From the IMG/VR virus record IMGVR_UViG_3300022660_000071: a stretch of 64,000 nucleotides of DNA; one strand, given 5' to 3'. Position numbers and translations under genes: made by a program. Positions within the stretch are counted from its first letter, which is position 1; every line of letters begins with the position of its first letter. This DNA comes from an uncultured virus (IMG/VR IMGVR_UViG_3300022660_000071) (lineage: Duplodnaviria > Heunggongvirae > Uroviricota > Caudoviricetes). Below are positions 1 to 64,000 of the stretch, piece by piece. The notes beneath the pieces are model-generated. The model was not told the origin of the DNA, ran no database searches, and saw nothing but the letters and a program-made list of their open reading frames with translations.

Positions 1-42
1 TAAGCTTGCTACCGCGACCGTCGTATAATTTAGCAAATAAAA

Positions 43-76
43 AAAGAAGCATTCGTAAGACTACAAATGCTTCTTT
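43..76 (-). terminator. Intrinsic terminator
   Basis: 11-bp inverted repeat AAAGAAGCATT...AATGCTTCTTT followed by a T-run on the minus strand, just after the 85..495 stop. Confidence 0.75.
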
Positions 77-84
77 GTATTTAA

Positions 85-495
85 TTAATTATTATAAAGT
101 TCTTCGTCTGTTAGCGGTTCGCCAACAGGCTCATCAAAATCTACAAAATATTCAAATGGTTCACTACTGTCCATATTTTGTTCTAAAGCGACCTCAGATG
201 TAACAAATTCATCACTAAAAGTGGCTTCAGGTTCGAGTTTAATGGACTCAATAGATTTAGGCTCATTTATAGTCAGTTTATTAGTATTATCATTAAGATT
301 TTCTAAGCCACCAGTAAACACATAATAGCTAGTTAGTAGATTTTTAAGAAGCTGTATTAGTTCAAGATTTTCTTTAGTTGCTTCTATATTTACTATTTGA
401 TTCTGTAAATGCTCAATTTCTTGCCAGCTTTTTACTTCAAGGTCATTTAGAAACTCTTTTGTTACTTGTAATTTATCTTTTAACTCATATTCCAT
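85..495 (-). CDS. Hypothetical protein (acidic C-terminus)
   Basis: ORF track 85..525; start moved to MEYELK, which is preceded by AAGGA. Confidence 0.7.
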   Translation of the reverse strand: MEYELKDKLQVTKEFLNDLEVKSWQEIEHLQNQIVNIEATKENLELIQLLKNLLTSYYVFTGGLENLNDNTNKLTINEPKSIESIKLEPEATFSDEFVTSEVALEQNMDSSEPFEYFVDFDEPVGEPLTDEELYNN

Positions 496-508
496 TTTAT
501 TATTCCTT

Positions 509-2380
509 TTATATATCACTAGCACTAAATGAGAATTGTTGAACTCCGCCTCTGCCTTTTAAATCACGCGGTAATCTTGGGGCATTATAACCATCTTTCC
601 ATAAATACCAAACATACCCAGGTACTGTGTAGGTTAATGGAGGTTTCTTTTGAGGTTCCCACCAATTTTCCATATCATCATCTGTCATAATAATTACATT
701 AGCTGCATTAGTAGAAACTATATTTTTAACAATGTCATTCCAAGCTCTTGTACCACCTTCATCTCGAGCTGACGAAGCATCAGTATGCACATGGTTAGCA
801 AAATAATATATATTTATTTTTATTTTACCGTCTGCTTCCATATCAGCAAGGGCAGAAACGGCTTTTTCACCAATTTTAATATCCGAAGCATCCCATGAGG
901 CAGATTGGTCAAAGTAGAAATCTATCACTGGAATTCTTTTATTATTTAAATCTTGGATACGTTTACCTTGTTGTATTACACCTGCTCCACTATTTCTACG
1001 ACTTATAGCAGACCAAGAGTCATTTCGTTCTTCTTCAGTACTTACTTGAAGCGCAATAGCACGATATAGGCTATTTAAGAAGTCTTGAAAGCCTTTAAAA
1101 GAGCTACGTCCTCTAGCTTGATATTTAGATGCTTCTTTATCTCTAGCTTTTGTAGCTTGATGCTCGTCACGAATTAGTGCAGCATCTTCCGCTGAAAGCT
1201 CATGCTGAGTTTCAGAGCTAGCCATATCTGCTTTTATTTCTTTTGCCTTAAGCTGACGTTCCTCATCAGTAGTAAAAGTTAAGCTTTTATCACCTAATGC
1301 ATCAATAGCATCAAAAACACGGTTAACTAGTAAATTAAACTCTTCATCTGAAACATCTTTAATATTTTTAGGTTTAACTGCCTCTGTCAAAGCTTCAAGA
1401 GCTTCTATAGCTTTTTCAAGTTCTCTTACTAAAGCAGGTGCTGCATTTCTTGCCTTAGCGGCGTCTAGAGTATTTTTAGCGGCCGTTAGAGTACGTTCAC
1501 GTTTAATTTTACGAGCATTAGCTTTTGTTTTTATTTCAGCATCTTCAATATCTTTAAGAGAGTCATCAATTAAATCATCTTCATCAAAATCATCATTAAA
1601 GTCAGCTTCTTCGTCTTCTAAGTCTTCTTCATCAAAATCAGAATCTCCAGAGTCTCCTTCAGAACCTACATCAGAGTCAGATTCGATTTCATCATCGAAG
1701 TCGTCTTCCTCAGCTTCTTCATCTTCGAAGTCATCTTCATCAAAATCATCGCTAGAATCATCTTCACCTTCTAACTCCTCTTCATCCTCTGGATTTTCAT
1801 TGGCATCAATTTCTTTAGAATCGTCATCGTAAAAATTATCATCTTCTAGGTCTTCTTCTGATTCATCTTCTTCACTGCCGACGCTTTCTTTGTCATCATC
1901 AGCAATTTCTTCTATGTCAGAACTAGTATCATTGCTATCTTTAGTGTCTATGTCGTCTTTTTTAGCATCATCTGCTTTTTTAGAACTGTTTGAAGACTCA
2001 TCATTAGTATTAGAAGATTTATTATCAGAAGAATCATCAGAGGAGTCGCTGTCTGAAGAATTACTACCAGAGTCGTTATTTGTAGTATCGCCAGAATCCT
2101 CTTCTGACTTATTACGTTTTACTTGATCTAAGATGTTTTCTTCATCGTTTATTTCTGCGTCTATATCGTCGTCTGCGCTAGAAGGCTGTTTATCTGAGGG
2201 TTGAATTAAATCTGGGTCAATTTCAACATCAACTTCACCGCCAGGAGGTGTCATACCTCCTAAACCACCCATAGGTATTCTAGACTGCAAAATTGCTTGT
2301 ATAGCCTCAGTAGCGCCTTTTTTCGCATCAGGATTTGAAAGATTTAACCCAAGATCCTGTAAAATTTTATTTATATCCAT
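509..2380 (-). CDS. VWA (MIDAS) domain protein with long acidic linker
   Basis: C-terminal FDQSAS (DxSxS), GGT and IIMTDD motifs; ~230-aa D/E/S-rich region; start probably MDINK. Confidence 0.75.
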   Translation of the reverse strand: MDINKILQDLGLNLSNPDAKKGATEAIQAILQSRIPMGGLGGMTPPGGEVDVEIDPDLIQPSDKQPSSADDDIDAEINDEENILDQVKRNKSEEDSGDTTNNDSGSNSSDSDSSDDSSDNKSSNTNDESSNSSKKADDAKKDDIDTKDSNDTSSDIEEIADDDKESVGSEEDESEEDLEDDNFYDDDSKEIDANENPEDEEELEGEDDSSDDFDEDDFEDEEAEEDDFDDEIESDSDVGSEGDSGDSDFDEEDLEDEEADFNDDFDEDDLIDDSLKDIEDAEIKTKANARKIKRERTLTAAKNTLDAAKARNAAPALVRELEKAIEALEALTEAVKPKNIKDVSDEEFNLLVNRVFDAIDALGDKSLTFTTDEERQLKAKEIKADMASSETQHELSAEDAALIRDEHQATKARDKEASKYQARGRSSFKGFQDFLNSLYRAIALQVSTEEERNDSWSAISRRNSGAGVIQQGKRIQDLNNKRIPVIDFYFDQSASWDASDIKIGEKAVSALADMEADGKIKINIYYFANHVHTDASSARDEGGTRAWNDIVKNIVSTNAANVIIMTDDDMENWWEPQKKPPLTYTVPGYVWYLWKDGYNAPRLPRDLKGRGGVQQFSFSASDI

Positions 2381-2399
2381 AATTATTCGCCTCTCAGTA

Positions 2400-3578
2400 C
2401 TATGCGTTAGCAATAGCTGCTTGAATTTGTGCTAAAGTCTCATCGTCAAATTTACTTGAATCTAATTGTTTCATTACTTTATTCCAAGCATCTTTGTATT
2501 CTTGAGAATTTTTCTTACGCTTAATATTAAATTTTAACGGATTATAATTTATATTGCCAACTAAGTTTTTTAGCACATCCATGATAATCATTTTGTCTTC
2601 TGGAGTATATAAAGTACTAATTATATTACCATTAATAGGATGAACTATATCAAAAGTTTCTTGTGGACTTGTCTCAGAAATAGCTTTTACAATATCTAAT
2701 ATAGATTGTTTTTCAGCATCTGACGTTAAATTCTTTAATCCTTCATAAATGTTGGTTATTAGCTTTTTAAATGTTTCTGGCCAGTTTTTATAAATACTAG
2801 ACTTCATAAAAAAGTCAATAGGAGCCTTTATACCAGAAGGACGCATATAATCTCTATATGCTGCAATAGCACCAGTATCACGCGTACTTCCACTGCCAAC
2901 TATCTCAATTTGATCATATATTTGTTTATTATTAGCAAATTTTGACTTCGGTTGCCAGTAAGGATCACTTCTAATTTCACTATTAATTCTAATTAACTCT
3001 TTAGAAAGCTCGTCATACATTTGTTCTAAAGGCATTTTGTCCCAGCCACGATGATCTTCAGTAACTAAGCCACCAATAACCTTACCATTCAGCTGCATTT
3101 TTCTTACAACATCTTTATCTGCAGCGGTATATCGTTTATTAGAAATTTCAAAATCTTCTATAATATTTAAAAGGGTATGAAGACTAGAACTATATTTAAT
3201 ACGTTCATAGGCCTCATCTGGGTCATTTGCGTGTAATTTCTTAAATATGTGCATTAATCTAATCTGATGCATCATTAAATTATGTGCCATTTCGTGGCGT
3301 AGTAAAACATCTAGCTGATTAAAAATACCTTGTCCACCACCAAGAAACCCATCACTGATAAACACTGTTGCGTCATCAAAAGATATAGCTGCAGTAAAAT
3401 CAGGATGCTTTTTAGAGTCTATAATATTAAAATCTAGCTTCCAAAAGCGTTCTGCGTATTTTCTATGACCTCTGTCTATTAAAAGCTGACAGAGAGCTTT
3501 TTTAACTTTTCGTTCTCTGTCAGTCATAAAGTGCCTAGTAATATCAGAAGACTCAAGCAATGCTCTATTTATTTGCAT
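2400..3578 (-). CDS. HExxH metallopeptidase-like protein (DUF2201 N-terminal type, MoxR-associated)
   Basis: LLRHEMAHNLMMH and NIIEDFEISN motifs; lies between the AAA+ and VWA genes. Confidence 0.7.
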   Translation of the reverse strand: MQINRALLESSDITRHFMTDRERKVKKALCQLLIDRGHRKYAERFWKLDFNIIDSKKHPDFTAAISFDDATVFISDGFLGGGQGIFNQLDVLLRHEMAHNLMMHQIRLMHIFKKLHANDPDEAYERIKYSSSLHTLLNIIEDFEISNKRYTAADKDVVRKMQLNGKVIGGLVTEDHRGWDKMPLEQMYDELSKELIRINSEIRSDPYWQPKSKFANNKQIYDQIEIVGSGSTRDTGAIAAYRDYMRPSGIKAPIDFFMKSSIYKNWPETFKKLITNIYEGLKNLTSDAEKQSILDIVKAISETSPQETFDIVHPINGNIISTLYTPEDKMIIMDVLKNLVGNINYNPLKFNIKRKKNSQEYKDAWNKVMKQLDSSKFDDETLAQIQAAIANA

Positions 3579-3604
3579 AGTATAATCTCCTTAATTTAAA
3601 GTTA

Positions 3605-5029
3605 TTATAGGCTAAAATCAAAGCCTTTAATACGATTTAAAGCGTCTGACGCACTTACTTTTGCAGCTTGGCCAGCAGCTGATGTTGTGCTACCGAATAA
3701 GTCTGTATCAGATTCATCACCGTCTGTTCCAAATACGCTGTCAAAATCATCACTATCAGTAGTATTATTTGTTGTAACTGAAGTATCCGAAGCGTCTGAA
3801 GTGTCAGTAGCAGCGGTTTCATCACCGGCTGTTGGGACTTTTACATCAGGCTCATCCCAAGAATCTAAAATGTCGTGAATATTTTGTTTGTCTTTATCAA
3901 GGAAACCTGAATATTTATCTACCCAATTTAAGAACTTTTGTTTACTGTATCCGTGGGACATAAGTGCATCAGTTAATGCACGTTGGTTAAGCATTGTAGC
4001 TTTTTCATTGAATAAGTCAAGTAAGTCATCACGTTTGTCAAATTCAAAACGGTAATCAGTTAAAAGAGCTCTAGCAAGATTTAAGATTTTTGTATAACGA
4101 ATATACATAAAGGCATAGTTAGGACTATTTGGGTCAAGCTCTTTTATTAATTTATTTAAGTAGAAATTTGTATACTTAATAGCTTCGTCAGGCTTAGAAT
4201 CCCAATCTAATTTATTTACGAAACGGGACATTTCTGCATCGTTTAAGTCCATAGCACCTGGGTCAGTAGGAACTGATGGGTTAATACATGCTACAGTAAA
4301 TAATAAATTATCAAAGCGTCTAAAACCATCTTTATCTTTACCTTCTACTTTGTGTTCATTTATTAGTGTCAATAATGTAGCACGAAGTTTTGGTGCAGCA
4401 CGATTAAATTCATCTAAGAATAATACTGAACGTTCACGGTCTAATTTGTTAAGTGCCTTAGAAAATGCACGGTCAACTACATGCACAGTATTACCGTCCG
4501 CATCAGTTTCAGTAGTGCTAATTGGGAAACCGTTAAGAATAGCACCAAGGTCATCATTTTTTGCATTTAAATAGAAATCATTCACGCCACGTGATTTTGC
4601 CCATTCCTTAAATATTCCAGTTTTACCAGAACCAGGTAATCCGCAAACAAGTAAATCTACGCCATCGTGTGTACCTGATGAATGAGCTACTAAAGCATTA
4701 GCAAGGCAATCATCTAACATATCAGTAAATTCGCTTTTTACATCTACTGGGGCCCAAGCTGCAGCGTCAAAACCGCTTGCGTAAGTTTTAATTTCATTAG
4801 CAATTTTTTTAGCATTTACATCAGAATAAGTTTCTTTACCATCAGAAGCTTCTTTAGCAGCATCTTTTATAGCTGTAGCAATTTCATCTATTGAAGCATC
4901 TACAACGTCATCAATAACCATATCTTCAGTAGATTCAGCAGATGTTTCTTCTGTTTCAACAGCGTCTTCTAAAAGTTCAATTTCTTTTGTAAGTGCGCTT
5001 TCATTTAAATTTTGTTTTTTTATTTTCAT
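3605..5029 (-). CDS. MoxR-like AAA+ ATPase
   Basis: Walker A GLPGSGKT, Walker B LFLDEFNRA, ACINP sensor and SRF arginine finger. Confidence 0.85.
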   Translation of the reverse strand: MKIKKQNLNESALTKEIELLEDAVETEETSAESTEDMVIDDVVDASIDEIATAIKDAAKEASDGKETYSDVNAKKIANEIKTYASGFDAAAWAPVDVKSEFTDMLDDCLANALVAHSSGTHDGVDLLVCGLPGSGKTGIFKEWAKSRGVNDFYLNAKNDDLGAILNGFPISTTETDADGNTVHVVDRAFSKALNKLDRERSVLFLDEFNRAAPKLRATLLTLINEHKVEGKDKDGFRRFDNLLFTVACINPSVPTDPGAMDLNDAEMSRFVNKLDWDSKPDEAIKYTNFYLNKLIKELDPNSPNYAFMYIRYTKILNLARALLTDYRFEFDKRDDLLDLFNEKATMLNQRALTDALMSHGYSKQKFLNWVDKYSGFLDKDKQNIHDILDSWDEPDVKVPTAGDETAATDTSDASDTSVTTNNTTDSDDFDSVFGTDGDESDTDLFGSTTSAAGQAAKVSASDALNRIKGFDFSL

Positions 5030-5051
5030 AATAAACTTCCTATCCTCCGAA

Positions 5052-6095
5052 TTAGTCTCTACGCATCCAGTCGTGGAGCTCTCTAAGTTCTTCTTTAGTG
5101 TAATCTTTAGTGGCCTTTTCCCAGCATTCGCCCCTTTCTTCTGTTAATTTTGCAGCCTCAGTTAAGGCTTCATTTAATGTCTTTGCACTAACTGCTACAG
5201 TACCAAATTCAGTACCTACAAGGAAATAACCGTTAGGGTCGGCTGTCATTTTAACGACACGTAAGTTAACTATATTTGCAGGAACTCGATTATTTTGAAC
5301 AATTTTATCTAAGAATGCTTGAGCACTGTTAGGATCATCAAAATAGCAAGTGCAGTCTGTATAACCATTACCGCTACTAATAAAAATTTTATTAGTACCA
5401 TTAGTTTCGCCGGAAGCACTTAAAGGTTTAATAAATACGTTAGGAGTATTTTTACCAACTTTATCTGCAATAATTTTATAAATTAAACTGCCACCAGCCA
5501 TAACCTTTTGGCCAGGAGTACCAGCACCACCACTAACATCTTGTAAATCTCTGACATTTCCTGATTGAGGACCTGAAGACTTATACCCATTTTGAGGTGC
5601 TGATTTAACAGTACCAGTAGTAGCATTTCCAGTATTTGAGCTACTGGTAGTTTTAGTTTTTGGAGCTTTTGGATCTTTAACAGCAGAAATATATCTGCCA
5701 TATTTGTATACCATTATACCTAAAACAGTTTTCTTAAATTCATCTATTTCATAGGGTGTTCTAATAGTGTCATCCCAGTATAGATTAAGAAGCTCAGCCA
5801 TATAAACAATAGCTTTTGCTATAGCTTCTACTTTGAAACGTTTCCAACCTCCACCATTTAACGTAGCTTGGAAGCTTTCACCAGATAATCGATTAATGCT
5901 GCTATCAATATCTTTAAACTCTCTATTTATAAGTTCGTCAGAAATTGCTTGTGATGCTTTAACTTCTTCAGGATACGTAAAAACACGAGTCGAATTCTGA
6001 CGTTGTGAACCACGAACACCTGCAGCAACCATTACATCGTGCATAAAAGACTTTGCTGCTGCTTGCATTTCTGGTGTGGTAAAAATACTAGCCAT
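5052..6095 (-). CDS. Hypothetical protein, likely late/virion-associated
   Basis: 347-aa ORF with AAGGAG RBS directly after the GCTAAATTA motif at 6141. Confidence 0.6.
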   Translation of the reverse strand: MASIFTTPEMQAAAKSFMHDVMVAAGVRGSQRQNSTRVFTYPEEVKASQAISDELINREFKDIDSSINRLSGESFQATLNGGGWKRFKVEAIAKAIVYMAELLNLYWDDTIRTPYEIDEFKKTVLGIMVYKYGRYISAVKDPKAPKTKTTSSSNTGNATTGTVKSAPQNGYKSSGPQSGNVRDLQDVSGGAGTPGQKVMAGGSLIYKIIADKVGKNTPNVFIKPLSASGETNGTNKIFISSGNGYTDCTCYFDDPNSAQAFLDKIVQNNRVPANIVNLRVVKMTADPNGYFLVGTEFGTVAVSAKTLNEALTEAAKLTEERGECWEKATKDYTKEELRELHDWMRRD

Positions 6096-6140
6096 TTATT
6101 AATTCTCCTTTAATTTTTTATACTTATAAAATAATCTAAT

Positions 6141-6149
6141 TAATTTAGC
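6141..6149 (-). promoter_or_regulatory. Putative late promoter GCTAAATTA (one of 14 intergenic copies)
   Basis: Copies at 26, 6141, 8996 (variant), 20641, 22935, 23263, 25770, 30036, 34214, 38175, 42012, 44092, 48402 and 60174, all in the same orientation. Confidence 0.7.
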
Positions 6150-6177
6150 AATTAAAATGCTTTGATCTATTAAATTA

Positions 6178-8019
6178 TTAGTCAATGCTAATAATTCCTC
6201 TACATTTTGGGTAAGTAGAACATCCATAAAATAATTTTCCAAATCTGCTTCTTCTAACCACCATCGGTTTTCCGCAGATTGGACATTCCCTTTCTGGTAA
6301 CTCCGGAGCAATACCGGTCTCATTTGTGGTACCAATAACTTCTTGTATATTTTTATAGAAAATTTCCATAAAGTCTAACCAGTTAGTTTTTCCGTCAGCA
6401 ATTTTATCTAAGCTTTCTTCCATTTCTTTAGTATAATTTAAATTTATTAACGTTGGAAATGACCTATCACAGTAATCAGCTAACTGCATACCACGGTCAG
6501 TTGGAACAATGTGCTTTTCTTCTAAATTAGCATATCCGCGTGTTGGGCTCAACACTGTTTCAACTATTGTCGCATAAGTACTAGGACGTCCAATTGATCT
6601 AGACTGAAGTTCTTTTACTAGTCCAGCCTCAGTAAATCTACTTTTTGGTTTTGTAAATGACTGTACTGATTCAAGTTCAGTATTTTCCAAAAGCTCTCCT
6701 ACTGTGAATACTGGTAGCGTGCACAGTGCTTGGCCATCATCAAATTCATAAACTTCTTTATAGCCTGCTTTTATAAGCTCTTTAGAACTAAGCACGAACT
6801 TGTGGTTGTTATTATTTATTATATAAACAGTTTCAGAAATAGTGGCATTTGGCATAGCTGTAGCAATAGTACGTTGCCAGATTAGCCTATAAACTTTTAC
6901 TAGTAAATTAGCAGCTCCTGTTGCTTCAAAAGCCGCAGGTGTTAAAGTGGGATCTGTTATTCTAAGAGCCTCATGGCCATTTTGGTCAGTTTCTTTCTTT
7001 TTAGCTTTTCTAGGTCCAACGTATTTATCAGTACCATAGGTAGTTTCAATATAAGCTTTTAACGCTGGAATAAATTCAGGTGCTAGTTCAGTAGAGTCTG
7101 TTCTATGGTATGTAATTTTTCCACTTTCAAAAAGTTTTTGCGCACAGCTCATCGCATCTTTAACTTTTAATCCAAGTTTGTTCGCAGCTTCTTGCTGAAA
7201 AGTGGCCGTGCAAAAAGGTGGCTTTGGAGACTCTTGATGCTTTATTGTTTTTATATTTTCAATAACATAAGTACCGCCTTTGCAATTATTTATAACTGCG
7301 TCAACGTCGACCTGCTTAGTAAATTTTTCAATAACCTCATCATTATACCCAGAATACTTTGCCTTAAAAGATACACCGTTTTTTGTAAAATTTAAATACA
7401 AATTAAAGTACATTTCCGGTATAAAGTCAGATATTTCTTTTTCTCTGTCAGATACTAGTTTAAGGCCGACTGACTGACAGCGACCTACTGATTTTGCACC
7501 AAGATATTTTTTAGCAAGTGGCGACAAGCCATAACCAATTAACTTATCTATCATCATTCTAGTAAGTCCAGCATTTACAAGGTTATCGTCAAAAGCTACT
7601 GGGTTTTCTAATGCCTGAATAACGGCTTTTGGAGTAATTTCGTGAAAAGTAGCACGAAAACATTTATCAGTATCTAGCTTACAAAATTTAATGATGCTCC
7701 ACGAAATTAATTCACCTTCGCGATCAGCATCAGAGCAAAGATAAATTTTATCAGCCTTTTTGGCTTGCATTGTTATTTCATTTACAACTTTTTGTTTACC
7801 TTCCGCTACAGCTAAATTCATTTTAAATTTTTGTTTTGGATAAATTCCTGAGTTGTAGGCAGGGCCGCCATCATTTAGTACCATAATATGCCCAACTGAA
7901 GCAAGCACCACTGCTTTAGCGTAACCAGCATTTTTTAAAATACTTGAAATAGTTTTAACTTTATTTGGAGACTCCACGATTACAAGTATTTTGTCAGTGT
8001 TGGTTTTAGTTTTGCTCAT
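6178..8019 (-). CDS. topA: DNA topoisomerase IA
   Basis: IVESPNK, SVGHI, DADREGE, GRCQS, ITYHRTDS (catalytic Tyr), GRPSTY and a C-terminal zinc ribbon. Confidence 0.95.
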   Translation of the reverse strand: MSKTKTNTDKILVIVESPNKVKTISSILKNAGYAKAVVLASVGHIMVLNDGGPAYNSGIYPKQKFKMNLAVAEGKQKVVNEITMQAKKADKIYLCSDADREGELISWSIIKFCKLDTDKCFRATFHEITPKAVIQALENPVAFDDNLVNAGLTRMMIDKLIGYGLSPLAKKYLGAKSVGRCQSVGLKLVSDREKEISDFIPEMYFNLYLNFTKNGVSFKAKYSGYNDEVIEKFTKQVDVDAVINNCKGGTYVIENIKTIKHQESPKPPFCTATFQQEAANKLGLKVKDAMSCAQKLFESGKITYHRTDSTELAPEFIPALKAYIETTYGTDKYVGPRKAKKKETDQNGHEALRITDPTLTPAAFEATGAANLLVKVYRLIWQRTIATAMPNATISETVYIINNNNHKFVLSSKELIKAGYKEVYEFDDGQALCTLPVFTVGELLENTELESVQSFTKPKSRFTEAGLVKELQSRSIGRPSTYATIVETVLSPTRGYANLEEKHIVPTDRGMQLADYCDRSFPTLINLNYTKEMEESLDKIADGKTNWLDFMEIFYKNIQEVIGTTNETGIAPELPERECPICGKPMVVRRSRFGKLFYGCSTYPKCRGIISID

Positions 8020-8158
8020 TTTCTAACTCCTTTCGTAGAGCTTCTTCTAACAGTTGTCTAATTACTGCTGAAATACTTACAGAGCGTTTAAATGCTTCAA
8101 TACGCAAGGCCTCTCTAAGCTCATCTGGTATTTCTAAACTTATCATCTTTTTTGCCAT
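8006..8158 (-). CDS. Small ribbon-helix-helix (CopG-like) DNA-binding protein, 50 aa, not in ORF track
   Basis: Hand translation MAKKMISLEIPDELREALRIEAFKRSVSISAVIRQLLEEALRKELENEQN; AGGAG RBS; overlaps the topA start. Confidence 0.75.
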   Translation of the reverse strand: MAKKMISLEIPDELREALRIEAFKRSVSISAVIRQLLEEALRKELENEQN

Positions 8159-8170
8159 AAAATTCTCCTA

Positions 8171-8947
8171 TTATCTGCTAACACGTTTAACAAAGTTTTT
8201 AAACTCTGCTTGCTGCATTAGTTTTTGTTGTTTGCCTGCATTAAATATTGCTTTATTTGCAGCTTTTTTAGCCTTAGCCCTGTTAGCAGTTTCACTTTCA
8301 GGTTCAATAACAGCTATACGTCCGTTAATAACGCCTTCAGTAAATTTCAAATGATTAAAATCTTTTTTCGCTGTTTCATCTGATTCGATAACTGTTTTTA
8401 GACTTTCTAAACGCGCAGGTAAGAAGGTATCTTTGTAGAATGGAATAATTTCAGCTAAATCAGAATCTTCAATTTTACCATCTTTTTCGATATCCGACAC
8501 CAACCCAAGTTCACTTGGAAGTACGCCATCTAAAATTTGAGCTTGTTGATCAAAAAGACTGGCTGCAACTCCAACAAGTTTATTATCTTCATAATCAAAA
8601 TTATCGTTATAATAAACAACTGTAATTTCTTCAGGTCTGCCTATTACAATTTCTTTACCCGGCATCGAGCTACAAGTTTCAACAACAATATTTAAACCTT
8701 TCTTTTTTGTAATAATTGGGTTTATAAATGTTTTAATTTGGTCGTTAAATCTTAAACAAAAAATACGCTTATTGATACCAATTTGAGGAGCAGATAGCGC
8801 CAAGACTTCTGAATTAGCTTCAAGCACCTCTTTAATCTTAGTAATAATTTCAGTACCTTCTTCTTTTTGTGCACCTTTTTCGGTTAAAAAAGTTAATGGT
8901 TCTGACGCATTTGTCAAAAGTTCAACATTAGTAATAATTTTTTCCAT
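8171..8947 (-). CDS. Peptide deformylase-like protein, metal-binding motif degenerate
   Basis: LSAPQIG, FINP and ETCSSMPG match PDF motifs, but HExxH is replaced by QQAQI. Confidence 0.75.
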   Translation of the reverse strand: MEKIITNVELLTNASEPLTFLTEKGAQKEEGTEIITKIKEVLEANSEVLALSAPQIGINKRIFCLRFNDQIKTFINPIITKKKGLNIVVETCSSMPGKEIVIGRPEEITVVYYNDNFDYEDNKLVGVAASLFDQQAQILDGVLPSELGLVSDIEKDGKIEDSDLAEIIPFYKDTFLPARLESLKTVIESDETAKKDFNHLKFTEGVINGRIAVIEPESETANRAKAKKAANKAIFNAGKQQKLMQQAEFKNFVKRVSR

Positions 8948-9065
8948 ATTAATTTTCACCTTTATATAATTTTACTATACAATATATTATACATTAAATT
9001 TAGCAAATTTTTAATGTTATTAAATTAATAAATTAATAATTCAATAATTTTTAAAAAGCAAGCAT

Positions 9066-9434
9066 TTATTGCTTGCTTTCTTTTTTAAGCGTATTAAGCG
9101 CAGCTTTAAAATGAATAAGTGCATCCGAATTTTCAGCTTTTACTGAATCTAAATCTGCTCCCAATTTCTTAAGTTCTTCTAAAATTGTTTTGTATTGTTT
9201 TACATATTGTGTTTTTTTAGCTTTACGCTTAGGCATATCTAAAAGGTACATAATATACACAAGCCTATGATAATTAGTTTCGAGTGCTGCAACATTGTTC
9301 ATCGCTTCTTGCATTTGTTCTTCTGTTATAAAACCTTCTTTTAACGCCTCTTCAAAATCAGCTAAATTTTGTTTTTCTTCTAAATATTGACTGAGCATTG
9401 TATAAAAATACTCTCTTACATCTTTTACTGCCAT
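9066..9434 (-). CDS. Hypothetical protein
   Basis: 122-aa ORF with RBS in a tightly packed operon. Confidence 0.7.
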   Translation of the reverse strand: MAVKDVREYFYTMLSQYLEEKQNLADFEEALKEGFITEEQMQEAMNNVAALETNYHRLVYIMYLLDMPKRKAKKTQYVKQYKTILEELKKLGADLDSVKAENSDALIHFKAALNTLKKESKQ

Positions 9435-9445
9435 AACATAACTCC

Positions 9446-9808
9446 TTAAGATAATTTAAATAATTGCTGTATTTCAGGAAAATTTTGCCACGCTTCATAT
9501 TCAGTAATTTCTTCTACTAAAGAAACTTCTTTTTTGAAGTCATTTATAAATTTATCTATCTCTTTTTCTATCTTAGATTCTTTATAATCCATTTTTTTAT
9601 ATTCCACTTCAAAACCATCAATTAACATATCAATATCTGGACATACTGGTCCAAACTTAATAATAGATGTTTTGCCAAATACAGTTTTTGTAATAATAAA
9701 ATACTCACAAGCATCTTTTTCTTTAGTGCAGCGTAAGGCCATATTTCCAATATCAACTATGTCTATCATCTCATTAAAAGTTCTAGTTGCTGAATACTCA
9801 AAAATCAT
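9446..9808 (-). CDS. Hypothetical protein
   Basis: 120-aa ORF; TAATG coupling with the upstream gene. Confidence 0.7.
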   Translation of the reverse strand: MIFEYSATRTFNEMIDIVDIGNMALRCTKEKDACEYFIITKTVFGKTSIIKFGPVCPDIDMLIDGFEVEYKKMDYKESKIEKEIDKFINDFKKEVSLVEEITEYEAWQNFPEIQQLFKLS

Positions 9809-10116
9809 TATTTTTCAAAGCCTCCGATTTTTAGATAGTATTTGTCATTATCAAAGTCTGCAATTAAGAAAATATTATATTTTTGATTATCTTCTTCTAA
9901 TTCAAAATAATTAGTAACTTTTACAGTAGAATTGTTTGTATTTGTGCCAAAAGTAGGATATTCTGTATCAATAGCATTTTTACTTAACTTTGTGTACATC
10001 TTAGCATATTCGTTGCTATCAGTTATGTCAATAACATAAAATTTGTTATCATATCTACCTGTTTCTTCCAGTTCTAAACGGGCCAAGATTTTTTGTATTG
10101 TACTATTCGTTTCCAT
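9808..10116 (-). CDS. Hypothetical protein
   Basis: Start moved to METNS after AGGAGG. Confidence 0.7.
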   Translation of the reverse strand: METNSTIQKILARLELEETGRYDNKFYVIDITDSNEYAKMYTKLSKNAIDTEYPTFGTNTNNSTVKVTNYFELEEDNQKYNIFLIADFDNDKYYLKIGGFEK

Positions 10117-10657
10117 TAGAGTCCTCCTGAATTGTTTCATCTTCTATTTGCAATTCTTCCGTAGGTGTTTCTACAGTAGTTTGAGCATTAGTAATACTTG
10201 ATAGTAAACTTATTACCGCCGACTTAACTCTTTCTCTAGAATCTCTACTTAGATTACTACTAGAACCGCCTAAATTAACTTCATTTGTTTGTTGATTAAT
10301 CTGAATCAGTGGAGTTTCTCCTGCATTAGATACTTGTTTTTGTCCACGTTCAATAAGGTCTTGTACAATTTTTAAGCCATCAAAAAGTTCCTTATTCGAA
10401 ATTTCGTCCGGTCTGGCCGTAAATCTAGCTAATGCTTGATCTGTTATGGTATCAAGTAAATCACTTAATTTATTAACCCTAACCATAGTTTTTTTATTCT
10501 GGTTGGCATTAAAAAGTTGCGTTAAATCCTTTGCTTTTTGTTCGTCTGTTTCCGCAATAATACGTTCAATTAAGGCTGCAGACTCTTCATTAAGCGTCAC
10601 AACAGGTACTAATCCAGTTTCAGATTCTTCAATTTCTACTGGATAATTGTCATTCAT
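10103..10657 (-). CDS. Hypothetical helical protein
   Basis: 184-aa ORF in operon. Confidence 0.7.
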   Translation of the reverse strand: MNDNYPVEIEESETGLVPVVTLNEESAALIERIIAETDEQKAKDLTQLFNANQNKKTMVRVNKLSDLLDTITDQALARFTARPDEISNKELFDGLKIVQDLIERGQKQVSNAGETPLIQINQQTNEVNLGGSSSNLSRDSRERVKSAVISLLSSITNAQTTVETPTEELQIEDETIQEDSNGNE

Positions 10658-10659
10658 AA

Positions 10660-10989
10660 TTAAATTACCTCATCACAAACAGCTAAAAGCTTATCTGCAA
10701 AAATCTGCTCTAATTCATATTCTAATGGGTCTATGGACGAGCTGAGCGCAGTTTTAATAGCAGTTTTTAAATTTTTTCCTGGAATAAATTTACATTCCAT
10801 ATCTACTAAATTAATACTTAAAGTTCCAATACCGATATTTAAAGTCATTTGATCTTGGCCATTATGTTTTGCTTCACTAATAGCACTGCCAATGCATAAG
10901 CAAGCTTTATCAGTTAATTCAGTAGTTATTTTCGTAGGAATTTTTAATAGCGTTCCTATATCGCCAATAAGATTTGTCTGTGTAGCCAT
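10660..10989 (-). CDS. Hypothetical protein
   Basis: 109-aa ORF with AAGGAG RBS. Confidence 0.7.
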   Translation of the reverse strand: MATQTNLIGDIGTLLKIPTKITTELTDKACLCIGSAISEAKHNGQDQMTLNIGIGTLSINLVDMECKFIPGKNLKTAIKTALSSSIDPLEYELEQIFADKLLAVCDEVI

Positions 10990-10991
10990 AA

Positions 10992-11222
10992 TTACTCCTT
11001 TATTTTGCTATCTATACGTTTTAAAACCTTCATGGGGTCTTGTCCATTCAGGTTCCAAACATTTTTTAAGATGTCTGTTAAATATATTTCATATGATTTG
11101 TCTAGCTTATATTTTATACAGTGCGCCATAATTTCTATTGGTCTATATTTATTTGAAAAAACATCTCGTATAAAACTAACTCTTGTTTCAAAAGTTCTTA
11201 AATTTCTATCAAATTTAGCCAT
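10992..11222 (-). CDS. Hypothetical protein
   Basis: 76-aa ORF; TAATG coupling. Confidence 0.65.
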   Translation of the reverse strand: MAKFDRNLRTFETRVSFIRDVFSNKYRPIEIMAHCIKYKLDKSYEIYLTDILKNVWNLNGQDPMKVLKRIDSKIKE

Positions 11223-11623
11223 TATCCTTTTTGAATTTGACTCCTATCAATATTATATTGTTTCATAATAGGCAACAGCTTGACATATAAATCTGTTACA
11301 GCCTCTTTTTCTTTTTTAGTTAATTTACCTAACTTATTTTGTGCAGTGGTAAAAGTTTCGCCGTCAATATTTATGTACTGATACATAAGTAAAGCATTTG
11401 TAACAACTGTCATTTCTGATTCAGTTGGAAAGGTTACAGTTCTACCAGCAAAATACGTAAGTAAACGTGTCATATTAGCACCATCTAAAAGGTAACATAA
11501 TTCACTAGTTAATGCATACTCTGGTATGCCTTGTACTTTAAATAATACAAAAAGCATTAATGAGTATATATCGGATAAGTGTAAGTTATTTAAATTCTTT
11601 TTAATGTTATTCTTGTTCTGCAT
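11222..11623 (-). CDS. Hypothetical protein, possible Mor/C-like transcription factor
   Basis: RLLTYFAGRTVTFP resembles the Mor-family FGG-x-x-IYIP segment; weak. Confidence 0.35.
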   Translation of the reverse strand: MQNKNNIKKNLNNLHLSDIYSLMLFVLFKVQGIPEYALTSELCYLLDGANMTRLLTYFAGRTVTFPTESEMTVVTNALLMYQYINIDGETFTTAQNKLGKLTKKEKEAVTDLYVKLLPIMKQYNIDRSQIQKG

Positions 11624-12425
11624 GCCAGTCCTCCGCAGCTGTTGATATAATTTTTTCTAGGTCGCCGTCGCTTAAATCAGCCTCTTTATAACAATCTATA
11701 ATCTCTAATTTTAGTGCCATAAAAAACTCTTTTAATAAAACTCTTGTATAATTAGACATACTTTTAGGAAGGTGCCATAATATAATACTTTGTGGAGATG
11801 CCACAAGTTTTTTCTTAGTTTTTAGTACTTGAATACTTGTTAAAAGAATTGAAATTTTTAAATTTTGATATTCTGGAGTTGAACTGTTGAATGGTGATTT
11901 TTGGAGTACTTTATCCAAAATATAATTACTTTTCTTTAAAGCATCTCTAACATATTCACCGAAATGATGGTTTACTCCAGTACTAGCCCTGGCGCTATCT
12001 TTTAAGCGCTCTTTAAAGGCTAATGCGTCAAATTTTGTTGAAACGAACTCTTCTTCAATAATTTCCTTAAAACTTTCACGCTGGTATTCAATTTTCATTG
12101 GATATAACAAAGCTTTAGTATAGTTAAGGCAAGATTTAATCGGTCTAATTAATTTTCCTTTAATCGTTTTACCTTGGTTAAGTTGGTTTTTTCGTAAAGC
12201 CAAAAATAAACGATTTGCGGCATAATATGAATACATATCATAGTCTTGGAAATTTTTAAACATGCATTTTTTAATTGCAAGTGCTTTTACCAATAACCAC
12301 AGATAGTTATAAATAGTATTTTCAAGCTCAGGGTTTTCACCTGGGTTTATAATTTTTGGCACATTTTGGTCTATAAATACACACATATCCGTGTATTTCA
12401 TATCATTCGGTTTTTTAAACAGCAT
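11607..12425 (-). CDS. Hypothetical protein, possible divergent phage sigma factor (gp55-like)
   Basis: Helical 272-aa protein next to sbcCD; loose resemblance to sigma region 2. Confidence 0.3.
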   Translation of the reverse strand: MLFKKPNDMKYTDMCVFIDQNVPKIINPGENPELENTIYNYLWLLVKALAIKKCMFKNFQDYDMYSYYAANRLFLALRKNQLNQGKTIKGKLIRPIKSCLNYTKALLYPMKIEYQRESFKEIIEEEFVSTKFDALAFKERLKDSARASTGVNHHFGEYVRDALKKSNYILDKVLQKSPFNSSTPEYQNLKISILLTSIQVLKTKKKLVASPQSIILWHLPKSMSNYTRVLLKEFFMALKLEIIDCYKEADLSDGDLEKIISTAAEDWHAEQE

Positions 12426-12439
12426 TTTATCCTCTTTTA

Positions 12440-14302
12440 TTAGCTTAATTCGCTAATACCATTTTCATTTTTTATTACAACTATCTCAGAGTCTACTGGC
12501 AGCTCAAGCTCTTCCGCGTGGTGGGAAATGATGAAAACAGACTCGATAGTATTTAATTCTTTTTCTAATAGTTGCATAACTGCTTGACAGCTTTTTTTAT
12601 CCAAGAAATCAGTTATTTCATCTAAAACAATAATATTAGCACTAAGTCCTAAATATGATGTTAATAAGTCTCTAATTGCTAATTGTAAAATTAAGTCCAC
12701 TCTTTGTTTCTCACCGCCTGATAACCCATCAAAGGCTTTACCACAATAAGTAATATCGAGAGCATTTCCATTTATTTCAATCACAAGTTCTCTAGTGCCA
12801 AAAACAGTTGAACAATAGTCTTTTGCTTTGCTATCAATGTAATTAATAATATTTGTTAATAAGTAGCCACGGAAGTCTCGTTTGGTTAACTGGTCCATCT
12901 TTTTAATGATAGCAATACGTTGGTCATAATCGTCTTTAGCTAAACTTGTAATAGAAATTACATTTGTTAATCTGGCAATTTCTGTTTCAATAGTGCTTAT
13001 TTCATCGGCCTGTTTTTTAATAAACTTATCCCAGTTCTGTCTATCATAGATAAGCTTATTATAATTTGTTTTTTCAAATTCTAGGCTTGAAATACAGCTT
13101 CTGTGACTCGTTTTTATATTTTGCAAAGAAGTCTTAGCCGTAGATATTCGACCTGTTAAATCGTTAATTTCGCCTTTATACGCAGCTTCAATTTTAGACA
13201 AATATTCTTGATGTTGCATATTACAATTTAAAATATCTTGATTAATTTTATCAAGTGCTTCTTGATACGGAATTAGCTTAGCGTCCAAAGCACTTGTGTC
13301 AGGCTTTTGTACATTTGGAATGTGTTGTCCGCAAGTAGGGCAAGTATCTACAATAGCTTTTAGTTTATCAATTTCTTTTTTCAAAGCTTTAATATCAAAT
13401 TCAAGTCTAGTTTTTTCAGTGGTACGTTGAGTGTAGGATGCAGTATAAGCTGCAAGTTCTTCGCTACTCACTTTAGCTTTTTCATTAGATAGCTCTAGTA
13501 GTCTTTTATTTAAGGTCTCTATCTCAGTTTCTACTGAAGTAATATCTGTCTCATATTGTGTTTTTTGCATTTCTAACTGGGTTAATTTGGTAGCTTGTGC
13601 TGCAATTAAGCTATCAAAATCAGGTCTTTGCTGATTGGCTAAAAATTGCTTAAGTTTTTCTAAATTAGCTACGTGACTATTTAATTGAGTACGATTAGCA
13701 AGTAAGCTATCTTCGTACTCTCTTATTTTACTACTAAGTGCCTGTTGACGAGCGGTAATGCGATTTTTCAAATCTTCAATCATAAAGTCTGATTTAGTTA
13801 GCTTTTCTAATAAATCTTTACGGCCACTTGGGCTAAATGATGAAAATTTATTTGGCATTGACTGACCAATAATTATTGTTGATGCGATAAGGTCTTTGGT
13901 TAGTTCAGGAAGTAGCTCTTGAAATTTCTTTTCAGATTCTCTAAGCCCCTTTCCACTAACATCGACATCGTTTTTAAAAATTTTAAGGTCCGATTTCGGA
14001 GTAATTATTCTATGTATATTATATAAATCTTTATTATACATAAAATCTAATTGTACCCAACAATCAGCTTCATCAATATTAATATTTTTTAAATTAGTTT
14101 TAATACCATTTATGGTTTCGCCAGTTAATGCATAACAAATAGCACTCCATAGAAATGATTTGCCTGCGCCATTAGATAAAGCATTATCTTTTATATAATT
14201 ATTTTGTCCTGATACTAAACAGAAGCCACGATTTTGTAAATCTAATTCTACGTGTCCGTAGCTTCCAAAATTATGTATCACTATTTTTTTAAATTGTATC
14301 AT
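12440..14302 (-). CDS. sbcC: SbcC/Rad50/gp46-like ATPase
   Basis: NGAGKS Walker A, coiled coil with CPTCG zinc hook, LSGGEKQR signature, LDE and ISH. Confidence 0.93.
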   Translation of the reverse strand: MIQFKKIVIHNFGSYGHVELDLQNRGFCLVSGQNNYIKDNALSNGAGKSFLWSAICYALTGETINGIKTNLKNINIDEADCWVQLDFMYNKDLYNIHRIITPKSDLKIFKNDVDVSGKGLRESEKKFQELLPELTKDLIASTIIIGQSMPNKFSSFSPSGRKDLLEKLTKSDFMIEDLKNRITARQQALSSKIREYEDSLLANRTQLNSHVANLEKLKQFLANQQRPDFDSLIAAQATKLTQLEMQKTQYETDITSVETEIETLNKRLLELSNEKAKVSSEELAAYTASYTQRTTEKTRLEFDIKALKKEIDKLKAIVDTCPTCGQHIPNVQKPDTSALDAKLIPYQEALDKINQDILNCNMQHQEYLSKIEAAYKGEINDLTGRISTAKTSLQNIKTSHRSCISSLEFEKTNYNKLIYDRQNWDKFIKKQADEISTIETEIARLTNVISITSLAKDDYDQRIAIIKKMDQLTKRDFRGYLLTNIINYIDSKAKDYCSTVFGTRELVIEINGNALDITYCGKAFDGLSGGEKQRVDLILQLAIRDLLTSYLGLSANIIVLDEITDFLDKKSCQAVMQLLEKELNTIESVFIISHHAEELELPVDSEIVVIKNENGISELS

Positions 14303-14690
14303 TAAGAGTTAACCACCCATCAATATTTATTTTAACGAATTCCCAAAAATTATTAAAATGGAAATCTTTTTGTGCCATATCTGTACTGTTTTGATAGGCT
14401 TCAAATTCTGCAATAGCAATTATAAGCATCGCAAGAGCCTCTTCCTCGGGTTTTTCTTGTTCTGCCTGTTTAGTTAGACATTCATCAAATTCTGCAAAAG
14501 GTTCGGTAGGTTCAGTAGGTTCTATAGGATCATCTGCGGATTTTACAATTAATGAATCTCTTAAATACTTTAATTGCTCCACAAATACTAAAAGACTGGC
14601 ACCAAGGTTTCCTAAAAATTCTTTATTATTCAATATTTTAAGCCTAGCTTTATAAGCTTTTTTTAGGGGTTTTAGGTCTTTGTTTTTCAT
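14289..14690 (-). CDS. Hypothetical protein
   Basis: 133-aa ORF between sbcD and sbcC; its start lies almost on the promoter motif (possibly leaderless). Confidence 0.6.
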   Translation of the reverse strand: MKNKDLKPLKKAYKARLKILNNKEFLGNLGASLLVFVEQLKYLRDSLIVKSADDPIEPTEPTEPFAEFDECLTKQAEQEKPEEEALAMLIIAIAEFEAYQNSTDMAQKDFHFNNFWEFVKINIDGWLTLNDTI

Positions 14691-14732
14691 AATATATTAT
14701 ACGATATTTTATACAAGTTAAGGTTTAAAAAA

Positions 14733-15758
14733 TTACTTGCAAATTTCGCTAAGCTCCTCTTCTAGTAATGTAGAATTTTCAATAGTAGCACGACAGCAAT
14801 CTATAAATCTAGATAAATGGTCTACCGTAAGGTTTAATTCTGCAGTTTCAGCGGTTTCTGTAGATTGCTGTTTAATTATAATAATTCGAGATTCTATAAT
14901 ATTAGGCAATATTGCTATTTTTTGTTTTACTTCTTCAACCAAAGACTGCTCGCATTTAACTGAAATTACTGCGTTATTTTTTAATCCGCCTAGTTGAACA
15001 ATATCGAGTTCAGTATTAATATCTATTTTATAAAAATTAAAAGCATATGGATTTTCTATGTAAGTTATTGACATAGTTTTTGTATCTAGTATTGCAATAT
15101 TATGACTATGCTTAAAAGAATTTTCGCCAAAGTCTTTTCCGGATAGATTTCCTAAATTTATTACTTTATCTGTAATCGCCTGGCCGTTATGAAGGTGCCC
15201 GTTAATAAAAAGCGAGCAGTTTTCTTCAATTTCTTCAACACTAAAGCCTGTTTTTGAAACCACAGGACCAAGTTGAATACCGCTAATATCATTATGAGAT
15301 AGTATTACACTCGGTATAGTAGTGTCATTTTTAAAATATTCTCTTAACGGTTTTCTATCACATTCTGTAATATAAGGCAAAAAATAAATGATACAATCCG
15401 TTAATGGTAGAGCACTTGGTTCATCTATAATTACATGGTTCTCAGAGTTAAGACTATTTACTGAATTAAATGTAAGCGAACTGTTAGATGCGTCATGATT
15501 GCCTACTAAATGATAATGCATTATATTAGACCATTTTATATCATTACAAGCAGTGATAGTTTCACTTGTTAAGTCTGGCTTATCAAAAAAATCTCCTAAG
15601 TTAATGATATATTCACAGCCCAGTTCTTCGGCTTTTCTCTCTAACCAATTTAGTGACTCAATACAATTTTCTAATCTCGTTGGATATTTTGTACCCCACT
15701 TATTTACAATACTGGCGCGCGGACACATATGAAGGTCTGTAAAAAGTAAAATTTTCAT
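14733..15758 (-). CDS. sbcD: SbcD/Mre11/gp47-like nuclease
   Basis: DLH, GDFFD, GNHD and GHLH metallophosphoesterase motifs; adjacent to sbcC. Confidence 0.92.
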   Translation of the reverse strand: MKILLFTDLHMCPRASIVNKWGTKYPTRLENCIESLNWLERKAEELGCEYIINLGDFFDKPDLTSETITACNDIKWSNIMHYHLVGNHDASNSSLTFNSVNSLNSENHVIIDEPSALPLTDCIIYFLPYITECDRKPLREYFKNDTTIPSVILSHNDISGIQLGPVVSKTGFSVEEIEENCSLFINGHLHNGQAITDKVINLGNLSGKDFGENSFKHSHNIAILDTKTMSITYIENPYAFNFYKIDINTELDIVQLGGLKNNAVISVKCEQSLVEEVKQKIAILPNIIESRIIIIKQQSTETAETAELNLTVDHLSRFIDCCRATIENSTLLEEELSEICK

Positions 15759-15819
15759 TTAATATTTCCTTTACTTATATTATTATATATATATTTATAT
15801 TATACAGTAAATATAAAGA

Positions 15820-15847
15820 AAAAGCAGCCTTAAACAAAAGCCGCTTT
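15820..15847 (-). terminator. Intrinsic terminator
   Basis: Minus strand AAAGCGGCTT-loop-AGGCTGCTTTTT with G-U pairs. Confidence 0.65.
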
Positions 15848-15853
15848 ATAAAA

Positions 15854-16426
15854 TTAGTTAATATACATTGTAGCCATTTCGGCCATTCTTGTTAAAGCAA
15901 CTAGCGGGTAAGTTCTAAATACTTCATGAATATCTGGGCTAAAATCAGAAATTCGTGAATAGACGATTGCTTCGGTTTGTTCAGTGCTCAAAGATACTAA
16001 GTCTCTAATTTGCATATACGAGCTGAAGCCTAAATCACCGAAAACCTGTCTATTGATACCTTCTTTGGTTCTAAAATATTCAACAGAATTCCATAAGCCG
16101 GTGATATCATCTTTAACATTTTTAGTTGCTTTCTCATACATAGTAGCTTTATAGATATCTTTAAATAATGCTACTTTAATAACATCTTCCTCAGAGTACT
16201 TGCCTGGGAAATATGCATTACATAGCACTCCAAGTTCATGTGCAAATTTTAAAGCATATTCACAAAGCCCGCCATCATAAGCACCAACATACTGTGTAGA
16301 TGCTGGCTTGTTGAAATAATCAACACTATCAAGTAATTTACTAATTCCTGTTAGGTCAATATTTAATTTTGCTAAAAGCTCCATGAATTTAATTTCATTG
16401 GTATTTTTTTGTTCTAAAGTTAACAT
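15854..16426 (-). CDS. HD-domain-like protein with all His ligands lost
   Basis: PASTQYVGAYDGGLCEYAL and ALFKDIYK correspond to PAS.KYHG...GGL.EHS and ALLHDLGK. Confidence 0.65.
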   Translation of the reverse strand: MLTLEQKNTNEIKFMELLAKLNIDLTGISKLLDSVDYFNKPASTQYVGAYDGGLCEYALKFAHELGVLCNAYFPGKYSEEDVIKVALFKDIYKATMYEKATKNVKDDITGLWNSVEYFRTKEGINRQVFGDLGFSSYMQIRDLVSLSTEQTEAIVYSRISDFSPDIHEVFRTYPLVALTRMAEMATMYIN

Positions 16427-16438
16427 TTAATCCTCCTA

Positions 16439-17245
16439 TTAGAAATCGCTTAAAACTGTGTCTATAACTGCCTGCTCCATTGCTTTAGTATATTTTTGTG
16501 CACAATTGCCTACAGCAAAACATTTAGGCACTAATGTAGATTCAGTTTTGTTATCTGTAATTAAATAGCCTTGTTCGGTTTTTTCAATAATATTATTTGG
16601 TATAAAGTCAACCGCTGGTTTTGAAGGCGTTTTTACAAAAATTGCCGAGCAGTTAATAGTTGTATAATTATTGAATTCAACTTTTTGTAGTACATTATCT
16701 TTTGAAATTGTTTTAAGTAAAGAAGTATTTTGTAATACTACCAAATTTTCGGTATTCGCTAACTTTTTAGAATTTGCTTCCGTAAGGCCTTCTATAGCAA
16801 TATCTTTAGTACATAAATATACTTGTTTATATTTTTTGGCTACGTCTAATGCAAATTTCACGTCTGTATTTTTATTACAAATAACTACAGCCGGTTGATT
16901 TTTAGTAGACTTAGGAAGGTCATCAATCGTATTATGCACTCCAATTGCAGGCTTTCCGTTTAGAATCAAAGGTTCATAATTTAAACCCGCTGCAATAACT
17001 AAATGAGTAGCATAAATTCTAGTACCATTTTTCAAATAACAGCCAAAAAGTCTATTTTTATAATCTACTAAAACTACTTCATCTCTAAAGTATTCTACAT
17101 TAAGATAATCATGCGTAGTAGTACTCTTAAAGGCCTGACTAATAAATGCTAATTTAATTTTAGGTCTATTAGAGGCAATTTTATCTAAAAGTTCGTGGCC
17201 TGCCTTACTATCGCCAACAATCATAATATCTACTTGATAATTCAT
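16439..17245 (-). CDS. Thioredoxin-reductase-like protein, degenerate (no CxxC)
   Basis: DIMIVGDSKAG, LVIAAG and GYLITD...T.VP..FAVGNC follow the TrxB layout. Confidence 0.7.
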   Translation of the reverse strand: MNYQVDIMIVGDSKAGHELLDKIASNRPKIKLAFISQAFKSTTTHDYLNVEYFRDEVVLVDYKNRLFGCYLKNGTRIYATHLVIAAGLNYEPLILNGKPAIGVHNTIDDLPKSTKNQPAVVICNKNTDVKFALDVAKKYKQVYLCTKDIAIEGLTEANSKKLANTENLVVLQNTSLLKTISKDNVLQKVEFNNYTTINCSAIFVKTPSKPAVDFIPNNIIEKTEQGYLITDNKTESTLVPKCFAVGNCAQKYTKAMEQAVIDTVLSDF

Positions 17246-17289
17246 TTAATTTCTCCTAATTTTATCTATAATATATTATACAATATATT

Positions 17290-18252
17290 TTAAGTATTCT
17301 GTGCTTGCTGTTTGAATTGACTTATGCAAAATTGTCTGTCTATTGCGATATTTTCCAGTCCCTGCCAAGAAACCATAACCTCACGAACGTTATCACCGGA
17401 TTTTTGCCAAGTGCTAAAATATGGACACACCGCATTTGGATTGGTACTTATAATATCAGGGTTAGTTAATGGGTTATATTCACACCAATGGCAAAGTGCT
17501 GTGATAGTAGGTTTAAAGTTTTTATTAGTAATGCCCTTAAATAGTTTATCTAATGCAGGTCTAGCTTCGCCAACAAGGTCTGTAGAAGTCGCAGGCTGTG
17601 TAATATCACATAAAGGAAGGTCGTATTCACATCTAATTTTATCATAGTCCACGCCCCAAAGTTCCTTTGCGGCCATGGCATATACTGCAAACTGAAGCGG
17701 TACTTTTAACTCACTAGGCTGAGCAGCGACTGCCCAAGATTTAATATCTTGAATAATAATTTCACCAGTTTCAATATTTCTAAAAGCACGGTCGATTGAG
17801 CCGTTAAAAGAGTGAATATTATCGTAATTAAACTCAAATTTCTGCTCAATGCCAATGATTTTTAGATCTGGGTGTTGTCGCATAAAGTTTTCTAAACGAT
17901 AAATTGCTGAATCAAGGTATAAATAAGTTTTTTCTTGATAGGTACGTTTAGACTTATCTGGCGTAAAAAATTCATTTGGATATTTAATTGCAAGTTTACG
18001 GCTTTCAATTATAAATCTATTTTTAAGGGTTATATAATCTATTGCCGTGATTCCTTCCTGAATAGTTTTAGCGATAGCTTCTTCTGTTTCGTGAATAAGT
18101 GTACCAAAGTCAGTTGCAATGTTTGCATTATAAATAAAGTTCTTTTCCTCGTATTTTGTAAAGTACTTAAAGGCACACTGTTTAAAACACGAAATTTTAG
18201 AATAAGAATACCTATCTAATTTTTTAATTTCATTATTTAGTATTTCTGCCAT
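17290..18252 (-). CDS. PD-(D/E)XK exonuclease, Cas4/AddB-like with Cys cluster
   Basis: YSYSKISCFKQC, GTLIH, GSID...QDIKS, QFAVY and CHWCEY...C. Confidence 0.8.
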   Translation of the reverse strand: MAEILNNEIKKLDRYSYSKISCFKQCAFKYFTKYEEKNFIYNANIATDFGTLIHETEEAIAKTIQEGITAIDYITLKNRFIIESRKLAIKYPNEFFTPDKSKRTYQEKTYLYLDSAIYRLENFMRQHPDLKIIGIEQKFEFNYDNIHSFNGSIDRAFRNIETGEIIIQDIKSWAVAAQPSELKVPLQFAVYAMAAKELWGVDYDKIRCEYDLPLCDITQPATSTDLVGEARPALDKLFKGITNKNFKPTITALCHWCEYNPLTNPDIISTNPNAVCPYFSTWQKSGDNVREVMVSWQGLENIAIDRQFCISQFKQQAQNT

Positions 18253-18286
18253 GTATAGTTTTCCTTAAAATTATAATTATATAATA

Positions 18287-18326
18287 TATTATACAATAAA
18301 AGACGACCTAATTTTAAGTCGTCTTT
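18287..18326 (-). promoter_or_regulatory. Fused terminator hairpin plus early/middle promoter (AAAAT-N13-14-YYGTATWATA)
   Basis: Minus strand TAAAGACGACTTAAAATTAGGTCGTCTTTTATTGTATAATA; same layout at ~20075, 21743, 22527, 32391, 40081 and 42940. Confidence 0.7.
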
Positions 18327-18335
18327 ACGTAAATA

Positions 18336-19253
18336 TTAATTACTAATTTTATAACTTAAGTTATTTATAATATAACTTAGCATATCGCGTTTGTTAAGTT
18401 CTAATTTAGAAGTCTTTAACATTAAATCAAAATTTGTTAAAAACTTAATTTTTTGTTTAGCTGCCTCAATATTAAGACTTCTATACTTAGATTTAATGAA
18501 GTCATATTGTTTAGTTGATACACCGCAGTATTCAGCGGTTAAATTAGGATTTTGAGATACTAAGATAATATTTTTTAAACTCGCCAAAGCTCTATTTACT
18601 AGCACAACAGGTTCGTGTATCTCATGTCCGTTATATTTAATAAAATCCAAAAGCATCAGAAGGTCGCCGTCGACTATTGCATTAACTATTGCAAATAAAT
18701 CAGCATTATAAAGGTCGGTCTGCGGGTCAAAGCGGATAGCGTTAAATACTTCTTTTTGGTCATCTTTACTAAATAAAGCTACTTTCGCAAGTTCATTATT
18801 AACTCTTTCAATACTACCACCAGTTGCTTTTACGAGCCATTCAATATCTTCACTGTCTAGATTTGGACAAGTAGCTTTCGCATAATCGCAAATTTGCCAT
18901 GCTTCTAATTTTGGAAATTTGATAATGTATTTGTCTAAGTTTTTTATAATACTCTTATCTACTTGCTCGCAAACAACGATAGTATTTTCAAATTGCGAAT
19001 AGTCTTCAGCTCGCTCGTCAAAAGTATCTACAGTTAAAACATTAAGAGTTTCCGCAGAAGAAGTAAGCAACATCAAAGAAGACTGCTGAGGCTCGTAAAT
19101 ACTAGTTATTTTATTGATACCACCGACAGAAAGTTCGCCAAGAGCTTTAACATATTGAGTAGCTAAGTAAGGATTATCTTTACTAACAAAAATCATGAAA
19201 TCAGTTGGCACGATTTTCTCAGTAATAAAATTTTTAAGTTCCATTAAGATCAT
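18336..19253 (-). CDS. Clamp-loader delta subunit-like (HolA-like)
   Basis: IERVNNELAKVALF, LFAIVNAI and D.MLKTS segments typical of delta; near dnaX. Confidence 0.7.
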   Translation of the reverse strand: MILMELKNFITEKIVPTDFMIFVSKDNPYLATQYVKALGELSVGGINKITSIYEPQQSSLMLLTSSAETLNVLTVDTFDERAEDYSQFENTIVVCEQVDKSIIKNLDKYIIKFPKLEAWQICDYAKATCPNLDSEDIEWLVKATGGSIERVNNELAKVALFSKDDQKEVFNAIRFDPQTDLYNADLFAIVNAIVDGDLLMLLDFIKYNGHEIHEPVVLVNRALASLKNIILVSQNPNLTAEYCGVSTKQYDFIKSKYRSLNIEAAKQKIKFLTNFDLMLKTSKLELNKRDMLSYIINNLSYKISN

Positions 19254-20038
19254 GATTTAAGTGCCTCCCATAAAGTAGTAAGATAATTTAACATCAAAGT
19301 TTCTTTGATAAGGTTTTGCTGAGTTGCATATTGTTTAAATTGATTTGTTATTTTAAATACAGTAAAACTTTGAGCCGCGCCAGTATTTTTATAGTCTTCC
19401 AAAGCAAGATATTCAACAGTATCTAAAAATAAATCAAAGTCTAATTTATTATACAAATCTTTATAGTTAATTTTAGTTGATACTACAAGGGCATTTGCGT
19501 AGCTTGCTTTGTTAAGGTTGTGCACAACTTTTCCAGCTAAATCTAAAAGACTTTGAAGGCTGGAATCTGTTATATTAAGTAATTTGCCCGGTGTTTTAAA
19601 AATCTTAAAAGCAAGGTCATTTACAACTGAGTTAGTAATTTGATTGATTTGCTCTTTGGTATAAGACTCAAAATAATGCTTTATACATCTATTAAGAATT
19701 GTGTTTAATACACCAGCTTCTGAATTTGCAATCAAAATTATATAAACAGACTTCGAAGGCTCTTCAATAAACTTAAGGAACTGGTTCTGCTGCTTTTCGG
19801 TAAATTTATTTAAATTGATAAGGTAAAGGGTATCGATAGTTTTATGTGTATAATCTTCTAGGTCCTGAGCGGATACAGACTCTTCAATTTCTACAAAATC
19901 AAGCCTAAACTTCTCAGCAGTATATTTAGTTATTGTATGCTTTCCGCAACCAGCAGGGCCCAGGAACATTAAAGTTTTTGGCAAGTACTCCAGTGCATTT
20001 ATTTTAGAAAGTAGTTTAGTTTGTCCAATAATATTCAT
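19250..20038 (-). CDS. Clamp-loader delta-prime subunit-like (HolB-like)
   Basis: IIGQ, GPAGCGK, QNQFLKFIEEP and TILNRC. Confidence 0.8.
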   Translation of the reverse strand: MNIIGQTKLLSKINALEYLPKTLMFLGPAGCGKHTITKYTAEKFRLDFVEIEESVSAQDLEDYTHKTIDTLYLINLNKFTEKQQNQFLKFIEEPSKSVYIILIANSEAGVLNTILNRCIKHYFESYTKEQINQITNSVVNDLAFKIFKTPGKLLNITDSSLQSLLDLAGKVVHNLNKASYANALVVSTKINYKDLYNKLDFDLFLDTVEYLALEDYKNTGAAQSFTVFKITNQFKQYATQQNLIKETLMLNYLTTLWEALKS

Positions 20039-20086
20039 TAAATATAAACTCCTTAAAATTATAATTATATATAATATTATACAATA

Positions 20087-20117
20087 AAAAAGAACCTGAT
20101 TTTACTCAGGTTCTTTT
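20087..20117 (-). terminator. Intrinsic terminator
   Basis: AAAAGAACCTGA...TCAGGTTCTTTT inverted repeat. Confidence 0.8.
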
Positions 20118-20149
20118 AAATACTATTGTTTTATAGATCAACCATTATA

Positions 20150-20596
20150 CTAATCTTCATAGTAAGTTAAATGTCCATCAAGTAACTTTTTAACAGACCT
20201 TGCATAAGAGCAGCCTCGAAATTCGTCAATAAATGCATCCATATCTTCGAATGCTTCTGCATCGGCTTTATGAAGCATTTCATAAACCTCGTTTGCTTCC
20301 CTAAGAGTAGCTATAAATTGTACATCATAGCTAGGGATACATACTAGTCCGTCTTTTACACCGTATTCACCCTCACCAAGAGAAATTAAACCGACATTTA
20401 ATTTACCTCTATTTGTTGGTATCCAACATGTTTTAATTAAAGTGAAATCACCTTCTTGATCAGGTCCAACCTCATCTACATATTCCTGTACAGTATTATT
20501 AGCGTTAAAGTATTCAGTTAAGCTTGTCTTAGTGTCCCACATTGTTTCATAAAGTTTAAATTCTTCATGTAATTTTAAATTTGTAAATTTTTTCAT
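20150..20596 (-). CDS. Hypothetical late protein (possible head-internal protein)
   Basis: Own GCTAAATTA motif and terminator; N-terminal LHEE/LYE/LTE motifs. Confidence 0.6.
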   Translation of the reverse strand: MKKFTNLKLHEEFKLYETMWDTKTSLTEYFNANNTVQEYVDEVGPDQEGDFTLIKTCWIPTNRGKLNVGLISLGEGEYGVKDGLVCIPSYDVQFIATLREANEVYEMLHKADAEAFEDMDAFIDEFRGCSYARSVKKLLDGHLTYYED

Positions 20597-20665
20597 AATA
20601 AACCTCTATATTAGAATTAATTACAATTAAGTAATCTAATTAATTTAGCATATATATGAATATTT

Positions 20666-21700
20666 TTAATTTCTATTACAAATCTGAAGCAAGTAAGCCT
20701 CCACAATAGCTTTTACAGAAGTATCATATTTAATAGCGCTTTTGATTTCTAAAAGCTTATTTGTGATATAGTTAAACCAGCTGAGTGCACCTTCAAATGA
20801 AGCAAGAAAACTAACGCTAACACTGTCTGTAGAATTTTCTAAATAAGCAGGAATATTTGTCGCGGCAATATTTTTAAACAAAGTATACTTAGTTAATTCA
20901 AGTACAAAGCTAAGGTAGTCATTAATAAACTGTTTTAGGTCCCTTCCTTCAATAGCTAGTGTTTCAATAGCAGCCAAAACGCCAGCACTATTAGCACTAA
21001 TTAAGAAATTAGTGAGTTTAAGCATTCTTTCAAAAGGCGCCTCACCAAGAACTACTTTGGTATTTTCAAGACTAAGATCATTAGAAAGGTCAGCACATTG
21101 GTCTAACATTGTAAGGGCTTCACGCATACAGCCATCGCAAAGTTTACTAATAAGTTCGCAAGTATCTTCGTAATTAATAAAGCCTTCTTGTTGACATACG
21201 TAAGCCAATCTAGCCCTAATTTCTTGCGCATCAATCTTAGCAATATTAAAACGTTGCATTCTATTTTGAATAGTCGCAGGAATCTTATTAGGCTCCGTAG
21301 TACAGAAGATAAAAATAGTATACTCAGGTGTTTCTTCAATTCCTTTTAGGAACGCTTGCCAGCCCGCAGAAGTAATAGCATGACATTCATCTATAATATA
21401 AATCTTATAATTACCAACAAGACTACGTTGATTTGCTGATTCAATGATAGCTCTAACTTGGTCAACTCCGCCTGCACCACTTGCAGCATCGATTTCAATT
21501 GGCTCACCAATGCCGCCGTTGATAGCCTTAGCAAAGCAGCGAGCCGTAGTTGTTTTGCCTGTTCCAGAAGGACCCGCAAAAAGATATGCATTCTTAAAGC
21601 TCTGCTTTTCCAACACTTTAGTAAGAATTTTTGTCGTTACACTTTGACCACAAATTTCAGAAAATGTTTGTGGACGATATTTTACAGCTAAACTTTTCAT
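20666..21700 (-). CDS. dnaX: DNA polymerase III gamma/tau-like clamp-loader ATPase
   Basis: LAVKYRPQTF, GPSGTGKTT, EIDAAS, IIDECH, CTTEP and GCMREAL. Confidence 0.92.
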   Translation of the reverse strand: MKSLAVKYRPQTFSEICGQSVTTKILTKVLEKQSFKNAYLFAGPSGTGKTTTARCFAKAINGGIGEPIEIDAASGAGGVDQVRAIIESANQRSLVGNYKIYIIDECHAITSAGWQAFLKGIEETPEYTIFIFCTTEPNKIPATIQNRMQRFNIAKIDAQEIRARLAYVCQQEGFINYEDTCELISKLCDGCMREALTMLDQCADLSNDLSLENTKVVLGEAPFERMLKLTNFLISANSAGVLAAIETLAIEGRDLKQFINDYLSFVLELTKYTLFKNIAATNIPAYLENSTDSVSVSFLASFEGALSWFNYITNKLLEIKSAIKYDTSVKAIVEAYLLQICNRN

Positions 21701-21754
21701 TGTATTTTTCCTTTATCTTTTTTGGAATATTTTTATATATTATATTATACAATA

Positions 21755-21783
21755 AAAAAGGACCCATTTTATTGGATCCTTTT
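21755..21783 (-). terminator. Intrinsic terminator
   Basis: Minus strand AAAGGATCCA-loop-TGGGTCCTTTTTT. Confidence 0.75.
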
Positions 21784-21787
21784 ATTT

Positions 21788-22153
21788 TTATAGCGCAGAA
21801 ATTTGTGTAAGTTGTGAAGAATCTAGCCAGCCGCTCCACATTAAGCTAAGGTCTTGCTTAGTATCAAAGTCAAAACCAATACTGTCTACATAAATCATAG
21901 GGCCAAGAGCTTTAGAAATATAAATTTTAAGATATTGAGTTTTTGGACAACTTCCATTATTCCAATTAACAGCCAAAACAGAATCAGTTATATTAACAAT
22001 ATTCAAAGGCAATTTAACTAAATAACAATGGTTAAGTTCATATGTAGGCTTAGAATATTTTTTAATATAAAAAGTATTTGTATTTGGGTCAAAATTATTT
22101 AAGTCAGCAAACTGACATTTTTCAAGTTGTTCTTTTATAATAGGTCTAATCAT
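21788..22153 (-). CDS. Hypothetical protein
   Basis: 121-aa ORF; ATGA overlap with the upstream gene. Confidence 0.65.
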   Translation of the reverse strand: MIRPIIKEQLEKCQFADLNNFDPNTNTFYIKKYSKPTYELNHCYLVKLPLNIVNITDSVLAVNWNNGSCPKTQYLKIYISKALGPMIYVDSIGFDFDTKQDLSLMWSGWLDSSQLTQISAL

Positions 22154-22497
22154 TCGTCTACCTCAATGGTGAGCTCCATAAGTCTTTTTTGTTCTGCAAG
22201 AGCTTTAAATAAAGTATCAAAATCAGGGTATTGTTCACCACCCCACCAATATTCAACAGCTTTTGTTTTCTTATCTTTGTGGCCATAGACATTGGCAATT
22301 TCTTTTTTAGCTTTTTCTTGGTCCGGATAGTCAAAAAATGGATAGTCCTTAAATTCTACTTTAGCTGCAGAAATAAATTTCATATTCCTAAGCTGAAGAC
22401 TCCTTTGCCACATATAAAGCAAGCTATCCTGAGCCTGTATTCTACTATATTCATCGTTATCAAAATTATGATATAAAGTTAAAAATTTAATTTGCAT
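22150..22497 (-). CDS. Hypothetical protein
   Basis: 115-aa ORF with GGAG RBS and upstream promoter motif. Confidence 0.65.
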   Translation of the reverse strand: MQIKFLTLYHNFDNDEYSRIQAQDSLLYMWQRSLQLRNMKFISAAKVEFKDYPFFDYPDQEKAKKEIANVYGHKDKKTKAVEYWWGGEQYPDFDTLFKALAEQKRLMELTIEVDE

Positions 22498-22590
22498 AAT
22501 ATAACTCCAAATTTATCTATATGTTATATTATACAATAAAAAGGCCTGAAATTAATCAGACCTTTTGAATTTAACACGCTAAGTTTACAA

Positions 22591-22896
22591 TTATTCTGCC
22601 AAGGCTGTTATCGTAAAATCAACAGTATAGTCAGAAAGTATTCTTGTAATTTTACCCATATTTGTTTTACAAAGACCATTTACTAGCTCAACTACTTGCG
22701 ATGTAGTAGTTTCAGCATTAATTACTGCTTCTTTAACCACTTCCCAAGTAGCTTCGCTTAGAGCAAAACCACTTTCATAGCCAAGTCTATTTTCGATATA
22801 GTCGTCTATAGCAGCATTTACGTCAAGAGCTTCACACTCATAGGGGTCAGTTTTACGTGTTTCGATTCTAACATTAATATTAGTTGGTGTGGGCAT
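22591..22896 (-). CDS. Hypothetical late protein, paralog of 22964..23239
   Basis: LSEATWEVVK...VELVNGLCK...KITRI; own GCTAAATTA motif. Confidence 0.65.
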   Translation of the reverse strand: MPTPTNINVRIETRKTDPYECEALDVNAAIDDYIENRLGYESGFALSEATWEVVKEAVINAETTTSQVVELVNGLCKTNMGKITRILSDYTVDFTITALAE

Positions 22897-22963
22897 ATTA
22901 ATAAATCTCCTTAATTATAATTATCTAATCTAAATAATTTAGCTAACATTTTTAGATATATTT

Positions 22964-23239
22964 TTAAAATACTTGAGTAGTTACTTTAGTAATTTTATAT
23001 AGGGCATTTTTGCACGCACAATTTATTAGCTCTACTAAATACGAGTCAAAAATAGTTTCTGACTCCATAGCTTCTATTTTAATCGCTTCCCACGCAGCAG
23101 TACTCAAATAAAACATTTTTAAAGGTATTAAAACTTTCTCTACATAATATACTAATGCAGCTTTCACTGTTTCTGCGTTATCTACTTTAACAACTTTATT
23201 TCTAATATTTGCTGTAGTTATTTCTACTTTCATAGTCAC
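22964..23239 (-). CDS. Hypothetical late protein, paralog of 22591..22896
   Basis: LSTAAWEAIK...VELINCACK...KITKV; own GCTAAATTA motif. Confidence 0.65.
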   Translation of the reverse strand: MTMKVEITTANIRNKVVKVDNAETVKAALVYYVEKVLIPLKMFYLSTAAWEAIKIEAMESETIFDSYLVELINCACKNALYKITKVTTQVF

Positions 23240-23273
23240 TTACCTCTAAAGCTTTACTTTAATAATTTAGCAA

Positions 23274-23666
23274 TTAAATATTCTCATCTAAAGTATTAAG
23301 ATGATTAAGAAGTTCTAAAAATAAATACTCATCAATAATATAATGATTTTCTTCACCCGGACCAAAATTGAACACTACTGCTTGATGCGGAGTGCCCGTC
23401 AAAAGACATTCCTGACGATTTTTTTCAAACCACTCTTTCTTAATAGAAATTGATTCCGAAGCAGAAGTCTTAGTCTTACACTCTAAAAGAAAGCTATTTT
23501 TTCCAGAAGTTAAAACGTCGCCTTTATCAAAAAGCGTCGCGCCACTATTTTTTTGAACTTTACCATTAACTGCCTTTGCAACAGTCTTTTCTTGTTTAGA
23601 CGAATAACTACGTGTAGGAAGAGGTTTTGCCCCTTCCTTATTTCGTTTTGCTGTACCTATAATCAT
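23274..23666 (-). CDS. PD-(D/E)XK Holliday-junction-resolvase-like nuclease
   Basis: QEK.VAK, NSGA...KGDV and LECKT; coupled to recA. Confidence 0.7.
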   Translation of the reverse strand: MIIGTAKRNKEGAKPLPTRSYSSKQEKTVAKAVNGKVQKNSGATLFDKGDVLTSGKNSFLLECKTKTSASESISIKKEWFEKNRQECLLTGTPHQAVVFNFGPGEENHYIIDEYLFLELLNHLNTLDENI

Positions 23667-24865
23667 TAAATTTCCTCAAGAAGAACTTTACGTTTTGCTT
23701 CATCCTCTTGGGGACGTTCAATAGCGTCTTCTTCAGCTTCAATAGCTTTAAGCGATTCTTTATCAAGAACTGACTTATCATTAGAAGCAGAAATAAATTC
23801 TTTAATCATCGCAAGATATTTATCTCTGAAAGTATCATGAGTCTTTAGATAGTCAATAATAAATGCTTTCTTACCTTGAAGAGTTTCACCAGTCTCAGAG
23901 TCGGTAATAATTTCACCGGTAGACAAATTTACAAGAGCATAAGTAACGTTATTAAGTCTCTTAATAAAATCAAATTGAAGTGCTACGTCGATAAGGTCAT
24001 TTACGGTATCAGCACCAGATTCATACTTATAAGTAATAAAACCGCCGCCTCTATTACAAGCACAGGTCTTATTCTTAGTAATCTTAAACTTAAGTCTGAA
24101 ACCATCTGCGCCTTCGCCGTCGTCACCCTTAATTTCATCGCCTTCTTTCATAAATACACGTTTACCAAAACGAACTTTAACCGATGCATAATAACGAGGA
24201 GCGTCGCCACCGGGTTCTTTATATATAGCTGCGCCCGTAAAAGTTGTACCTGCTACACGGACTTGGTTAATCATAATCATAATATTGCCATTACGTGCAA
24301 GTTTATCACACATAGTAGGACAGAACTTGTGAAGTCCTTTCGCCATATTACCACGCATGCCCATATCTTTAGTGAATTCATTTTCCATAATAGATTGTGG
24401 AACAAGTGCAGGAATAGAGTCAAGAACAATAAGACCGATATCATCAGTATCTTCAAGTTCAAGAATCATTTCAAGAATCTGTTCACCAGACATACCTTCA
24501 GGACTAATATAGTAAAGCTTATTAAGGTCGATACCGTTCATCAAAGCCTGGAACTGAAGGTCAAGTGAGTGCTCTACGTCGATATAAACACAAACTTTGT
24601 CAGGATTTTCACGTTGGTATGCAGCAAGTTCTGCGCAGGCAGCTGTAGTTTTACCTGAGTGTTCAAGCCCTGCATATACCATCATTCTACCATAAGGAAG
24701 ACCGCCATAGAGAGGATAGTCCATGCCCATCATACCAGAAGACAATCTTTTGTATACTGGTACAACATCTGATTTAATTACAAGGTTATTGTTATTATAT
24801 TCTTTGTTAAATTTTTTGGCGAAATCCGCCATAGTAAATGACTTCTTTTCTGTTTCTTTTGCCAT
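23666..24865 (-). CDS. recA: RecA/UvsX recombinase
   Basis: GGLPYGR, GLEHSGKTT, IDVEH, VLDSIPAL, INQVR and PGGDAPRYYASV. Confidence 0.95.
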   Translation of the reverse strand: MAKETEKKSFTMADFAKKFNKEYNNNNLVIKSDVVPVYKRLSSGMMGMDYPLYGGLPYGRMMVYAGLEHSGKTTAACAELAAYQRENPDKVCVYIDVEHSLDLQFQALMNGIDLNKLYYISPEGMSGEQILEMILELEDTDDIGLIVLDSIPALVPQSIMENEFTKDMGMRGNMAKGLHKFCPTMCDKLARNGNIMIMINQVRVAGTTFTGAAIYKEPGGDAPRYYASVKVRFGKRVFMKEGDEIKGDDGEGADGFRLKFKITKNKTCACNRGGGFITYKYESGADTVNDLIDVALQFDFIKRLNNVTYALVNLSTGEIITDSETGETLQGKKAFIIDYLKTHDTFRDKYLAMIKEFISASNDKSVLDKESLKAIEAEEDAIERPQEDEAKRKVLLEEI

Positions 24866-24877
24866 TTTATTACTCCT

Positions 24878-25021
24878 TTAGTTAATATGCTCTGCTATAT
24901 ATGAAATACACAATCGACGAATAAGCGCCGAAACAGTCGTTTCTTCTTTATTTGAAATTTCTTTTAGCTGATTCAAAAGCTCTTTAGATAATTTCAAAGT
25001 TATCATAGTTTGTTCTTTCAT
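24878..25021 (-). CDS. Small ribbon-helix-helix protein, 47 aa, not in ORF track
   Basis: Hand translation MKEQTMITLKLSKELLNQLKEISNKEETTVSALIRRLCISYIAEHIN; overlaps the end of the GIY-YIG gene. Confidence 0.65.
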   Translation of the reverse strand: MKEQTMITLKLSKELLNQLKEISNKEETTVSALIRRLCISYIAEHIN

Positions 25022-25730
25022 TAGCTGGTAGCCTTTCTAATATATTAATGAAAATTTCATAAAGCTTTTTATACGAATAGCAACAAAAATTCTTTTTTGT
25101 TTGTGTGGCTTCAGCCCTATCAAAAATCAAATGACGCTGCTCTTCAGTAAAGTACTTTGGAAATTTTTCATAAAGTGTAAACAGTTCTTGCCGCAGAATA
25201 GCTACTTTTCTTTTAGTATTTCGTGCAGCAGCTAAGTCTTTTTCGTGTTTTTCTGAATCTATTTTACGTTTATGTTGTGTTTTACGAAGTTGCGCTAATT
25301 TTTTAGCGTGTAGCTCAGGATCTTGCTGCATCCTCGCAATCCAATATTTAATACATTTTTTATTTGCTTCAATAGCAGCTTCTTTAGAAGCATAACGCAA
25401 ACGACCATCCCCGCCACGAGTTAAATTATAGCCACAGCATTCTGGATCACCGATATAGGTATGATATTTAGCAATCAGCTCCATTTCTTTTTGCTTGGCA
25501 TCATTTTCTGTTAAGCCTTCGTATAAAACAGTGTGCTCAAAATTGTCCCAACCATACTTTTCTATAGCTCTGGCGAAAACTTCTTGAGAATACTTTCCAT
25601 TTACATCTTTTCTAAGATAGCCATAACCATTTACACCCCACCGCTTTTGTGGTATTCTGCTGGTTATACCAAAGTATTTTTTATTATTAATTTTATTGGT
25701 ATGAACGTACACATAAAATGTTTGTTGCAT
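24984..25730 (-). mobile_element. Free-standing GIY-YIG homing endonuclease
   Basis: YVYVHTNKINNKKYFGIT, AIEKYG, E..LI and GYNLTRGGDG; start probably MQQTFY. Confidence 0.88.
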
Positions 25731-25818
25731 ATAAAATAAAGCTCCCATTAAATAATTTTTTTATCTATTTAATTTAGCTAATTTTTATATACAATTTATA
25801 TATTTTTTATATACAATA

Positions 25819-26307
25819 TTATTCAGCACTCATACTATTTGACAATTTCAGTTCTTGCATTTTACTCATTAAAATACTTTTGAGTGAATCGATCATTCTA
25901 AGTAGCATGTCTACTTTTGTTTTAACTAAACTTGCTACAAGGTCATAAAGACATTGAGCAACAATATTTTCAGAAATAGCCAAAGTTGTATTAGAATCTT
26001 TTACACCAGCAGTGCCTTCTTGTTCAACATAAGCGGTAGCATAAGCTTCTTTTTTAATCGCTTCTGCACAAGTTGCTTTAATACCGGATCTATCTCTAAG
26101 TTCACTTAAAGAATAAACTGCTAACTGTAACTTAAGAATGGAGTCTCTAAGCATTTCAATAGACATAGACTCTACGTTAAGTTGAATAAATTCTACAATA
26201 CGATTAGGCTCTTCAAAAGGTCCTGCGAGCATACTGTCAGCAATTTCCTTGATTTGCACATAAGTCATTTCAACCGCTTCAAGTGCTTTATTTAAATCAT
26301 TAGCCAT
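25819..26307 (-). CDS. Hypothetical helical protein, possibly UvsY-like recombination mediator
   Basis: All-helical 162 aa between recU and recA; mostly positional inference. Confidence 0.4.
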   Translation of the reverse strand: MANDLNKALEAVEMTYVQIKEIADSMLAGPFEEPNRIVEFIQLNVESMSIEMLRDSILKLQLAVYSLSELRDRSGIKATCAEAIKKEAYATAYVEQEGTAGVKDSNTTLAISENIVAQCLYDLVASLVKTKVDMLLRMIDSLKSILMSKMQELKLSNSMSAE

Positions 26308-26794
26308 TTAATACCTCCACTAAATAATTATAATCTGTTTCCATAAAAGTTCTAAGTTTCTTCGATGGAAGTGTTATAATATTATACAGTTTTTTATATG
26401 GTTTTTCATCATCAATCATTCTGAGGCCGATTGATTTTTCACCGTCATTTACCATTTTTTCCATTTCTTCGATAGACACCCAAATAACGACGTCTTTCTC
26501 ATAAAACCAAACTATAACACCCGGAAAAGTGCTTTTTAAACCTTTATAGTCTAATAAACGCTCATACTGAGGAATAGCATTAAATGGGATTGAAAGACCC
26601 TTATGAGCTTTACATTCAACCATTAACACACAACTGCCCGTATAACCAATAAAGTCGCACGGGTTAGCTGAGCCACCTCCAGCATAACCACTTTGCTGGT
26701 CTGGTAAACGATAAATTAGAGTATCTGGAAAACAACGTTTATAGTCTTGGTAAAAGCGTTGCTCGAATTTCTTACCAATATCTGTATTTGCCAT
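26300..26794 (-). CDS. recU: RecU-like Holliday junction resolvase
   Basis: GKKFE, YRLPD, NPCDF, ECKA and Q.ERL motifs. Confidence 0.75.
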   Translation of the reverse strand: MANTDIGKKFEQRFYQDYKRCFPDTLIYRLPDQQSGYAGGGSANPCDFIGYTGSCVLMVECKAHKGLSIPFNAIPQYERLLDYKGLKSTFPGVIVWFYEKDVVIWVSIEEMEKMVNDGEKSIGLRMIDDEKPYKKLYNIITLPSKKLRTFMETDYNYLVEVLNG

Positions 26795-27933
26795 TATTCT
26801 TTAGTCCTCGTTTCTGCTATAACATTACTGATAGTGCCACGATTAATAATAATTGATTTCTTATTACCGCAGTTCATAGTAATATGTTCGTTTTTACAAG
26901 AGTCGAGAACTGACTTAAGGTCAATCAAGTTTACACCCATAGAATAGCCGCCAGGAGTAACACTACCATTTTCAATAGTAATAACTTCCTTATTATCACC
27001 AGATAAATCAGAAATTGTAAGCTCTGTGTCAGTGAAATTTACTACAGCAGGAACGAAAGAAAGGTCAGCTTTTGCACTGCTATTTTTATAGAACATAAGA
27101 AGTCTTGCGATAGCTGCAGAAAGGTCAGTAGCAGACAAAACTAAGTTATGGTCATAAGTTTCTTTTACAAGATTTTTCATAGCATCACAAGGTGCTTTAA
27201 TTTTTTGAATACAAGTTTCGTCATTAAGAAGTCTGGTTGCTACGTAAATATCTTCAGTTTGGAATACTACAATAGGTTGAAGTGAGCTGTCTGCGTTTAC
27301 ATTGTGTCCATAAGACATCCAAACGTCGGTGCTGAAAAGCTTAAAGAGCTTAACTATTTTATCAGTAAGAAGAAGCTTAATAGGCTTTTCAAGAGTAAAT
27401 GCATTTACGCAGGCGCCAGTCGTAAAAGTAAAACAACCAGTTTCATCAACGTAATAATAACGTTGTAATTCATTAACGTCGAGCTTCTTAGCTTTTTGAA
27501 TTTCTTTACCATTAACATTAAGAATACTCATAAGAATATCATTAGTAATTGACATATCTACAGTTACTTGGTCCTTATCAAGCTTGATAATAGGCAATTT
27601 CATAAGCTGGTCATTTTCATAAATCATAGCCAACTTATAATTGCTCTTGCCGGCTTTTACTACTACGTTAGTATCATTAATCTTGAGTTCAAATTCTTCA
27701 GTATTAATACCAGAAATAAGATTTAAGAAAAGATTAGCATCAACAACAGCTCTAAATTCCGTAGGTGTTTCTAACTCAAACTTTACTGCACAATAATATT
27801 CTCTATTTGTCACTCTAAGGTATAGTGCAGTATCTTTTGCCGCGAGTTCAAGATTTGCAGCGGCCTTATCGAGACCAACAGCAACTAAAATTTTATTTGC
27901 AGCTTCTTGGAAATTTTTTGTCTTTAAAATCAT
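26794..27933 (-). CDS. dnaN: Sliding clamp, DNA polymerase III beta-like
   Basis: 379 aa with beta-clamp pattern (LYLRVTNREY, AVVDANLFLNLI, GVNLIDLKSVL); next to the polymerase. Confidence 0.75.
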   Translation of the reverse strand: MILKTKNFQEAANKILVAVGLDKAAANLELAAKDTALYLRVTNREYYCAVKFELETPTEFRAVVDANLFLNLISGINTEEFELKINDTNVVVKAGKSNYKLAMIYENDQLMKLPIIKLDKDQVTVDMSITNDILMSILNVNGKEIQKAKKLDVNELQRYYYVDETGCFTFTTGACVNAFTLEKPIKLLLTDKIVKLFKLFSTDVWMSYGHNVNADSSLQPIVVFQTEDIYVATRLLNDETCIQKIKAPCDAMKNLVKETYDHNLVLSATDLSAAIARLLMFYKNSSAKADLSFVPAVVNFTDTELTISDLSGDNKEVITIENGSVTPGGYSMGVNLIDLKSVLDSCKNEHITMNCGNKKSIIINRGTISNVIAETRTKE

Positions 27934-27989
27934 CTTTTAGTATTGCTCCTTTATTGTTTTTATATATTTATATTATACGGTAATATTTT

Positions 27990-28949
27990 CTAAAATTCAA
28001 GGTCGATGCCTTCGGTAATAGTTTTATAAATTGCTTCTTCAGGAAGTTCAGGGTGCTTTGCATAAAGTTTCTTAAATGCTTCATCTCTATCAAGTCCTTT
28101 ATCAGTAAGTTTTTTAAACTCAGACTGTACTGCTACAGCATATTCTGAAGTATACCATCTAGACTCGATAGCAGGGTCACATTTCATAGGAACGTCGATA
28201 TAAGGAGCAGCTGCATCAATCATAATTCTAGGAAGAATTTCTGAAGCTTGCTCTGCATAAAGAGCGGGACATTCTAACATAACTTCGTCGTGGATTGTCA
28301 TAACAAGTTTTGCATCAAGTTCCTTAAGCTCTTGGCTGTTGTGAATTTGAATCATTGCTAGTTTAGTTAAAGAGGCTGCGCTACCTTGAATTCTTGCATT
28401 AAGGCACTGTCTTTCAGCCTGAGCAATTCTACCTGTATTTGCTGATAGAATAATTCCTTCTTTTGCAGCAAGTTTAGCAAGTTCATCAAATTCTCTATTA
28501 TTTCTAGTTGCTTTTGCACGAGCTACCCACATAGTTAGCTTATCATCAACAAGCGGACGATTTTCACACCCAAGAATTGGATTGAAGGTTTTAGCTATCA
28601 AAGCTTCTGGATTTGCATATTCTGCTTCATAAGGATTTAAGAAATAATCAGTAAGATGTCTTCTTCTACCAGCCCAATCTTCTACATAACCGTGCTCTCT
28701 CAAGAACTGCTTAGAGCTATTAATAAGTTCTTCTACTTTAGGAAAGCTCTTAAAGAAGTTATCAAAAATTTCTTGCGCTTCTTGGTTTGTTTTATTAATA
28801 CGTTTTGCAAGCGTACTTGGGCCCATACCATAAGTACGCTAAGTTAATGCCAAAAGTACCATTTTTGCCACCGAACGTCTTTCTTTACCTTCTTTATTAA
28901 GAAGCTTAGCTGGCGACTTTACTTCAATAGTCTTATTAGCATATAACAT
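27990..28949 (-). CDS. polA: Family A DNA polymerase fragment 3 (motifs B and C), interrupted by in-frame TAG at 28839-28841
   Basis: AAGGAGGT RBS, ATG at 28949; MLYANK...RRSVAKMVLLALT*RTYGMGPSTLAK continues in frame to GYV..WAGRRR, NARIQGSAA and IHDE. Confidence 0.85.
28810..28844 (-). promoter_or_regulatory. Putative recoding (bypass) signal: ACT-TAG-CGT-ACT plus 9-bp hairpin
   Basis: Matched ACT codons flank the stop; AGCGTACTT (28840-28832) pairs with AAGTACGCT (28818-28810) around a 13-nt loop. Confidence 0.55.
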
Positions 28950-29001
28950 TAGCATCACCTCCTTAGTTTTAAAATATATAATATAATACAGTATATTAAG
29001 T

Positions 29002-29991
29002 TCAGTCTTTATATTTCCAAATAAATTTATGATATGTTTTGGCTTTGCCAGCACATACAGCATTTATCTTTTTTGCTACACCACGTTGTTTAGTGCTGTC
29101 GGTCGCTAACTGTCTAGACGCTTCGGCAGCGCTTTCAAACTCTGCAATGAAATTATTTTCTAAGTCATATTGTAAAACAGCTTTCGCTCTAGGCGTTTTG
29201 TTTTCTTGCTGAAGAATTTCTAGTGGCAGTTCCGCTAAATCAAAGTCTGTTTTATATCGCCAAATATAGCCATATGCGTGTCCTTTTTGTTCTTTGCATA
29301 CTAATAAAATTCTAGTATTGGCAGAATCCTGTAAGCTAAGCTCTTGTACAGCTTCAGAAGCAAATCGAAACGTTTTCCACAGCTTACCGGTATTTAAATC
29401 ATAAGCGTTAATAGGACTTAAATGCTTAGCCTTTGTTGCACGCAAAAGTTCTTTAGATTCTTCTGAAAAATGTTTTCCGTAAAAAGAATTTTTATCACCA
29501 GTGCGTTTAGACGCAGCGATACTTAATTTTGCTTTATGCTCATCAGATTTTGGCTTTCCTTTAATAGCAAGCCCTCGATTTATACAAAGCTGCGCATAAC
29601 GTTCTGGTTCTTCCTTTTTTAATCTTTGCCAAGCTGTTAAGTTACTTTCTTTAATACGCTGCTTAGTTTCTTCTGTATGCATATAGCCATGGATACCTTG
29701 ACCACCTTCAGTCATATTATAGCCTTGGCCATTTAGGTAGAACGTATTATAATATTTAATATAATATTGCTCTCGTTCGTCAATTAACTCTTCTAAAATA
29801 TCAGTTTCGATAAGCTTAAATTCAAAATTTTCAGCACCATACTTTCTGATAGCATTGTGAAGAACTTTACTATCGTTTACAGTGTAAACAAAATGTTCTT
29901 GCCAGCGTCGTTCTGCTCTGCCTTGCTTTGTTTGGCCAACATATTTTTTGTTGTTAACTAAGTTTGTTATTAAATAAATTACATATAACAT
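29002..29991 (-). mobile_element. GIY-YIG homing endonuclease inside the split polymerase locus
   Basis: VIYLITNLVNNKKYVGQT, GYNMTEGGQG, NUMOD3-like repeats and two NUMOD1/HTH-like domains. Confidence 0.92.
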
Positions 29992-30053
29992 AAATTAAAT
30001 TGTTCCTTGCAGTTATTTACGGTATGCACCCTATTTAATTTAGCTAATAATTT

Positions 30054-30485
30054 TTAATCAATAAAATAAATTGTCGTAGTGCCATTTAAGGTCTCAGCTG
30101 CTCTAACGGTAAAAGCACCTTCTTCCGCGATAATACTATCACCAGCCTGTATATCACCTGCTGCTTTTGTGCCAGATGTAGTCGGCACTAGATAATAATA
30201 AGGAACTTCTAATTTATCTGAAACCTGTTTTTTATAGCTTTTATCGTTTCCAGCTACAGTTTTTTTACCGTCTAACTCTAATACATAGCCTTCAGGAAAA
30301 TTCTCTAAATTATCTTCATATTTATTATTATAAATATTAGCTGCAATAACGCAATAAAGGTCCTTACCTTCGAGGTAGGCTGCTCGCATGTTAGGGTCGC
30401 CACTCAGGAATGTAGTTATACGTGGTTCTTGAGCCGAGTAGTCAGACCCAACCAGTTTATATAAAGTTCTTGTTTTTACTTTCAT
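30054..30485 (-). CDS. polA: Family A DNA polymerase fragment 2 (motif A) with C-terminal Hint-like module
   Basis: LVGSDYSAQEPR and GKDLY; TAATG coupling to fragment 1. Confidence 0.88.
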   Translation of the reverse strand: MKVKTRTLYKLVGSDYSAQEPRITTFLSGDPNMRAAYLEGKDLYCVIAANIYNNKYEDNLENFPEGYVLELDGKKTVAGNDKSYKKQVSDKLEVPYYYLVPTTSGTKAAGDIQAGDSIIAEEGAFTVRAAETLNGTTTIYFID

Positions 30486-32362
30486 TAATACTTCCTCACA
30501 GTAAATTCATATTCTTTCTTTAGAACATCGTAGCGAACAACTTCAATAAGAGCAGGCCCCTCGTCTGTAAGCACACTATCTTTAAGCGCCACAATATCTT
30601 TACCGTATTTCCAGCCATCTATAGTTTCAATCTCAGAAATTTCAGGAAGAACAATTTGGTCTTGTTCAACCTCAATCTCATTAAATTCCTTCTTAGCTTC
30701 AAACAAAAGTCGAGTAATTTTACCATCACCACGTGAAGGAATATTCTGTGAGTTAAACCCAGAAATTTCAATAGGTTCGTCGCCATCTAAGAACTTAAAT
30801 TCACCACCTGAAGAAAAACGTCCTGTATCAGTACCAACAGAATTAAGCTTATAACGAATTCTTCCGTCAGGCCAATGCTTTGCAAGTTCAGGAAGTACGT
30901 CAATATAGGTAGATATAAGTTTAACTACACCTCTGCGTTCCAAAATCAGCTTACAGAGCGCAATATCGGTTCTCTCAGCCAAAGCTTCAAGCTCGTCTTT
31001 ACCTGTCCCACGAGGCGATTTTTTGCTTACAGTAGGGCATTTTAAGATGTCATAAAAGAGTATTGCGAGCTGTGTAGGCGACGCAAGGTTAATTTCATCA
31101 TCAAGCTGCTCAATTTTAGCCTTACCAAGCTTATATCTTTTGCCTGTTTTAGTATCAACAAATGGATATTTTTCTTCAATTTGAGCAAGTGATAATTTAG
31201 TTTTCTTAGGCTCAAATTGCTTAGTTTTTTCGGTTGCTCCACTCTTTGGGTCTGTTTTCCATTTATTAATTTTAGGTTCAAGTGCTTTTAATTCATTAGC
31301 AATTCTGGCGTCTATTTCTTCTAAGTTTTGATTAAACTTTAATCTTAGACGTTCACCAAAATCTTGGTCAATACAAACACCAATAAGCTCAATGTCTCCT
31401 GCAACTTTTACAATTGGCATTTCAATGGTTTTAAACATCCAGTAAAGTCTTTCATTACCAGGAGCTTCTAAGATAGCGACTTGATATAAGTAAAGTTTAT
31501 CAGTCATCATTGAGTCAGTTGCAGCATATAGAGCAAAGATGTCAGGGTCGACGTATTTATAAGGAACTGTAAACAAACTTTCAATGTCGTACTTTTCTTG
31601 AGTAGGGTCAATCTTGGTAGTATACTGAATTTTAAGACCCATTTTTTCATTTTCATTGATAGTATGTGCACCAATCATTGTATCCCAGTTGGGCTCAATT
31701 TCAATATCACAAGTACATTTAATAACTTCGTAGTCGAACTTACCATTGTGCATTACTACAAAAGTATCAGCATCTTTAATTCTTTGAAGCTGTTCTCTAC
31801 AATCTACTTCAGTAAGTTGCCATTCAAGACGAACGCCTGTTTCTGGGTCAACGTGATTAACTGGAATATAGGCTTGTTTGCCGCCTTCATAATACAAACA
31901 AAGGCCCATAAGTTGACAAGTCATTGGATCAGTTGAGTTATTAGTTTCAGTGTCGACTGCAATTCTACCAAATTGAATGGCTTTAGATATATATTCTTCA
32001 AAGTCTTCTTTAGTCTTAATTACAATAACATTTTTACGTTGTTTACCTAAAACTTCTAAAACTTTTATCTTAATTAACGCAAGTTTTTCTGCCAACGATA
32101 CTTTTTTAGATTTTAATACTTTAGCTGCGTCTACTTCGTCCGCATCAGCGCTATTTATTTTATCTAATAGAGATTCTGCTTTAGGTTTATTTAACTCTAT
32201 ATTAAACTCTTCACTTGTAAATAAATTTTGATTAGTTAAGTTTTGACTTTGAACTACTACATTTGTTATTGGCGCTGCCCTTTTAATAAGTTCTTCGGGT
32301 GATACTTTAGGCTTTGGCTTTTTATCGATTTTCAAGTCAAAATCACTAAATAAACTACTCAT
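30485..32362 (-). CDS. polA: Family A DNA polymerase fragment 1 (3'-5' exonuclease, thumb) with C-terminal Hint-like module
   Basis: DTET, HNGKFD and YAATD exo motifs; NLASPTQL, TGRFSS and NSQNIP. Confidence 0.92.
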   Translation of the reverse strand: MSSLFSDFDLKIDKKPKPKVSPEELIKRAAPITNVVVQSQNLTNQNLFTSEEFNIELNKPKAESLLDKINSADADEVDAAKVLKSKKVSLAEKLALIKIKVLEVLGKQRKNVIVIKTKEDFEEYISKAIQFGRIAVDTETNNSTDPMTCQLMGLCLYYEGGKQAYIPVNHVDPETGVRLEWQLTEVDCREQLQRIKDADTFVVMHNGKFDYEVIKCTCDIEIEPNWDTMIGAHTINENEKMGLKIQYTTKIDPTQEKYDIESLFTVPYKYVDPDIFALYAATDSMMTDKLYLYQVAILEAPGNERLYWMFKTIEMPIVKVAGDIELIGVCIDQDFGERLRLKFNQNLEEIDARIANELKALEPKINKWKTDPKSGATEKTKQFEPKKTKLSLAQIEEKYPFVDTKTGKRYKLGKAKIEQLDDEINLASPTQLAILFYDILKCPTVSKKSPRGTGKDELEALAERTDIALCKLILERRGVVKLISTYIDVLPELAKHWPDGRIRYKLNSVGTDTGRFSSGGEFKFLDGDEPIEISGFNSQNIPSRGDGKITRLLFEAKKEFNEIEVEQDQIVLPEISEIETIDGWKYGKDIVALKDSVLTDEGPALIEVVRYDVLKKEYEFTVRKY

Positions 32363-32401
32363 TTACAACCTCCTGAAAATTTATATATAATATAATACAG
32401 T

Positions 32402-32432
32402 AAAAGCGCATCCAATTTTAGATGCGCTTTTT
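32402..32432 (-). terminator. Intrinsic terminator after ssb, fused to the polA promoter motif
   Basis: Minus strand AAAAGCGCATCTAAAATTGGATGCGCTTTT then ACTGTATTATA. Confidence 0.8.
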
Positions 32433-32456
32433 AAATTTATTCTTATTTTATTTAAA

Positions 32457-33365
32457 TTAGAAGCTAAAACCAGTAAAGTTTCTGGTAGCACCACCAAGTG
32501 CGTTTTCAGAAGGTACTACAGGAGTAGCTGGTGCAGTTGGTTGAACAGACGCTGGTGCAACAGGAGCTGTATAAACAGGAGTTGTAGGAGCGACAGGTTG
32601 AACTTGTGCAGGTGCTACGTAAGCAGGTGTTGCAGTTGCAGTATAAGCATTTGCTACAGCCGCCACATTATTTGCTGCTTGCTGATTATTCTGAACTCTT
32701 TCAGGGAATTGTCCAGTAGTAAGGAAGGTATTAATTTCCTCTGCGGTCTTTTCCCAGTAAGAATGTTTTGCAATATTAAAGTTAGTAAATGCTTTAAAAT
32801 CAGCAGGAATCATTTCAGGCTTAAATACAGGATGTGTAGCAGGAAGAACATCTACAGAATAAGTAGTTTGCATATCGCCTGCTTTACCATTACGAGTAAT
32901 AAGAACAAGAACGTTTCTAAGATCACCGGCAATCATAAGCTTATTAGCTAATTCACGAGAGAAACCTGCAGGACGGTCCCAAATAACAGGCATTGGAGGC
33001 GTGTAGCCAGTTGCAGAGTTAGGGTCACGATAAGAAACAATCATAGGAATAAACATCTTTTTAGATGCCTTACTAATAGAACCCTTAGGATTAGCCTGAT
33101 TAGCAGAACAAAGGGCACAGCCGGCTGTGTTCATGCCGAGAGGATTGTGGCAACTTACTTTAAGCCATTTGCCGCCCGCTTGAACAGTATGCACTGCTGC
33201 AAACATAAATTCATCAGTAGATGAAAGATTAATACGTGCGATAGCGATATCACCGTCGTTAGCAAGTTTGAAGTAGCCTACTTTAGTGCCGTCGCCACTT
33301 GATTGAGCTTGTTCTTGTGCTGCGATTTGTTGGTATTGGGCGTAATTGAATGTGGAATTTGACAT
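32457..33365 (-). CDS. Single-stranded DNA-binding protein (gp32-like)
   Basis: YFKL..DGD, H/C..CALC zinc ligands, ITRNGKAGD..TTY and a P/A-rich tail ending in Phe; in the replication cluster. Confidence 0.78.
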   Translation of the reverse strand: MSNSTFNYAQYQQIAAQEQAQSSGDGTKVGYFKLANDGDIAIARINLSSTDEFMFAAVHTVQAGGKWLKVSCHNPLGMNTAGCALCSANQANPKGSISKASKKMFIPMIVSYRDPNSATGYTPPMPVIWDRPAGFSRELANKLMIAGDLRNVLVLITRNGKAGDMQTTYSVDVLPATHPVFKPEMIPADFKAFTNFNIAKHSYWEKTAEEINTFLTTGQFPERVQNNQQAANNVAAVANAYTATATPAYVAPAQVQPVAPTTPVYTAPVAPASVQPTAPATPVVPSENALGGATRNFTGFSF

Positions 33366-33449
33366 TTTGTAAAAATCTCCTTGTATTGTTTTTGTATTTT
33401 TTATTTATTTTTTTTGTCATTGTCTGACATCTATATTATACAATAATAA

Positions 33450-34178
33450 TTACGAATTTTTATTGTATTTTTTGATTTTATTTTTATCTTTATATTGCCA
33501 ATGATAACCACCGGTTGTCTTTGCTCTGCCAGTTATACAGTTAGCAATGCCTGAAGCGTGACAACCGGTCTGTCTAGCAGCCTCAGCGATATTATAATAA
33601 GTAATATTGGTTTCGAGACAAACAACTTCATTTATTTGGCCTTCACTTATACGTTTATTCCACTCTGTAGGATGCTTACCAGTTTTCTTACCTAATTTTG
33701 CTTTGCGCATCTTTTCTTTTGCTTCATCAGACGTGCTATGCCCTAGTTTTTGTTTAGAAATTTTTACACAAGTTTCTACAGAATGTTTCCTACCTAAACC
33801 GGCAAGTCTTAACTTTTCTAAGGCTTCTGGTGTATGTTTGCAGCCAGCAAAAAATCCACCGTCACCTCCAGCAGAAATGTTATAGCCGTTATTACGAGCG
33901 TCATAAAAGTTAATCCAGTATTTTTCACGCTGATTCATTTCTTCTAAACTAAATACTTCTTCAAGAAGCTGTATACTAAAATTCTTATAGTTATGCTTAT
34001 TTATGGCAGGATATAGTCTAGAATTATAGCCGAAGCCAGTTCCAGACTCCATGCATTTCTGCCAACGTCTAGCTTCATAATAGTGCTCTTTCCAGCGCTT
34101 TTCTATTGTCTTAGTCGTCTTTCCAATATAAGGCTTATTGTTTAGTAAATTAGTTATTTTATAAATATAATAAGGCAT
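33450..34178 (-). mobile_element. Free-standing GIY-YIG homing endonuclease
   Basis: YIYKITNLLNNKPYIGKT, GYNISAGGDG, NUMOD3 repeats and C-terminal HTH. Confidence 0.92.
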
Positions 34179-34233
34179 TAAAATGATCTCCTAAATTAAA
34201 TTTTATTTACATTTAATTTAGCAAATAATTTTG

Positions 34234-34419
34234 TCATCGTTTGTCATTATTTTTATAAATTTCTGGCACTTCTTTGCCTAATAATTTATATACAGACTCT
34301 GCATTATACCTGTGCTGGCCATTAATAGTGACGTCAATTTTAACTTGGCCAGACTTTACATATCTAGCTAAGGTTCGTCTACAAATATCCAGTAGATTCA
34401 TTACTTCTTTTGCTTTCAT
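34234..34419 (-). CDS. Small MerR/excisionase-type HTH protein
   Basis: MKAKEVMNLLDICRRTLARYVKSG...NGQHRY; AGGAG RBS. Confidence 0.75.
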   Translation of the reverse strand: MKAKEVMNLLDICRRTLARYVKSGQVKIDVTINGQHRYNAESVYKLLGKEVPEIYKNNDKR

Positions 34420-34427
34420 ATTTACTC

Positions 34428-35399
34428 CTAGGAATTTTTAGCTATTTCCATAACTTTTTGAAATTCTTCGTAAGAATGTTCATTTGGGTCTTTTTTATTA
34501 GGTAACCAATGAACTTCTTTTATAATAATTCGAGGGTCTAGCCCAGCTCGAATTGTATTTGCCATACGTCTACCGGCAGGGTCATTATCCATAGCTAGGT
34601 AAAGTACTTTTATCGTTGATTTATTTATTGCATTTATTTGACTTGGCGAAGGATTGCCCCAGGTGCCAATGGCTGGATAACCGTAAGTATAACAAGTTAA
34701 GACATCGAAAGGCCCTTCACAAATCATAGCCGTAGATATATTATTATTTATAATATAATCTAAGCAATAAACTGGCTTATCTTGGTCTTTATCAATATAG
34801 AAAGTTTTATTATAAATAGACCTTCTTGGCGCCATAATAATTTTACCTGCTGTATCAAAACAAGGAAAAACTATCTGACTTGTGTGCGGGTCATATTTAA
34901 CTTTAAAAAGCTCGCAAACATCTCTTGAAAGTTTTCTATTTGCTAAATAAGGATGCCAATCTTGAAAGGTATCTAAATAGTTTGCCGGCAAGCGCACTGG
35001 CGCTCGATTCTGTTTTATAACAATATCATCGCATAATACAATGTTATTAGTCGCCTGCTTGCCAAATTTAGATTTCAACCAATTTTTAGCAAACTCTTGT
35101 GAACATTCGAAGCACTCAGCTACAAAGTCTACAAATTGACATTGAAAGTCGCAAGCCCAGCATTTACAAAAACCATACGGAATTTTAGAGCTACTTCCAA
35201 CATAAATATTCATTGCTGCTGAATGCTCACGTCCGCCTTTATGGTGTCTATTTGGGCAGGTTACGACGATATTATCATCGCCTTCACTCCAGGATTTTAT
35301 TTCACGTAACTTTCCATTTGTTAACGCCATTTTAAGCTGCAACACTACTTCATAAAGAGGCGTTTCAATTATATAGTTGTCAACTCTTAAAACTGGCAT
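34428..35399 (-). CDS. dnaG: DNA primase
   Basis: CP..HH...CWAC zinc finger; TOPRIM EGPFD, DND..G and KDPNE. Confidence 0.9.
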   Translation of the reverse strand: MPVLRVDNYIIETPLYEVVLQLKMALTNGKLREIKSWSEGDDNIVVTCPNRHHKGGREHSAAMNIYVGSSSKIPYGFCKCWACDFQCQFVDFVAECFECSQEFAKNWLKSKFGKQATNNIVLCDDIVIKQNRAPVRLPANYLDTFQDWHPYLANRKLSRDVCELFKVKYDPHTSQIVFPCFDTAGKIIMAPRRSIYNKTFYIDKDQDKPVYCLDYIINNNISTAMICEGPFDVLTCYTYGYPAIGTWGNPSPSQINAINKSTIKVLYLAMDNDPAGRRMANTIRAGLDPRIIIKEVHWLPNKKDPNEHSYEEFQKVMEIAKNS

Positions 35400-35409
35400 T
35401 ATTTACTCC

Positions 35410-36714
35410 TTAAAATGGGTTACCGTCATAACCAACAGAATAGCTATTTTCAATTTCTTCAAAGTCTTCTTCTGTAGTTACACCATCTTCACTATTTGAA
35501 ATATATCTATAATCACCTGAGTTTAAATTCCACAAGTAATCAAGCTTTCTACCGTCACCACCATCTCTAGCTTTTACGATATTCAAAGTTACTTTATGAG
35601 ACCCCGGGTGATTTGGGTCTTCTGCATCTTGCTTATCTACCATTAGAACAATAGTTGCGTCTTGGCCGATACGGTCAGAAAGTGAAATCTGAGAAGTATC
35701 TTGAGACTTGTCTTCATTCTTTGTTCTATTCATCTGGGAAACTGCAATAATAGGTATTTGTTTAAGCACTTGCAAATTTTTGATTGATTTTGAGATATTA
35801 GCAACCTTTTCATGAGCTACTTTTGCTCTGCTATTATCTTCAAGCAATGAATATTGGTCTACAAATAGAATATCGAGATTTTCTTTTTCAATAAAGGCTT
35901 GAAGTGCATCTACCGTAGCAGGTCCTGCAATATCGTTAGGTGTTAATACCTTAATAGGTCCATAGTTTGAACATTTAAGACTTTCTAAGTAATTTTTATA
36001 GTGGTCTTTATAGTAAAGGTCACCACGAGAAATCTTTCTATTATCAATTTTACCTAATAAAGTATCGATACGATAAGCTACTTTATCTACTGACATTTCA
36101 CCCGAATAAATACCTACAGTAAGTCCTTGCTTAGCTGCCGCCGCTGCGATAGTGAGCAATACCCAAGATTTACCAACACCAGGGCGAGCTGCAATAACCA
36201 TATTCTCGTTTCTGCGATCAATACCTGTAATAATCTTATCAAGTTCAGGAAAGCCAGTTGAAATAAAATATTTAGACTGATTTGCAATCATATCCAAATA
36301 ACGATCGTATCTTGAAGTATCTGATAAGATGTCAGTGCACTGAAGAGCCGAGCCAATATGAAGCTTATCAAGCGAATCTTTGAAATATTGCATTGCTCCC
36401 GTAGTGTCGTCTGCTTCTAACAACTTCTTCAAGTTATTAAGACGAGTTGCAAGATAGCTTTGATTATAATCATTATAAAGTTGCTCAATCAAATAATTAT
36501 CAGGCTCACTTACGTCCTGGATAACAAATTCAGGGAAGTGCTGTACGAAAGTAAGACGGTCAGGAACTGTGTGATAATTAGAATAATGAGCTTTAATAAA
36601 CTCATATTCTGCTTTATATCCATAGAAATGCTCAGCAGTAAGATTGTTTAAAGTAATTAAAGAGTAGTCTTTATTCTGAAGAACTTTATTAATAATTTGA
36701 AATTGTGCGATCAT
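35410..36714 (-). CDS. dnaB: Replicative helicase
   Basis: ARPGVGKS, SGEM, FVDQ, VSQMNR, IGQDA and KARDG. Confidence 0.93.
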   Translation of the reverse strand: MIAQFQIINKVLQNKDYSLITLNNLTAEHFYGYKAEYEFIKAHYSNYHTVPDRLTFVQHFPEFVIQDVSEPDNYLIEQLYNDYNQSYLATRLNNLKKLLEADDTTGAMQYFKDSLDKLHIGSALQCTDILSDTSRYDRYLDMIANQSKYFISTGFPELDKIITGIDRRNENMVIAARPGVGKSWVLLTIAAAAAKQGLTVGIYSGEMSVDKVAYRIDTLLGKIDNRKISRGDLYYKDHYKNYLESLKCSNYGPIKVLTPNDIAGPATVDALQAFIEKENLDILFVDQYSLLEDNSRAKVAHEKVANISKSIKNLQVLKQIPIIAVSQMNRTKNEDKSQDTSQISLSDRIGQDATIVLMVDKQDAEDPNHPGSHKVTLNIVKARDGGDGRKLDYLWNLNSGDYRYISNSEDGVTTEEDFEEIENSYSVGYDGNPF

Positions 36715-37394
36715 TAGTTAGCCTCCACTTTTAATACTCTTTTATCTGCGCCGAACAGTTCAATATCTGTCGACATATTTGCAATTCTACTAGTTAGTCT
36801 TTCACCTAAAGCCGTATAAAGCTGTTGTCTATTTAAGTTAGACGTATAAATATTTGATTTGCCCAAAGCAAGTCTATTGTCAATGATATTAAGTAAGTGA
36901 GTAAGCTCAAACTCTGAGCCCATCTTAGCCGCAATATCATCCCAAATTACTAGGTCAGCTTCCAAGACATTATCTTTAATATAGTCAACGTAAGCATTCT
37001 TACTTGAAATAGCGTCTTTGAGAGCCAACAAAAATCTAGGCACACTGATAAAAAGCACTCTACATTTTACTTCAGTACGCACCCAAATTTTATTAAAATA
37101 AGCCTCAGCCAAACGAAGACTCCAAGAAGACTTACCATTACCACAATTGGCAGAATGCAAATACAAATTTTTACCTTCATTTACGAAAGCTAGTATGTCT
37201 TGCTCAATAGCTGCGAGCTGTTTAAACTGCTCAAGGTCCGTACCATCTTCGTCTACTCTTAAAGTAATGTGCTTCTTTTGACTTTCTGTCATTAGAGCCG
37301 CTGAATAGAGCGAATCCATTTTATATTTTCTTAAGCAGAAGTCTTTATCACAATCTTTACCATTGCAGACTTCTCGCAAAAAACAAGTTGACAT
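36714..37394 (-). CDS. DnaC/DnaI-like helicase loader ATPase
   Basis: N-terminal Cys cluster, GNGKS, WDDI, YTSNL and GERLTSRI. Confidence 0.85.
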   Translation of the reverse strand: MSTCFLREVCNGKDCDKDFCLRKYKMDSLYSAALMTESQKKHITLRVDEDGTDLEQFKQLAAIEQDILAFVNEGKNLYLHSANCGNGKSSWSLRLAEAYFNKIWVRTEVKCRVLFISVPRFLLALKDAISSKNAYVDYIKDNVLEADLVIWDDIAAKMGSEFELTHLLNIIDNRLALGKSNIYTSNLNRQQLYTALGERLTSRIANMSTDIELFGADKRVLKVEAN

Positions 37395-37415
37395 TAGGTT
37401 CCTCCAAATTAAATA

Positions 37416-37967
37416 TTAAACGCCTGTTGAGCCAAAAGCACCTTCGCCACGATTAGTAAATTCAAAATCCTTATAAAATTCTTCAAAGGATACTTCATTA
37501 CCGCTAATTACCTCAATAGTAGAAGCATCGATAATTCTAGGAAGGAATTGTACAGCTTTTGTACCAAGACCGAGGTAAACAACTTTATCGGTGGTATTAA
37601 TAAGACTAATGTGAATAATACCTTGATAGTTAGCATCTACTACAGATGCGCCATATACAAGTCCATATTTAGTAGCAATACCAGACTTATTTTGTGCTTC
37701 AAGAGCTACATTAGCTGGGATAAAACTACGAATGCCAGAAGGAATATTTACACGACCGTGTGGCATAATTTTAATAACTGGTGTATTACCAGTTGTATAG
37801 TCGCGTACAGTATAATCTAAGGTAGCATTTTCAGGTGAGTTTTTAGCTTCAAAAGCTTTTGCAAATTCTTCTGTCATATTCGGAATGAAAAAGTCTACGC
37901 CTGCATTGCCATACTCTCTTTCAGGTGCTTTTACATCATAACCAGGTTCAATAAAAAATTTAATCAT
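37416..37967 (-). CDS. dut: Trimeric dUTPase
   Basis: AGVDF, NKSG, VVDANYQG and RGEGAFGSTG. Confidence 0.92.
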   Translation of the reverse strand: MIKFFIEPGYDVKAPEREYGNAGVDFFIPNMTEEFAKAFEAKNSPENATLDYTVRDYTTGNTPVIKIMPHGRVNIPSGIRSFIPANVALEAQNKSGIATKYGLVYGASVVDANYQGIIHISLINTTDKVVYLGLGTKAVQFLPRIIDASTIEVISGNEVSFEEFYKDFEFTNRGEGAFGSTGV

Positions 37968-38031
37968 TTTAAGTCTCCTTTAATTGTTTATAAAATATAA
38001 TACAGTAAAAGTTCTTCAAAATTTGCTGAAA

Positions 38032-38069
38032 TAAAAAAATTACCGCCTAGAAAAATCCTAAGCGGTAAT
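38032..38069 (-). terminator. Intrinsic terminator
   Basis: Minus strand ATTACCGCTTAG-GATTTTT-CTAGGCGGTAAT (12 bp, one G-U) followed by a T-run. Confidence 0.8.
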
Positions 38070-38172
38070 CAAAAATATATAAAAAATTTAAAGTATTATT
38101 TATGTATTATTTTTGTATCTTTTTAAAGTATCGCTTAGGTATTGTTTGGTATCAATCAGATGTTCCCATCTA
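38032..38172 (-). ncRNA. Putative ~135-nt non-coding RNA or cis-regulatory element
   Basis: Bounded by the GCTAAATTA motif (38175-38183) and a terminator; 5' AGATG-GGAA-CATCT hairpin; six RATAC repeats; only a 5-codon ORF. Confidence 0.5.
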
Positions 38173-38183
38173 ATTAATTTAGC

Positions 38184-38360
38184 TTATTTTTTATCCCAAG
38201 ATCTCAAGGATTTTTGAGGTTTTTGGCCGGAATTTCTATTTTTCAAGTATTGATAGTACTCATCCGTCGCCTCTCTGCAATAAGCAGAATTCGGTGTTGC
38301 CATACAACTTCGGCCAGTCCAATATCTACAAAAATTACATTTTGATGTTGCTTTATTCAT
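38184..38360 (-). CDS. Small Cys-rich protein, 58 aa, not in ORF track
   Basis: Hand translation MNKATSKCNFCRYWTGRSCMATPNSAYCREATDEYYQYLKNRNSGQKPQKSLRSWDKK; ATGA overlap with the upstream gene. Confidence 0.65.
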   Translation of the reverse strand: MNKATSKCNFCRYWTGRSCMATPNSAYCREATDEYYQYLKNRNSGQKPQKSLRSWDKK

Positions 38361-39082
38361 AAATTAATCGCCTTATAATATGTAGTATTTATTTTGGTGT
38401 AAAAAGTATAATTAACTGTTTCAGGTAATTGGCTATCGGTTAGTTTGTTTAAGTCTTTATCTGGTATAAAAAATTTAATTGTAGTAAGACTATCAGGTAG
38501 ATTTATCTCTAACAACCAAGGATAATACTTAGCTAAATCCGCAATCTCGTATAACGTATTATAACCGTCGGCTTTTTGGCTCGCCATCCATTTAGCCGAA
38601 CTGATTATATAAACTAAACAATAATCCGCTTTATGAAAATTAGTTGTTGCTTTCTTATTGTGATAGCTTTTTTCAGAAAAATACATTTTCGCTTCAATAG
38701 TAAACTGCTTACCATTACTAGTCATAAAATAAAAATCTGGGTCGTCTGTTCCGGTAGCACCTCTAATTAAACTATAGTGATCATCACCAACAAACTTAAG
38801 CGTATTAGGATTTGCCAAATATAAAGCGAGCTCTTGGCTAAAGGCATTTAAGAAAAACTGTAATCTGCCAATAGCATTATCACTTCCAGATTTATTCTTA
38901 CCTAGAGTATTCATAAACCTAATTAAATTAACTGTAGTAATATTTTTATCTTCTCTTTTATATACCTCACGCCAAAAAGCACCCATGTCTAATACAGCTA
39001 TGCCTCTAAGGTCATCACCTATAGTTGCTGGCTGTTCTGAATTTAGTATTATATCAAAAAATGTTTGTTGTTTAGTATCCAT
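38357..39082 (-). CDS. Hypothetical protein, possible PD-(D/E)XK nuclease
   Basis: DDPDFYF...TIEAK motif. Confidence 0.5.
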   Translation of the reverse strand: MDTKQQTFFDIILNSEQPATIGDDLRGIAVLDMGAFWREVYKREDKNITTVNLIRFMNTLGKNKSGSDNAIGRLQFFLNAFSQELALYLANPNTLKFVGDDHYSLIRGATGTDDPDFYFMTSNGKQFTIEAKMYFSEKSYHNKKATTNFHKADYCLVYIISSAKWMASQKADGYNTLYEIADLAKYYPWLLEINLPDSLTTIKFFIPDKDLNKLTDSQLPETVNYTFYTKINTTYYKAINL

Positions 39083-39087
39083 TTTTA

Positions 39088-39588
39088 TTAGTCCCTATTT
39101 ATTTTTTCATAAGTGTTAAAAGTTAAAGTATAATCACCATCTTGGTAAGAATCAGAAGTCCAGGTAAGTTCAAAATCTGGATTTTCGTCAAGATTTGGGA
39201 AGAATACAGTTCCGTCACCATCTGCATCAACCTTAGTTACTAAAACAAAGTCTACATAATCAATAAAACTGTGGTACATCATTGCTCCACCGATTATCCA
39301 AACTGTCTGAGTCTTAGAAAGCTCTTTTACTAGTTTAAGACAATCTTCAAAAGTATGAACACAAAAACAATCGTCTCTTTCAACTTCTTCTGGGCATAAA
39401 CAGATAGTTGATCTGCCTTTAAGTGGCTTGCTTCCTGGGAAGCTTAAAAGTGTCCTATAGCCACATACTACTACTGAATCCGAAGTTTCTATCTTAAATT
39501 GCTTCATATCAGTTGGCAAATGAAACAACAAATCATTATCTTTTCCAATGCCCCACTTTTTATCACAGCATACTATTGCTTTAATCAT
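39088..39588 (-). CDS. folA: Dihydrofolate reductase
   Basis: GIGKDNDL, DMKQFK, G.RT..S.P..KPLKGR, IIGG and FFP. Confidence 0.93.
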   Translation of the reverse strand: MIKAIVCCDKKWGIGKDNDLLFHLPTDMKQFKIETSDSVVVCGYRTLLSFPGSKPLKGRSTICLCPEEVERDDCFCVHTFEDCLKLVKELSKTQTVWIIGGAMMYHSFIDYVDFVLVTKVDADGDGTVFFPNLDENPDFELTWTSDSYQDGDYTLTFNTYEKINRD

Positions 39589-40052
39589 ATTTTGGTCTCC
39601 TTTTCTCTTATCTGTCTTAAAATACCATCGTCGGAACGCATATAAATAACACCTTTATTATTTATAATACGATTTATTCCAGCATTTTTTATAAGTCTTA
39701 AACAAATCTCACAAGGCCAAGCTTCGCATTCAAGGGCTTCGCCAGTTTTTACATCAAAGCCAGCTAAATAAAGGTCAGCTCCAAGCATATCATTTCTAGA
39801 AGCACTAATTATTGCATTCATTTCTGCATGGACAGCTTCACAATGCTGGTACTCTGCCATATCACCATTGCCAGGGGCTTTTGTGCAAAAAGTGCAATTA
39901 CTTTCACCTCTAACATTGCCATTATAGCCAGTACTCAAAATAGTTCCATTTTTCACAATCACAGCTCCGTAATGCTTTTTAAGACACGATGCTCGCAAAG
40001 AAACTGCTTTTGCGATTTCTATATAATATTCATCTAAAGATGGTCTTTTCAT
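39585..40052 (-). CDS. dCMP deaminase (ComEB-like)
   Basis: RASC, GAVIV, TGYNG, HAEMNA and PCEIC. Confidence 0.92.
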   Translation of the reverse strand: MKRPSLDEYYIEIAKAVSLRASCLKKHYGAVIVKNGTILSTGYNGNVRGESNCTFCTKAPGNGDMAEYQHCEAVHAEMNAIISASRNDMLGADLYLAGFDVKTGEALECEAWPCEICLRLIKNAGINRIINNKGVIYMRSDDGILRQIREKETKI

Positions 40053-40090
40053 AAAGCTCCTCTCTTTCTATTGATATTATAATATACGAT

Positions 40091-40120
40091 AAAAGGTAGG
40101 CTATTTTGTTAACCTACCTT
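40091..40120 (-). terminator. Intrinsic terminator
   Basis: Minus strand AAGGTAGGTTA-loop-TAGCCTACCTTTT. Confidence 0.75.
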
Positions 40121-40127
40121 AATTATG

Positions 40128-40697
40128 TTAGTTATTTTCTATCCTAGCTAAAGTACCATTTTTATATCCTATTTTGAGATAGCTTTTAATTTTTTTATAT
40201 AATTTATAAAAATCTTTTTCACTTTCAGACTCATGTATATTCCAAAGAAGCTTTTCAAAAAGATATTCCGTTTCTTCATTAAGAATACGAACACCTTTAC
40301 ATTTAGTTATCCAGTAATCCCAAGGAGTTTTAACTGACCAATTTTCTTTATTATAGGCTTTTCCTGCCGCTATAAAATCACAGAACATTTCAATAACATA
40401 CTTATAAGGCATTTTTACTGCGTTCATCTTTTCGAATGAATCTACCCAATACTCTGAATGATGCTTATTTCTATTTCTATGATGATACCAGCTAGGTGAA
40501 TATCCAAGCTCTTTTCTTGCTACATCATGAGGACTTAGCGTACCAGTATAATATTTACAAATTTTAAGCTCTGCTAATGAGTACTTACTAAGATCGTGTA
40601 AAAGTCCTTGAATAGGAATACCCATTTTAAAGCAAGCTTTTATAACATGCTTTCTATGAGTTCTTATCATTTTTATGTGTTTCCAAAAATTAGTCAT
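40128..40697 (-). CDS. His-rich HD-like hypothetical protein (DUF5662-like)
   Basis: HRKHV, GLLHDLSKYS, WYHH..RNKHH.EYW and EMFCD; start probably MTNFWKH. Confidence 0.7.
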   Translation of the reverse strand: MTNFWKHIKMIRTHRKHVIKACFKMGIPIQGLLHDLSKYSLAELKICKYYTGTLSPHDVARKELGYSPSWYHHRNRNKHHSEYWVDSFEKMNAVKMPYKYVIEMFCDFIAAGKAYNKENWSVKTPWDYWITKCKGVRILNEETEYLFEKLLWNIHESESEKDFYKLYKKIKSYLKIGYKNGTLARIENN

Positions 40698-40698
40698 A

Positions 40699-41133
40699 CT
40701 AGATACCACTGTTAACCACTTCATTAACAAGTTGAGCAATTTTAGATTTATCAAATTTAGAGCCAACTTCTTTTACGGTAAGTCCAATAAGTTTACCTTT
40801 ATTCTTTTCTTGCTCAAAAAGTTTTTTAATAATTTCTTTAACTTCGTCAGCGGTCATTTGTTTTGGAAGGTACTCACTTAAAAGCTGGATTTTATAGTCT
40901 AAATCTTTATACTGTTGATCGTCAGGCTTATAATAGGTTTTAGTTTCTTGAAGCTCTTTTACTTCTTTGATAATAATATTTTCTACAATACTATCAGTTA
41001 AAGGAAGCTCATAACTGCCAGATTTTTCAGCGACTAAAATTTTTGCTTTTATACCTTCAAAAGCTGATTTACCTATAGTATCACGGGCTTTAAAAAGTTC
41101 TTTCCATTTTAAATTAATTTGTTCTTTCAACAT
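40699..41133 (-). CDS. GatB/YqeY domain protein
   Basis: L.EQI...WKE.FKARD and YLPKQMTADEV. Confidence 0.82.
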   Translation of the reverse strand: MLKEQINLKWKELFKARDTIGKSAFEGIKAKILVAEKSGSYELPLTDSIVENIIIKEVKELQETKTYYKPDDQQYKDLDYKIQLLSEYLPKQMTADEVKEIIKKLFEQEKNKGKLIGLTVKEVGSKFDKSKIAQLVNEVVNSGI

Positions 41134-41143
41134 AATTTACTCC

Positions 41144-41296
41144 TTACTCGGCAACTTCTTTTAAGTATTTTTCTAAGGCAATTCTAATCAACGCATTCAT
41201 AGTCATGTCTTGCGCATCTGCCTGTGCTCTCAACTTTTCATTTAATTCTTTTGAAATATCTAAATTAATTCTAATTCTTTCCTTCTTCATTTTCAT
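41144..41296 (-). CDS. Small ribbon-helix-helix protein
   Basis: RIRINLDISKELNEKLRAQA...MTMNALIRIALEKYL; start MKMKK after GAGG. Confidence 0.75.
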   Translation of the reverse strand: MKMKKERIRINLDISKELNEKLRAQADAQDMTMNALIRIALEKYLKEVAE

Positions 41297-41981
41297 AATC
41301 CTCTTTATAATACCAGTTATAGCCCAATAATTTATGACTTTTACCACAAATTTTGCTTATTTGTGAACCGTGTCTACCTACACTTTTTCCTGCAGCGGTA
41401 GCAGATTTGTAATAACAAATTTCACCAGTTTCAGATATTCTAACAACTTCTCTAATCCTCGCTGCGTGAGTACCTAAGGTTTGATAAGTATCATACTCAG
41501 TTGCAAAACACCAATAAAAACCACCAACAGTTAAGTATCCACGCTTACGACCACAACAACGAGTGATTCTATCGGGTGAGGTGTTAAAAGTTCTAGCCGC
41601 CTCTGAGACTGATTCAAATTCAGCTAGAATGTTCTTATTCTGGTCCAACTGAAATACTTTTTTCTGAATTGCTGTTGTATTATTACAAGTACCACCTTGA
41701 GTACTGTTATAGCCATTACATTGAGGGTCATAAATCCAAGTGTGATAATAAGCTATCCAATATTGCTCACGTTCATTAGCTAAAGTTTTTGTTGGGATAT
41801 TATCTTCTATGATTTCATGATAAAAATTATCAAAGCCATACTTTTTAATCGCGGCATAAAAAATAGGGCTTTCTTTATAGCCAAAACCATTTCGCCATCT
41901 ACGAGTTGCTTTTTGCGAAGTTAATCCAACATAGCTCTTACCATTAAATTTATTAATATGTCGATAAATTAAATAAGTCAT
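41271..41981 (-). mobile_element. Free-standing GIY-YIG homing endonuclease
   Basis: LIYRHINKFNGKSYVGLT, GYNSTQGG and NUMOD1-like C-terminal domains; downstream of thyA. Confidence 0.9.
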
Positions 41982-42053
41982 ACATTACTCCTAAATTAAG
42001 GTTCTTACACTTAATTTAGCAAATAATTTTCGCGCATTTTTTATATATTTTTA

Positions 42054-42905
42054 TTAAACAGCTACTGGAATTTTTCCAGCATATTTAGTAGATTTATACT
42101 CAATTAATTTAAAGTCATCTACTGTAAAATCATAAAAATCTTTAACTTCTGGGTTAATCCAAAACGCAGGGGCGTCATATTCGGGGTTATTTAATACTTC
42201 TTGCATAATTGGAATATGTCTATCATAAATATGTAAGTTATTTACATAATGATTTAAGATTCCGGGTTTTAATCCACAAACCTGTGCAATCATATGAACA
42301 AGAATAGCATACTCAATAGTATCAAAGCCGCCACTTGCAGCTGCCGCTGCAGTATCGCCTGAACGCTGTATTAAAGTACAATTTAATTTACCATCAGTAA
42401 CATCCCAAATCGTTTCATAGCAGCATGGTGCCAAATTCATTTCCTTTAAATCTTTTGGATTCCACATCGTAACAATCATGCGTCTATTCATTGGATTATT
42501 TTTTAAATTGTAAATTAAAGCATCTACTTGGTCCATATAACCTTCAGGTAAGTTATATTTTTGTGCTAATTGATATGAATAGGTTTTTCCAATAGAACCT
42601 GTTTCGTCCGCCCAAGCATCCCAAATATGTGCGTCTAAGTCTTTAATATTATTAGACTTTTTAACCCACATCCAAATAACTTCTTTAACTGCTGTTTTAA
42701 ATGGCTGAGTTCTTAAAGTTAAAATTGGAAATTCTTTAGATAAATCATAGCTACGTAAAACACCGAATGTTTTAATCGTATGTGCAGGCTCTGTTGAACC
42801 ATCTTCATTTATCCAAACGGGTCTTACTGGAAAATCCTTATCATTAAATCCTTCTGCTAAAAGCTTATTTACTTCTTCTTTGAAATATTTATCAGCTAAA
42901 CTCAT
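42054..42905 (-). CDS. thyA: Thymidylate synthase family protein (Asp at the conserved Asn)
   Basis: FPILT, NRRMI..MWN, LAPCC, QRSGD and HIYDRH. Confidence 0.9.
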   Translation of the reverse strand: MSLADKYFKEEVNKLLAEGFNDKDFPVRPVWINEDGSTEPAHTIKTFGVLRSYDLSKEFPILTLRTQPFKTAVKEVIWMWVKKSNNIKDLDAHIWDAWADETGSIGKTYSYQLAQKYNLPEGYMDQVDALIYNLKNNPMNRRMIVTMWNPKDLKEMNLAPCCYETIWDVTDGKLNCTLIQRSGDTAAAAASGGFDTIEYAILVHMIAQVCGLKPGILNHYVNNLHIYDRHIPIMQEVLNNPEYDAPAFWINPEVKDFYDFTVDDFKLIEYKSTKYAGKIPVAV

Positions 42906-42949
42906 TCAATAAAACTCTCCTAAATAAAATTTTATATTATATAATACAA

Positions 42950-42981
42950 TAAAAGACGACCATATTTAATGATCGTCTTTA
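42950..42981 (-). terminator. Intrinsic terminator fused to the thyA promoter motif
   Basis: Minus strand TAAAGACGATCAT-loop-ATGGTCGTCTTTTA then TTGTATTATA. Confidence 0.75.
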
Positions 42982-42991
42982 AAATTTTTAT

Positions 42992-44065
42992 TTAGTTATC
43001 GAGTTCCCATTTACCGTTATCATAAAATGTTACGTAGTACTCTCCGTTATCATTTGGGCCGTCTTCATCATAGACTTTTCCAAGTTTTTTATAAAGTCTA
43101 ATAGCACCTTCGTTTTTAGCGTCAACAAAGCAATAAATTAGATCATACTTAGATTTATTACGTTCTACAACATCTTGAACAACTTTGGTGCCTAATCCTT
43201 TACCTCTTTCGATAATCATAAAGTTGCCAATTCCTAAACACTTGGCGCCGTCCTCTTCATATTCGGATAAACCAATATAACCCACAAGTTTTCCTTCTAC
43301 GTGGATTTCTTCAATACTTAATTTAAGTTCACTATCGGATAATCCGCCATAGCCACCTAAAATCTCTGCGGCATATTTTTTAAAAAGTTCAATATCAGAA
43401 AGCGGTCTATATTCAATTTGAGTTAATTCTTCAGTAAGTCCTTCTTCTGGAACCTCTTTCTCTAAGACATTATTAGAAATATCTAATACTTCGTCTACTG
43501 GATATTCATGACAGGCTTGAGCGAGCTCCCAGTTATTTACTCCAGTGATTGGTTTATCTAAAAATCTTACTTCTAGTATATCAGAATTTTCATCGTAGCG
43601 CCACCATTTAGCAGCCACGTCTTTTAATAATTCACCAAAAGAATTAAATTTATGAATACCTTTAGCGTGTTCCATTGAATGCTCAAACCAGAAGTATTTT
43701 TCGTCGTCATCTTGGTAAGTAAGGAAAACGTGTGCACTTCCGTCTGCACCGTAATCGTCTTTAGAATTATTTTCTTTTACGAAAATTAGTTGAGTCTCAT
43801 AACCTAGCTCATCTAGAACTTTTTTCTCTAAGTAAGATTGTTCTGCACAATGGCCAGTACCGGTTGCTAAAACTTCCTCAGCTGTTTTAGTAGGTGGGTC
43901 ATCTTCAGCACCGTATTCATCATTTGCTAACTCATATGTAATATTTTCTTCCATCCAATCTAAAAGTTCTTCAGGCGAGTTAACATCCTTAATAAAAGGT
44001 TCAGCATTTTCATTTAATTTATTTAGCTCCTCATAGAGCTTTAAAAAATCTGAATTAAATATCAT
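42992..44065 (-). CDS. Transglutaminase/papain-like domain fused to GNAT acetyltransferase
   Basis: N-terminal GHCAEQS...HVF...WFE (Cys-His-Glu); C-terminal RGKGLGT and NEGAIRLYKKLG. Confidence 0.72.
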   Translation of the reverse strand: MIFNSDFLKLYEELNKLNENAEPFIKDVNSPEELLDWMEENITYELANDEYGAEDDPPTKTAEEVLATGTGHCAEQSYLEKKVLDELGYETQLIFVKENNSKDDYGADGSAHVFLTYQDDDEKYFWFEHSMEHAKGIHKFNSFGELLKDVAAKWWRYDENSDILEVRFLDKPITGVNNWELAQACHEYPVDEVLDISNNVLEKEVPEEGLTEELTQIEYRPLSDIELFKKYAAEILGGYGGLSDSELKLSIEEIHVEGKLVGYIGLSEYEEDGAKCLGIGNFMIIERGKGLGTKVVQDVVERNKSKYDLIYCFVDAKNEGAIRLYKKLGKVYDEDGPNDNGEYYVTFYDNGKWELDN

Positions 44066-44108
44066 ATTAACCTCTATGTTAATTTACTATATAATTTAGC
44101 AATTAGGA

Positions 44109-45491
44109 TTAAATAAATTTCGTTGTATTGGGAGCTATTACTTTAAGCATTTTAGTTTTAAGCGCCCTATATTTCTTAGTAAGCATTTCAAAAATGTCAG
44201 ATTGGTCATTTTCAAGCTCACTGATAATATTTTGTAGGTCAGTAATTTCTTGTTGATGTTCTTTTGTTAAGTAAGAAATAGGCTTACGTAATACTGCCTG
44301 AGCCGTTTCATTTGAGCACTTGAAAGTTTTTACTAAGAAATCACAGGCGTCGTCATACGTCAAATCAAAAATAGCTTTCCAGTTATCAGTTTTCTTAAGC
44401 TTTTCAATAATTTGAAGCACTTCAAGTTTTTCTTTATTATCTTGAATTTGGTGGGTTAATCTATTTGTGTGAGTCTCAATCAAGTATTTAAGATTAGATT
44501 TAACTACTAAATCAAAGCTGCAAGGTACGTAAATATGGTCTTGGTCAAAGAAAGCAAGATTGTAAGTTTCAGAAGTTTGAAGTTTTTTATAAAGTCTATC
44601 AAAAATTTCTTGCATATCGCATTGCTTCTTAAATACTTTTTCAATAACAATACGGGTCTCGTAGGTAGACTCATCTCGCATATCTACTTTATCAAGTAAG
44701 ATTTCTTTTTCAATGATTTTTCTTACATGTTCTGCAGACTTTGAAGAAGGCATTGCAGTGATGGTGATAGTGCCGTTCTTATCAATGGTCATCTCAGGCG
44801 CAAGTCTTACGGTGCCTTTACCTGTTTTCAAAACGTCTTCCCATTCTTTTTTAGATGATAAAATAGGAACACCCACGTTAGGAATAGGAAGTTTCTTGGG
44901 AACATGGTTTAAATCTTTATGTTTAAGAATATCAAGGTAGTAATCAAACATTCCTTCAATATCAAGACTAGGAATATTAAGCTTAGGAAGTCCAGCAGGA
45001 ATACCTGACATTGAGTTTAAGAAACAAAGTGGAAGAAGCGTGGGTAGTGCAATAGGCTCCGGCTTATCTAATTCACCGGTCATAGTAGGACAATATTCAA
45101 CACCATCACACGTTAAGTCGATAGCAAGGTCAGAAAGCTTACAACCGATATAACGGGGTGCAGATGCTTCTATGTTTTTAAGACGATTACCGAAGTTTCC
45201 TTGCTTATCTAAAAAGTTAAATTTATTACTAGTATCACCAAGAGATACGATTACTTCAGGAACAGCCGTTGGGTGCGGGTGCATATCAAGACAATAACCA
45301 GCTGCTTCTGCTACCTTAATAATTGATCTAGGGGCTTTTTTATAAAGAGAATAAATAACTCTTTTTTGTACACTTTTTGCGCCGTCTATTACTGAACCAT
45401 ACGCACGACCAGCTGCAACGTAGATACTGTATTCTTTATAATTTTCAGATGCAAGTTCAAGAGCATCTTTTACAGGAATAACTTTACTCAT
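44109..45491 (-). CDS. Type IIA topoisomerase subunit A (GyrA/ParC-like, no CTD)
   Basis: DGAKSVQKR, HPH, QGNFG and SAPRY (catalytic Tyr). Confidence 0.9.
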   Translation of the reverse strand: MSKVIPVKDALELASENYKEYSIYVAAGRAYGSVIDGAKSVQKRVIYSLYKKAPRSIIKVAEAAGYCLDMHPHPTAVPEVIVSLGDTSNKFNFLDKQGNFGNRLKNIEASAPRYIGCKLSDLAIDLTCDGVEYCPTMTGELDKPEPIALPTLLPLCFLNSMSGIPAGLPKLNIPSLDIEGMFDYYLDILKHKDLNHVPKKLPIPNVGVPILSSKKEWEDVLKTGKGTVRLAPEMTIDKNGTITITAMPSSKSAEHVRKIIEKEILLDKVDMRDESTYETRIVIEKVFKKQCDMQEIFDRLYKKLQTSETYNLAFFDQDHIYVPCSFDLVVKSNLKYLIETHTNRLTHQIQDNKEKLEVLQIIEKLKKTDNWKAIFDLTYDDACDFLVKTFKCSNETAQAVLRKPISYLTKEHQQEITDLQNIISELENDQSDIFEMLTKKYRALKTKMLKVIAPNTTKFI

Positions 45492-45504
45492 TTAATATAC
45501 CTCC

Positions 45505-47583
45505 TTAGTCAAATAGCCCAGCAAAAAGATTTGCTTGTACAGGCTTAGCTTCTACGGCCTTCTTTTTAGCGGCAGGTTTTTTAGTTGATGTCTTTTCTGA
45601 GGCCTTAACTTGTGTTTTAGCGGGCTTCTTTTCAGCAACTTTTTTAACTTCAGTTTTAACTTCTTCCACTGCTTTAACAGGCTTAACTTCTGCAATAGGA
45701 TTTTCAAAAGCTCTTGCTTCATTACTTAAAATAATGCCAAGGTCTTTAAGCAAACTACCTTTACCTTCTGACGTACCAAGAATTTTGTTAAATTCGTCGA
45801 TATCTGAAGGATACTCTATTTGAAGTACGTTTCTAGTATTTTTATCTACTAAGAAATAATATAATTGGTCATCGTTCATTTCGCCAAGACCTTTGAAGCG
45901 GTGAACGTCTTTAGCAGTAGTAGGAATATCTTCTACTTTGTTGCACCAGCCATAGTCTTTAGCTGACTTGCCCCAACAATACAAAGGTGGAAGGGAAACG
46001 TAGACTCTACCTTGCTTAACCATATCAGGGAACAAATTAATAAATACAGCAAGTACTAGACAGTTAATTTGAAGTCCATCAGGGTCGGCGTCGGCTGAAA
46101 TAATTACTCGTTCATAACGAGACTTTGAAGCATCGCATTGAGCGCCAATGCCACAACCAATACTATTTGCAATATCACAGATTTCTTTATTTTGAATAAC
46201 TTCTTTAAGGTCTTTATATGTAGTATTAAGAATCTTACCTCTGATAGGAAGCACTGCTTGAGTTGCTTTATCTCTTACATATAAATAAGGTCCCATAGCA
46301 GAATCACCTTCAACTATAAATAACTCTGTATCATCCCTCTTCCTTGAGGTACATTCTACGAGTTTAGACACAACTGAGCGACGTCTAATATTATCACCAG
46401 AGTCTTCATTAATTTTGATTAAAGAAGAAATCTCTTTACGAGAAAGCAGAGCATTCTGTGCGATACGATACTCTTCAAAGCGCTTTATAAGCTGTTGTGC
46501 AACATCAATATTATCAGTTAAATACTTTATTAAGCTCTTACTAAACGCTTCCATAAGGCTATCAAAATAGGCCTTATTTACAACTAGTTTCTCTTTTGTT
46601 TGGGATGAAAATTCTGGGTGCGAAATAAATACAGCACATACACCCCTGAGACCTACAAGATAATCAGAAGGCTTTAATTCTACTACTGGACGTAAATTCT
46701 TATATTTGTTTATAAGCGTTTCCCATGCTGAAATAACAGTCTTAGATAGACATTGTACGTGAGTACCGCCAAGATAGTTAGCAAGAAGATTGGTATAACC
46801 AAAATATCTATCTTTTGTATCTGAAGTATAACGCAAGGCTACTTTCATTGACTCGCCTGCGTCATTTTTAACTTCAATAGTAGGAATATCTACGTATGTA
46901 GCGACCTTATTATCTTCTTCTTTAATTAAGTCAAAAATAGTACAATCTGTATTCTGTGCCTCGCCGTCAATAGCACACTTAGCTCTAAATCCGAGGGCTG
47001 AAGCAATCCTACAACGACTAAGGATAAACTCACGTGGAATTTTTACCGAATGGAAGTATTTTTTATTTGGTATAAAAGACGCTGATGTACCAGAAGGTCC
47101 GTCAAATTTACCCCTATTTAATTCAACTTGCGCTGAGCCGTGAGTGATGGCATGCACGTATCTTCCATTACGACGAGTAATAATTTCAAAAGTTTCAGAA
47201 AGCGCATTAGTAACAGTCATACCTACACCATTGAGGCCGGCGGAATAGTTATAAGAGTTATTATCAAATTTACCGCCAGAGTTGGCAATAGTCATAAGAA
47301 CTTCTACTACTTCTTTTTCCTCACCATTTTCTAACTTTTTCTTGCCAATCGGGATCCCTCTCCCGAAATCGCTTACGCAGTATCTATTTTCTTTAGTATC
47401 TACTTCAACAATAAGCTCTGGTGAATGGCCAGCAGAAACTTCGTCCATAGCATTATCAAACATCTCAGAGAAAAGCGATCTTGGGTCGTTAGCCTCACCG
47501 ATATACATTCCAGAACGAAGCTGAATGTGTTCGATATCATTTAAAACTTTAATATTATCGGAAGTATATTGTTTATTTGCCAT
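45505..47583 (-). CDS. Type IIA topoisomerase subunit B (GyrB/ParE-like)
   Basis: EMFDNAMDE, DFGRGIP, GLNGVG, VEGDSA, PIRGKILN, DADPDG and RFKGLGEM. Confidence 0.95.
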   Translation of the reverse strand: MANKQYTSDNIKVLNDIEHIQLRSGMYIGEANDPRSLFSEMFDNAMDEVSAGHSPELIVEVDTKENRYCVSDFGRGIPIGKKKLENGEEKEVVEVLMTIANSGGKFDNNSYNYSAGLNGVGMTVTNALSETFEIITRRNGRYVHAITHGSAQVELNRGKFDGPSGTSASFIPNKKYFHSVKIPREFILSRCRIASALGFRAKCAIDGEAQNTDCTIFDLIKEEDNKVATYVDIPTIEVKNDAGESMKVALRYTSDTKDRYFGYTNLLANYLGGTHVQCLSKTVISAWETLINKYKNLRPVVELKPSDYLVGLRGVCAVFISHPEFSSQTKEKLVVNKAYFDSLMEAFSKSLIKYLTDNIDVAQQLIKRFEEYRIAQNALLSRKEISSLIKINEDSGDNIRRRSVVSKLVECTSRKRDDTELFIVEGDSAMGPYLYVRDKATQAVLPIRGKILNTTYKDLKEVIQNKEICDIANSIGCGIGAQCDASKSRYERVIISADADPDGLQINCLVLAVFINLFPDMVKQGRVYVSLPPLYCWGKSAKDYGWCNKVEDIPTTAKDVHRFKGLGEMNDDQLYYFLVDKNTRNVLQIEYPSDIDEFNKILGTSEGKGSLLKDLGIILSNEARAFENPIAEVKPVKAVEEVKTEVKKVAEKKPAKTQVKASEKTSTKKPAAKKKAVEAKPVQANLFAGLFD

Positions 47584-47670
47584 AATATTGTCTTACTCCT
47601 TTGGTATCGTTTATTCATCATTTAGTATTTTATACTTTATATTATACAATATCTATTTTTAAAATTTAAT

Positions 47671-47704
47671 AAAAAAAAATAAGACCTATCTTTCGACAGG
47701 TCTC
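47671..47704 (-). terminator. Intrinsic terminator
   Basis: Minus strand AGACCTGTC-GAAA-GATAGGTCT followed by TATTTTTTTTT. Confidence 0.8.
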
Positions 47705-47711
47705 TATAATA

Positions 47712-48350
47712 TTATATTTTTCTACTTGACATAAGTGCTGCAAGTCTTTCAAAATCATCCATTTTAATTACTTCTAGCTTATTCATATCTGGAAGTACTT
47801 GACTGTGAACATAGTCATTACCACCAAGATCTTCATAGTCACTTACCAATTTAAAGAAGGCGTGTTGTTCCATTTCTGTCCAAGCTTTCATCGGATTTCT
47901 TTCTTTATTAGTAAAAAGACGGTGTTCATCTAAAAGTTTCTGTCTAATAGCGTTCTTTTCACGACTTTCTAAACGGTCTAGACGCTCATTTAAAACACGT
48001 TGGTTATCTGCAACCCCACGTTGAATAGCTTCGCAAGCAGATAAGATTTCTCTGTCAGTTGTTTGAAGCTGAGTTTGAATCTGAAGACTTTGTGCACGAT
48101 AAGAAGGAAGAGCATCTACGGCCGCTTGAAGTGCGGCTATTTTTGCGTCTCTTACTTCGTTTCCTTGCTTAAGCTTATTAATTTCTGCTTGTTGAGCGGC
48201 CTCTCTTTCAGCAATTCTAGCTTCTTCAGCCTCTCTTTGTTCTTTTCTAATTTTTGGCAATGCAACTAACTTATTAAAAAGTAGGGTCACAGTAAGTGTT
48301 AACACAACAGACCCTGCTGCGCTTAATATGGTCAATAACCAACCTGGCAT
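47712..48350 (-). CDS. Membrane-anchored coiled-coil protein, possible holin/lysis protein
   Basis: N-terminal hydrophobic helix, coiled coil and Y..LGGN motif; own late-type promoter. Confidence 0.5.
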   Translation of the reverse strand: MPGWLLTILSAAGSVVLTLTVTLLFNKLVALPKIRKEQREAEEARIAEREAAQQAEINKLKQGNEVRDAKIAALQAAVDALPSYRAQSLQIQTQLQTTDREILSACEAIQRGVADNQRVLNERLDRLESREKNAIRQKLLDEHRLFTNKERNPMKAWTEMEQHAFFKLVSDYEDLGGNDYVHSQVLPDMNKLEVIKMDDFERLAALMSSRKI

Positions 48351-48446
48351 GTCAAATACTCCTTCACTAAATTAAATAATAAATAACATAATTTAATCAA
48401 TTAATTTAGCGAATAAAATATAGCTCTTTAATAAATTAACAAATTA

Positions 48447-50123
48447 TTAATTTTGAGGTTTTGTTCCAATACGAGAAATCTTTAATTGCCAGAACGCATC
48501 AGATTCTATAAGCTCGATGACTGGAACTTTATAGTTACCTTGATAAATATCTTCTACATCAGCGCATGTTGCGGTAAGATTATCAATACTAGCTCTATTG
48601 ACCTCTAAGTTATTAATACCTGCCTCTAAGTTCTCTGTAGCAATAAGGGTCTTTTTAACTGTAAGATTACCTGTAATTTCAGCGGTATCTGCAGTTATTT
48701 TTGCATCTGTATCATCAGCTTCGACTTTTTGAACTTTTAGCTCATTAGTTACCGTAGCAGTCTCTATACTGGCAGTAGTAATATCAGCAATATTAATATT
48801 AGCAGTGTCAGTAATATTAGCCGTGTCAATATTAGCAGTTGTTATATCCGCTTCAGGAGTAGTAATTTCAGTACTCGCATTAAGCGTAGGTGTTTCAATA
48901 TGTGTTTTAGCTGTAATAGTACCGGCCTCAGTTGAGTCACTATCAGCTCTTTCACCTACTACTAAGCTCGTTTCAATAGTCGCATCTTCATGCACTTTAA
49001 GGTTATTTTTCGCAATAAGATCGTGTTCTGCAGTAATGTCTTCTTTAGCTACAATATAGCCGCCATTATCAGCAGTAGCAGGTGTGACAGGCGTACCAAC
49101 ATTAATATTATCCTCTACCTTAAGATTACTCTTTATAGTAGTATCACCATCTATGTCTGTGAAACCTTCTACTTTGAGCGTTTTATCAGCCCCTTTTAGT
49201 GTGGTATTACCATAAATTACAATAGAATCTTCTGTTATGCCGTGTTCTATTCTAGGAAGATAAGCAGGTTGGTGAATAATCCAGTTAGCACCACTTTTTT
49301 CTAAGATACATAAAGACACTATATGTTGAGTTACTGATGTAGTAGATCCATCTCCATTTTCAAGTTGAACAGTACGCGAGAATTGATCTCTTGTTTTACA
49401 TTCATAGTTATCACCGTTAGTAGTTAGCGGGCTAGTAGAAAAAGAGAGTCCAGAGAAGTAATAGTTGCTAAGAGCTGCTATATAGTCTTGACCAGGCGAA
49501 TCGGTAAGATCAACATTCAGTAAGTCAAGACAAGGGCTTGAAAGCTTTGTTTCGGCACTAGGCTGGTCTCTTAAAATACTGGTATAATAATCAGGTAAGT
49601 TACTAGTACTTGAGTACAATTTCACATCTTCTAGTATTATATTAGCATAAATACTAGTTTTGTCAGCTATTTCATCTAATAAGCTTTGCGCTGCGGTTTT
49701 CTCGGCGTCAGTGGCTGTATCACTGCTTATTATACTTTGTAATTTAGTGTTAAAACCGCTAATTATTGCATCACCGAAAGCCGCAGGTGTTTTTAGAGAA
49801 CTAAGCCCAATATCAAAAAGATAACCTGCAAGTGAAAGCAAAATTCTACCATTTACAGCAGCAGACCCCTCATCCCATTCTTTTAAATAGGTTTGAGTAT
49901 AGCCATTTAAGCTAGAGTATTTTCTACTATTGGCTTCAGTATTTAAACGAGCTTCAGGATCAAATGGAATATAATAACTCTCTGTTGTGTCTACTGTGCC
50001 ATTCCTATCTTTGTCTATGTCTATTGAGATAAGTTCACTACGTCTACGTCCACTAGGAAAAGTTTTTACAGAAGAACTCTTCAAAAAGGTTAAAGTTGCA
50101 GCATTATTAATTTTATTAAACAT
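48447..50123 (-). CDS. Tail fibre/spike-like structural protein
   Basis: Beta-helix-like repeats (ANIDTANITDTANI, GNLTV) at the end of the baseplate operon. Confidence 0.55.
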   Translation of the reverse strand: MFNKINNAATLTFLKSSSVKTFPSGRRRSELISIDIDKDRNGTVDTTESYYIPFDPEARLNTEANSRKYSSLNGYTQTYLKEWDEGSAAVNGRILLSLAGYLFDIGLSSLKTPAAFGDAIISGFNTKLQSIISSDTATDAEKTAAQSLLDEIADKTSIYANIILEDVKLYSSTSNLPDYYTSILRDQPSAETKLSSPCLDLLNVDLTDSPGQDYIAALSNYYFSGLSFSTSPLTTNGDNYECKTRDQFSRTVQLENGDGSTTSVTQHIVSLCILEKSGANWIIHQPAYLPRIEHGITEDSIVIYGNTTLKGADKTLKVEGFTDIDGDTTIKSNLKVEDNINVGTPVTPATADNGGYIVAKEDITAEHDLIAKNNLKVHEDATIETSLVVGERADSDSTEAGTITAKTHIETPTLNASTEITTPEADITTANIDTANITDTANINIADITTASIETATVTNELKVQKVEADDTDAKITADTAEITGNLTVKKTLIATENLEAGINNLEVNRASIDNLTATCADVEDIYQGNYKVPVIELIESDAFWQLKISRIGTKPQN

Positions 50124-50145
50124 AAATTAAATATCTCCTTGAATA

Positions 50146-50679
50146 TTAATCACTTAATGTGGACTCATCATATGCGGTACCACCATTAATTATTTGTAAA
50201 TCCCAATCTACTACAAGAGCTGAATTCAGAAAGAATGAACTTTTTTTTAGGTCCCTCAATGAGAAGTTGGCTAAATAATCTGCATAAGCAGCATCAGGGT
50301 TAATAGGATTCTCTGGATATAGCCCAATATATACGTTTTCAAAAGAGCTTATTGAGCTAATTACCTCAAATGGAATACTAAAACTATATCGCACAGTACT
50401 ATTCTTTGCAGTACTTTCTACCTGCTTCGCTGCTGCAATTAACGGAAACTTATGACCGCTTGAAATTAACCCATTTTTTTCTGTATAGATACCTATTTGA
50501 CGAGGTAATTTTGAGTATGCACCGCCAAAATCACCTATAAAGCAGCTCGCTAAAAAGTCAAACAAAAGTTTGCCTCCACTATTGTGAGTTTGTCCTACTA
50601 CAATTTTTTTTGAACCAACCCATTGTGATAAGGTTACTTTACCCGAATAGGTAAGTGTATTTCTTGCAATATTTTTCAT
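50146..50679 (-). CDS. Putative baseplate/tail structural protein
   Basis: Beta-rich 177 aa (YSGKV...HNSG...VDWDL) in the baseplate operon. Confidence 0.5.
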   Translation of the reverse strand: MKNIARNTLTYSGKVTLSQWVGSKKIVVGQTHNSGGKLLFDFLASCFIGDFGGAYSKLPRQIGIYTEKNGLISSGHKFPLIAAAKQVESTAKNSTVRYSFSIPFEVISSISSFENVYIGLYPENPINPDAAYADYLANFSLRDLKKSSFFLNSALVVDWDLQIINGGTAYDESTLSD

Positions 50680-50709
50680 ATAAATAAATTCTCCTTGTGG
50701 TTAATTTAC

Positions 50710-50746
50710 ATATACTCCTTAATATATAACATATTAAGGAGTATAT
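50710..50746. repeat. Perfect 16-bp inverted repeat
   Basis: ATATACTCCTTAATAT-ATAAC-ATATTAAGGAGTATAT. Confidence 0.9.
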
Positions 50747-50759
50747 ATTTAACCAAAAA

Positions 50760-51533
50760 TTAATCTGGGGTTTCTAGTGTCTCAGCATCAACCTCGTCAG
50801 GAGGTGTACTGTTTGTAGGAAATGGATTCATTAAAGGTTCTACCACAGCTGCAATAATACTATTGTCAAGCAAGCCAGTATTTACCTCTACATCAAAATC
50901 TTCTTCAACAAAGTTAGCAAAAGTAAAGTTTTTAGCTGAAGCAGTGTCTACGTCAAACATAGTAGATAAACCAGTAGTTTGTTGAGTTTCTTCGACAAAT
51001 GTAAGGTCATTAACCATGGTAGCTGTAGCATTATCACGATAAGCTAATTGCGTAGTAATACCTTTTACAACGTCATTATTACGTATAACACGGCTACTCA
51101 TTCCAGCAGGAAGTATATAAGGCAATAAATCATTAAATAGTGCAATATCTACAAGGTCTTCTGGTAATGTTACTTGTAATTCGCCGTCTACGATTTTACT
51201 TTGGAAGCTACCAACGGCTCCAGAGGCTGCAATTAAAGCGTTTCCTGCATACGAGATAGCTGTTTTAGTACCTTTATATTTTAGTATTTTTGGTAGCGCA
51301 GCTACAAGGGCGGCTAACTGTTTTTGATTATAATTACGTTTTACTTTAAAACCTAAGGTCATTGCAAGTAGTTCAGTAAGTCTGGTGTCTACCTGACTGT
51401 TTGGTAAATCATATAGACTATCTACGTTGTGCTTAACTGAGTTAAGCACAACGTCTATCAACCAACCTAAATACTGAAAGTCTCGTGATGCTCTTGTGTA
51501 TATCGTAGGGACTTGATCCTTAAATCTAATCAT
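50760..51533 (-). CDS. Baseplate wedge protein (P2 gpI / T4 gp7-like)
   Basis: L.LLAMTLGF, KYKGTKTAI and YILPAGM motifs; follows the gp6-like gene. Confidence 0.65.
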   Translation of the reverse strand: MIRFKDQVPTIYTRASRDFQYLGWLIDVVLNSVKHNVDSLYDLPNSQVDTRLTELLAMTLGFKVKRNYNQKQLAALVAALPKILKYKGTKTAISYAGNALIAASGAVGSFQSKIVDGELQVTLPEDLVDIALFNDLLPYILPAGMSSRVIRNNDVVKGITTQLAYRDNATATMVNDLTFVEETQQTTGLSTMFDVDTASAKNFTFANFVEEDFDVEVNTGLLDNSIIAAVVEPLMNPFPTNSTPPDEVDAETLETPD

Positions 51534-51545
51534 AATAATCCTCCA

Positions 51546-54500
51546 TTATAAACGCGAAGAGCGTGCTAGCTGAATTCCACTGTCTAAGTAACTAATATCA
51601 ATTTTAGAAATAACAAAACTATTATTTACGTTATTAATATCATAGTTAGTAGCTGGATACATTAAAGTATTTAATTTGCTATCACCCTCATTAAAGTCAA
51701 TTGCTACGTCTGCTTCTACTGGAGTATTATAGTAAAATAAATTATTTTTATCTATATTACGTATTTCAGCTAAGAGCTGTTCTTCTAATTTAGCTCTAAT
51801 AAAAACTTCTTTAAATGATTCAGGAATATTACCTGCGCCTAGTGCTGTTATACCATTGTCTATTTGTCCATCATCATCTACGTCTTCACCAAGAAGTTCA
51901 GTTACAATTTCTGTTAACTGTTCGTCCTCATAACTAGTATTAATACTAACTATTTGTTCAATTTTAGAGCCAGGCTCAGCTCGGTTATCAACCAATTCAT
52001 ACCAGTTCTTATTATAGTAACGATATCTATAATCATCAGCTAAGTCATCCGTTGTACCAATTCTTCTGCCAGCACTATCTATCCAATAAAATCCGCCTGC
52101 TTCCGTCACAACCCTCCAAGCAGCCTTTAAGTTATCATCCAATAAAATCTTAAATATGTCCCACTCAGTCGGTTTAGCAACTGGTACCTTATCCTTAGCA
52201 GCCTTATAGGTGCTTAAATTAGCGATGTAACTACTTGGAAGTAGCGCACCATTATAGCTAATAGCATAGTCAGTTAAGGTATTAACAAGATATCTTAACT
52301 GTAATACAATATTATCAATAGCTGCATCAAGGTCGCGGTCTAATACTTGCACTTTTATGCCGTCTTCACTATTAATAAAGTTTCTAACCTCATTATAAAA
52401 ATCACCTTCAGGCAGTCCTCTTAAAAGTAAAATGCTTGGGCTTAGCATTTCAGCAGTAATTTTCAACAGATTTTCATCTAATTGAATTAATTTAGTAAGC
52501 TCTTCTTTTAGATCCGTTAAAATTTGCTGTTGAGCTAATACGTCATTTTCATCAATACTTTTTAGCTGAGTAGCTAGGTTATAAATGACTAATGCACCAG
52601 CATTGGTTTCCGTAAATGCATTTAATTTAGTCTGAACCTCAGGAATAGCTAGTGCGCTATTACTCAGTGTTTCAACAATTGCTTTTTTATTGCTTACTTG
52701 GTTACTTTTATATACTAAATCTTTAGCTTGTTTATAAAGCTTTTTAAATAATTTAATATTTGCGAGTTTATGAAGAACTGGTCGGTCTGTTAAAACATTA
52801 GTATTAATAACTGCTGCCGATATAGATAAATCTCTAACAATTGCACGAATAGCACTATATAAAGGTTCAACTTCATCTTTAATAGCTTTTTTCATATAGT
52901 CAGGCCAAACTGTCACTATTGCTTCATTACCAAAAGGAAGGTCACTACTCGCTAAAGTATTATTAGAAAAACTTTCTACAGTCTCTTCATACTCTGTTCT
53001 TTTTTGGATAGCTAATTCAAGCTGTTCTATTAAAATGTTACGGTTAAGAATAGTACTATCACGTAATAATGCTAAAATAGTATCTTTACTAGCCAAGTTA
53101 GTAATTTTTGTGAGCTCAGTTGTAATTATTTGTGCATTTGCTTTTGCTGCCGCCCAAATAACTCTCTCTATCTGTTCGACACAATCTACGATATCATCGT
53201 CTTTGTTACTATCGGTTTTGCTATATACCAACGTAAGTACTTCGTCAATTTTGTTTATAAGTGAGTTATTACTAAACTCGAGCGCACCACCCAGCTCTTG
53301 TAAATGGTCAAGAAGCTCAGCATATAAGCTATTCTCTGCTGCTTCATTGACTTTACTTAATATAGCAGATATATTAAGAGTTTTTACTTCAGCACGAAGG
53401 TCTAGTAACAACTCAGCTACAGACGTATAGTCAATATCAGTTTCAGATTTGACCGCCGTAGATATAGCACTAATTTGGTTTTCAATACTAGAAGCGTCAT
53501 CTGATAATAGTGCTGTGGTCAGCTCATCTATTAAGTCTTCAATATCACTATATTTAAATGTATAAATCTTTCTAGCCAATTCCTCTTCCTGGCTAGCGAT
53601 TAACTCAGAAACAATATACTCAAGCTTGTTGTCATATTCAGAATTAATTTTTGCCAAACTTGCTACTTTTAAAGCATTTTTAAGCCCGTCGTCTGAGAGG
53701 TAGCTTGACCCAGTAGCCTTGACAGCTATATTATAGTCATCGACAATATCTTCTTGACTCAACTCTTCAATATTTTCCATATTAGTCGATACATCGCTAT
53801 ACAAATTAGCTAGCGCATCAATTAAACTTTGTTGTAATGCACTAATATCATCAAAATTATTTAAAAGGTCTGCAAGACTCTTTGTAATATCTTCGATAGC
53901 TTTATTATCATCTAAAGCTTTTTGAAGTTCTTTCTCAGCAGATAGCGATTCAGTTAAGGCTTCAAACTGCGTAATTAAAGTAGTTAAAGTATCAGTAGTT
54001 TTAAAAGACGTATCGTCATCGTCAGTTTTAATTAAGGCCTCGAGTTCACTAATTGCCTGTTTTAAGAACTCTTTAATAATCTCTGCTTTTGGTCTATCAG
54101 CAGCTAATGAAGCTTCTGCTACTGAGACTTTATTATTAAGTTCTTGTATTCTAGCTTCAACTTTCTGTAGCGCTTCTTCAGTAAGAGCTTTCTTAAGATT
54201 TTTACGAGCACGAGAATCAATTTCGTTCCAAGTTGTCGTATCAGAAGTAGCTAAGTAGCCTAATTGCTCTAAGTTTAATCCATGAGTAGTTTTTTGATTA
54301 TCATTAATTTTAGAAACATCGACTAATCGTAGAGTATCAAAGCATAGTAAACCATTAGGAGCATTTGATGTAATATAAATATCACAAGATTCTGAAATGC
54401 GAATACAGTTTAATCCTGGGGTTAGCTCTAATCCAGTGTCCTCTGAATAAGTTGCTCTACTTGAATTAAATAGTGATATTATATCATTAGCAGACCCAGG

Positions 54501-57500
54501 AAGTAATCTAAGGCTTGTATGGTATTGCGTATCTTGTTTTAAATAGATACTAAATATGCCATAAGTATTTGGAAGTATTGTAGTAGACAACTTTAAAGCA
54601 TTGTAAGTAATATCTCCGTGATCGTCTGTTTTACTTCCGATTTCTCTTAATAACACCTGACTCCAAGAACTAGCACTTTTAGTTATTTTTACATCACCGC
54701 TTGAGAGGCTAGCCCTCAACGGTATTATAGAATTTTCCTGAACTTGTATTACTGAAGGAGTTTCTTCTGCAGTAACTTTAAAAGTAAAACTTTTGGCATC
54801 TGTATTTAGATAAATATCAGATAACGACAGCTCACCCGTACTAGACTGGCCAGTAACGTTGGCTTTAAAAGAAAGCGGGAAGCTAGGCTCTGCCTCAATA
54901 ACTTTTATTTTCTTATTATCGGTATCATATAAAGCTATACTTGTTTTCACCTTATCCGTATTACGTAGTGTTTGAGCAACAGAAGGAGACACATTTATTT
55001 CTAATAAACTACAAGCTTCCCATCCATTACCCTCATTGTCGTCGATATCGATTAGTGGAAGTTTGTCAGGTTCAGTTTCACCAGCTATCGTGTAAGACAC
55101 ATCGGCACATTTACACCAAGAGCCATCTAACTTACCTGGAACTCTACCCACAGTTCTTAAAGTGTTTAACTTATCATTTTGACCTAGTGTTTTATATTGA
55201 TATTCTTGGAAAATAATTTTATCATTTATACCAGAGACGCTGACAGCCTTCCATGGTATCTCAGAAATACCTGAGTCTAAGATAGTAGAAATATCAATAA
55301 TATCACAAGTAGGTATTTTTACATTGCCTTCAAGAGTAATACCGGTGCCCGTTGAATAGTAAGCAAGTTCAGACTTATTTTTATCTGTATAAAAGAAGTA
55401 TTCACCCTCTTTTAAAATATACGTACTACTACGTTGACCACTGGCTACGTCTTTAGCTTGGATAGTTTCCAATGCGGGACAATCATTAAAGTTCTTATAA
55501 ACGTATATAACTGCATCATCTGTAGCAAAAGTATCTTTACCTAATGCTACGCTAGAAGGTTCTCTAATCTCTATTTGCTCGTTTACACCTAGACTGAATA
55601 GTTCTATGTCACGTTTATTGCCATCGATAACGAAATCGGCAGATCCTATAGGAGAGTTCCCTTCATTTTGAAATGCCGTTGAATCTTTTAAGCCACTCGT
55701 AAAACCATTAGGTCGTATAATAGTATTTTGGATTACTTTTGTAATAGGGGCTTGGTTTTCGTCAGTAGTGCCATCTTCTGATGTTGATGAAGGTGTATAT
55801 TTAATGCATAAATATTCACCGTCTCTCAATTTATACTCAGTATCATTAGCAATTTCAGCGGCAACAGCGTCGTTACCTAACGTTTCTGCAATATAAATCC
55901 CTTGTAACCTGTTATTTAACGTATTATTTGCATCAATATACGTATCAAGTATTCCAAAGTATTCAGTTGAGAAAGAAAGTAGCTTGTAACCGTTATCTAT
56001 TAAACCGCCTAAAATATATTTACCTGTTGGATATGAACTACCTGTGTATTTTCGCCATAAATTATTACCTCCCTCTGAGGCAGGAGCATTGCCATTAAAT
56101 TTAATATGTTCATTAACAAACTCTTTCCAGAAGTCTAAATTAGTACTTGTAAATGGAACATATTCAATTTTATATGAAATTTCCCAGTTTGAAGTAGTAT
56201 TAGCGCCAATAATTTCACTGTTTATATATTCTAAAATGTTATTAAGCTGTTCAGCGCTGTAAACTAAAACAGTCTTAGTGTCTATGTCTGGATTAAGACC
56301 AAACCCTATTATTGTATCGTCATCAATATCCCCAACGACACCGTTAGGGGCATTAATGAGTGTAGGATCAGCGTAATAAAATTTAATACAACTGCTTTGA
56401 TATAAAATTGTATTAATAGGCTGCTTATCTATAGTAGGTGCAGCACTGCTAACATTACCATTCTTGACATCTTGTTTTAAAAATGTCGTAACAACCCCTT
56501 TATCACCATTCGTGCGTGTGTAGTTAAATAAATCGTCCCAAAGACTTTGACCAACTATTAAATTAAATAATGTATCAGCGACAGCCGGTGAAGCTTCTTG
56601 AGTGTTAGTTCTATCAAGATGTAAATGATAATTCACATAAGCGGGATAGGTTTCGGTAGTTCTAAAGTTTTTAGCTCTAAATTTTATTTGCTCCCCAGCA
56701 TTTAGGGTGACGTCCTTTATATGGTCATCATTACTATCAGTAGAAGTTATTAAGCATTCAGATTTAATCTTAGTGATTTTACTATTAGCTTCTGAAGTAA
56801 TAATATTATTCGGATATTTAGGAGTAACAACTGTACTACCATCTCCATTTTCGATAACTTCTTTAGGAGACTCTGTTTTTGTACAGGTATAGTTATAAAT
56901 ACGTGTCGCGTCAGGATTTGCTTCTATCTCATCAAGGTTGGTTGGCTCACCACGAGCGCCGTTACGAGCATAAGTATCATTTGTATCTTTGTCACACCAA
57001 AGCAAATAAGGAGCATCTTTGTTAATATCACTATTAAAGTACGCTAGACAAGCCTCAGGAAGGCTGCTAGGATTGATTGGCTTAGTAACTTGATATGGTT
57101 TTTCGCTAAAATCAGAGGTAAATGTGGTATTATACTTAAACAAAGGCACCCTACCTGCTAAGATATTACGAACAACTAGCTTATTATAAAGCTCCCTAGC
57201 TTTTTTAGTATCAAAAGTGCCAGTAGAAGGCGTGTCTGTCTCAAAACGTTTAGAAGCCGTCGCCTGCTCAAGCGTTAACCAATTATCAGAGGCTACTGCA
57301 TACTCTTTAATTTCTACAGTGTCTGCAGTTATTACCTTATCTATTACCGTAAAAGTGGTATATAGGTCAGGCTCATTTAAAGAAACTACTTTAATTTTAG
57401 AGTCTGCGTGCTCTATGACATCAACGATGCTTTCAAATGGAATCTCTTCACCAAAATCTAGTTCACGCATATTAAAAGCATTTGCTAACGCAATTTTAAT

Positions 57501-59048
57501 TTTTTCTTTTATTAATTGAGCTTCTTCTACAGAAACTTTATTATTAGTGCCAACTATAGCATTTAATCTTAAATAATTATTAATGCTTAGGATGTCGCCC
57601 TCTTTCGGTTTTACGAAATTGTGAGCGATAGTTTTTAAGCCTGTATTTTCTAGTTCCACTTCAATATTGTTAAAAGTTTGTGGGTTATACGTAAATGATG
57701 CATCATATGTAGACTGAACTGGAGTAGAAAGACTGCGAATCTGGGTGTATGACTTAAATGGATAGATCACAAGGTCAAAGTGGTTAATCTTTGGCTCCTC
57801 AATATCTATATTAACAATATCTCCGTTTTTAGTAGTAAACTCCTTAGTCACTGTACTAGTTAGCGGCATTTCCTTATAATAAATACCAGCATCATCACAA
57901 CTACAAATAGTAATAGCTCTATTAAGGTCATTTCTAATATCAGTAACTAATACGTTAGAAACATAAGGCTTGCCAACATCAGTACTAAGACTGTAAATCT
58001 TATTCATATAGTCTCTACAAGTAACAAGAGTTTCAAAAGTACCGATAGTCTTTTTAAAATTATTATACGCTTGACCAATAGTTTCTAAGTTTACACCAGA
58101 GGTAGCTGCGAACATATTTGTTGCACTAAAGCTTTCTGCAGCTACTTTTGACCAGTTACCTCCTGTAGGAAGCTCAATTTGGGTAAGGGTGTTTACTGAT
58201 ACATTACCATTTGCGCCACTAGTTCTAGCATAATAAATAAATAAACCATCATTAATCAATTCACTACAGTCTGTTGGAAACTCTACGTAAGGACGCCCTT
58301 CATATGAGTTATAACCAAACTTAAAGACCCTCGTATTACTTGCTTGTACGTTTAAATTATCAACTTTTTCCCAAGGCGTACCATCAACAATTTGACCAGT
58401 AACCTCATCATTGGAAACATTATAAATAAAAATACCGTTTTCAGCGATTTGTGTTTCAGGTAAATAGAACTTATTTCCTTCGGATAATTGAGCAAGAGTA
58501 ATTACATTATTATTAACAGTGCTCTCGCATTTAACAATTTGGCCTTCCATACAGCTAACTGTTACAGATGGCGCTTTACTTGAAATATATAAAGGAATCT
58601 GATTAGTGGTAAAATAACTAATATCCTTATCAGCGTTAGTAATAACAGTAAATTTCGGTATTTCTAGACCAGTGGAATTCGATACAACGTGTACTTCCTC
58701 ATCAGAAGGATCAGAGTTATAATACTTAACAGTAACACTAGTTTCTGCTGAACGATAGTACTTCATGCTATAACCAAGCATATCACAAAGTTTACGCATA
58801 GAATCTTCTTGTGCTGCTGTTGGCATAAAAGCCTCTAGAGTATTTTTGTCAATATTATAATTTAACTTATCAGCAATACCAGTCAAAGCTTTTAGTATAA
58901 CAATACCTGGGTCACTCTCGTTAGTAGATGTAGGATCCCAGCGCTCTGATAACTTGCCAGCAACGTCTAAAAGTTCGTTCCAAATTTGAACGAAATCTTT
59001 TTTGGTTGGTGATAAACTTAATGTTGAAATTTCATTTTTAGTAAGCAT
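51546..59048 (-). CDS. Giant baseplate wedge protein (gp6/J-like N-terminus), 2500 aa
   Basis: KDF..IWNELL, SDPG.VIL, LNYNID, LGY, Y.RTSG.NGN and TLVT.RDY; follows the gp25-like gene. Confidence 0.75.
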   Translation of the reverse strand: MLTKNEISTLSLSPTKKDFVQIWNELLDVAGKLSERWDPTSTNESDPGIVILKALTGIADKLNYNIDKNTLEAFMPTAAQEDSMRKLCDMLGYSMKYYRSAETSVTVKYYNSDPSDEEVHVVSNSTGLEIPKFTVITNADKDISYFTTNQIPLYISSKAPSVTVSCMEGQIVKCESTVNNNVITLAQLSEGNKFYLPETQIAENGIFIYNVSNDEVTGQIVDGTPWEKVDNLNVQASNTRVFKFGYNSYEGRPYVEFPTDCSELINDGLFIYYARTSGANGNVSVNTLTQIELPTGGNWSKVAAESFSATNMFAATSGVNLETIGQAYNNFKKTIGTFETLVTCRDYMNKIYSLSTDVGKPYVSNVLVTDIRNDLNRAITICSCDDAGIYYKEMPLTSTVTKEFTTKNGDIVNIDIEEPKINHFDLVIYPFKSYTQIRSLSTPVQSTYDASFTYNPQTFNNIEVELENTGLKTIAHNFVKPKEGDILSINNYLRLNAIVGTNNKVSVEEAQLIKEKIKIALANAFNMRELDFGEEIPFESIVDVIEHADSKIKVVSLNEPDLYTTFTVIDKVITADTVEIKEYAVASDNWLTLEQATASKRFETDTPSTGTFDTKKARELYNKLVVRNILAGRVPLFKYNTTFTSDFSEKPYQVTKPINPSSLPEACLAYFNSDINKDAPYLLWCDKDTNDTYARNGARGEPTNLDEIEANPDATRIYNYTCTKTESPKEVIENGDGSTVVTPKYPNNIITSEANSKITKIKSECLITSTDSNDDHIKDVTLNAGEQIKFRAKNFRTTETYPAYVNYHLHLDRTNTQEASPAVADTLFNLIVGQSLWDDLFNYTRTNGDKGVVTTFLKQDVKNGNVSSAAPTIDKQPINTILYQSSCIKFYYADPTLINAPNGVVGDIDDDTIIGFGLNPDIDTKTVLVYSAEQLNNILEYINSEIIGANTTSNWEISYKIEYVPFTSTNLDFWKEFVNEHIKFNGNAPASEGGNNLWRKYTGSSYPTGKYILGGLIDNGYKLLSFSTEYFGILDTYIDANNTLNNRLQGIYIAETLGNDAVAAEIANDTEYKLRDGEYLCIKYTPSSTSEDGTTDENQAPITKVIQNTIIRPNGFTSGLKDSTAFQNEGNSPIGSADFVIDGNKRDIELFSLGVNEQIEIREPSSVALGKDTFATDDAVIYVYKNFNDCPALETIQAKDVASGQRSSTYILKEGEYFFYTDKNKSELAYYSTGTGITLEGNVKIPTCDIIDISTILDSGISEIPWKAVSVSGINDKIIFQEYQYKTLGQNDKLNTLRTVGRVPGKLDGSWCKCADVSYTIAGETEPDKLPLIDIDDNEGNGWEACSLLEINVSPSVAQTLRNTDKVKTSIALYDTDNKKIKVIEAEPSFPLSFKANVTGQSSTGELSLSDIYLNTDAKSFTFKVTAEETPSVIQVQENSIIPLRASLSSGDVKITKSASSWSQVLLREIGSKTDDHGDITYNALKLSTTILPNTYGIFSIYLKQDTQYHTSLRLLPGSANDIISLFNSSRATYSEDTGLELTPGLNCIRISESCDIYITSNAPNGLLCFDTLRLVDVSKINDNQKTTHGLNLEQLGYLATSDTTTWNEIDSRARKNLKKALTEEALQKVEARIQELNNKVSVAEASLAADRPKAEIIKEFLKQAISELEALIKTDDDDTSFKTTDTLTTLITQFEALTESLSAEKELQKALDDNKAIEDITKSLADLLNNFDDISALQQSLIDALANLYSDVSTNMENIEELSQEDIVDDYNIAVKATGSSYLSDDGLKNALKVASLAKINSEYDNKLEYIVSELIASQEEELARKIYTFKYSDIEDLIDELTTALLSDDASSIENQISAISTAVKSETDIDYTSVAELLLDLRAEVKTLNISAILSKVNEAAENSLYAELLDHLQELGGALEFSNNSLINKIDEVLTLVYSKTDSNKDDDIVDCVEQIERVIWAAAKANAQIITTELTKITNLASKDTILALLRDSTILNRNILIEQLELAIQKRTEYEETVESFSNNTLASSDLPFGNEAIVTVWPDYMKKAIKDEVEPLYSAIRAIVRDLSISAAVINTNVLTDRPVLHKLANIKLFKKLYKQAKDLVYKSNQVSNKKAIVETLSNSALAIPEVQTKLNAFTETNAGALVIYNLATQLKSIDENDVLAQQQILTDLKEELTKLIQLDENLLKITAEMLSPSILLLRGLPEGDFYNEVRNFINSEDGIKVQVLDRDLDAAIDNIVLQLRYLVNTLTDYAISYNGALLPSSYIANLSTYKAAKDKVPVAKPTEWDIFKILLDDNLKAAWRVVTEAGGFYWIDSAGRRIGTTDDLADDYRYRYYNKNWYELVDNRAEPGSKIEQIVSINTSYEDEQLTEIVTELLGEDVDDDGQIDNGITALGAGNIPESFKEVFIRAKLEEQLLAEIRNIDKNNLFYYNTPVEADVAIDFNEGDSKLNTLMYPATNYDINNVNNSFVISKIDISYLDSGIQLARSSRL

Positions 59049-59064
59049 TTTCTACTCTCCTGTT

Positions 59065-59457
59065 TTACGATATTTGACGTGCTTCATCAAATAGTAATAA
59101 ATTAAAAGTATTGTGTGTATAATCAATCTGGTTAATGCCAGAAAATTTACAGTATAATTTACCTTTTTGTACGTCAGTAATAATGTCTACTGAATTTCTA
59201 GTTATTTTAATTTGAGGCAAAAATATTGCAATCTGAGTATAAAGTGTATCAATTAACATATCTTTTAATACATAGCTATTTTGGTTAAACATATAGTGTT
59301 TTAATAAAATACCAAAATACGGATCACACTCAAGTTCTCCGCGCTCAGATTGAAGCAGTAATAACACGTTCTGTTTAGTAGCCTTTCCGTACTCGTCTGC
59401 ACGCCAAATTTGAGAACTATTTGACCTAAACATTTTTGGAAACTTGTAAGATCTCAT
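59065..59457 (-). CDS. Baseplate gp25/GPW-like protein
   Basis: LLLQSERGEL..DPYFG and IAIFLPQI. Confidence 0.8.
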   Translation of the reverse strand: MRSYKFPKMFRSNSSQIWRADEYGKATKQNVLLLLQSERGELECDPYFGILLKHYMFNQNSYVLKDMLIDTLYTQIAIFLPQIKITRNSVDIITDVQKGKLYCKFSGINQIDYTHNTFNLLLFDEARQIS

Positions 59458-59473
59458 AAACTATACTCCTATT

Positions 59474-60142
59474 TTATATATTTGGATACTTCTTATCTGC
59501 AGGTGGGTCAAGATACTGTCTAATATTATTCTTTTTAGAACAATTCTCGCCGCAAATGATACAAAAGTCGTTTTCTTCTTGATACATAAAGGGACAATAT
59601 TCTTCATCATGTAGCCAAGAGTTATTATCGTCTAAATCTCCATCGTCGATTTCAACGTTTTCTGGCTTTAGCTGCCACTGAGTCCAATTTTTAAAACACT
59701 TAAAGTCGGAGCTTATATGATCAACATTTGCTTTAGCATAACGTTCTAACCACTTTATGTAATCTGCAATACTTTTTAAAGATGTAAAATCTTTATATTC
59801 ATTTTGCGGTGTTTGTGGAAACGTAAAGGTTGTTGATGCAGGTAAATTTGCGGTACTATTTACTGTCAAATTATTAAATATGCCGCCTCCACCACGTATA
59901 TTTCCCTCAGAGGCTCCAGTAAAAAGCTTACCTAAAATAATAGGCTTTTCCATCGCATTTTCTTCAAAACCAATAAATACGACATCATTAACTTTTAAAT
60001 TGTTAAATATACCAGGTGTAATATTTATCAAAGCAGTAGCTTCTACTGGTTTTGTCATAGAAGCGGACTTAAATAAAGGTATTTCTACGGTACAACGAGT
60101 ACCAGTAGCATTTATTGATTTTATAATTGCCTTAGTAATCAA
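59474..60142 (-). CDS. Putative baseplate spike/hub protein (gp5/gpV-like OB fold)
   Basis: VEIP, LKVNDVVFIGFEE..MEKPIILG; TTG start after AGGAGGT; first gene after a late-type promoter. Confidence 0.6.
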   Translation of the reverse strand: MITKAIIKSINATGTRCTVEIPLFKSASMTKPVEATALINITPGIFNNLKVNDVVFIGFEENAMEKPIILGKLFTGASEGNIRGGGGIFNNLTVNSTANLPASTTFTFPQTPQNEYKDFTSLKSIADYIKWLERYAKANVDHISSDFKCFKNWTQWQLKPENVEIDDGDLDDNNSWLHDEEYCPFMYQEENDFCIICGENCSKKNNIRQYLDPPADKKYPNI

Positions 60143-60203
60143 AGCCGCACCTCCTATAACTTTTTATATCAAATAATTTAGCAAATAATAGATTTAATAA
60201 AAA

Positions 60204-60258
60204 TATAAATTAAAAGCTGTATGCTTATCTATAAATAATATACAGCTTTTAATTTATA
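60204..60258. terminator. 19-bp inverted repeat (terminator-like) separating the modules
   Basis: TATAAATTAAAAGCTGTAT...ATACAGCTTTTAATTTATA. Confidence 0.65.
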
Positions 60259-60271
60259 ATCTATTTTTAAT

Positions 60272-60634
60272 TTATTTAGTTAATTTCGCGAGTTCAGTCT
60301 CAATATTTTTAATTTCTACCTTACGGTCTAAAGCAGCACACTCCGCATATTCTAAAGCTTTCTTAACACGACGCTTTTCGCTTTCAAGATAGTCTAAATG
60401 ATTCTTGCAAGATTTTGCCCAAGCGCGTATACTGGCTTGACGTTTTTTAGCAATCTTAATATTAAGACGTTTAAGTGCAATAGTTTTACCTAATTCAAGG
60501 TCGAATTTATCATTTGGATCACACTTTGCAATAGCATAAATAGGGTCATCCGCGTATCTAGTAATAGCTTTTACAATATGTATACCTGTGTTTTTATCAA
60601 TGTAGTCATAAACTTTTGTTTCATAATTTTTCAT
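60272..60634 (-). CDS. Hypothetical phage protein
   Basis: AKCDPNDKFDLELGKTIALKRL motif plus coiled coil; start MKNYET. Confidence 0.65.
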   Translation of the reverse strand: MKNYETKVYDYIDKNTGIHIVKAITRYADDPIYAIAKCDPNDKFDLELGKTIALKRLNIKIAKKRQASIRAWAKSCKNHLDYLESEKRRVKKALEYAECAALDRKVEIKNIETELAKLTK

Positions 60635-60638
60635 TTTA

Positions 60639-61355
60639 TTAATTTCCTTTATCTTTAATATCATCTAATATTTCAACCGTATTAAATAAAAAGTGCATTT
60701 TATCTATACGTTTGTTTATATGCCAATGTCCACAGTACCAGGCTTTATAATCAAGTTTATTTTCGATTTCATCAAGCCATTTTTCAGTGCTGTCATCAAC
60801 AGTAGATTGATCAATGCCTGGTAAAAATACCTCAATAGGCTCATATTTAAATGGACAGGTGTGTGAAAATACAACATCTACTTTATTGCCCGCTTCCGCA
60901 ATTTGGCGCTCTGCGTAAAGTTTAATACCTTTACATGGTTGTTCATCAAAAAACCAGGCATAGCCTTCTTTAAGACGATAATACTTATCTACACTGTACG
61001 CTCCGCCAAGCACTAGACAACTCAAGCCCTCTAAATTAAAGATGGATCCATCATGAGCGAAGAGCAGGTTGGGATACTCTGGTTGAACATATACTTGTCC
61101 ACCATTCCAATCCATAAGCTCATATCCCCCAATCATCGCAGGACGCGCTTCGTGATTACCATGGATACAAAGAATGGTAGCATCAATATATTTACTTAAA
61201 GCTTCTTTTGTTCTATTATCTTTTTTATTAAGATAATAGTTCGCTCCAACGTCACCAAGAAGCACTATAATATCATCTTTAGTTATTCCCCAGCGCTGAG
61301 CCATGTAAATAATTTCTGATGGATTACCGTGAATATCTCCTGTAATATATACCAT
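60639..61355 (-). CDS. Calcineurin-like metallophosphoesterase
   Basis: GDIHG, LGDVG, GNHE, SHTCP and CGHWH. Confidence 0.9.
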   Translation of the reverse strand: MVYITGDIHGNPSEIIYMAQRWGITKDDIIVLLGDVGANYYLNKKDNRTKEALSKYIDATILCIHGNHEARPAMIGGYELMDWNGGQVYVQPEYPNLLFAHDGSIFNLEGLSCLVLGGAYSVDKYYRLKEGYAWFFDEQPCKGIKLYAERQIAEAGNKVDVVFSHTCPFKYEPIEVFLPGIDQSTVDDSTEKWLDEIENKLDYKAWYCGHWHINKRIDKMHFLFNTVEILDDIKDKGN

Positions 61356-61365
61356 TAAATTAACC

Positions 61366-61647
61366 TCAACTAAAGCTTAGTGAGTAGCCAGATATCCACG
61401 AAAAATTAGTTTCAAGAAATTTATTTATATCATGAATATACAAAGAGTCTACCTTATCAGGATAAGCCGTTTTAAAAATAGCAACATCTTCATAAGAAAT
61501 AATATTAAGTCCAACAATTCCGTAGCTATGAGCACGTTCTCTCATTTCTATAGGATTTGAACACGCAATAGTAGCGCCTTTATCAGCTGCATGTTGAAGT
61601 AAAAGTTTAGTTTTACCAGTTCCTCTTCCACCACTAATAATAAACAT
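61366..61647 (-). CDS. Small P-loop protein
   Basis: GGRGTGKT Walker A; only 93 aa. Confidence 0.6.
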   Translation of the reverse strand: MFIISGGRGTGKTKLLLQHAADKGATIACSNPIEMRERAHSYGIVGLNIISYEDVAIFKTAYPDKVDSLYIHDINKFLETNFSWISGYSLSFS

Positions 61648-61666
61648 TTTTAAACACCTCTTAATT

Positions 61667-62476
61667 TTAGATTTCTTTTTCTAGTAAATATTGTTCAATA
61701 TAATTTCTATCCTGAGTAAAAATTGGAATCTCTGTATCTATTACCCAATCATGCTTATAACCTATAAGTCTATCAGTGCATTCAACTTCTTTTTTAATGC
61801 AACAAACACCACGCTTGAATTCAATAGGCATATCGTTAAAATTAATACCTTTTTGCAACATCAACATGTCTTGAATATCATTGCAACTTTTACCTTGTAA
61901 TTCTCTATGAGAAAAATGAGTTTGACCTAACATTTGAATAGCATTTCGAGTTGCGTCTTGCTGCCTCCAAATAAAGCAGTTAGTTACTTCTTCTTTTGGA
62001 ATATTAAAACAACGGGCATCAAACATTGCGCCTTTATCACGAGCTAGGCACATGGTCTTGTGGTAGTCATCCATGCCAATAGCGCCCTCAAAGTGGCGAT
62101 TAACGGCAGTTCTAAAATACTTATTAAACATTAAAGTCGCCATCGAAGCTGCAATAGAGCACATTTTCTGAACGCCATAACCAAACCAAGCATCAGTTGT
62201 AAGAGTAGTATAGTCAGTCAAGAGAAGTGTAATCTCGTCAGACTGCGTATAACCAAGTTTACAACCCTGAATATTAGCACAAAGATACTTCATTGTGTTA
62301 TTCATTGCTTCATGGAAGATTTCATCGTAAGGTCTCTTAAAACCTTTTGTAAAGCTGTGAAAAGCCTTACCATCTAAACGAATAATTACAGGAGTTCGTC
62401 TTGTGAGGTACATCTTAGAACGATTCTCATAAAACTCCTTCATGCGATCGCCAAGTGAATCTTTAGTCTTTTTCAT
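61667..62476 (-). CDS. tRNA(His) guanylyltransferase Thg1-like (3'-5' polymerase)
   Basis: LGDRMK.FYE, RLDGKAFH.FT, YTQSDEI, FDAR and WRQQDATRN. Confidence 0.92.
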   Translation of the reverse strand: MKKTKDSLGDRMKEFYENRSKMYLTRRTPVIIRLDGKAFHSFTKGFKRPYDEIFHEAMNNTMKYLCANIQGCKLGYTQSDEITLLLTDYTTLTTDAWFGYGVQKMCSIAASMATLMFNKYFRTAVNRHFEGAIGMDDYHKTMCLARDKGAMFDARCFNIPKEEVTNCFIWRQQDATRNAIQMLGQTHFSHRELQGKSCNDIQDMLMLQKGINFNDMPIEFKRGVCCIKKEVECTDRLIGYKHDWVIDTEIPIFTQDRNYIEQYLLEKEI

Positions 62477-62714
62477 TCTTATTACCTCGTCTTGATTTGT
62501 TGATTCTGCGCCTTTCTTTAGCATCATCAATACAACAATAAATATATGCTACTACGATTACTAAACTTATGATACTAGTAGTAATCCAAAGTGGAGAAGT
62601 CACCCACCACCATGACCAATTAATAACCCCAACAAGTTTCAAAACTAAAAAAATTAAAAATAACACCATACTTACTCCAATTCCACCATTTGTACTATTA
62701 GTATTTTTGCTCAT
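62463..62714 (-). CDS. Small two-TM membrane protein
   Basis: LFLIFLVLKL.GVI.WSWWWV.SPLW. Confidence 0.75.
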   Translation of the reverse strand: MSKNTNSTNGGIGVSMVLFLIFLVLKLVGVINWSWWWVTSPLWITTSIISLVIVVAYIYCCIDDAKERRRINKSRRGNKNEKD

Positions 62715-62726
62715 ATAAACCTCTTA

Positions 62727-64000
62727 TTACATTTCCGCAAGAACATCTTCTGCTATTTCTGTGGTTGATTCTGTAAGCTTTTCAGAAATGATACCTTCTA
62801 AGACCTTAAATTCAAAGTTTTTATGTTTTACTGCTGCGAATTTAGGTCTATTAGTAATACGAACAACAACACCTTCTCTAGTGTGTGTCTTACCCACAGG
62901 GTCAGGTCCAGCATAAAAGTCTTCAGCACACTTTACTACCATATCACCAATAGTACCGTCACCAATTAAATAGTCATGGTCATAACCGTCTTGTGTTACA
63001 AAATGTAGTCTATCTTCACTAATTGTAGCTTTACCGAAAACAGGAACACATTTAACGCCCATTTGTTCACAACGATACCTTATAAAGTCTGGCGTATACT
63101 CAACAATTTCACCATCTTCATTAGTCATTGTCATACGGTAAACATAAGTATCTGATATTGGAACATCAACTGGAACTTTAAAAGCGCTAAGTTCATCTTC
63201 ACCACACATAATGCACTCACCAGTTGGATTACAGCCGTAGCTAAATACAGTTTCTTTACCATACTGCTTTACAAAGTCTTTACCAAGTTTTTCGTTATTA
63301 CCATTACCCATAATAGGCGCACCAGTATGAGTAAAACCAACTACTTCGTAATAAACAGTTTCACCCTTCCAAAGCTTTCCAACAAAAGCATTATGATGTT
63401 GTTCTCTGAATTCATTTGAGCCGTAGAAACCACCATCAAAAGTATCAAGAACTACACGACGGGTACCAGAAACATAGCCCCAATCATAAATAGGTGTGCC
63501 AGGTCTTTTAAAAAGCTTATCAAAAAAAGTTCTCTTATAACCAGTCAAAACTTTAAGATGACCGGTACGTTGAGAAGTCCCGTGCATTTTTAGAGTAAAC
63601 TCTAATTCATCACCGACCTTAAACATACCCAAGTTATAGGCAAGCTGTTCAGTGTCTGCGTGTTCTGCAAATAAAGGAGCAATAGGCGCCTTAGTTTTTC
63701 TAGTACGATTTCCTTCAGAAAAACTGCCACGTCTAATATTAATTTTAGGTATGTACTTGGTGCAAATCTCTGTACCATTAAACACGTCGATTCGGTCGCC
63801 AGCCTTCAAAGTAGAAATATCACCAAAAGTTTCGAGACTATTCAAAGGAAGGAAAAGCCCATCAGACTTCTCACCTCTTAGTTTAATAGCCGCTACATTT
63901 CTTTTATCTGGGTCCATATATCCACCGATATTATTTCCTTCGGCATCTTTTTTACGAAGCAAGTTATTTGCCTCAGCAAAAGCTACTGAAAGCTGTCCAC
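62727..64000 (-). CDS. RNA ligase (DRB0094/Rnl2-like), 5' end outside the window
   Basis: KLRGEKSDG, motif I TLKMHGTS, YYEVVG, REGVVVR and KHKN. Confidence 0.8.
   Translation of the reverse strand, partial: GQLSVAFAEANNLLRKKDAEGNNIGGYMDPDKRNVAAIKLRGEKSDGLFLPLNSLETFGDISTLKAGDRIDVFNGTEICTKYIPKINIRRGSFSEGNRTRKTKAPIAPLFAEHADTEQLAYNLGMFKVGDELEFTLKMHGTSQRTGHLKVLTGYKRTFFDKLFKRPGTPIYDWGYVSGTRRVVLDTFDGGFYGSNEFREQHHNAFVGKLWKGETVYYEVVGFTHTGAPIMGNGNNEKLGKDFVKQYGKETVFSYGCNPTGECIMCGEDELSAFKVPVDVPISDTYVYRMTMTNEDGEIVEYTPDFIRYRCEQMGVKCVPVFGKATISEDRLHFVTQDGYDHDYLIGDGTIGDMVVKCAEDFYAGPDPVGKTHTREGVVVRITNRPKFAAVKHKNFEFKVLEGIISEKLTESTTEIAEDVLAEM

What the first reader, a model, noticed from the sequence alone, without database searches (positions are those of the whole stretch)
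28810..28844. In-frame amber stop in polymerase motif B with matched take-off/landing codons and a hairpin: candidate programmed ribosomal bypass or RNA excision
Seen: the minus strand reads GCA TTA ACT TAG CGT ACT TAT GGT ATG (A L T * R T Y G M). Removing 9 nt gives RRSVAKMVLLALTYGMG, which has exactly the family A motif B spacing (AK-x7-YG, as in E. coli Pol I AKAINFGLIYG). The stop is preceded by ACT, and an identical ACT sits 9 nt later. The insert read as AGCGTACTT is the perfect reverse complement of AAGTACGCT 13 nt downstream, forming a 9-bp hairpin that buries the stop and landing codon. The 36-codon upstream part has a strong AAGGAGGT RBS and its own promoter motif. The post-stop ATG (28826) has no SD, and restarting there would drop the motif B Tyr. 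Established: matched codons, an adjacent UAG and a stem-loop define T4 gene 60 bypassing. Inference: the essential polymerase is gated by a 9-nt stop-hop, or by excision and religation (an RNA ligase is encoded in this window). Plain readthrough would add 3 residues to the O-helix.
Basis: partly seen in the sequence, partly recalled or inferred. Interest (0 to 1): 0.93.

Follow-up and report, generated by a model that had tools for sequence, protein, structure and literature searches.

The report
Stop-hop insert in phage DNA polymerase
A gut phage's replicative DNA polymerase gene carries a 9-base insert that begins with a stop codon inside a catalytic motif; relatives carry a whole series of such inserts beside homing-endonuclease genes, and the pattern indicates that ribosomes hop over them, as in the classic T4 gene 60 case.

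Summary
On the minus strand the family-A polymerase reads ...GCA TTA ACT TAG CGT ACT TAT GGT ATG..., with a 9-bp hairpin. Independent contigs carry the same 9 nt.

The context changes the picture. The polymerase is split by a GIY-YIG homing-endonuclease (HEG) cassette, and the stop lies 36 codons into the new downstream gene.

- **Motif B:** 49 related loci without this cassette read AKMVLLALTYGMG uninterrupted. All 8 interrupted loci have the cassette-type junction. They carry three different inserts: 9 nt (ACT..ACT), 12 nt (TTG..TTG) and 12 nt (CTT..CTC).
- **Motif A:** 20 relatives carry analogous inserts of 6, 7, 8, 9, 10 or 12 nt behind a second cassette.
- **All 17 insert alleles:** each starts with an in-frame stop. 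In 15 the last triplet is synonymous with the codon before the stop. Five change the reading frame, which excludes readthrough.
- **Selection:** both sides of the stop are under strong purifying selection (dN/dS at most 0.075).

Best explanation (about 0.75): short translational bypassing ("stop-hop") over inserts that probably protect the endonuclease target. This is an independent analogue of T4 gene 60/MobA. No protein or RNA data exist, and the hairpin is not a general feature.

The parts
30485..32362 (-). Polymerase part 1 (625 aa): 3'-5' exonuclease plus the N-terminal polymerase domain. Its stop overlaps the start of part 2 (ATGA).
   Evidence: ORF. Pfam DNA_pol_A_exo1 and DNA_pol_A. 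The same split is seen in all close relatives. An unsplit 1106-aa form exists in distant relative L122.
30054..30485 (-). Polymerase part 2 (143 aa): motif A (DYSAQEPR, uninterrupted in this window). From about residue 80 (30248-30057) it carries a 64-aa C-terminal extension that cassette-free relatives lack.
   Evidence: Compared with the 383-aa uninterrupted ORFs of L005 and L012.
29002..29991 (-). Free-standing homing endonuclease gene (329 aa) with GIY-YIG, NUMOD3 and NUMOD1 domains, inserted between part 2 and part 3.
   Evidence: Pfam. Homologues sit at the same place in L016 (92% aa) and in L008/9/10 and L050 (65-66%).
28957..28964 (-). Shine-Dalgarno sequence AAGGAGGT for the new downstream gene (part 3).
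   Evidence: Equivalent GAGGAGGT or AAGGAGGT is present in L008, L016, L021 and L050.
28842..28949 (-). First 36 codons of part 3: a new N-terminus followed by the first half of motif B (KERRSVAKMVLLALT). Ends in the take-off codon ACT (28844-28842).
   Evidence: dN/dS is 0-0.075 among the five insert-bearing sequences compared.
28833..28841 (-). The 9-nt coding gap TAG CGT ACT: stop codon (28841-28839), CGT, and landing codon ACT (28835-28833).
   Evidence: Absent from 49 loci with intact motif B. ACT at +9 is the first triplet in any frame that shares AC with the take-off codon.
27990..28832 (-). Resumed reading frame: 280 codons (YGMGPSTLAK... motif C ...DLEF) plus the stop. Predicted bypass product is 36 + 280 = 316 aa.
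   Evidence: Pfam DNA_pol_A. dN/dS 0.04-0.07.
28810..28840 (-). Hairpin with arms 28840-28832 and 28818-28810 (9 bp, 13-nt loop). The 5' arm is essentially the insert itself, an inverted copy of downstream coding sequence.
   Evidence: p<=0.0005. Not conserved in the other insert types.

Best explanation
The window holds the replication module of a jumbo-type gut phage (relatives' genomes are about 220 kb). Its family-A DNA polymerase has been invaded by a homing-endonuclease cassette.

The cassette has five elements:
- a C-terminal extension on the upstream polymerase fragment
- a GIY-YIG/NUMOD endonuclease gene
- a new ribosome-binding site and start codon
- a re-supplied copy of the first half of motif B
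- 36 codons in, a 9-nt insert (TAG CGT ACT) in the middle of the motif-B O-helix

Proposed decoding (inferred):
1. The ribosome starts at ATG 28949 and translates 36 codons.
2. It stalls with peptidyl-tRNA(Thr) on ACU and UAG in the A site.
3. The tRNA unpairs and the mRNA slides 9 nt.
4. The tRNA re-pairs with the next ACU, and decoding resumes at UAU.

The product is a 316-aa fragment whose motif B is identical to that of uninterrupted relatives. Ribosomes that terminate instead release a 36-aa peptide.

Proposed purpose (inferred by analogy with T4 MobA/gene 60): the insert disrupts the endonuclease's own target in the conserved motif DNA without changing the protein.

Proposed origin (inferred): a templated, fold-back type insertion at the break. 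This would explain why the insert is an inverted copy of neighbouring sequence and is flanked by the direct repeat ACTT.

Shown here: the anatomy, the link between cassette and insert, the matched-codon rule across many alleles, the frame-changing alleles, and purifying selection on both sides of the stop.

Not shown: the hop itself, its efficiency, and the endonuclease's target.
For: 1. **Link to the cassette (motif B).** Motif B is interrupted in 8 of 57 loci where it is visible: the window, L003, L008, L009, L010, L016, L021 and L050. Seven of the 8 have a 329-339-aa GIY-YIG ORF between part 2 and part 3. The eighth, L021, keeps the split and the insert but has lost the ORF. The other 49 loci have a continuous gene with intact motif B.
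2. **Three insert types in motif B, each with matched codons.** ACT[TAG CGT ACT]TAT. TTG[TGA CGA AAC TTG]GCA, with a CAA variant in L050. CTT[TAG GGA AGG CTC]GCC. At the shared site the take-off and landing codons change together, TTG/TTG against CTT/CTC.
3. **A second site in motif A.** 20 of 54 loci with motif A visible are interrupted, and none has the tight ATGA-type junction seen in the window. Of the 15 interrupted loci in the close clade, 6 have an endonuclease ORF upstream (GIY-YIG, or LAGLIDADG in L038), 7 have lost it, and 2 are cut off by the contig end. Insert lengths are 6, 7, 8, 9, 10 and 12 nt.
4. **Rules over all 17 alleles.**
   - 17 of 17 begin with an in-frame stop (TAG 12, TGA 4, TAA 1).
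   - 15 of 17 end in a triplet synonymous with the codon before the stop; 7 are identical.
   - 16 of 17 share the first two bases.
   - In 15 of 17 that triplet is the first such match in any frame downstream.
   - 5 alleles have lengths that are not multiples of 3, yet the conserved protein sequence resumes directly after the matching triplet.
   - Where take-off and landing are synonymous but not identical (8 of 17), they differ only at the third base.
5. **Selection.** Among the insert-bearing sequences compared, dN/dS is 0-0.075 for the 28-29 codons before the stop and 0.04-0.07 for the 278 codons after it (51 in pairs with the truncated L050). dS is 0.3-2.2. The five codons ALTYG between the landing codon and the first ATG show only synonymous differences in L008, L021, L016 and L050.
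6. **Only polymerase.** The complete relative G001 has one family-A polymerase gene, carrying its TGA, and no family-B polymerase.
7. **No suppressor tRNA.** None was found among 13 tRNAs (G001) and 29 tRNAs (G002).
8. **Reproducibility.** The 9 nt are present in independent assemblies.
9. **Precedent.** T4 gene 60 has the same cassette logic and the same identical-or-wobble rule for take-off and landing codons (Manning & Atkins preprint, passages and section 16 read).
Against: - There is no direct evidence of the bypass product: no proteomic, ribosome-profiling or RNA data.
- The W-type 9-nt allele is seen only in identical copies (the window, L003, and contigs of X1 and X6). Its own matched codons and hairpin cannot be tested by covariation. 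The case for it rests on sister alleles.
- Two alleles have only near-cognate landing triplets: A7 (CCG to TCG) and A8 (GAA to GAT).
- In A3 an earlier GA-triplet precedes the proposed landing site.
- Microhomology-mediated insertion could create matched flanking triplets without any selection for hopping.
- Stop-hops in synthetic constructs are called low-level in the passages read. How enough polymerase would be made is unexplained.
- None of the known gene-60 stimulators could be established here. Those are a compact take-off stem-loop, a Shine-Dalgarno-like element in the gap, and a defined nascent-peptide signal.
Confidence: 0.75

Rival explanations
1. Split protein without a hop. Translation ends at TAG, giving a 36-aa peptide. 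A separate 278-aa protein starts at ATG 28826 by coupling or re-initiation. The pieces assemble non-covalently, as parts 1 and 2 already must.
For: The polymerase is already made of separate polypeptides. An ATG lies 12 nt after the stop codon. In the 12-nt TTG type the landing codon could itself serve as a start, and ORF-listing runs a 284-aa TTG ORF there.
Against: Starting at ATG 28826 would lose the motif-B Tyr-Gly here, and ALTYG in the types at the LL site. Those codons show only synonymous differences. The landing triplets ACT, CTC, TCA/TCT, GAA/GAG and TCG are not start codons. In the motif-A alleles the next in-frame ATG is about 15 codons downstream, beyond conserved catalytic residues. 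There is no Shine-Dalgarno sequence before ATG 28826. This model does not explain why the triplet before the resumption point matches the take-off codon.
Confidence: 0.1
2. Stop-codon readthrough for in-frame inserts, or frameshifting at the stop for the others. This would add 2-4 residues to motif A or B.
For: The 9-nt and 12-nt inserts are in frame. Three or four extra residues are about one helical turn.
Against: Five alleles are not multiples of 3, so readthrough cannot serve them. All three stop codons are used, and they are normal stops elsewhere in the window. No suppressor tRNA was found. The P-site codons (GAA, TCT) cannot re-pair at +1 by standard pairing. Two different mechanisms would be needed where one hop explains every case. 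The matched triplets are left unexplained.
Confidence: 0.05
3. Repair scars in non-functional or dispensable polymerase genes. Endonuclease cleavage followed by imprecise, templated repair left stop-bearing insertions, and the polymerase function is supplied by something else.
For: The inserts look like inverted copies of flanking sequence with short direct repeats, which is typical of templated break repair. Uninterrupted alleles co-occur in the same samples (loose ends in X1 and X6).
Against: Purifying selection is strong on both sides of the stop over large synonymous divergence. The same insert type is retained across sequences with dS of about 0.9, for example L008 against L021. The complete genome G001 has no other family-A or family-B polymerase. 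All 17 alleles keep a matching triplet exactly at the resumption point.
Confidence: 0.05
4. The insert is removed at the RNA level (excision and religation, or polymerase slippage between the repeats), so the ribosome sees an uninterrupted message.
For: Short direct repeats flank the inserts.
Against: No known mechanism excises 6-12 nt. Take-off and landing triplets often differ at the wobble base (TCT/TCA, GAA/GAG, CTT/CTC), which fits one tRNA reading both rather than nucleic-acid identity. No RNA ligase family was found in 63 of 64 ORFs scanned. No group I intron was found.
Confidence: 0.03

Closest known systems
Phage T4 gene 60 bypass / MobA homing-endonuclease cassette (topoisomerase large subunit)
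   Same: A homing endonuclease splits an essential replication gene. The cassette carries a C-terminal extension, the endonuclease, a new start, a re-supplied homologous segment, and then a short untranslated insert a few dozen codons into the new gene. The insert begins with a stop directly after the take-off codon. Landing codons are identical or wobble-related. The endonuclease is sometimes lost or replaced by another family while the insert stays (Manning & Atkins preprint, compared here).
   Different: The gene is different (family-A DNA polymerase, motifs A and B). There is no sequence relation to gene 60. The gaps are 6-12 nt instead of 20-50 nt. No conserved take-off stem-loop or gap Shine-Dalgarno element was found. 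There are two separate sites in one enzyme, and 3 loci need two hops. Nothing has been tested experimentally.
Synthetic 'stop-hops' in E. coli (matched codons flanking a stop), as reviewed in Atkins et al. 2016 (PMC5009743, passages read)
   Same: A short hop of peptidyl-tRNA over a stop codon to a matched codon. The 6-nt allele TCT[TAG TCT] (L014, L035) has exactly this form.
   Different: Those were engineered constructs. The review passages state that no natural in-frame stop-hop was known. Here the inserts are natural, conserved, and lie in an essential gene.
Bypass elements ('byps') in Magnusiomyces capitatus mitochondria (as described in PMC5009743, passages read)
   Same: Short inserts in coding regions are rendered harmless by translational bypass. 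Imperfect two-of-three take-off/landing matches are tolerated.
   Different: Those are mitochondrial, have an unused sense codon rather than a stop in the A site, and occur at 81 sites across many genes. No link to homing endonucleases is mentioned in the passages read.
Free-standing homing endonucleases that split phage genes (MobE-type endonucleases inserted within the nrdA ORF, listed in the Manning & Atkins supplement captions)
   Same: An endonuclease gene sits between two halves of a replication-related gene, and both halves stay functional.
   Different: No stop-bearing insert or recoding is mentioned for those cases in the passages read.

Membership tests
Family-A DNA polymerase (Pol I type) | Pfam DNA_pol_A and 3'-5' exonuclease domains; motifs A, B and C in order | tested here: met
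   One search finds DNA_pol_A in parts 1, 2 and 3, and DNA_pol_A_exo1 in part 1. In one search the uninterrupted relative L005 aligns to Taq polymerase over motifs A, B and C, with motif B gap-free.
GIY-YIG homing endonuclease (I-TevI/Seg-like) | N-terminal GIY-YIG catalytic domain plus NUMOD DNA-binding modules; free-standing gene inside or between host genes | tested here: met
   GIY-YIG 38.2 bits, NUMOD3 42.5 bits, NUMOD1 29.8 bits, all above the curated cut-offs. Its position between polymerase fragments is shown.
GIY-YIG homing endonuclease (I-TevI/Seg-like) | Cleaves the endonuclease-free allele near its insertion site; its own allele is immune | not testable with these tools
   Indirect only. 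The insert is the main difference between cassette-bearing and cassette-free motif-B DNA, and both alleles co-occur in runs X1 and X6.
Programmed translational bypassing (hopping) | Take-off codon matched by a landing codon directly 5' of the codon where the conserved protein resumes | tested here: met
   ACT...ACT in the window. Across the family, 15 of 17 alleles are synonymous and 16 of 17 share the first two bases.
Programmed translational bypassing (hopping) | A slow-to-decode codon (stop) in the A site at take-off | tested here: met
   17 of 17 alleles have TAG, TGA or TAA immediately after the take-off codon.
Programmed translational bypassing (hopping) | Resumption is independent of reading frame | tested here: met
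   Alleles of 7, 8, 8, 10 and 10 nt resume the conserved sequence after the matching triplet.
Programmed translational bypassing (hopping) | A single polypeptide spanning the gap is actually made | not testable with these tools
   Needs protein data. No run recorded as RNA was listed either.
T4 gene 60-type bypass cassette | Homology to the gene 60 / topoisomerase cassette; coding gap of about 20-50 nt | tested here: not met
   The host gene is a DNA polymerase and the gap is 9 nt (6-12 nt across the family). The preprint reports all its cases in topoisomerase genes and contains no occurrence of the word 'polymerase'.
T4 gene 60-type bypass cassette | Conserved take-off stem-loop and a Shine-Dalgarno-like element in the gap | tested here: inconclusive
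   The window has a significant 9-bp hairpin, but it lies 3' of the stop with a 13-nt loop. Only 2 of 11 alleles have stems beyond chance. The 6-nt gaps of the 12-nt inserts are mostly purine-rich (GGAAGG, CGAAAG), but the window's gap is CGT.
T4 gene 60-type bypass cassette | Nascent-peptide stimulator | not tested
   The 36-residue nascent chain is basic and conserved, but it is also functional polymerase sequence, so conservation does not discriminate.

The most novel reading that the evidence does not exclude
A second, evolutionarily independent family of homing-endonuclease/bypass cassettes exists in phages. Ribosomes perform natural 'stop-hops' of only 6-12 nt inside catalytic motifs A and B of the replicative DNA polymerase.

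The inserts arise repeatedly at endonuclease break sites and turn over. There are at least 12 types at five codon positions. They persist after the endonuclease is lost, and some polymerases need two hops.

This would mean that the ordinary bacterial ribosome's latent hopping ability is enough to support an essential gene. It would also mean that 'invisible' inserts are a general immunity strategy against homing endonucleases that target conserved motifs.
Probability: 0.65. Interest if true: 0.92.

Novelty: new variant of a known kind. Interest (0 to 1): 0.88.

Why it matters
Utilised translational bypassing in phages rests on one established cassette family, T4 gene 60 and its homologues, all in topoisomerase genes. 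There are also candidate cases in Streptomyces phages, and yeast mitochondria provide another system. The 2016 recoding review (passages read) says shorter-distance counterparts were long presumed, but that no natural in-frame stop-hop was known.

If the reading is right, this polymerase family gives four things:
- A natural allelic series of gap lengths (6, 7, 8, 9, 10 and 12 nt), three stop codons and several take-off tRNAs. That is a ready-made experiment on the rules of hopping.
- Independent support for the idea that bypass inserts evolve as self-protection for homing endonucleases that target conserved catalytic-motif DNA.
- A possible one-step origin, by templated insertion at the break.
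- A practical warning: such genes are called as fragments or pseudogenes in phage and metagenome annotation.

Three full-text searches found no paper describing bypassing in a phage DNA polymerase.

Tried and rejected
- **Group I intron or other known RNA:** the Rfam E-value scan of 26000-34000 found only two sub-threshold hits to an unrelated sRNA family, at the terminator near 32400.
- **Close cultured relatives:** megablast against phage records found nothing. tblastn found only relatives below 40% identity, such as Streptococcus phage Dp-1 and Clostridium phage phiCTP1.
- **Stop-codon reassignment:** TAG and TGA end normal ORFs in the window.
- **Suppressor tRNAs:** none in the window or in the tRNA clusters of G001 and G002.
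- **Expression data:** no RNA holder was listed for the stretch. Only contigs, not raw reads, could be laid.
- **Hairpin as a general signal:** rejected. With contiguous Watson-Crick stems against randomised inserts, only the window's allele (p<=0.0005) and A5 (p=0.027) stand out among 11 alleles. Local folding z-scores resemble those of uninterrupted controls.
- **Promoter claim:** weak.
- **RNA ligase:** not found by Pfam.
- **Split intein joining the fragments:** considered and dropped. Pfam finds no Hint domain in part 2, and no Asn followed by Cys, Ser or Thr junction is present in the new N-terminus. The expected junction residues are recalled knowledge.
- **Script false positives:** the table script gave three, which I corrected by eye. 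L004 and L015 were flagged as 'motif B interrupted' and L128 as 'motif A interrupted'.
Full report
**1. The observation**

On the minus strand, one search shows GCA TTA ACT TAG CGT ACT TAT GGT ATG. The TAG lies at 28841-28839, with ACT at 28844-28842 and again at 28835-28833. AGCGTACTT (28840-28832) is the perfect reverse complement of AAGTACGCT (28818-28810), leaving a 13-nt loop.

When the 9-nt insert was replaced by random sequence, a stem this long appeared in fewer than 1 of 2000 trials. AAGGAGGT (28964-28957) precedes an ATG at 28949, which gives exactly 36 codons up to the first ACT.

TAG is a normal stop here: 9 of 70 ORFs of 100 aa or more end in it, including this gene.

The 9 nt are not an assembly slip. 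Contigs built independently from run X1 (possibly the source sample) and from run X6 (another sample, depth 12) cover the site with no difference and no gap. IMG/VR contig L003 is identical.

**2. What surrounds it**

All genes lie on the minus strand. The region is a replication module containing:
- clamp loader, RecA and sliding clamp
- polymerase, primase and DnaB helicase
- nucleotide-metabolism genes
- type II topoisomerase

The family-A polymerase is in pieces:
- part 1, 32362-30485 (exonuclease and N-terminal polymerase domain)
- part 2, 30485-30054 (motif A plus a 64-aa extension)
- a 329-aa GIY-YIG/NUMOD3/NUMOD1 homing endonuclease, 29991-29002
- a new ribosome-binding site
- the 36 codons that end in the stop
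- the 278-aa ORF from ATG 28826

No group I intron or other Rfam family explains the arrangement.

**3. Relatives: motif B**

Searches of viral, metagenome and genome collections gave 57 loci, counting the window, in which motif B is visible.

- 49 loci have a continuous gene reading ...LELDGNKTVCG(Y/H)KTHLNKEGKERRSVAKMVLLALTYGMG... in the close clade, or an equivalent intact motif B in the more distant ones. In the uninterrupted relative L005 this stretch aligns without gaps to motif B of Taq polymerase.
- 8 loci are interrupted: the window, L003, L008, L009, L010, L016, L021 and L050. L008 and L010 lie on one contig.
- All 8 have the cassette junction. Seven carry the endonuclease ORF (92% or 65-66% aa identity to the window's). 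L021 has lost it but keeps the split and the insert.

The inserts are of three kinds:
- ACT[TAG CGT ACT]TAT, 9 nt (the window and L003)
- TTG[TGA CGA AAC TTG]GCA, 12 nt (L008, L009, L010 and L021, with CAA in place of CGA in L050)
- CTT[TAG GGA AGG CTC]GCC, 12 nt (L016)

Each starts with a stop directly after a sense codon. Each ends with the same or a synonymous codon, after which the conserved protein sequence continues. At the shared Leu-Leu site the two flanking codons differ between types but change together (TTG/TTG against CTT/CTC).

**4. Relatives: a second site in motif A**

Looking upstream in the same loci, motif A (GSDYSAQEPR) is interrupted in 20 of the 54 loci where it is visible.

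None of the 20 has the tight ATGA-type junction seen in the window. In every interrupted locus whose junction was inspected, the part1|part2 junction carries a new ribosome-binding site and N-terminus.

For the 15 interrupted loci of the close clade:
- 6 have an endonuclease ORF upstream. It is GIY-YIG in L011 and L024 by Pfam. L051, L034 and L021 (the last two partial) hold similar ORFs. L038 has a LAGLIDADG ORF instead.
- 7 have lost it, leaving a 73-76-nt junction.
- 2 are cut off by the contig end.

In the distant clade L126 has a 608-aa ORF at that place, and L121 and L123 have none. The upstream ORF of L131 was not examined.

The insert types are:
- TCT[TAG CGA AAG TCA], with four variants
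- TCT[TAG TCT]
- GAA[TGA CT GAG]
- GAA[TAG CCCT GAA]
- GAA[TAG C GAG]
- GAA[TAG CCT GAG]
- CCG[TAA GGT TCG]
- GAA[TAG CT GAT]
- TCT[TGA AGAG TCG]

L016, L021 and L050 are interrupted in both motifs. The window's own motif A is intact. The distant relative L122 has an unsplit 1106-aa polymerase, the presumed ancestral state.

**5. The rule across all alleles**

Of 17 distinct alleles in 12 types:
- All 17 begin with an in-frame stop (TAG 12, TGA 4, TAA 1).
- 15 end in a triplet encoding the same amino acid as the codon before the stop. Seven of these are identical.
- 16 share the first two bases.
- In the 8 alleles where take-off and landing are synonymous but not identical, the difference is only at the third base.
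- In 15 the landing triplet is the first triplet in any frame after take-off that shares those two bases.
- Five alleles have lengths of 7, 8, 8, 10 and 10 nt. The downstream conserved sequence is then in another frame, yet it starts exactly after the matching triplet.

The exceptions are A7 (CCG to TCG), A8 (GAA to GAT) and an earlier GA-triplet in A3.

**6. Are these genes alive?**

Among the five insert-bearing sequences compared:
- dN/dS is 0-0.075 for the 28-29 codons before the stop.
- dN/dS is 0.04-0.07 for the 278 codons after it (51 codons in pairs with the truncated L050).
- Synonymous divergence is 0.3-2.2.

The five codons ALTYG between the landing codon and the first ATG differ only synonymously in L008, L021, L016 and L050. 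In the motif-A alleles the codons AQEPRI after the landing triplet vary almost only synonymously, although the next in-frame ATG is about 15 codons further on.

The complete relative G001 has a single family-A polymerase gene, with its TGA, and no family-B polymerase. No tRNA with a stop anticodon is present.

**7. Interpretation**

One mechanism accounts for every allele. Peptidyl-tRNA on the take-off codon, facing a stop, unpairs. The mRNA slides, and the same tRNA re-pairs at the next matching triplet, whatever the frame. The protein that results is identical to that of uninterrupted relatives.

The alternatives each fail somewhere:
- Readthrough cannot serve the five frame-changing alleles.
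- Frameshifting cannot serve the in-frame ones.
- Re-initiation lacks start codons and would delete conserved residues.
- A pseudogene is contradicted by the selection data.
- RNA excision does not explain wobble-only differences.

The architecture is the one described for T4 gene 60/MobA and its homologues: extension, endonuclease, new start, re-supplied homologous segment, then the insert. In that system the insert protects the phage's own DNA from the endonuclease. [quoted passage not shown] This is from the Manning & Atkins preprint, of which I read the outline, found passages and section 16.

The same protective role here is an inference. It fits two observations. The insert is the main difference between cassette-bearing and cassette-free motif DNA. 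Both alleles co-occur in runs X1 and X6.

**8. The hairpin and the origin of the insert**

The window's insert is an inverted copy of sequence 13 nt downstream and is flanked by the direct repeat ACTT. Several motif-A inserts are partial inverted copies of the sequence just upstream. Examples are GCTCAG-GAATGA-CTGAGC in L024 and GAACC-GTAA-GGTTC in L123.

Statistically, however, only 2 of 11 alleles exceed chance. Folding energies are not unusual against uninterrupted controls.

I read the hairpins mainly as footprints of a templated, fold-back insertion at a break. Such an event would also create the matched triplet in one step. A role in bypassing is possible but unsupported.

With the take-off codon in the P site, the 5' arm of the window's hairpin would lie inside the ribosome. 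This follows from general knowledge of the ribosome's mRNA footprint, not from a call.

**9. Comparison and novelty**

The system works like gene 60 but is not a member of that family: the gene is different, there is no homology, and the gaps are 6-12 nt. Its 6-nt allele has the exact form of the synthetic stop-hops. The 2016 review (PMC5009743, passages read) says no natural in-frame occurrence of these was known, and that shorter counterparts of gene 60 had long been presumed. Full-text searches found no report of bypassing in a phage DNA polymerase. The supplements of the bioRxiv preprint could not be seen and might list other genes.

**10. Limits**

- Everything here is comparative.
- The window's own 9-nt allele occurs only in identical copies, so its case rests on sister alleles.
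- Efficiency is unknown and the host is unknown. The nearest cultured relatives, below 40% identity, infect Streptococcus and Clostridium.
- No RNA or protein data exist.
- Microhomology at insertion could by itself give matched triplets. What argues for function is that these alleles persist under purifying selection, with the stop in frame and the match exactly at the resumption point.

**Verdict**

The bypass interpretation is supported (confidence about 0.75). It is a new variant of a known kind, of high interest.

Noticed in passing
window 30485-30488 (part1|part2 junction); L122:2173-5493: The polymerase is also split between part 1 and part 2 by an ATGA stop/start overlap, in the window and in many close relatives, with no endonuclease and no insert. 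A distant relative, L122, has the unsplit 1106-aa gene. This looks like an old cassette scar.
   Followed up: partly
window 33450-34178, 41271-41981, 24984-25748 (all minus strand): Three further GIY-YIG-type endonuclease genes or hits lie in the window. They sit between the primase and a 302-aa gene, next to thymidylate synthase, and next to RecA. The neighbouring ORFs looked intact, but I did not check them for hop-like inserts.
   Followed up: partly
L016, L021, L050: Three relatives carry stop-bearing inserts in both motif A and motif B, so their polymerase would need two separate hops.
   Followed up: yes
L038:1398-2357; L126:2308-4134: At the part1|part2 junction the GIY-YIG gene is replaced by a LAGLIDADG-type ORF in L038, and by a 608-aa ORF of unknown family in L126. 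The motif-A insert is kept in both.
   Followed up: partly
L103:10167-10255 (G002); G001:C1:189586-192020: ARAGORN reports a tRNA with a four-base anticodon 'tcac' in the cassette-free relative G002. Several tRNA-model hits in G001 are 130-200 nt long (possible intron-bearing tRNAs) and were not called by ARAGORN.
   Followed up: no
L102 (G001 tRNA cluster): The relative whose motif-B insert uses TTG for take-off and landing encodes its own tRNA-Leu(CAA), as well as tRNA-Thr(TGT), tRNA-Glu(TTC) and tRNA-Leu(TAG). This may be coincidence.
   Followed up: no
window 28811 (loose ends in runs X1 and X6): The same samples that hold the insert-bearing allele also hold contigs of the uninterrupted, cassette-free allele. 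This is the situation in which homing between co-infecting phages could occur.
   Followed up: partly
window 32402-32431: A strong bidirectional terminator-like hairpin (11-13 bp) lies just upstream of polymerase part 1. It is the source of the only weak Rfam hits.
   Followed up: no
window 8171-8959, 61667-62530, 51546-59048: The phage encodes a peptide deformylase-like protein, a Thg1-like tRNA-His guanylyltransferase and a 2500-aa ORF. The last was not scanned.
   Followed up: no
12-nt inserts in L016 and in the A1 alleles (L011, L016, L017, L019, L021, L027, L034, L038, L051, L131): The 6-nt gaps of the 12-nt inserts are purine-rich and weakly Shine-Dalgarno-like (GGAAGG, CGAAAG, CGAAGG, CGGAAG). 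They are more conserved than nearby synonymous sites. A possible role in landing was not tested.
   Followed up: no
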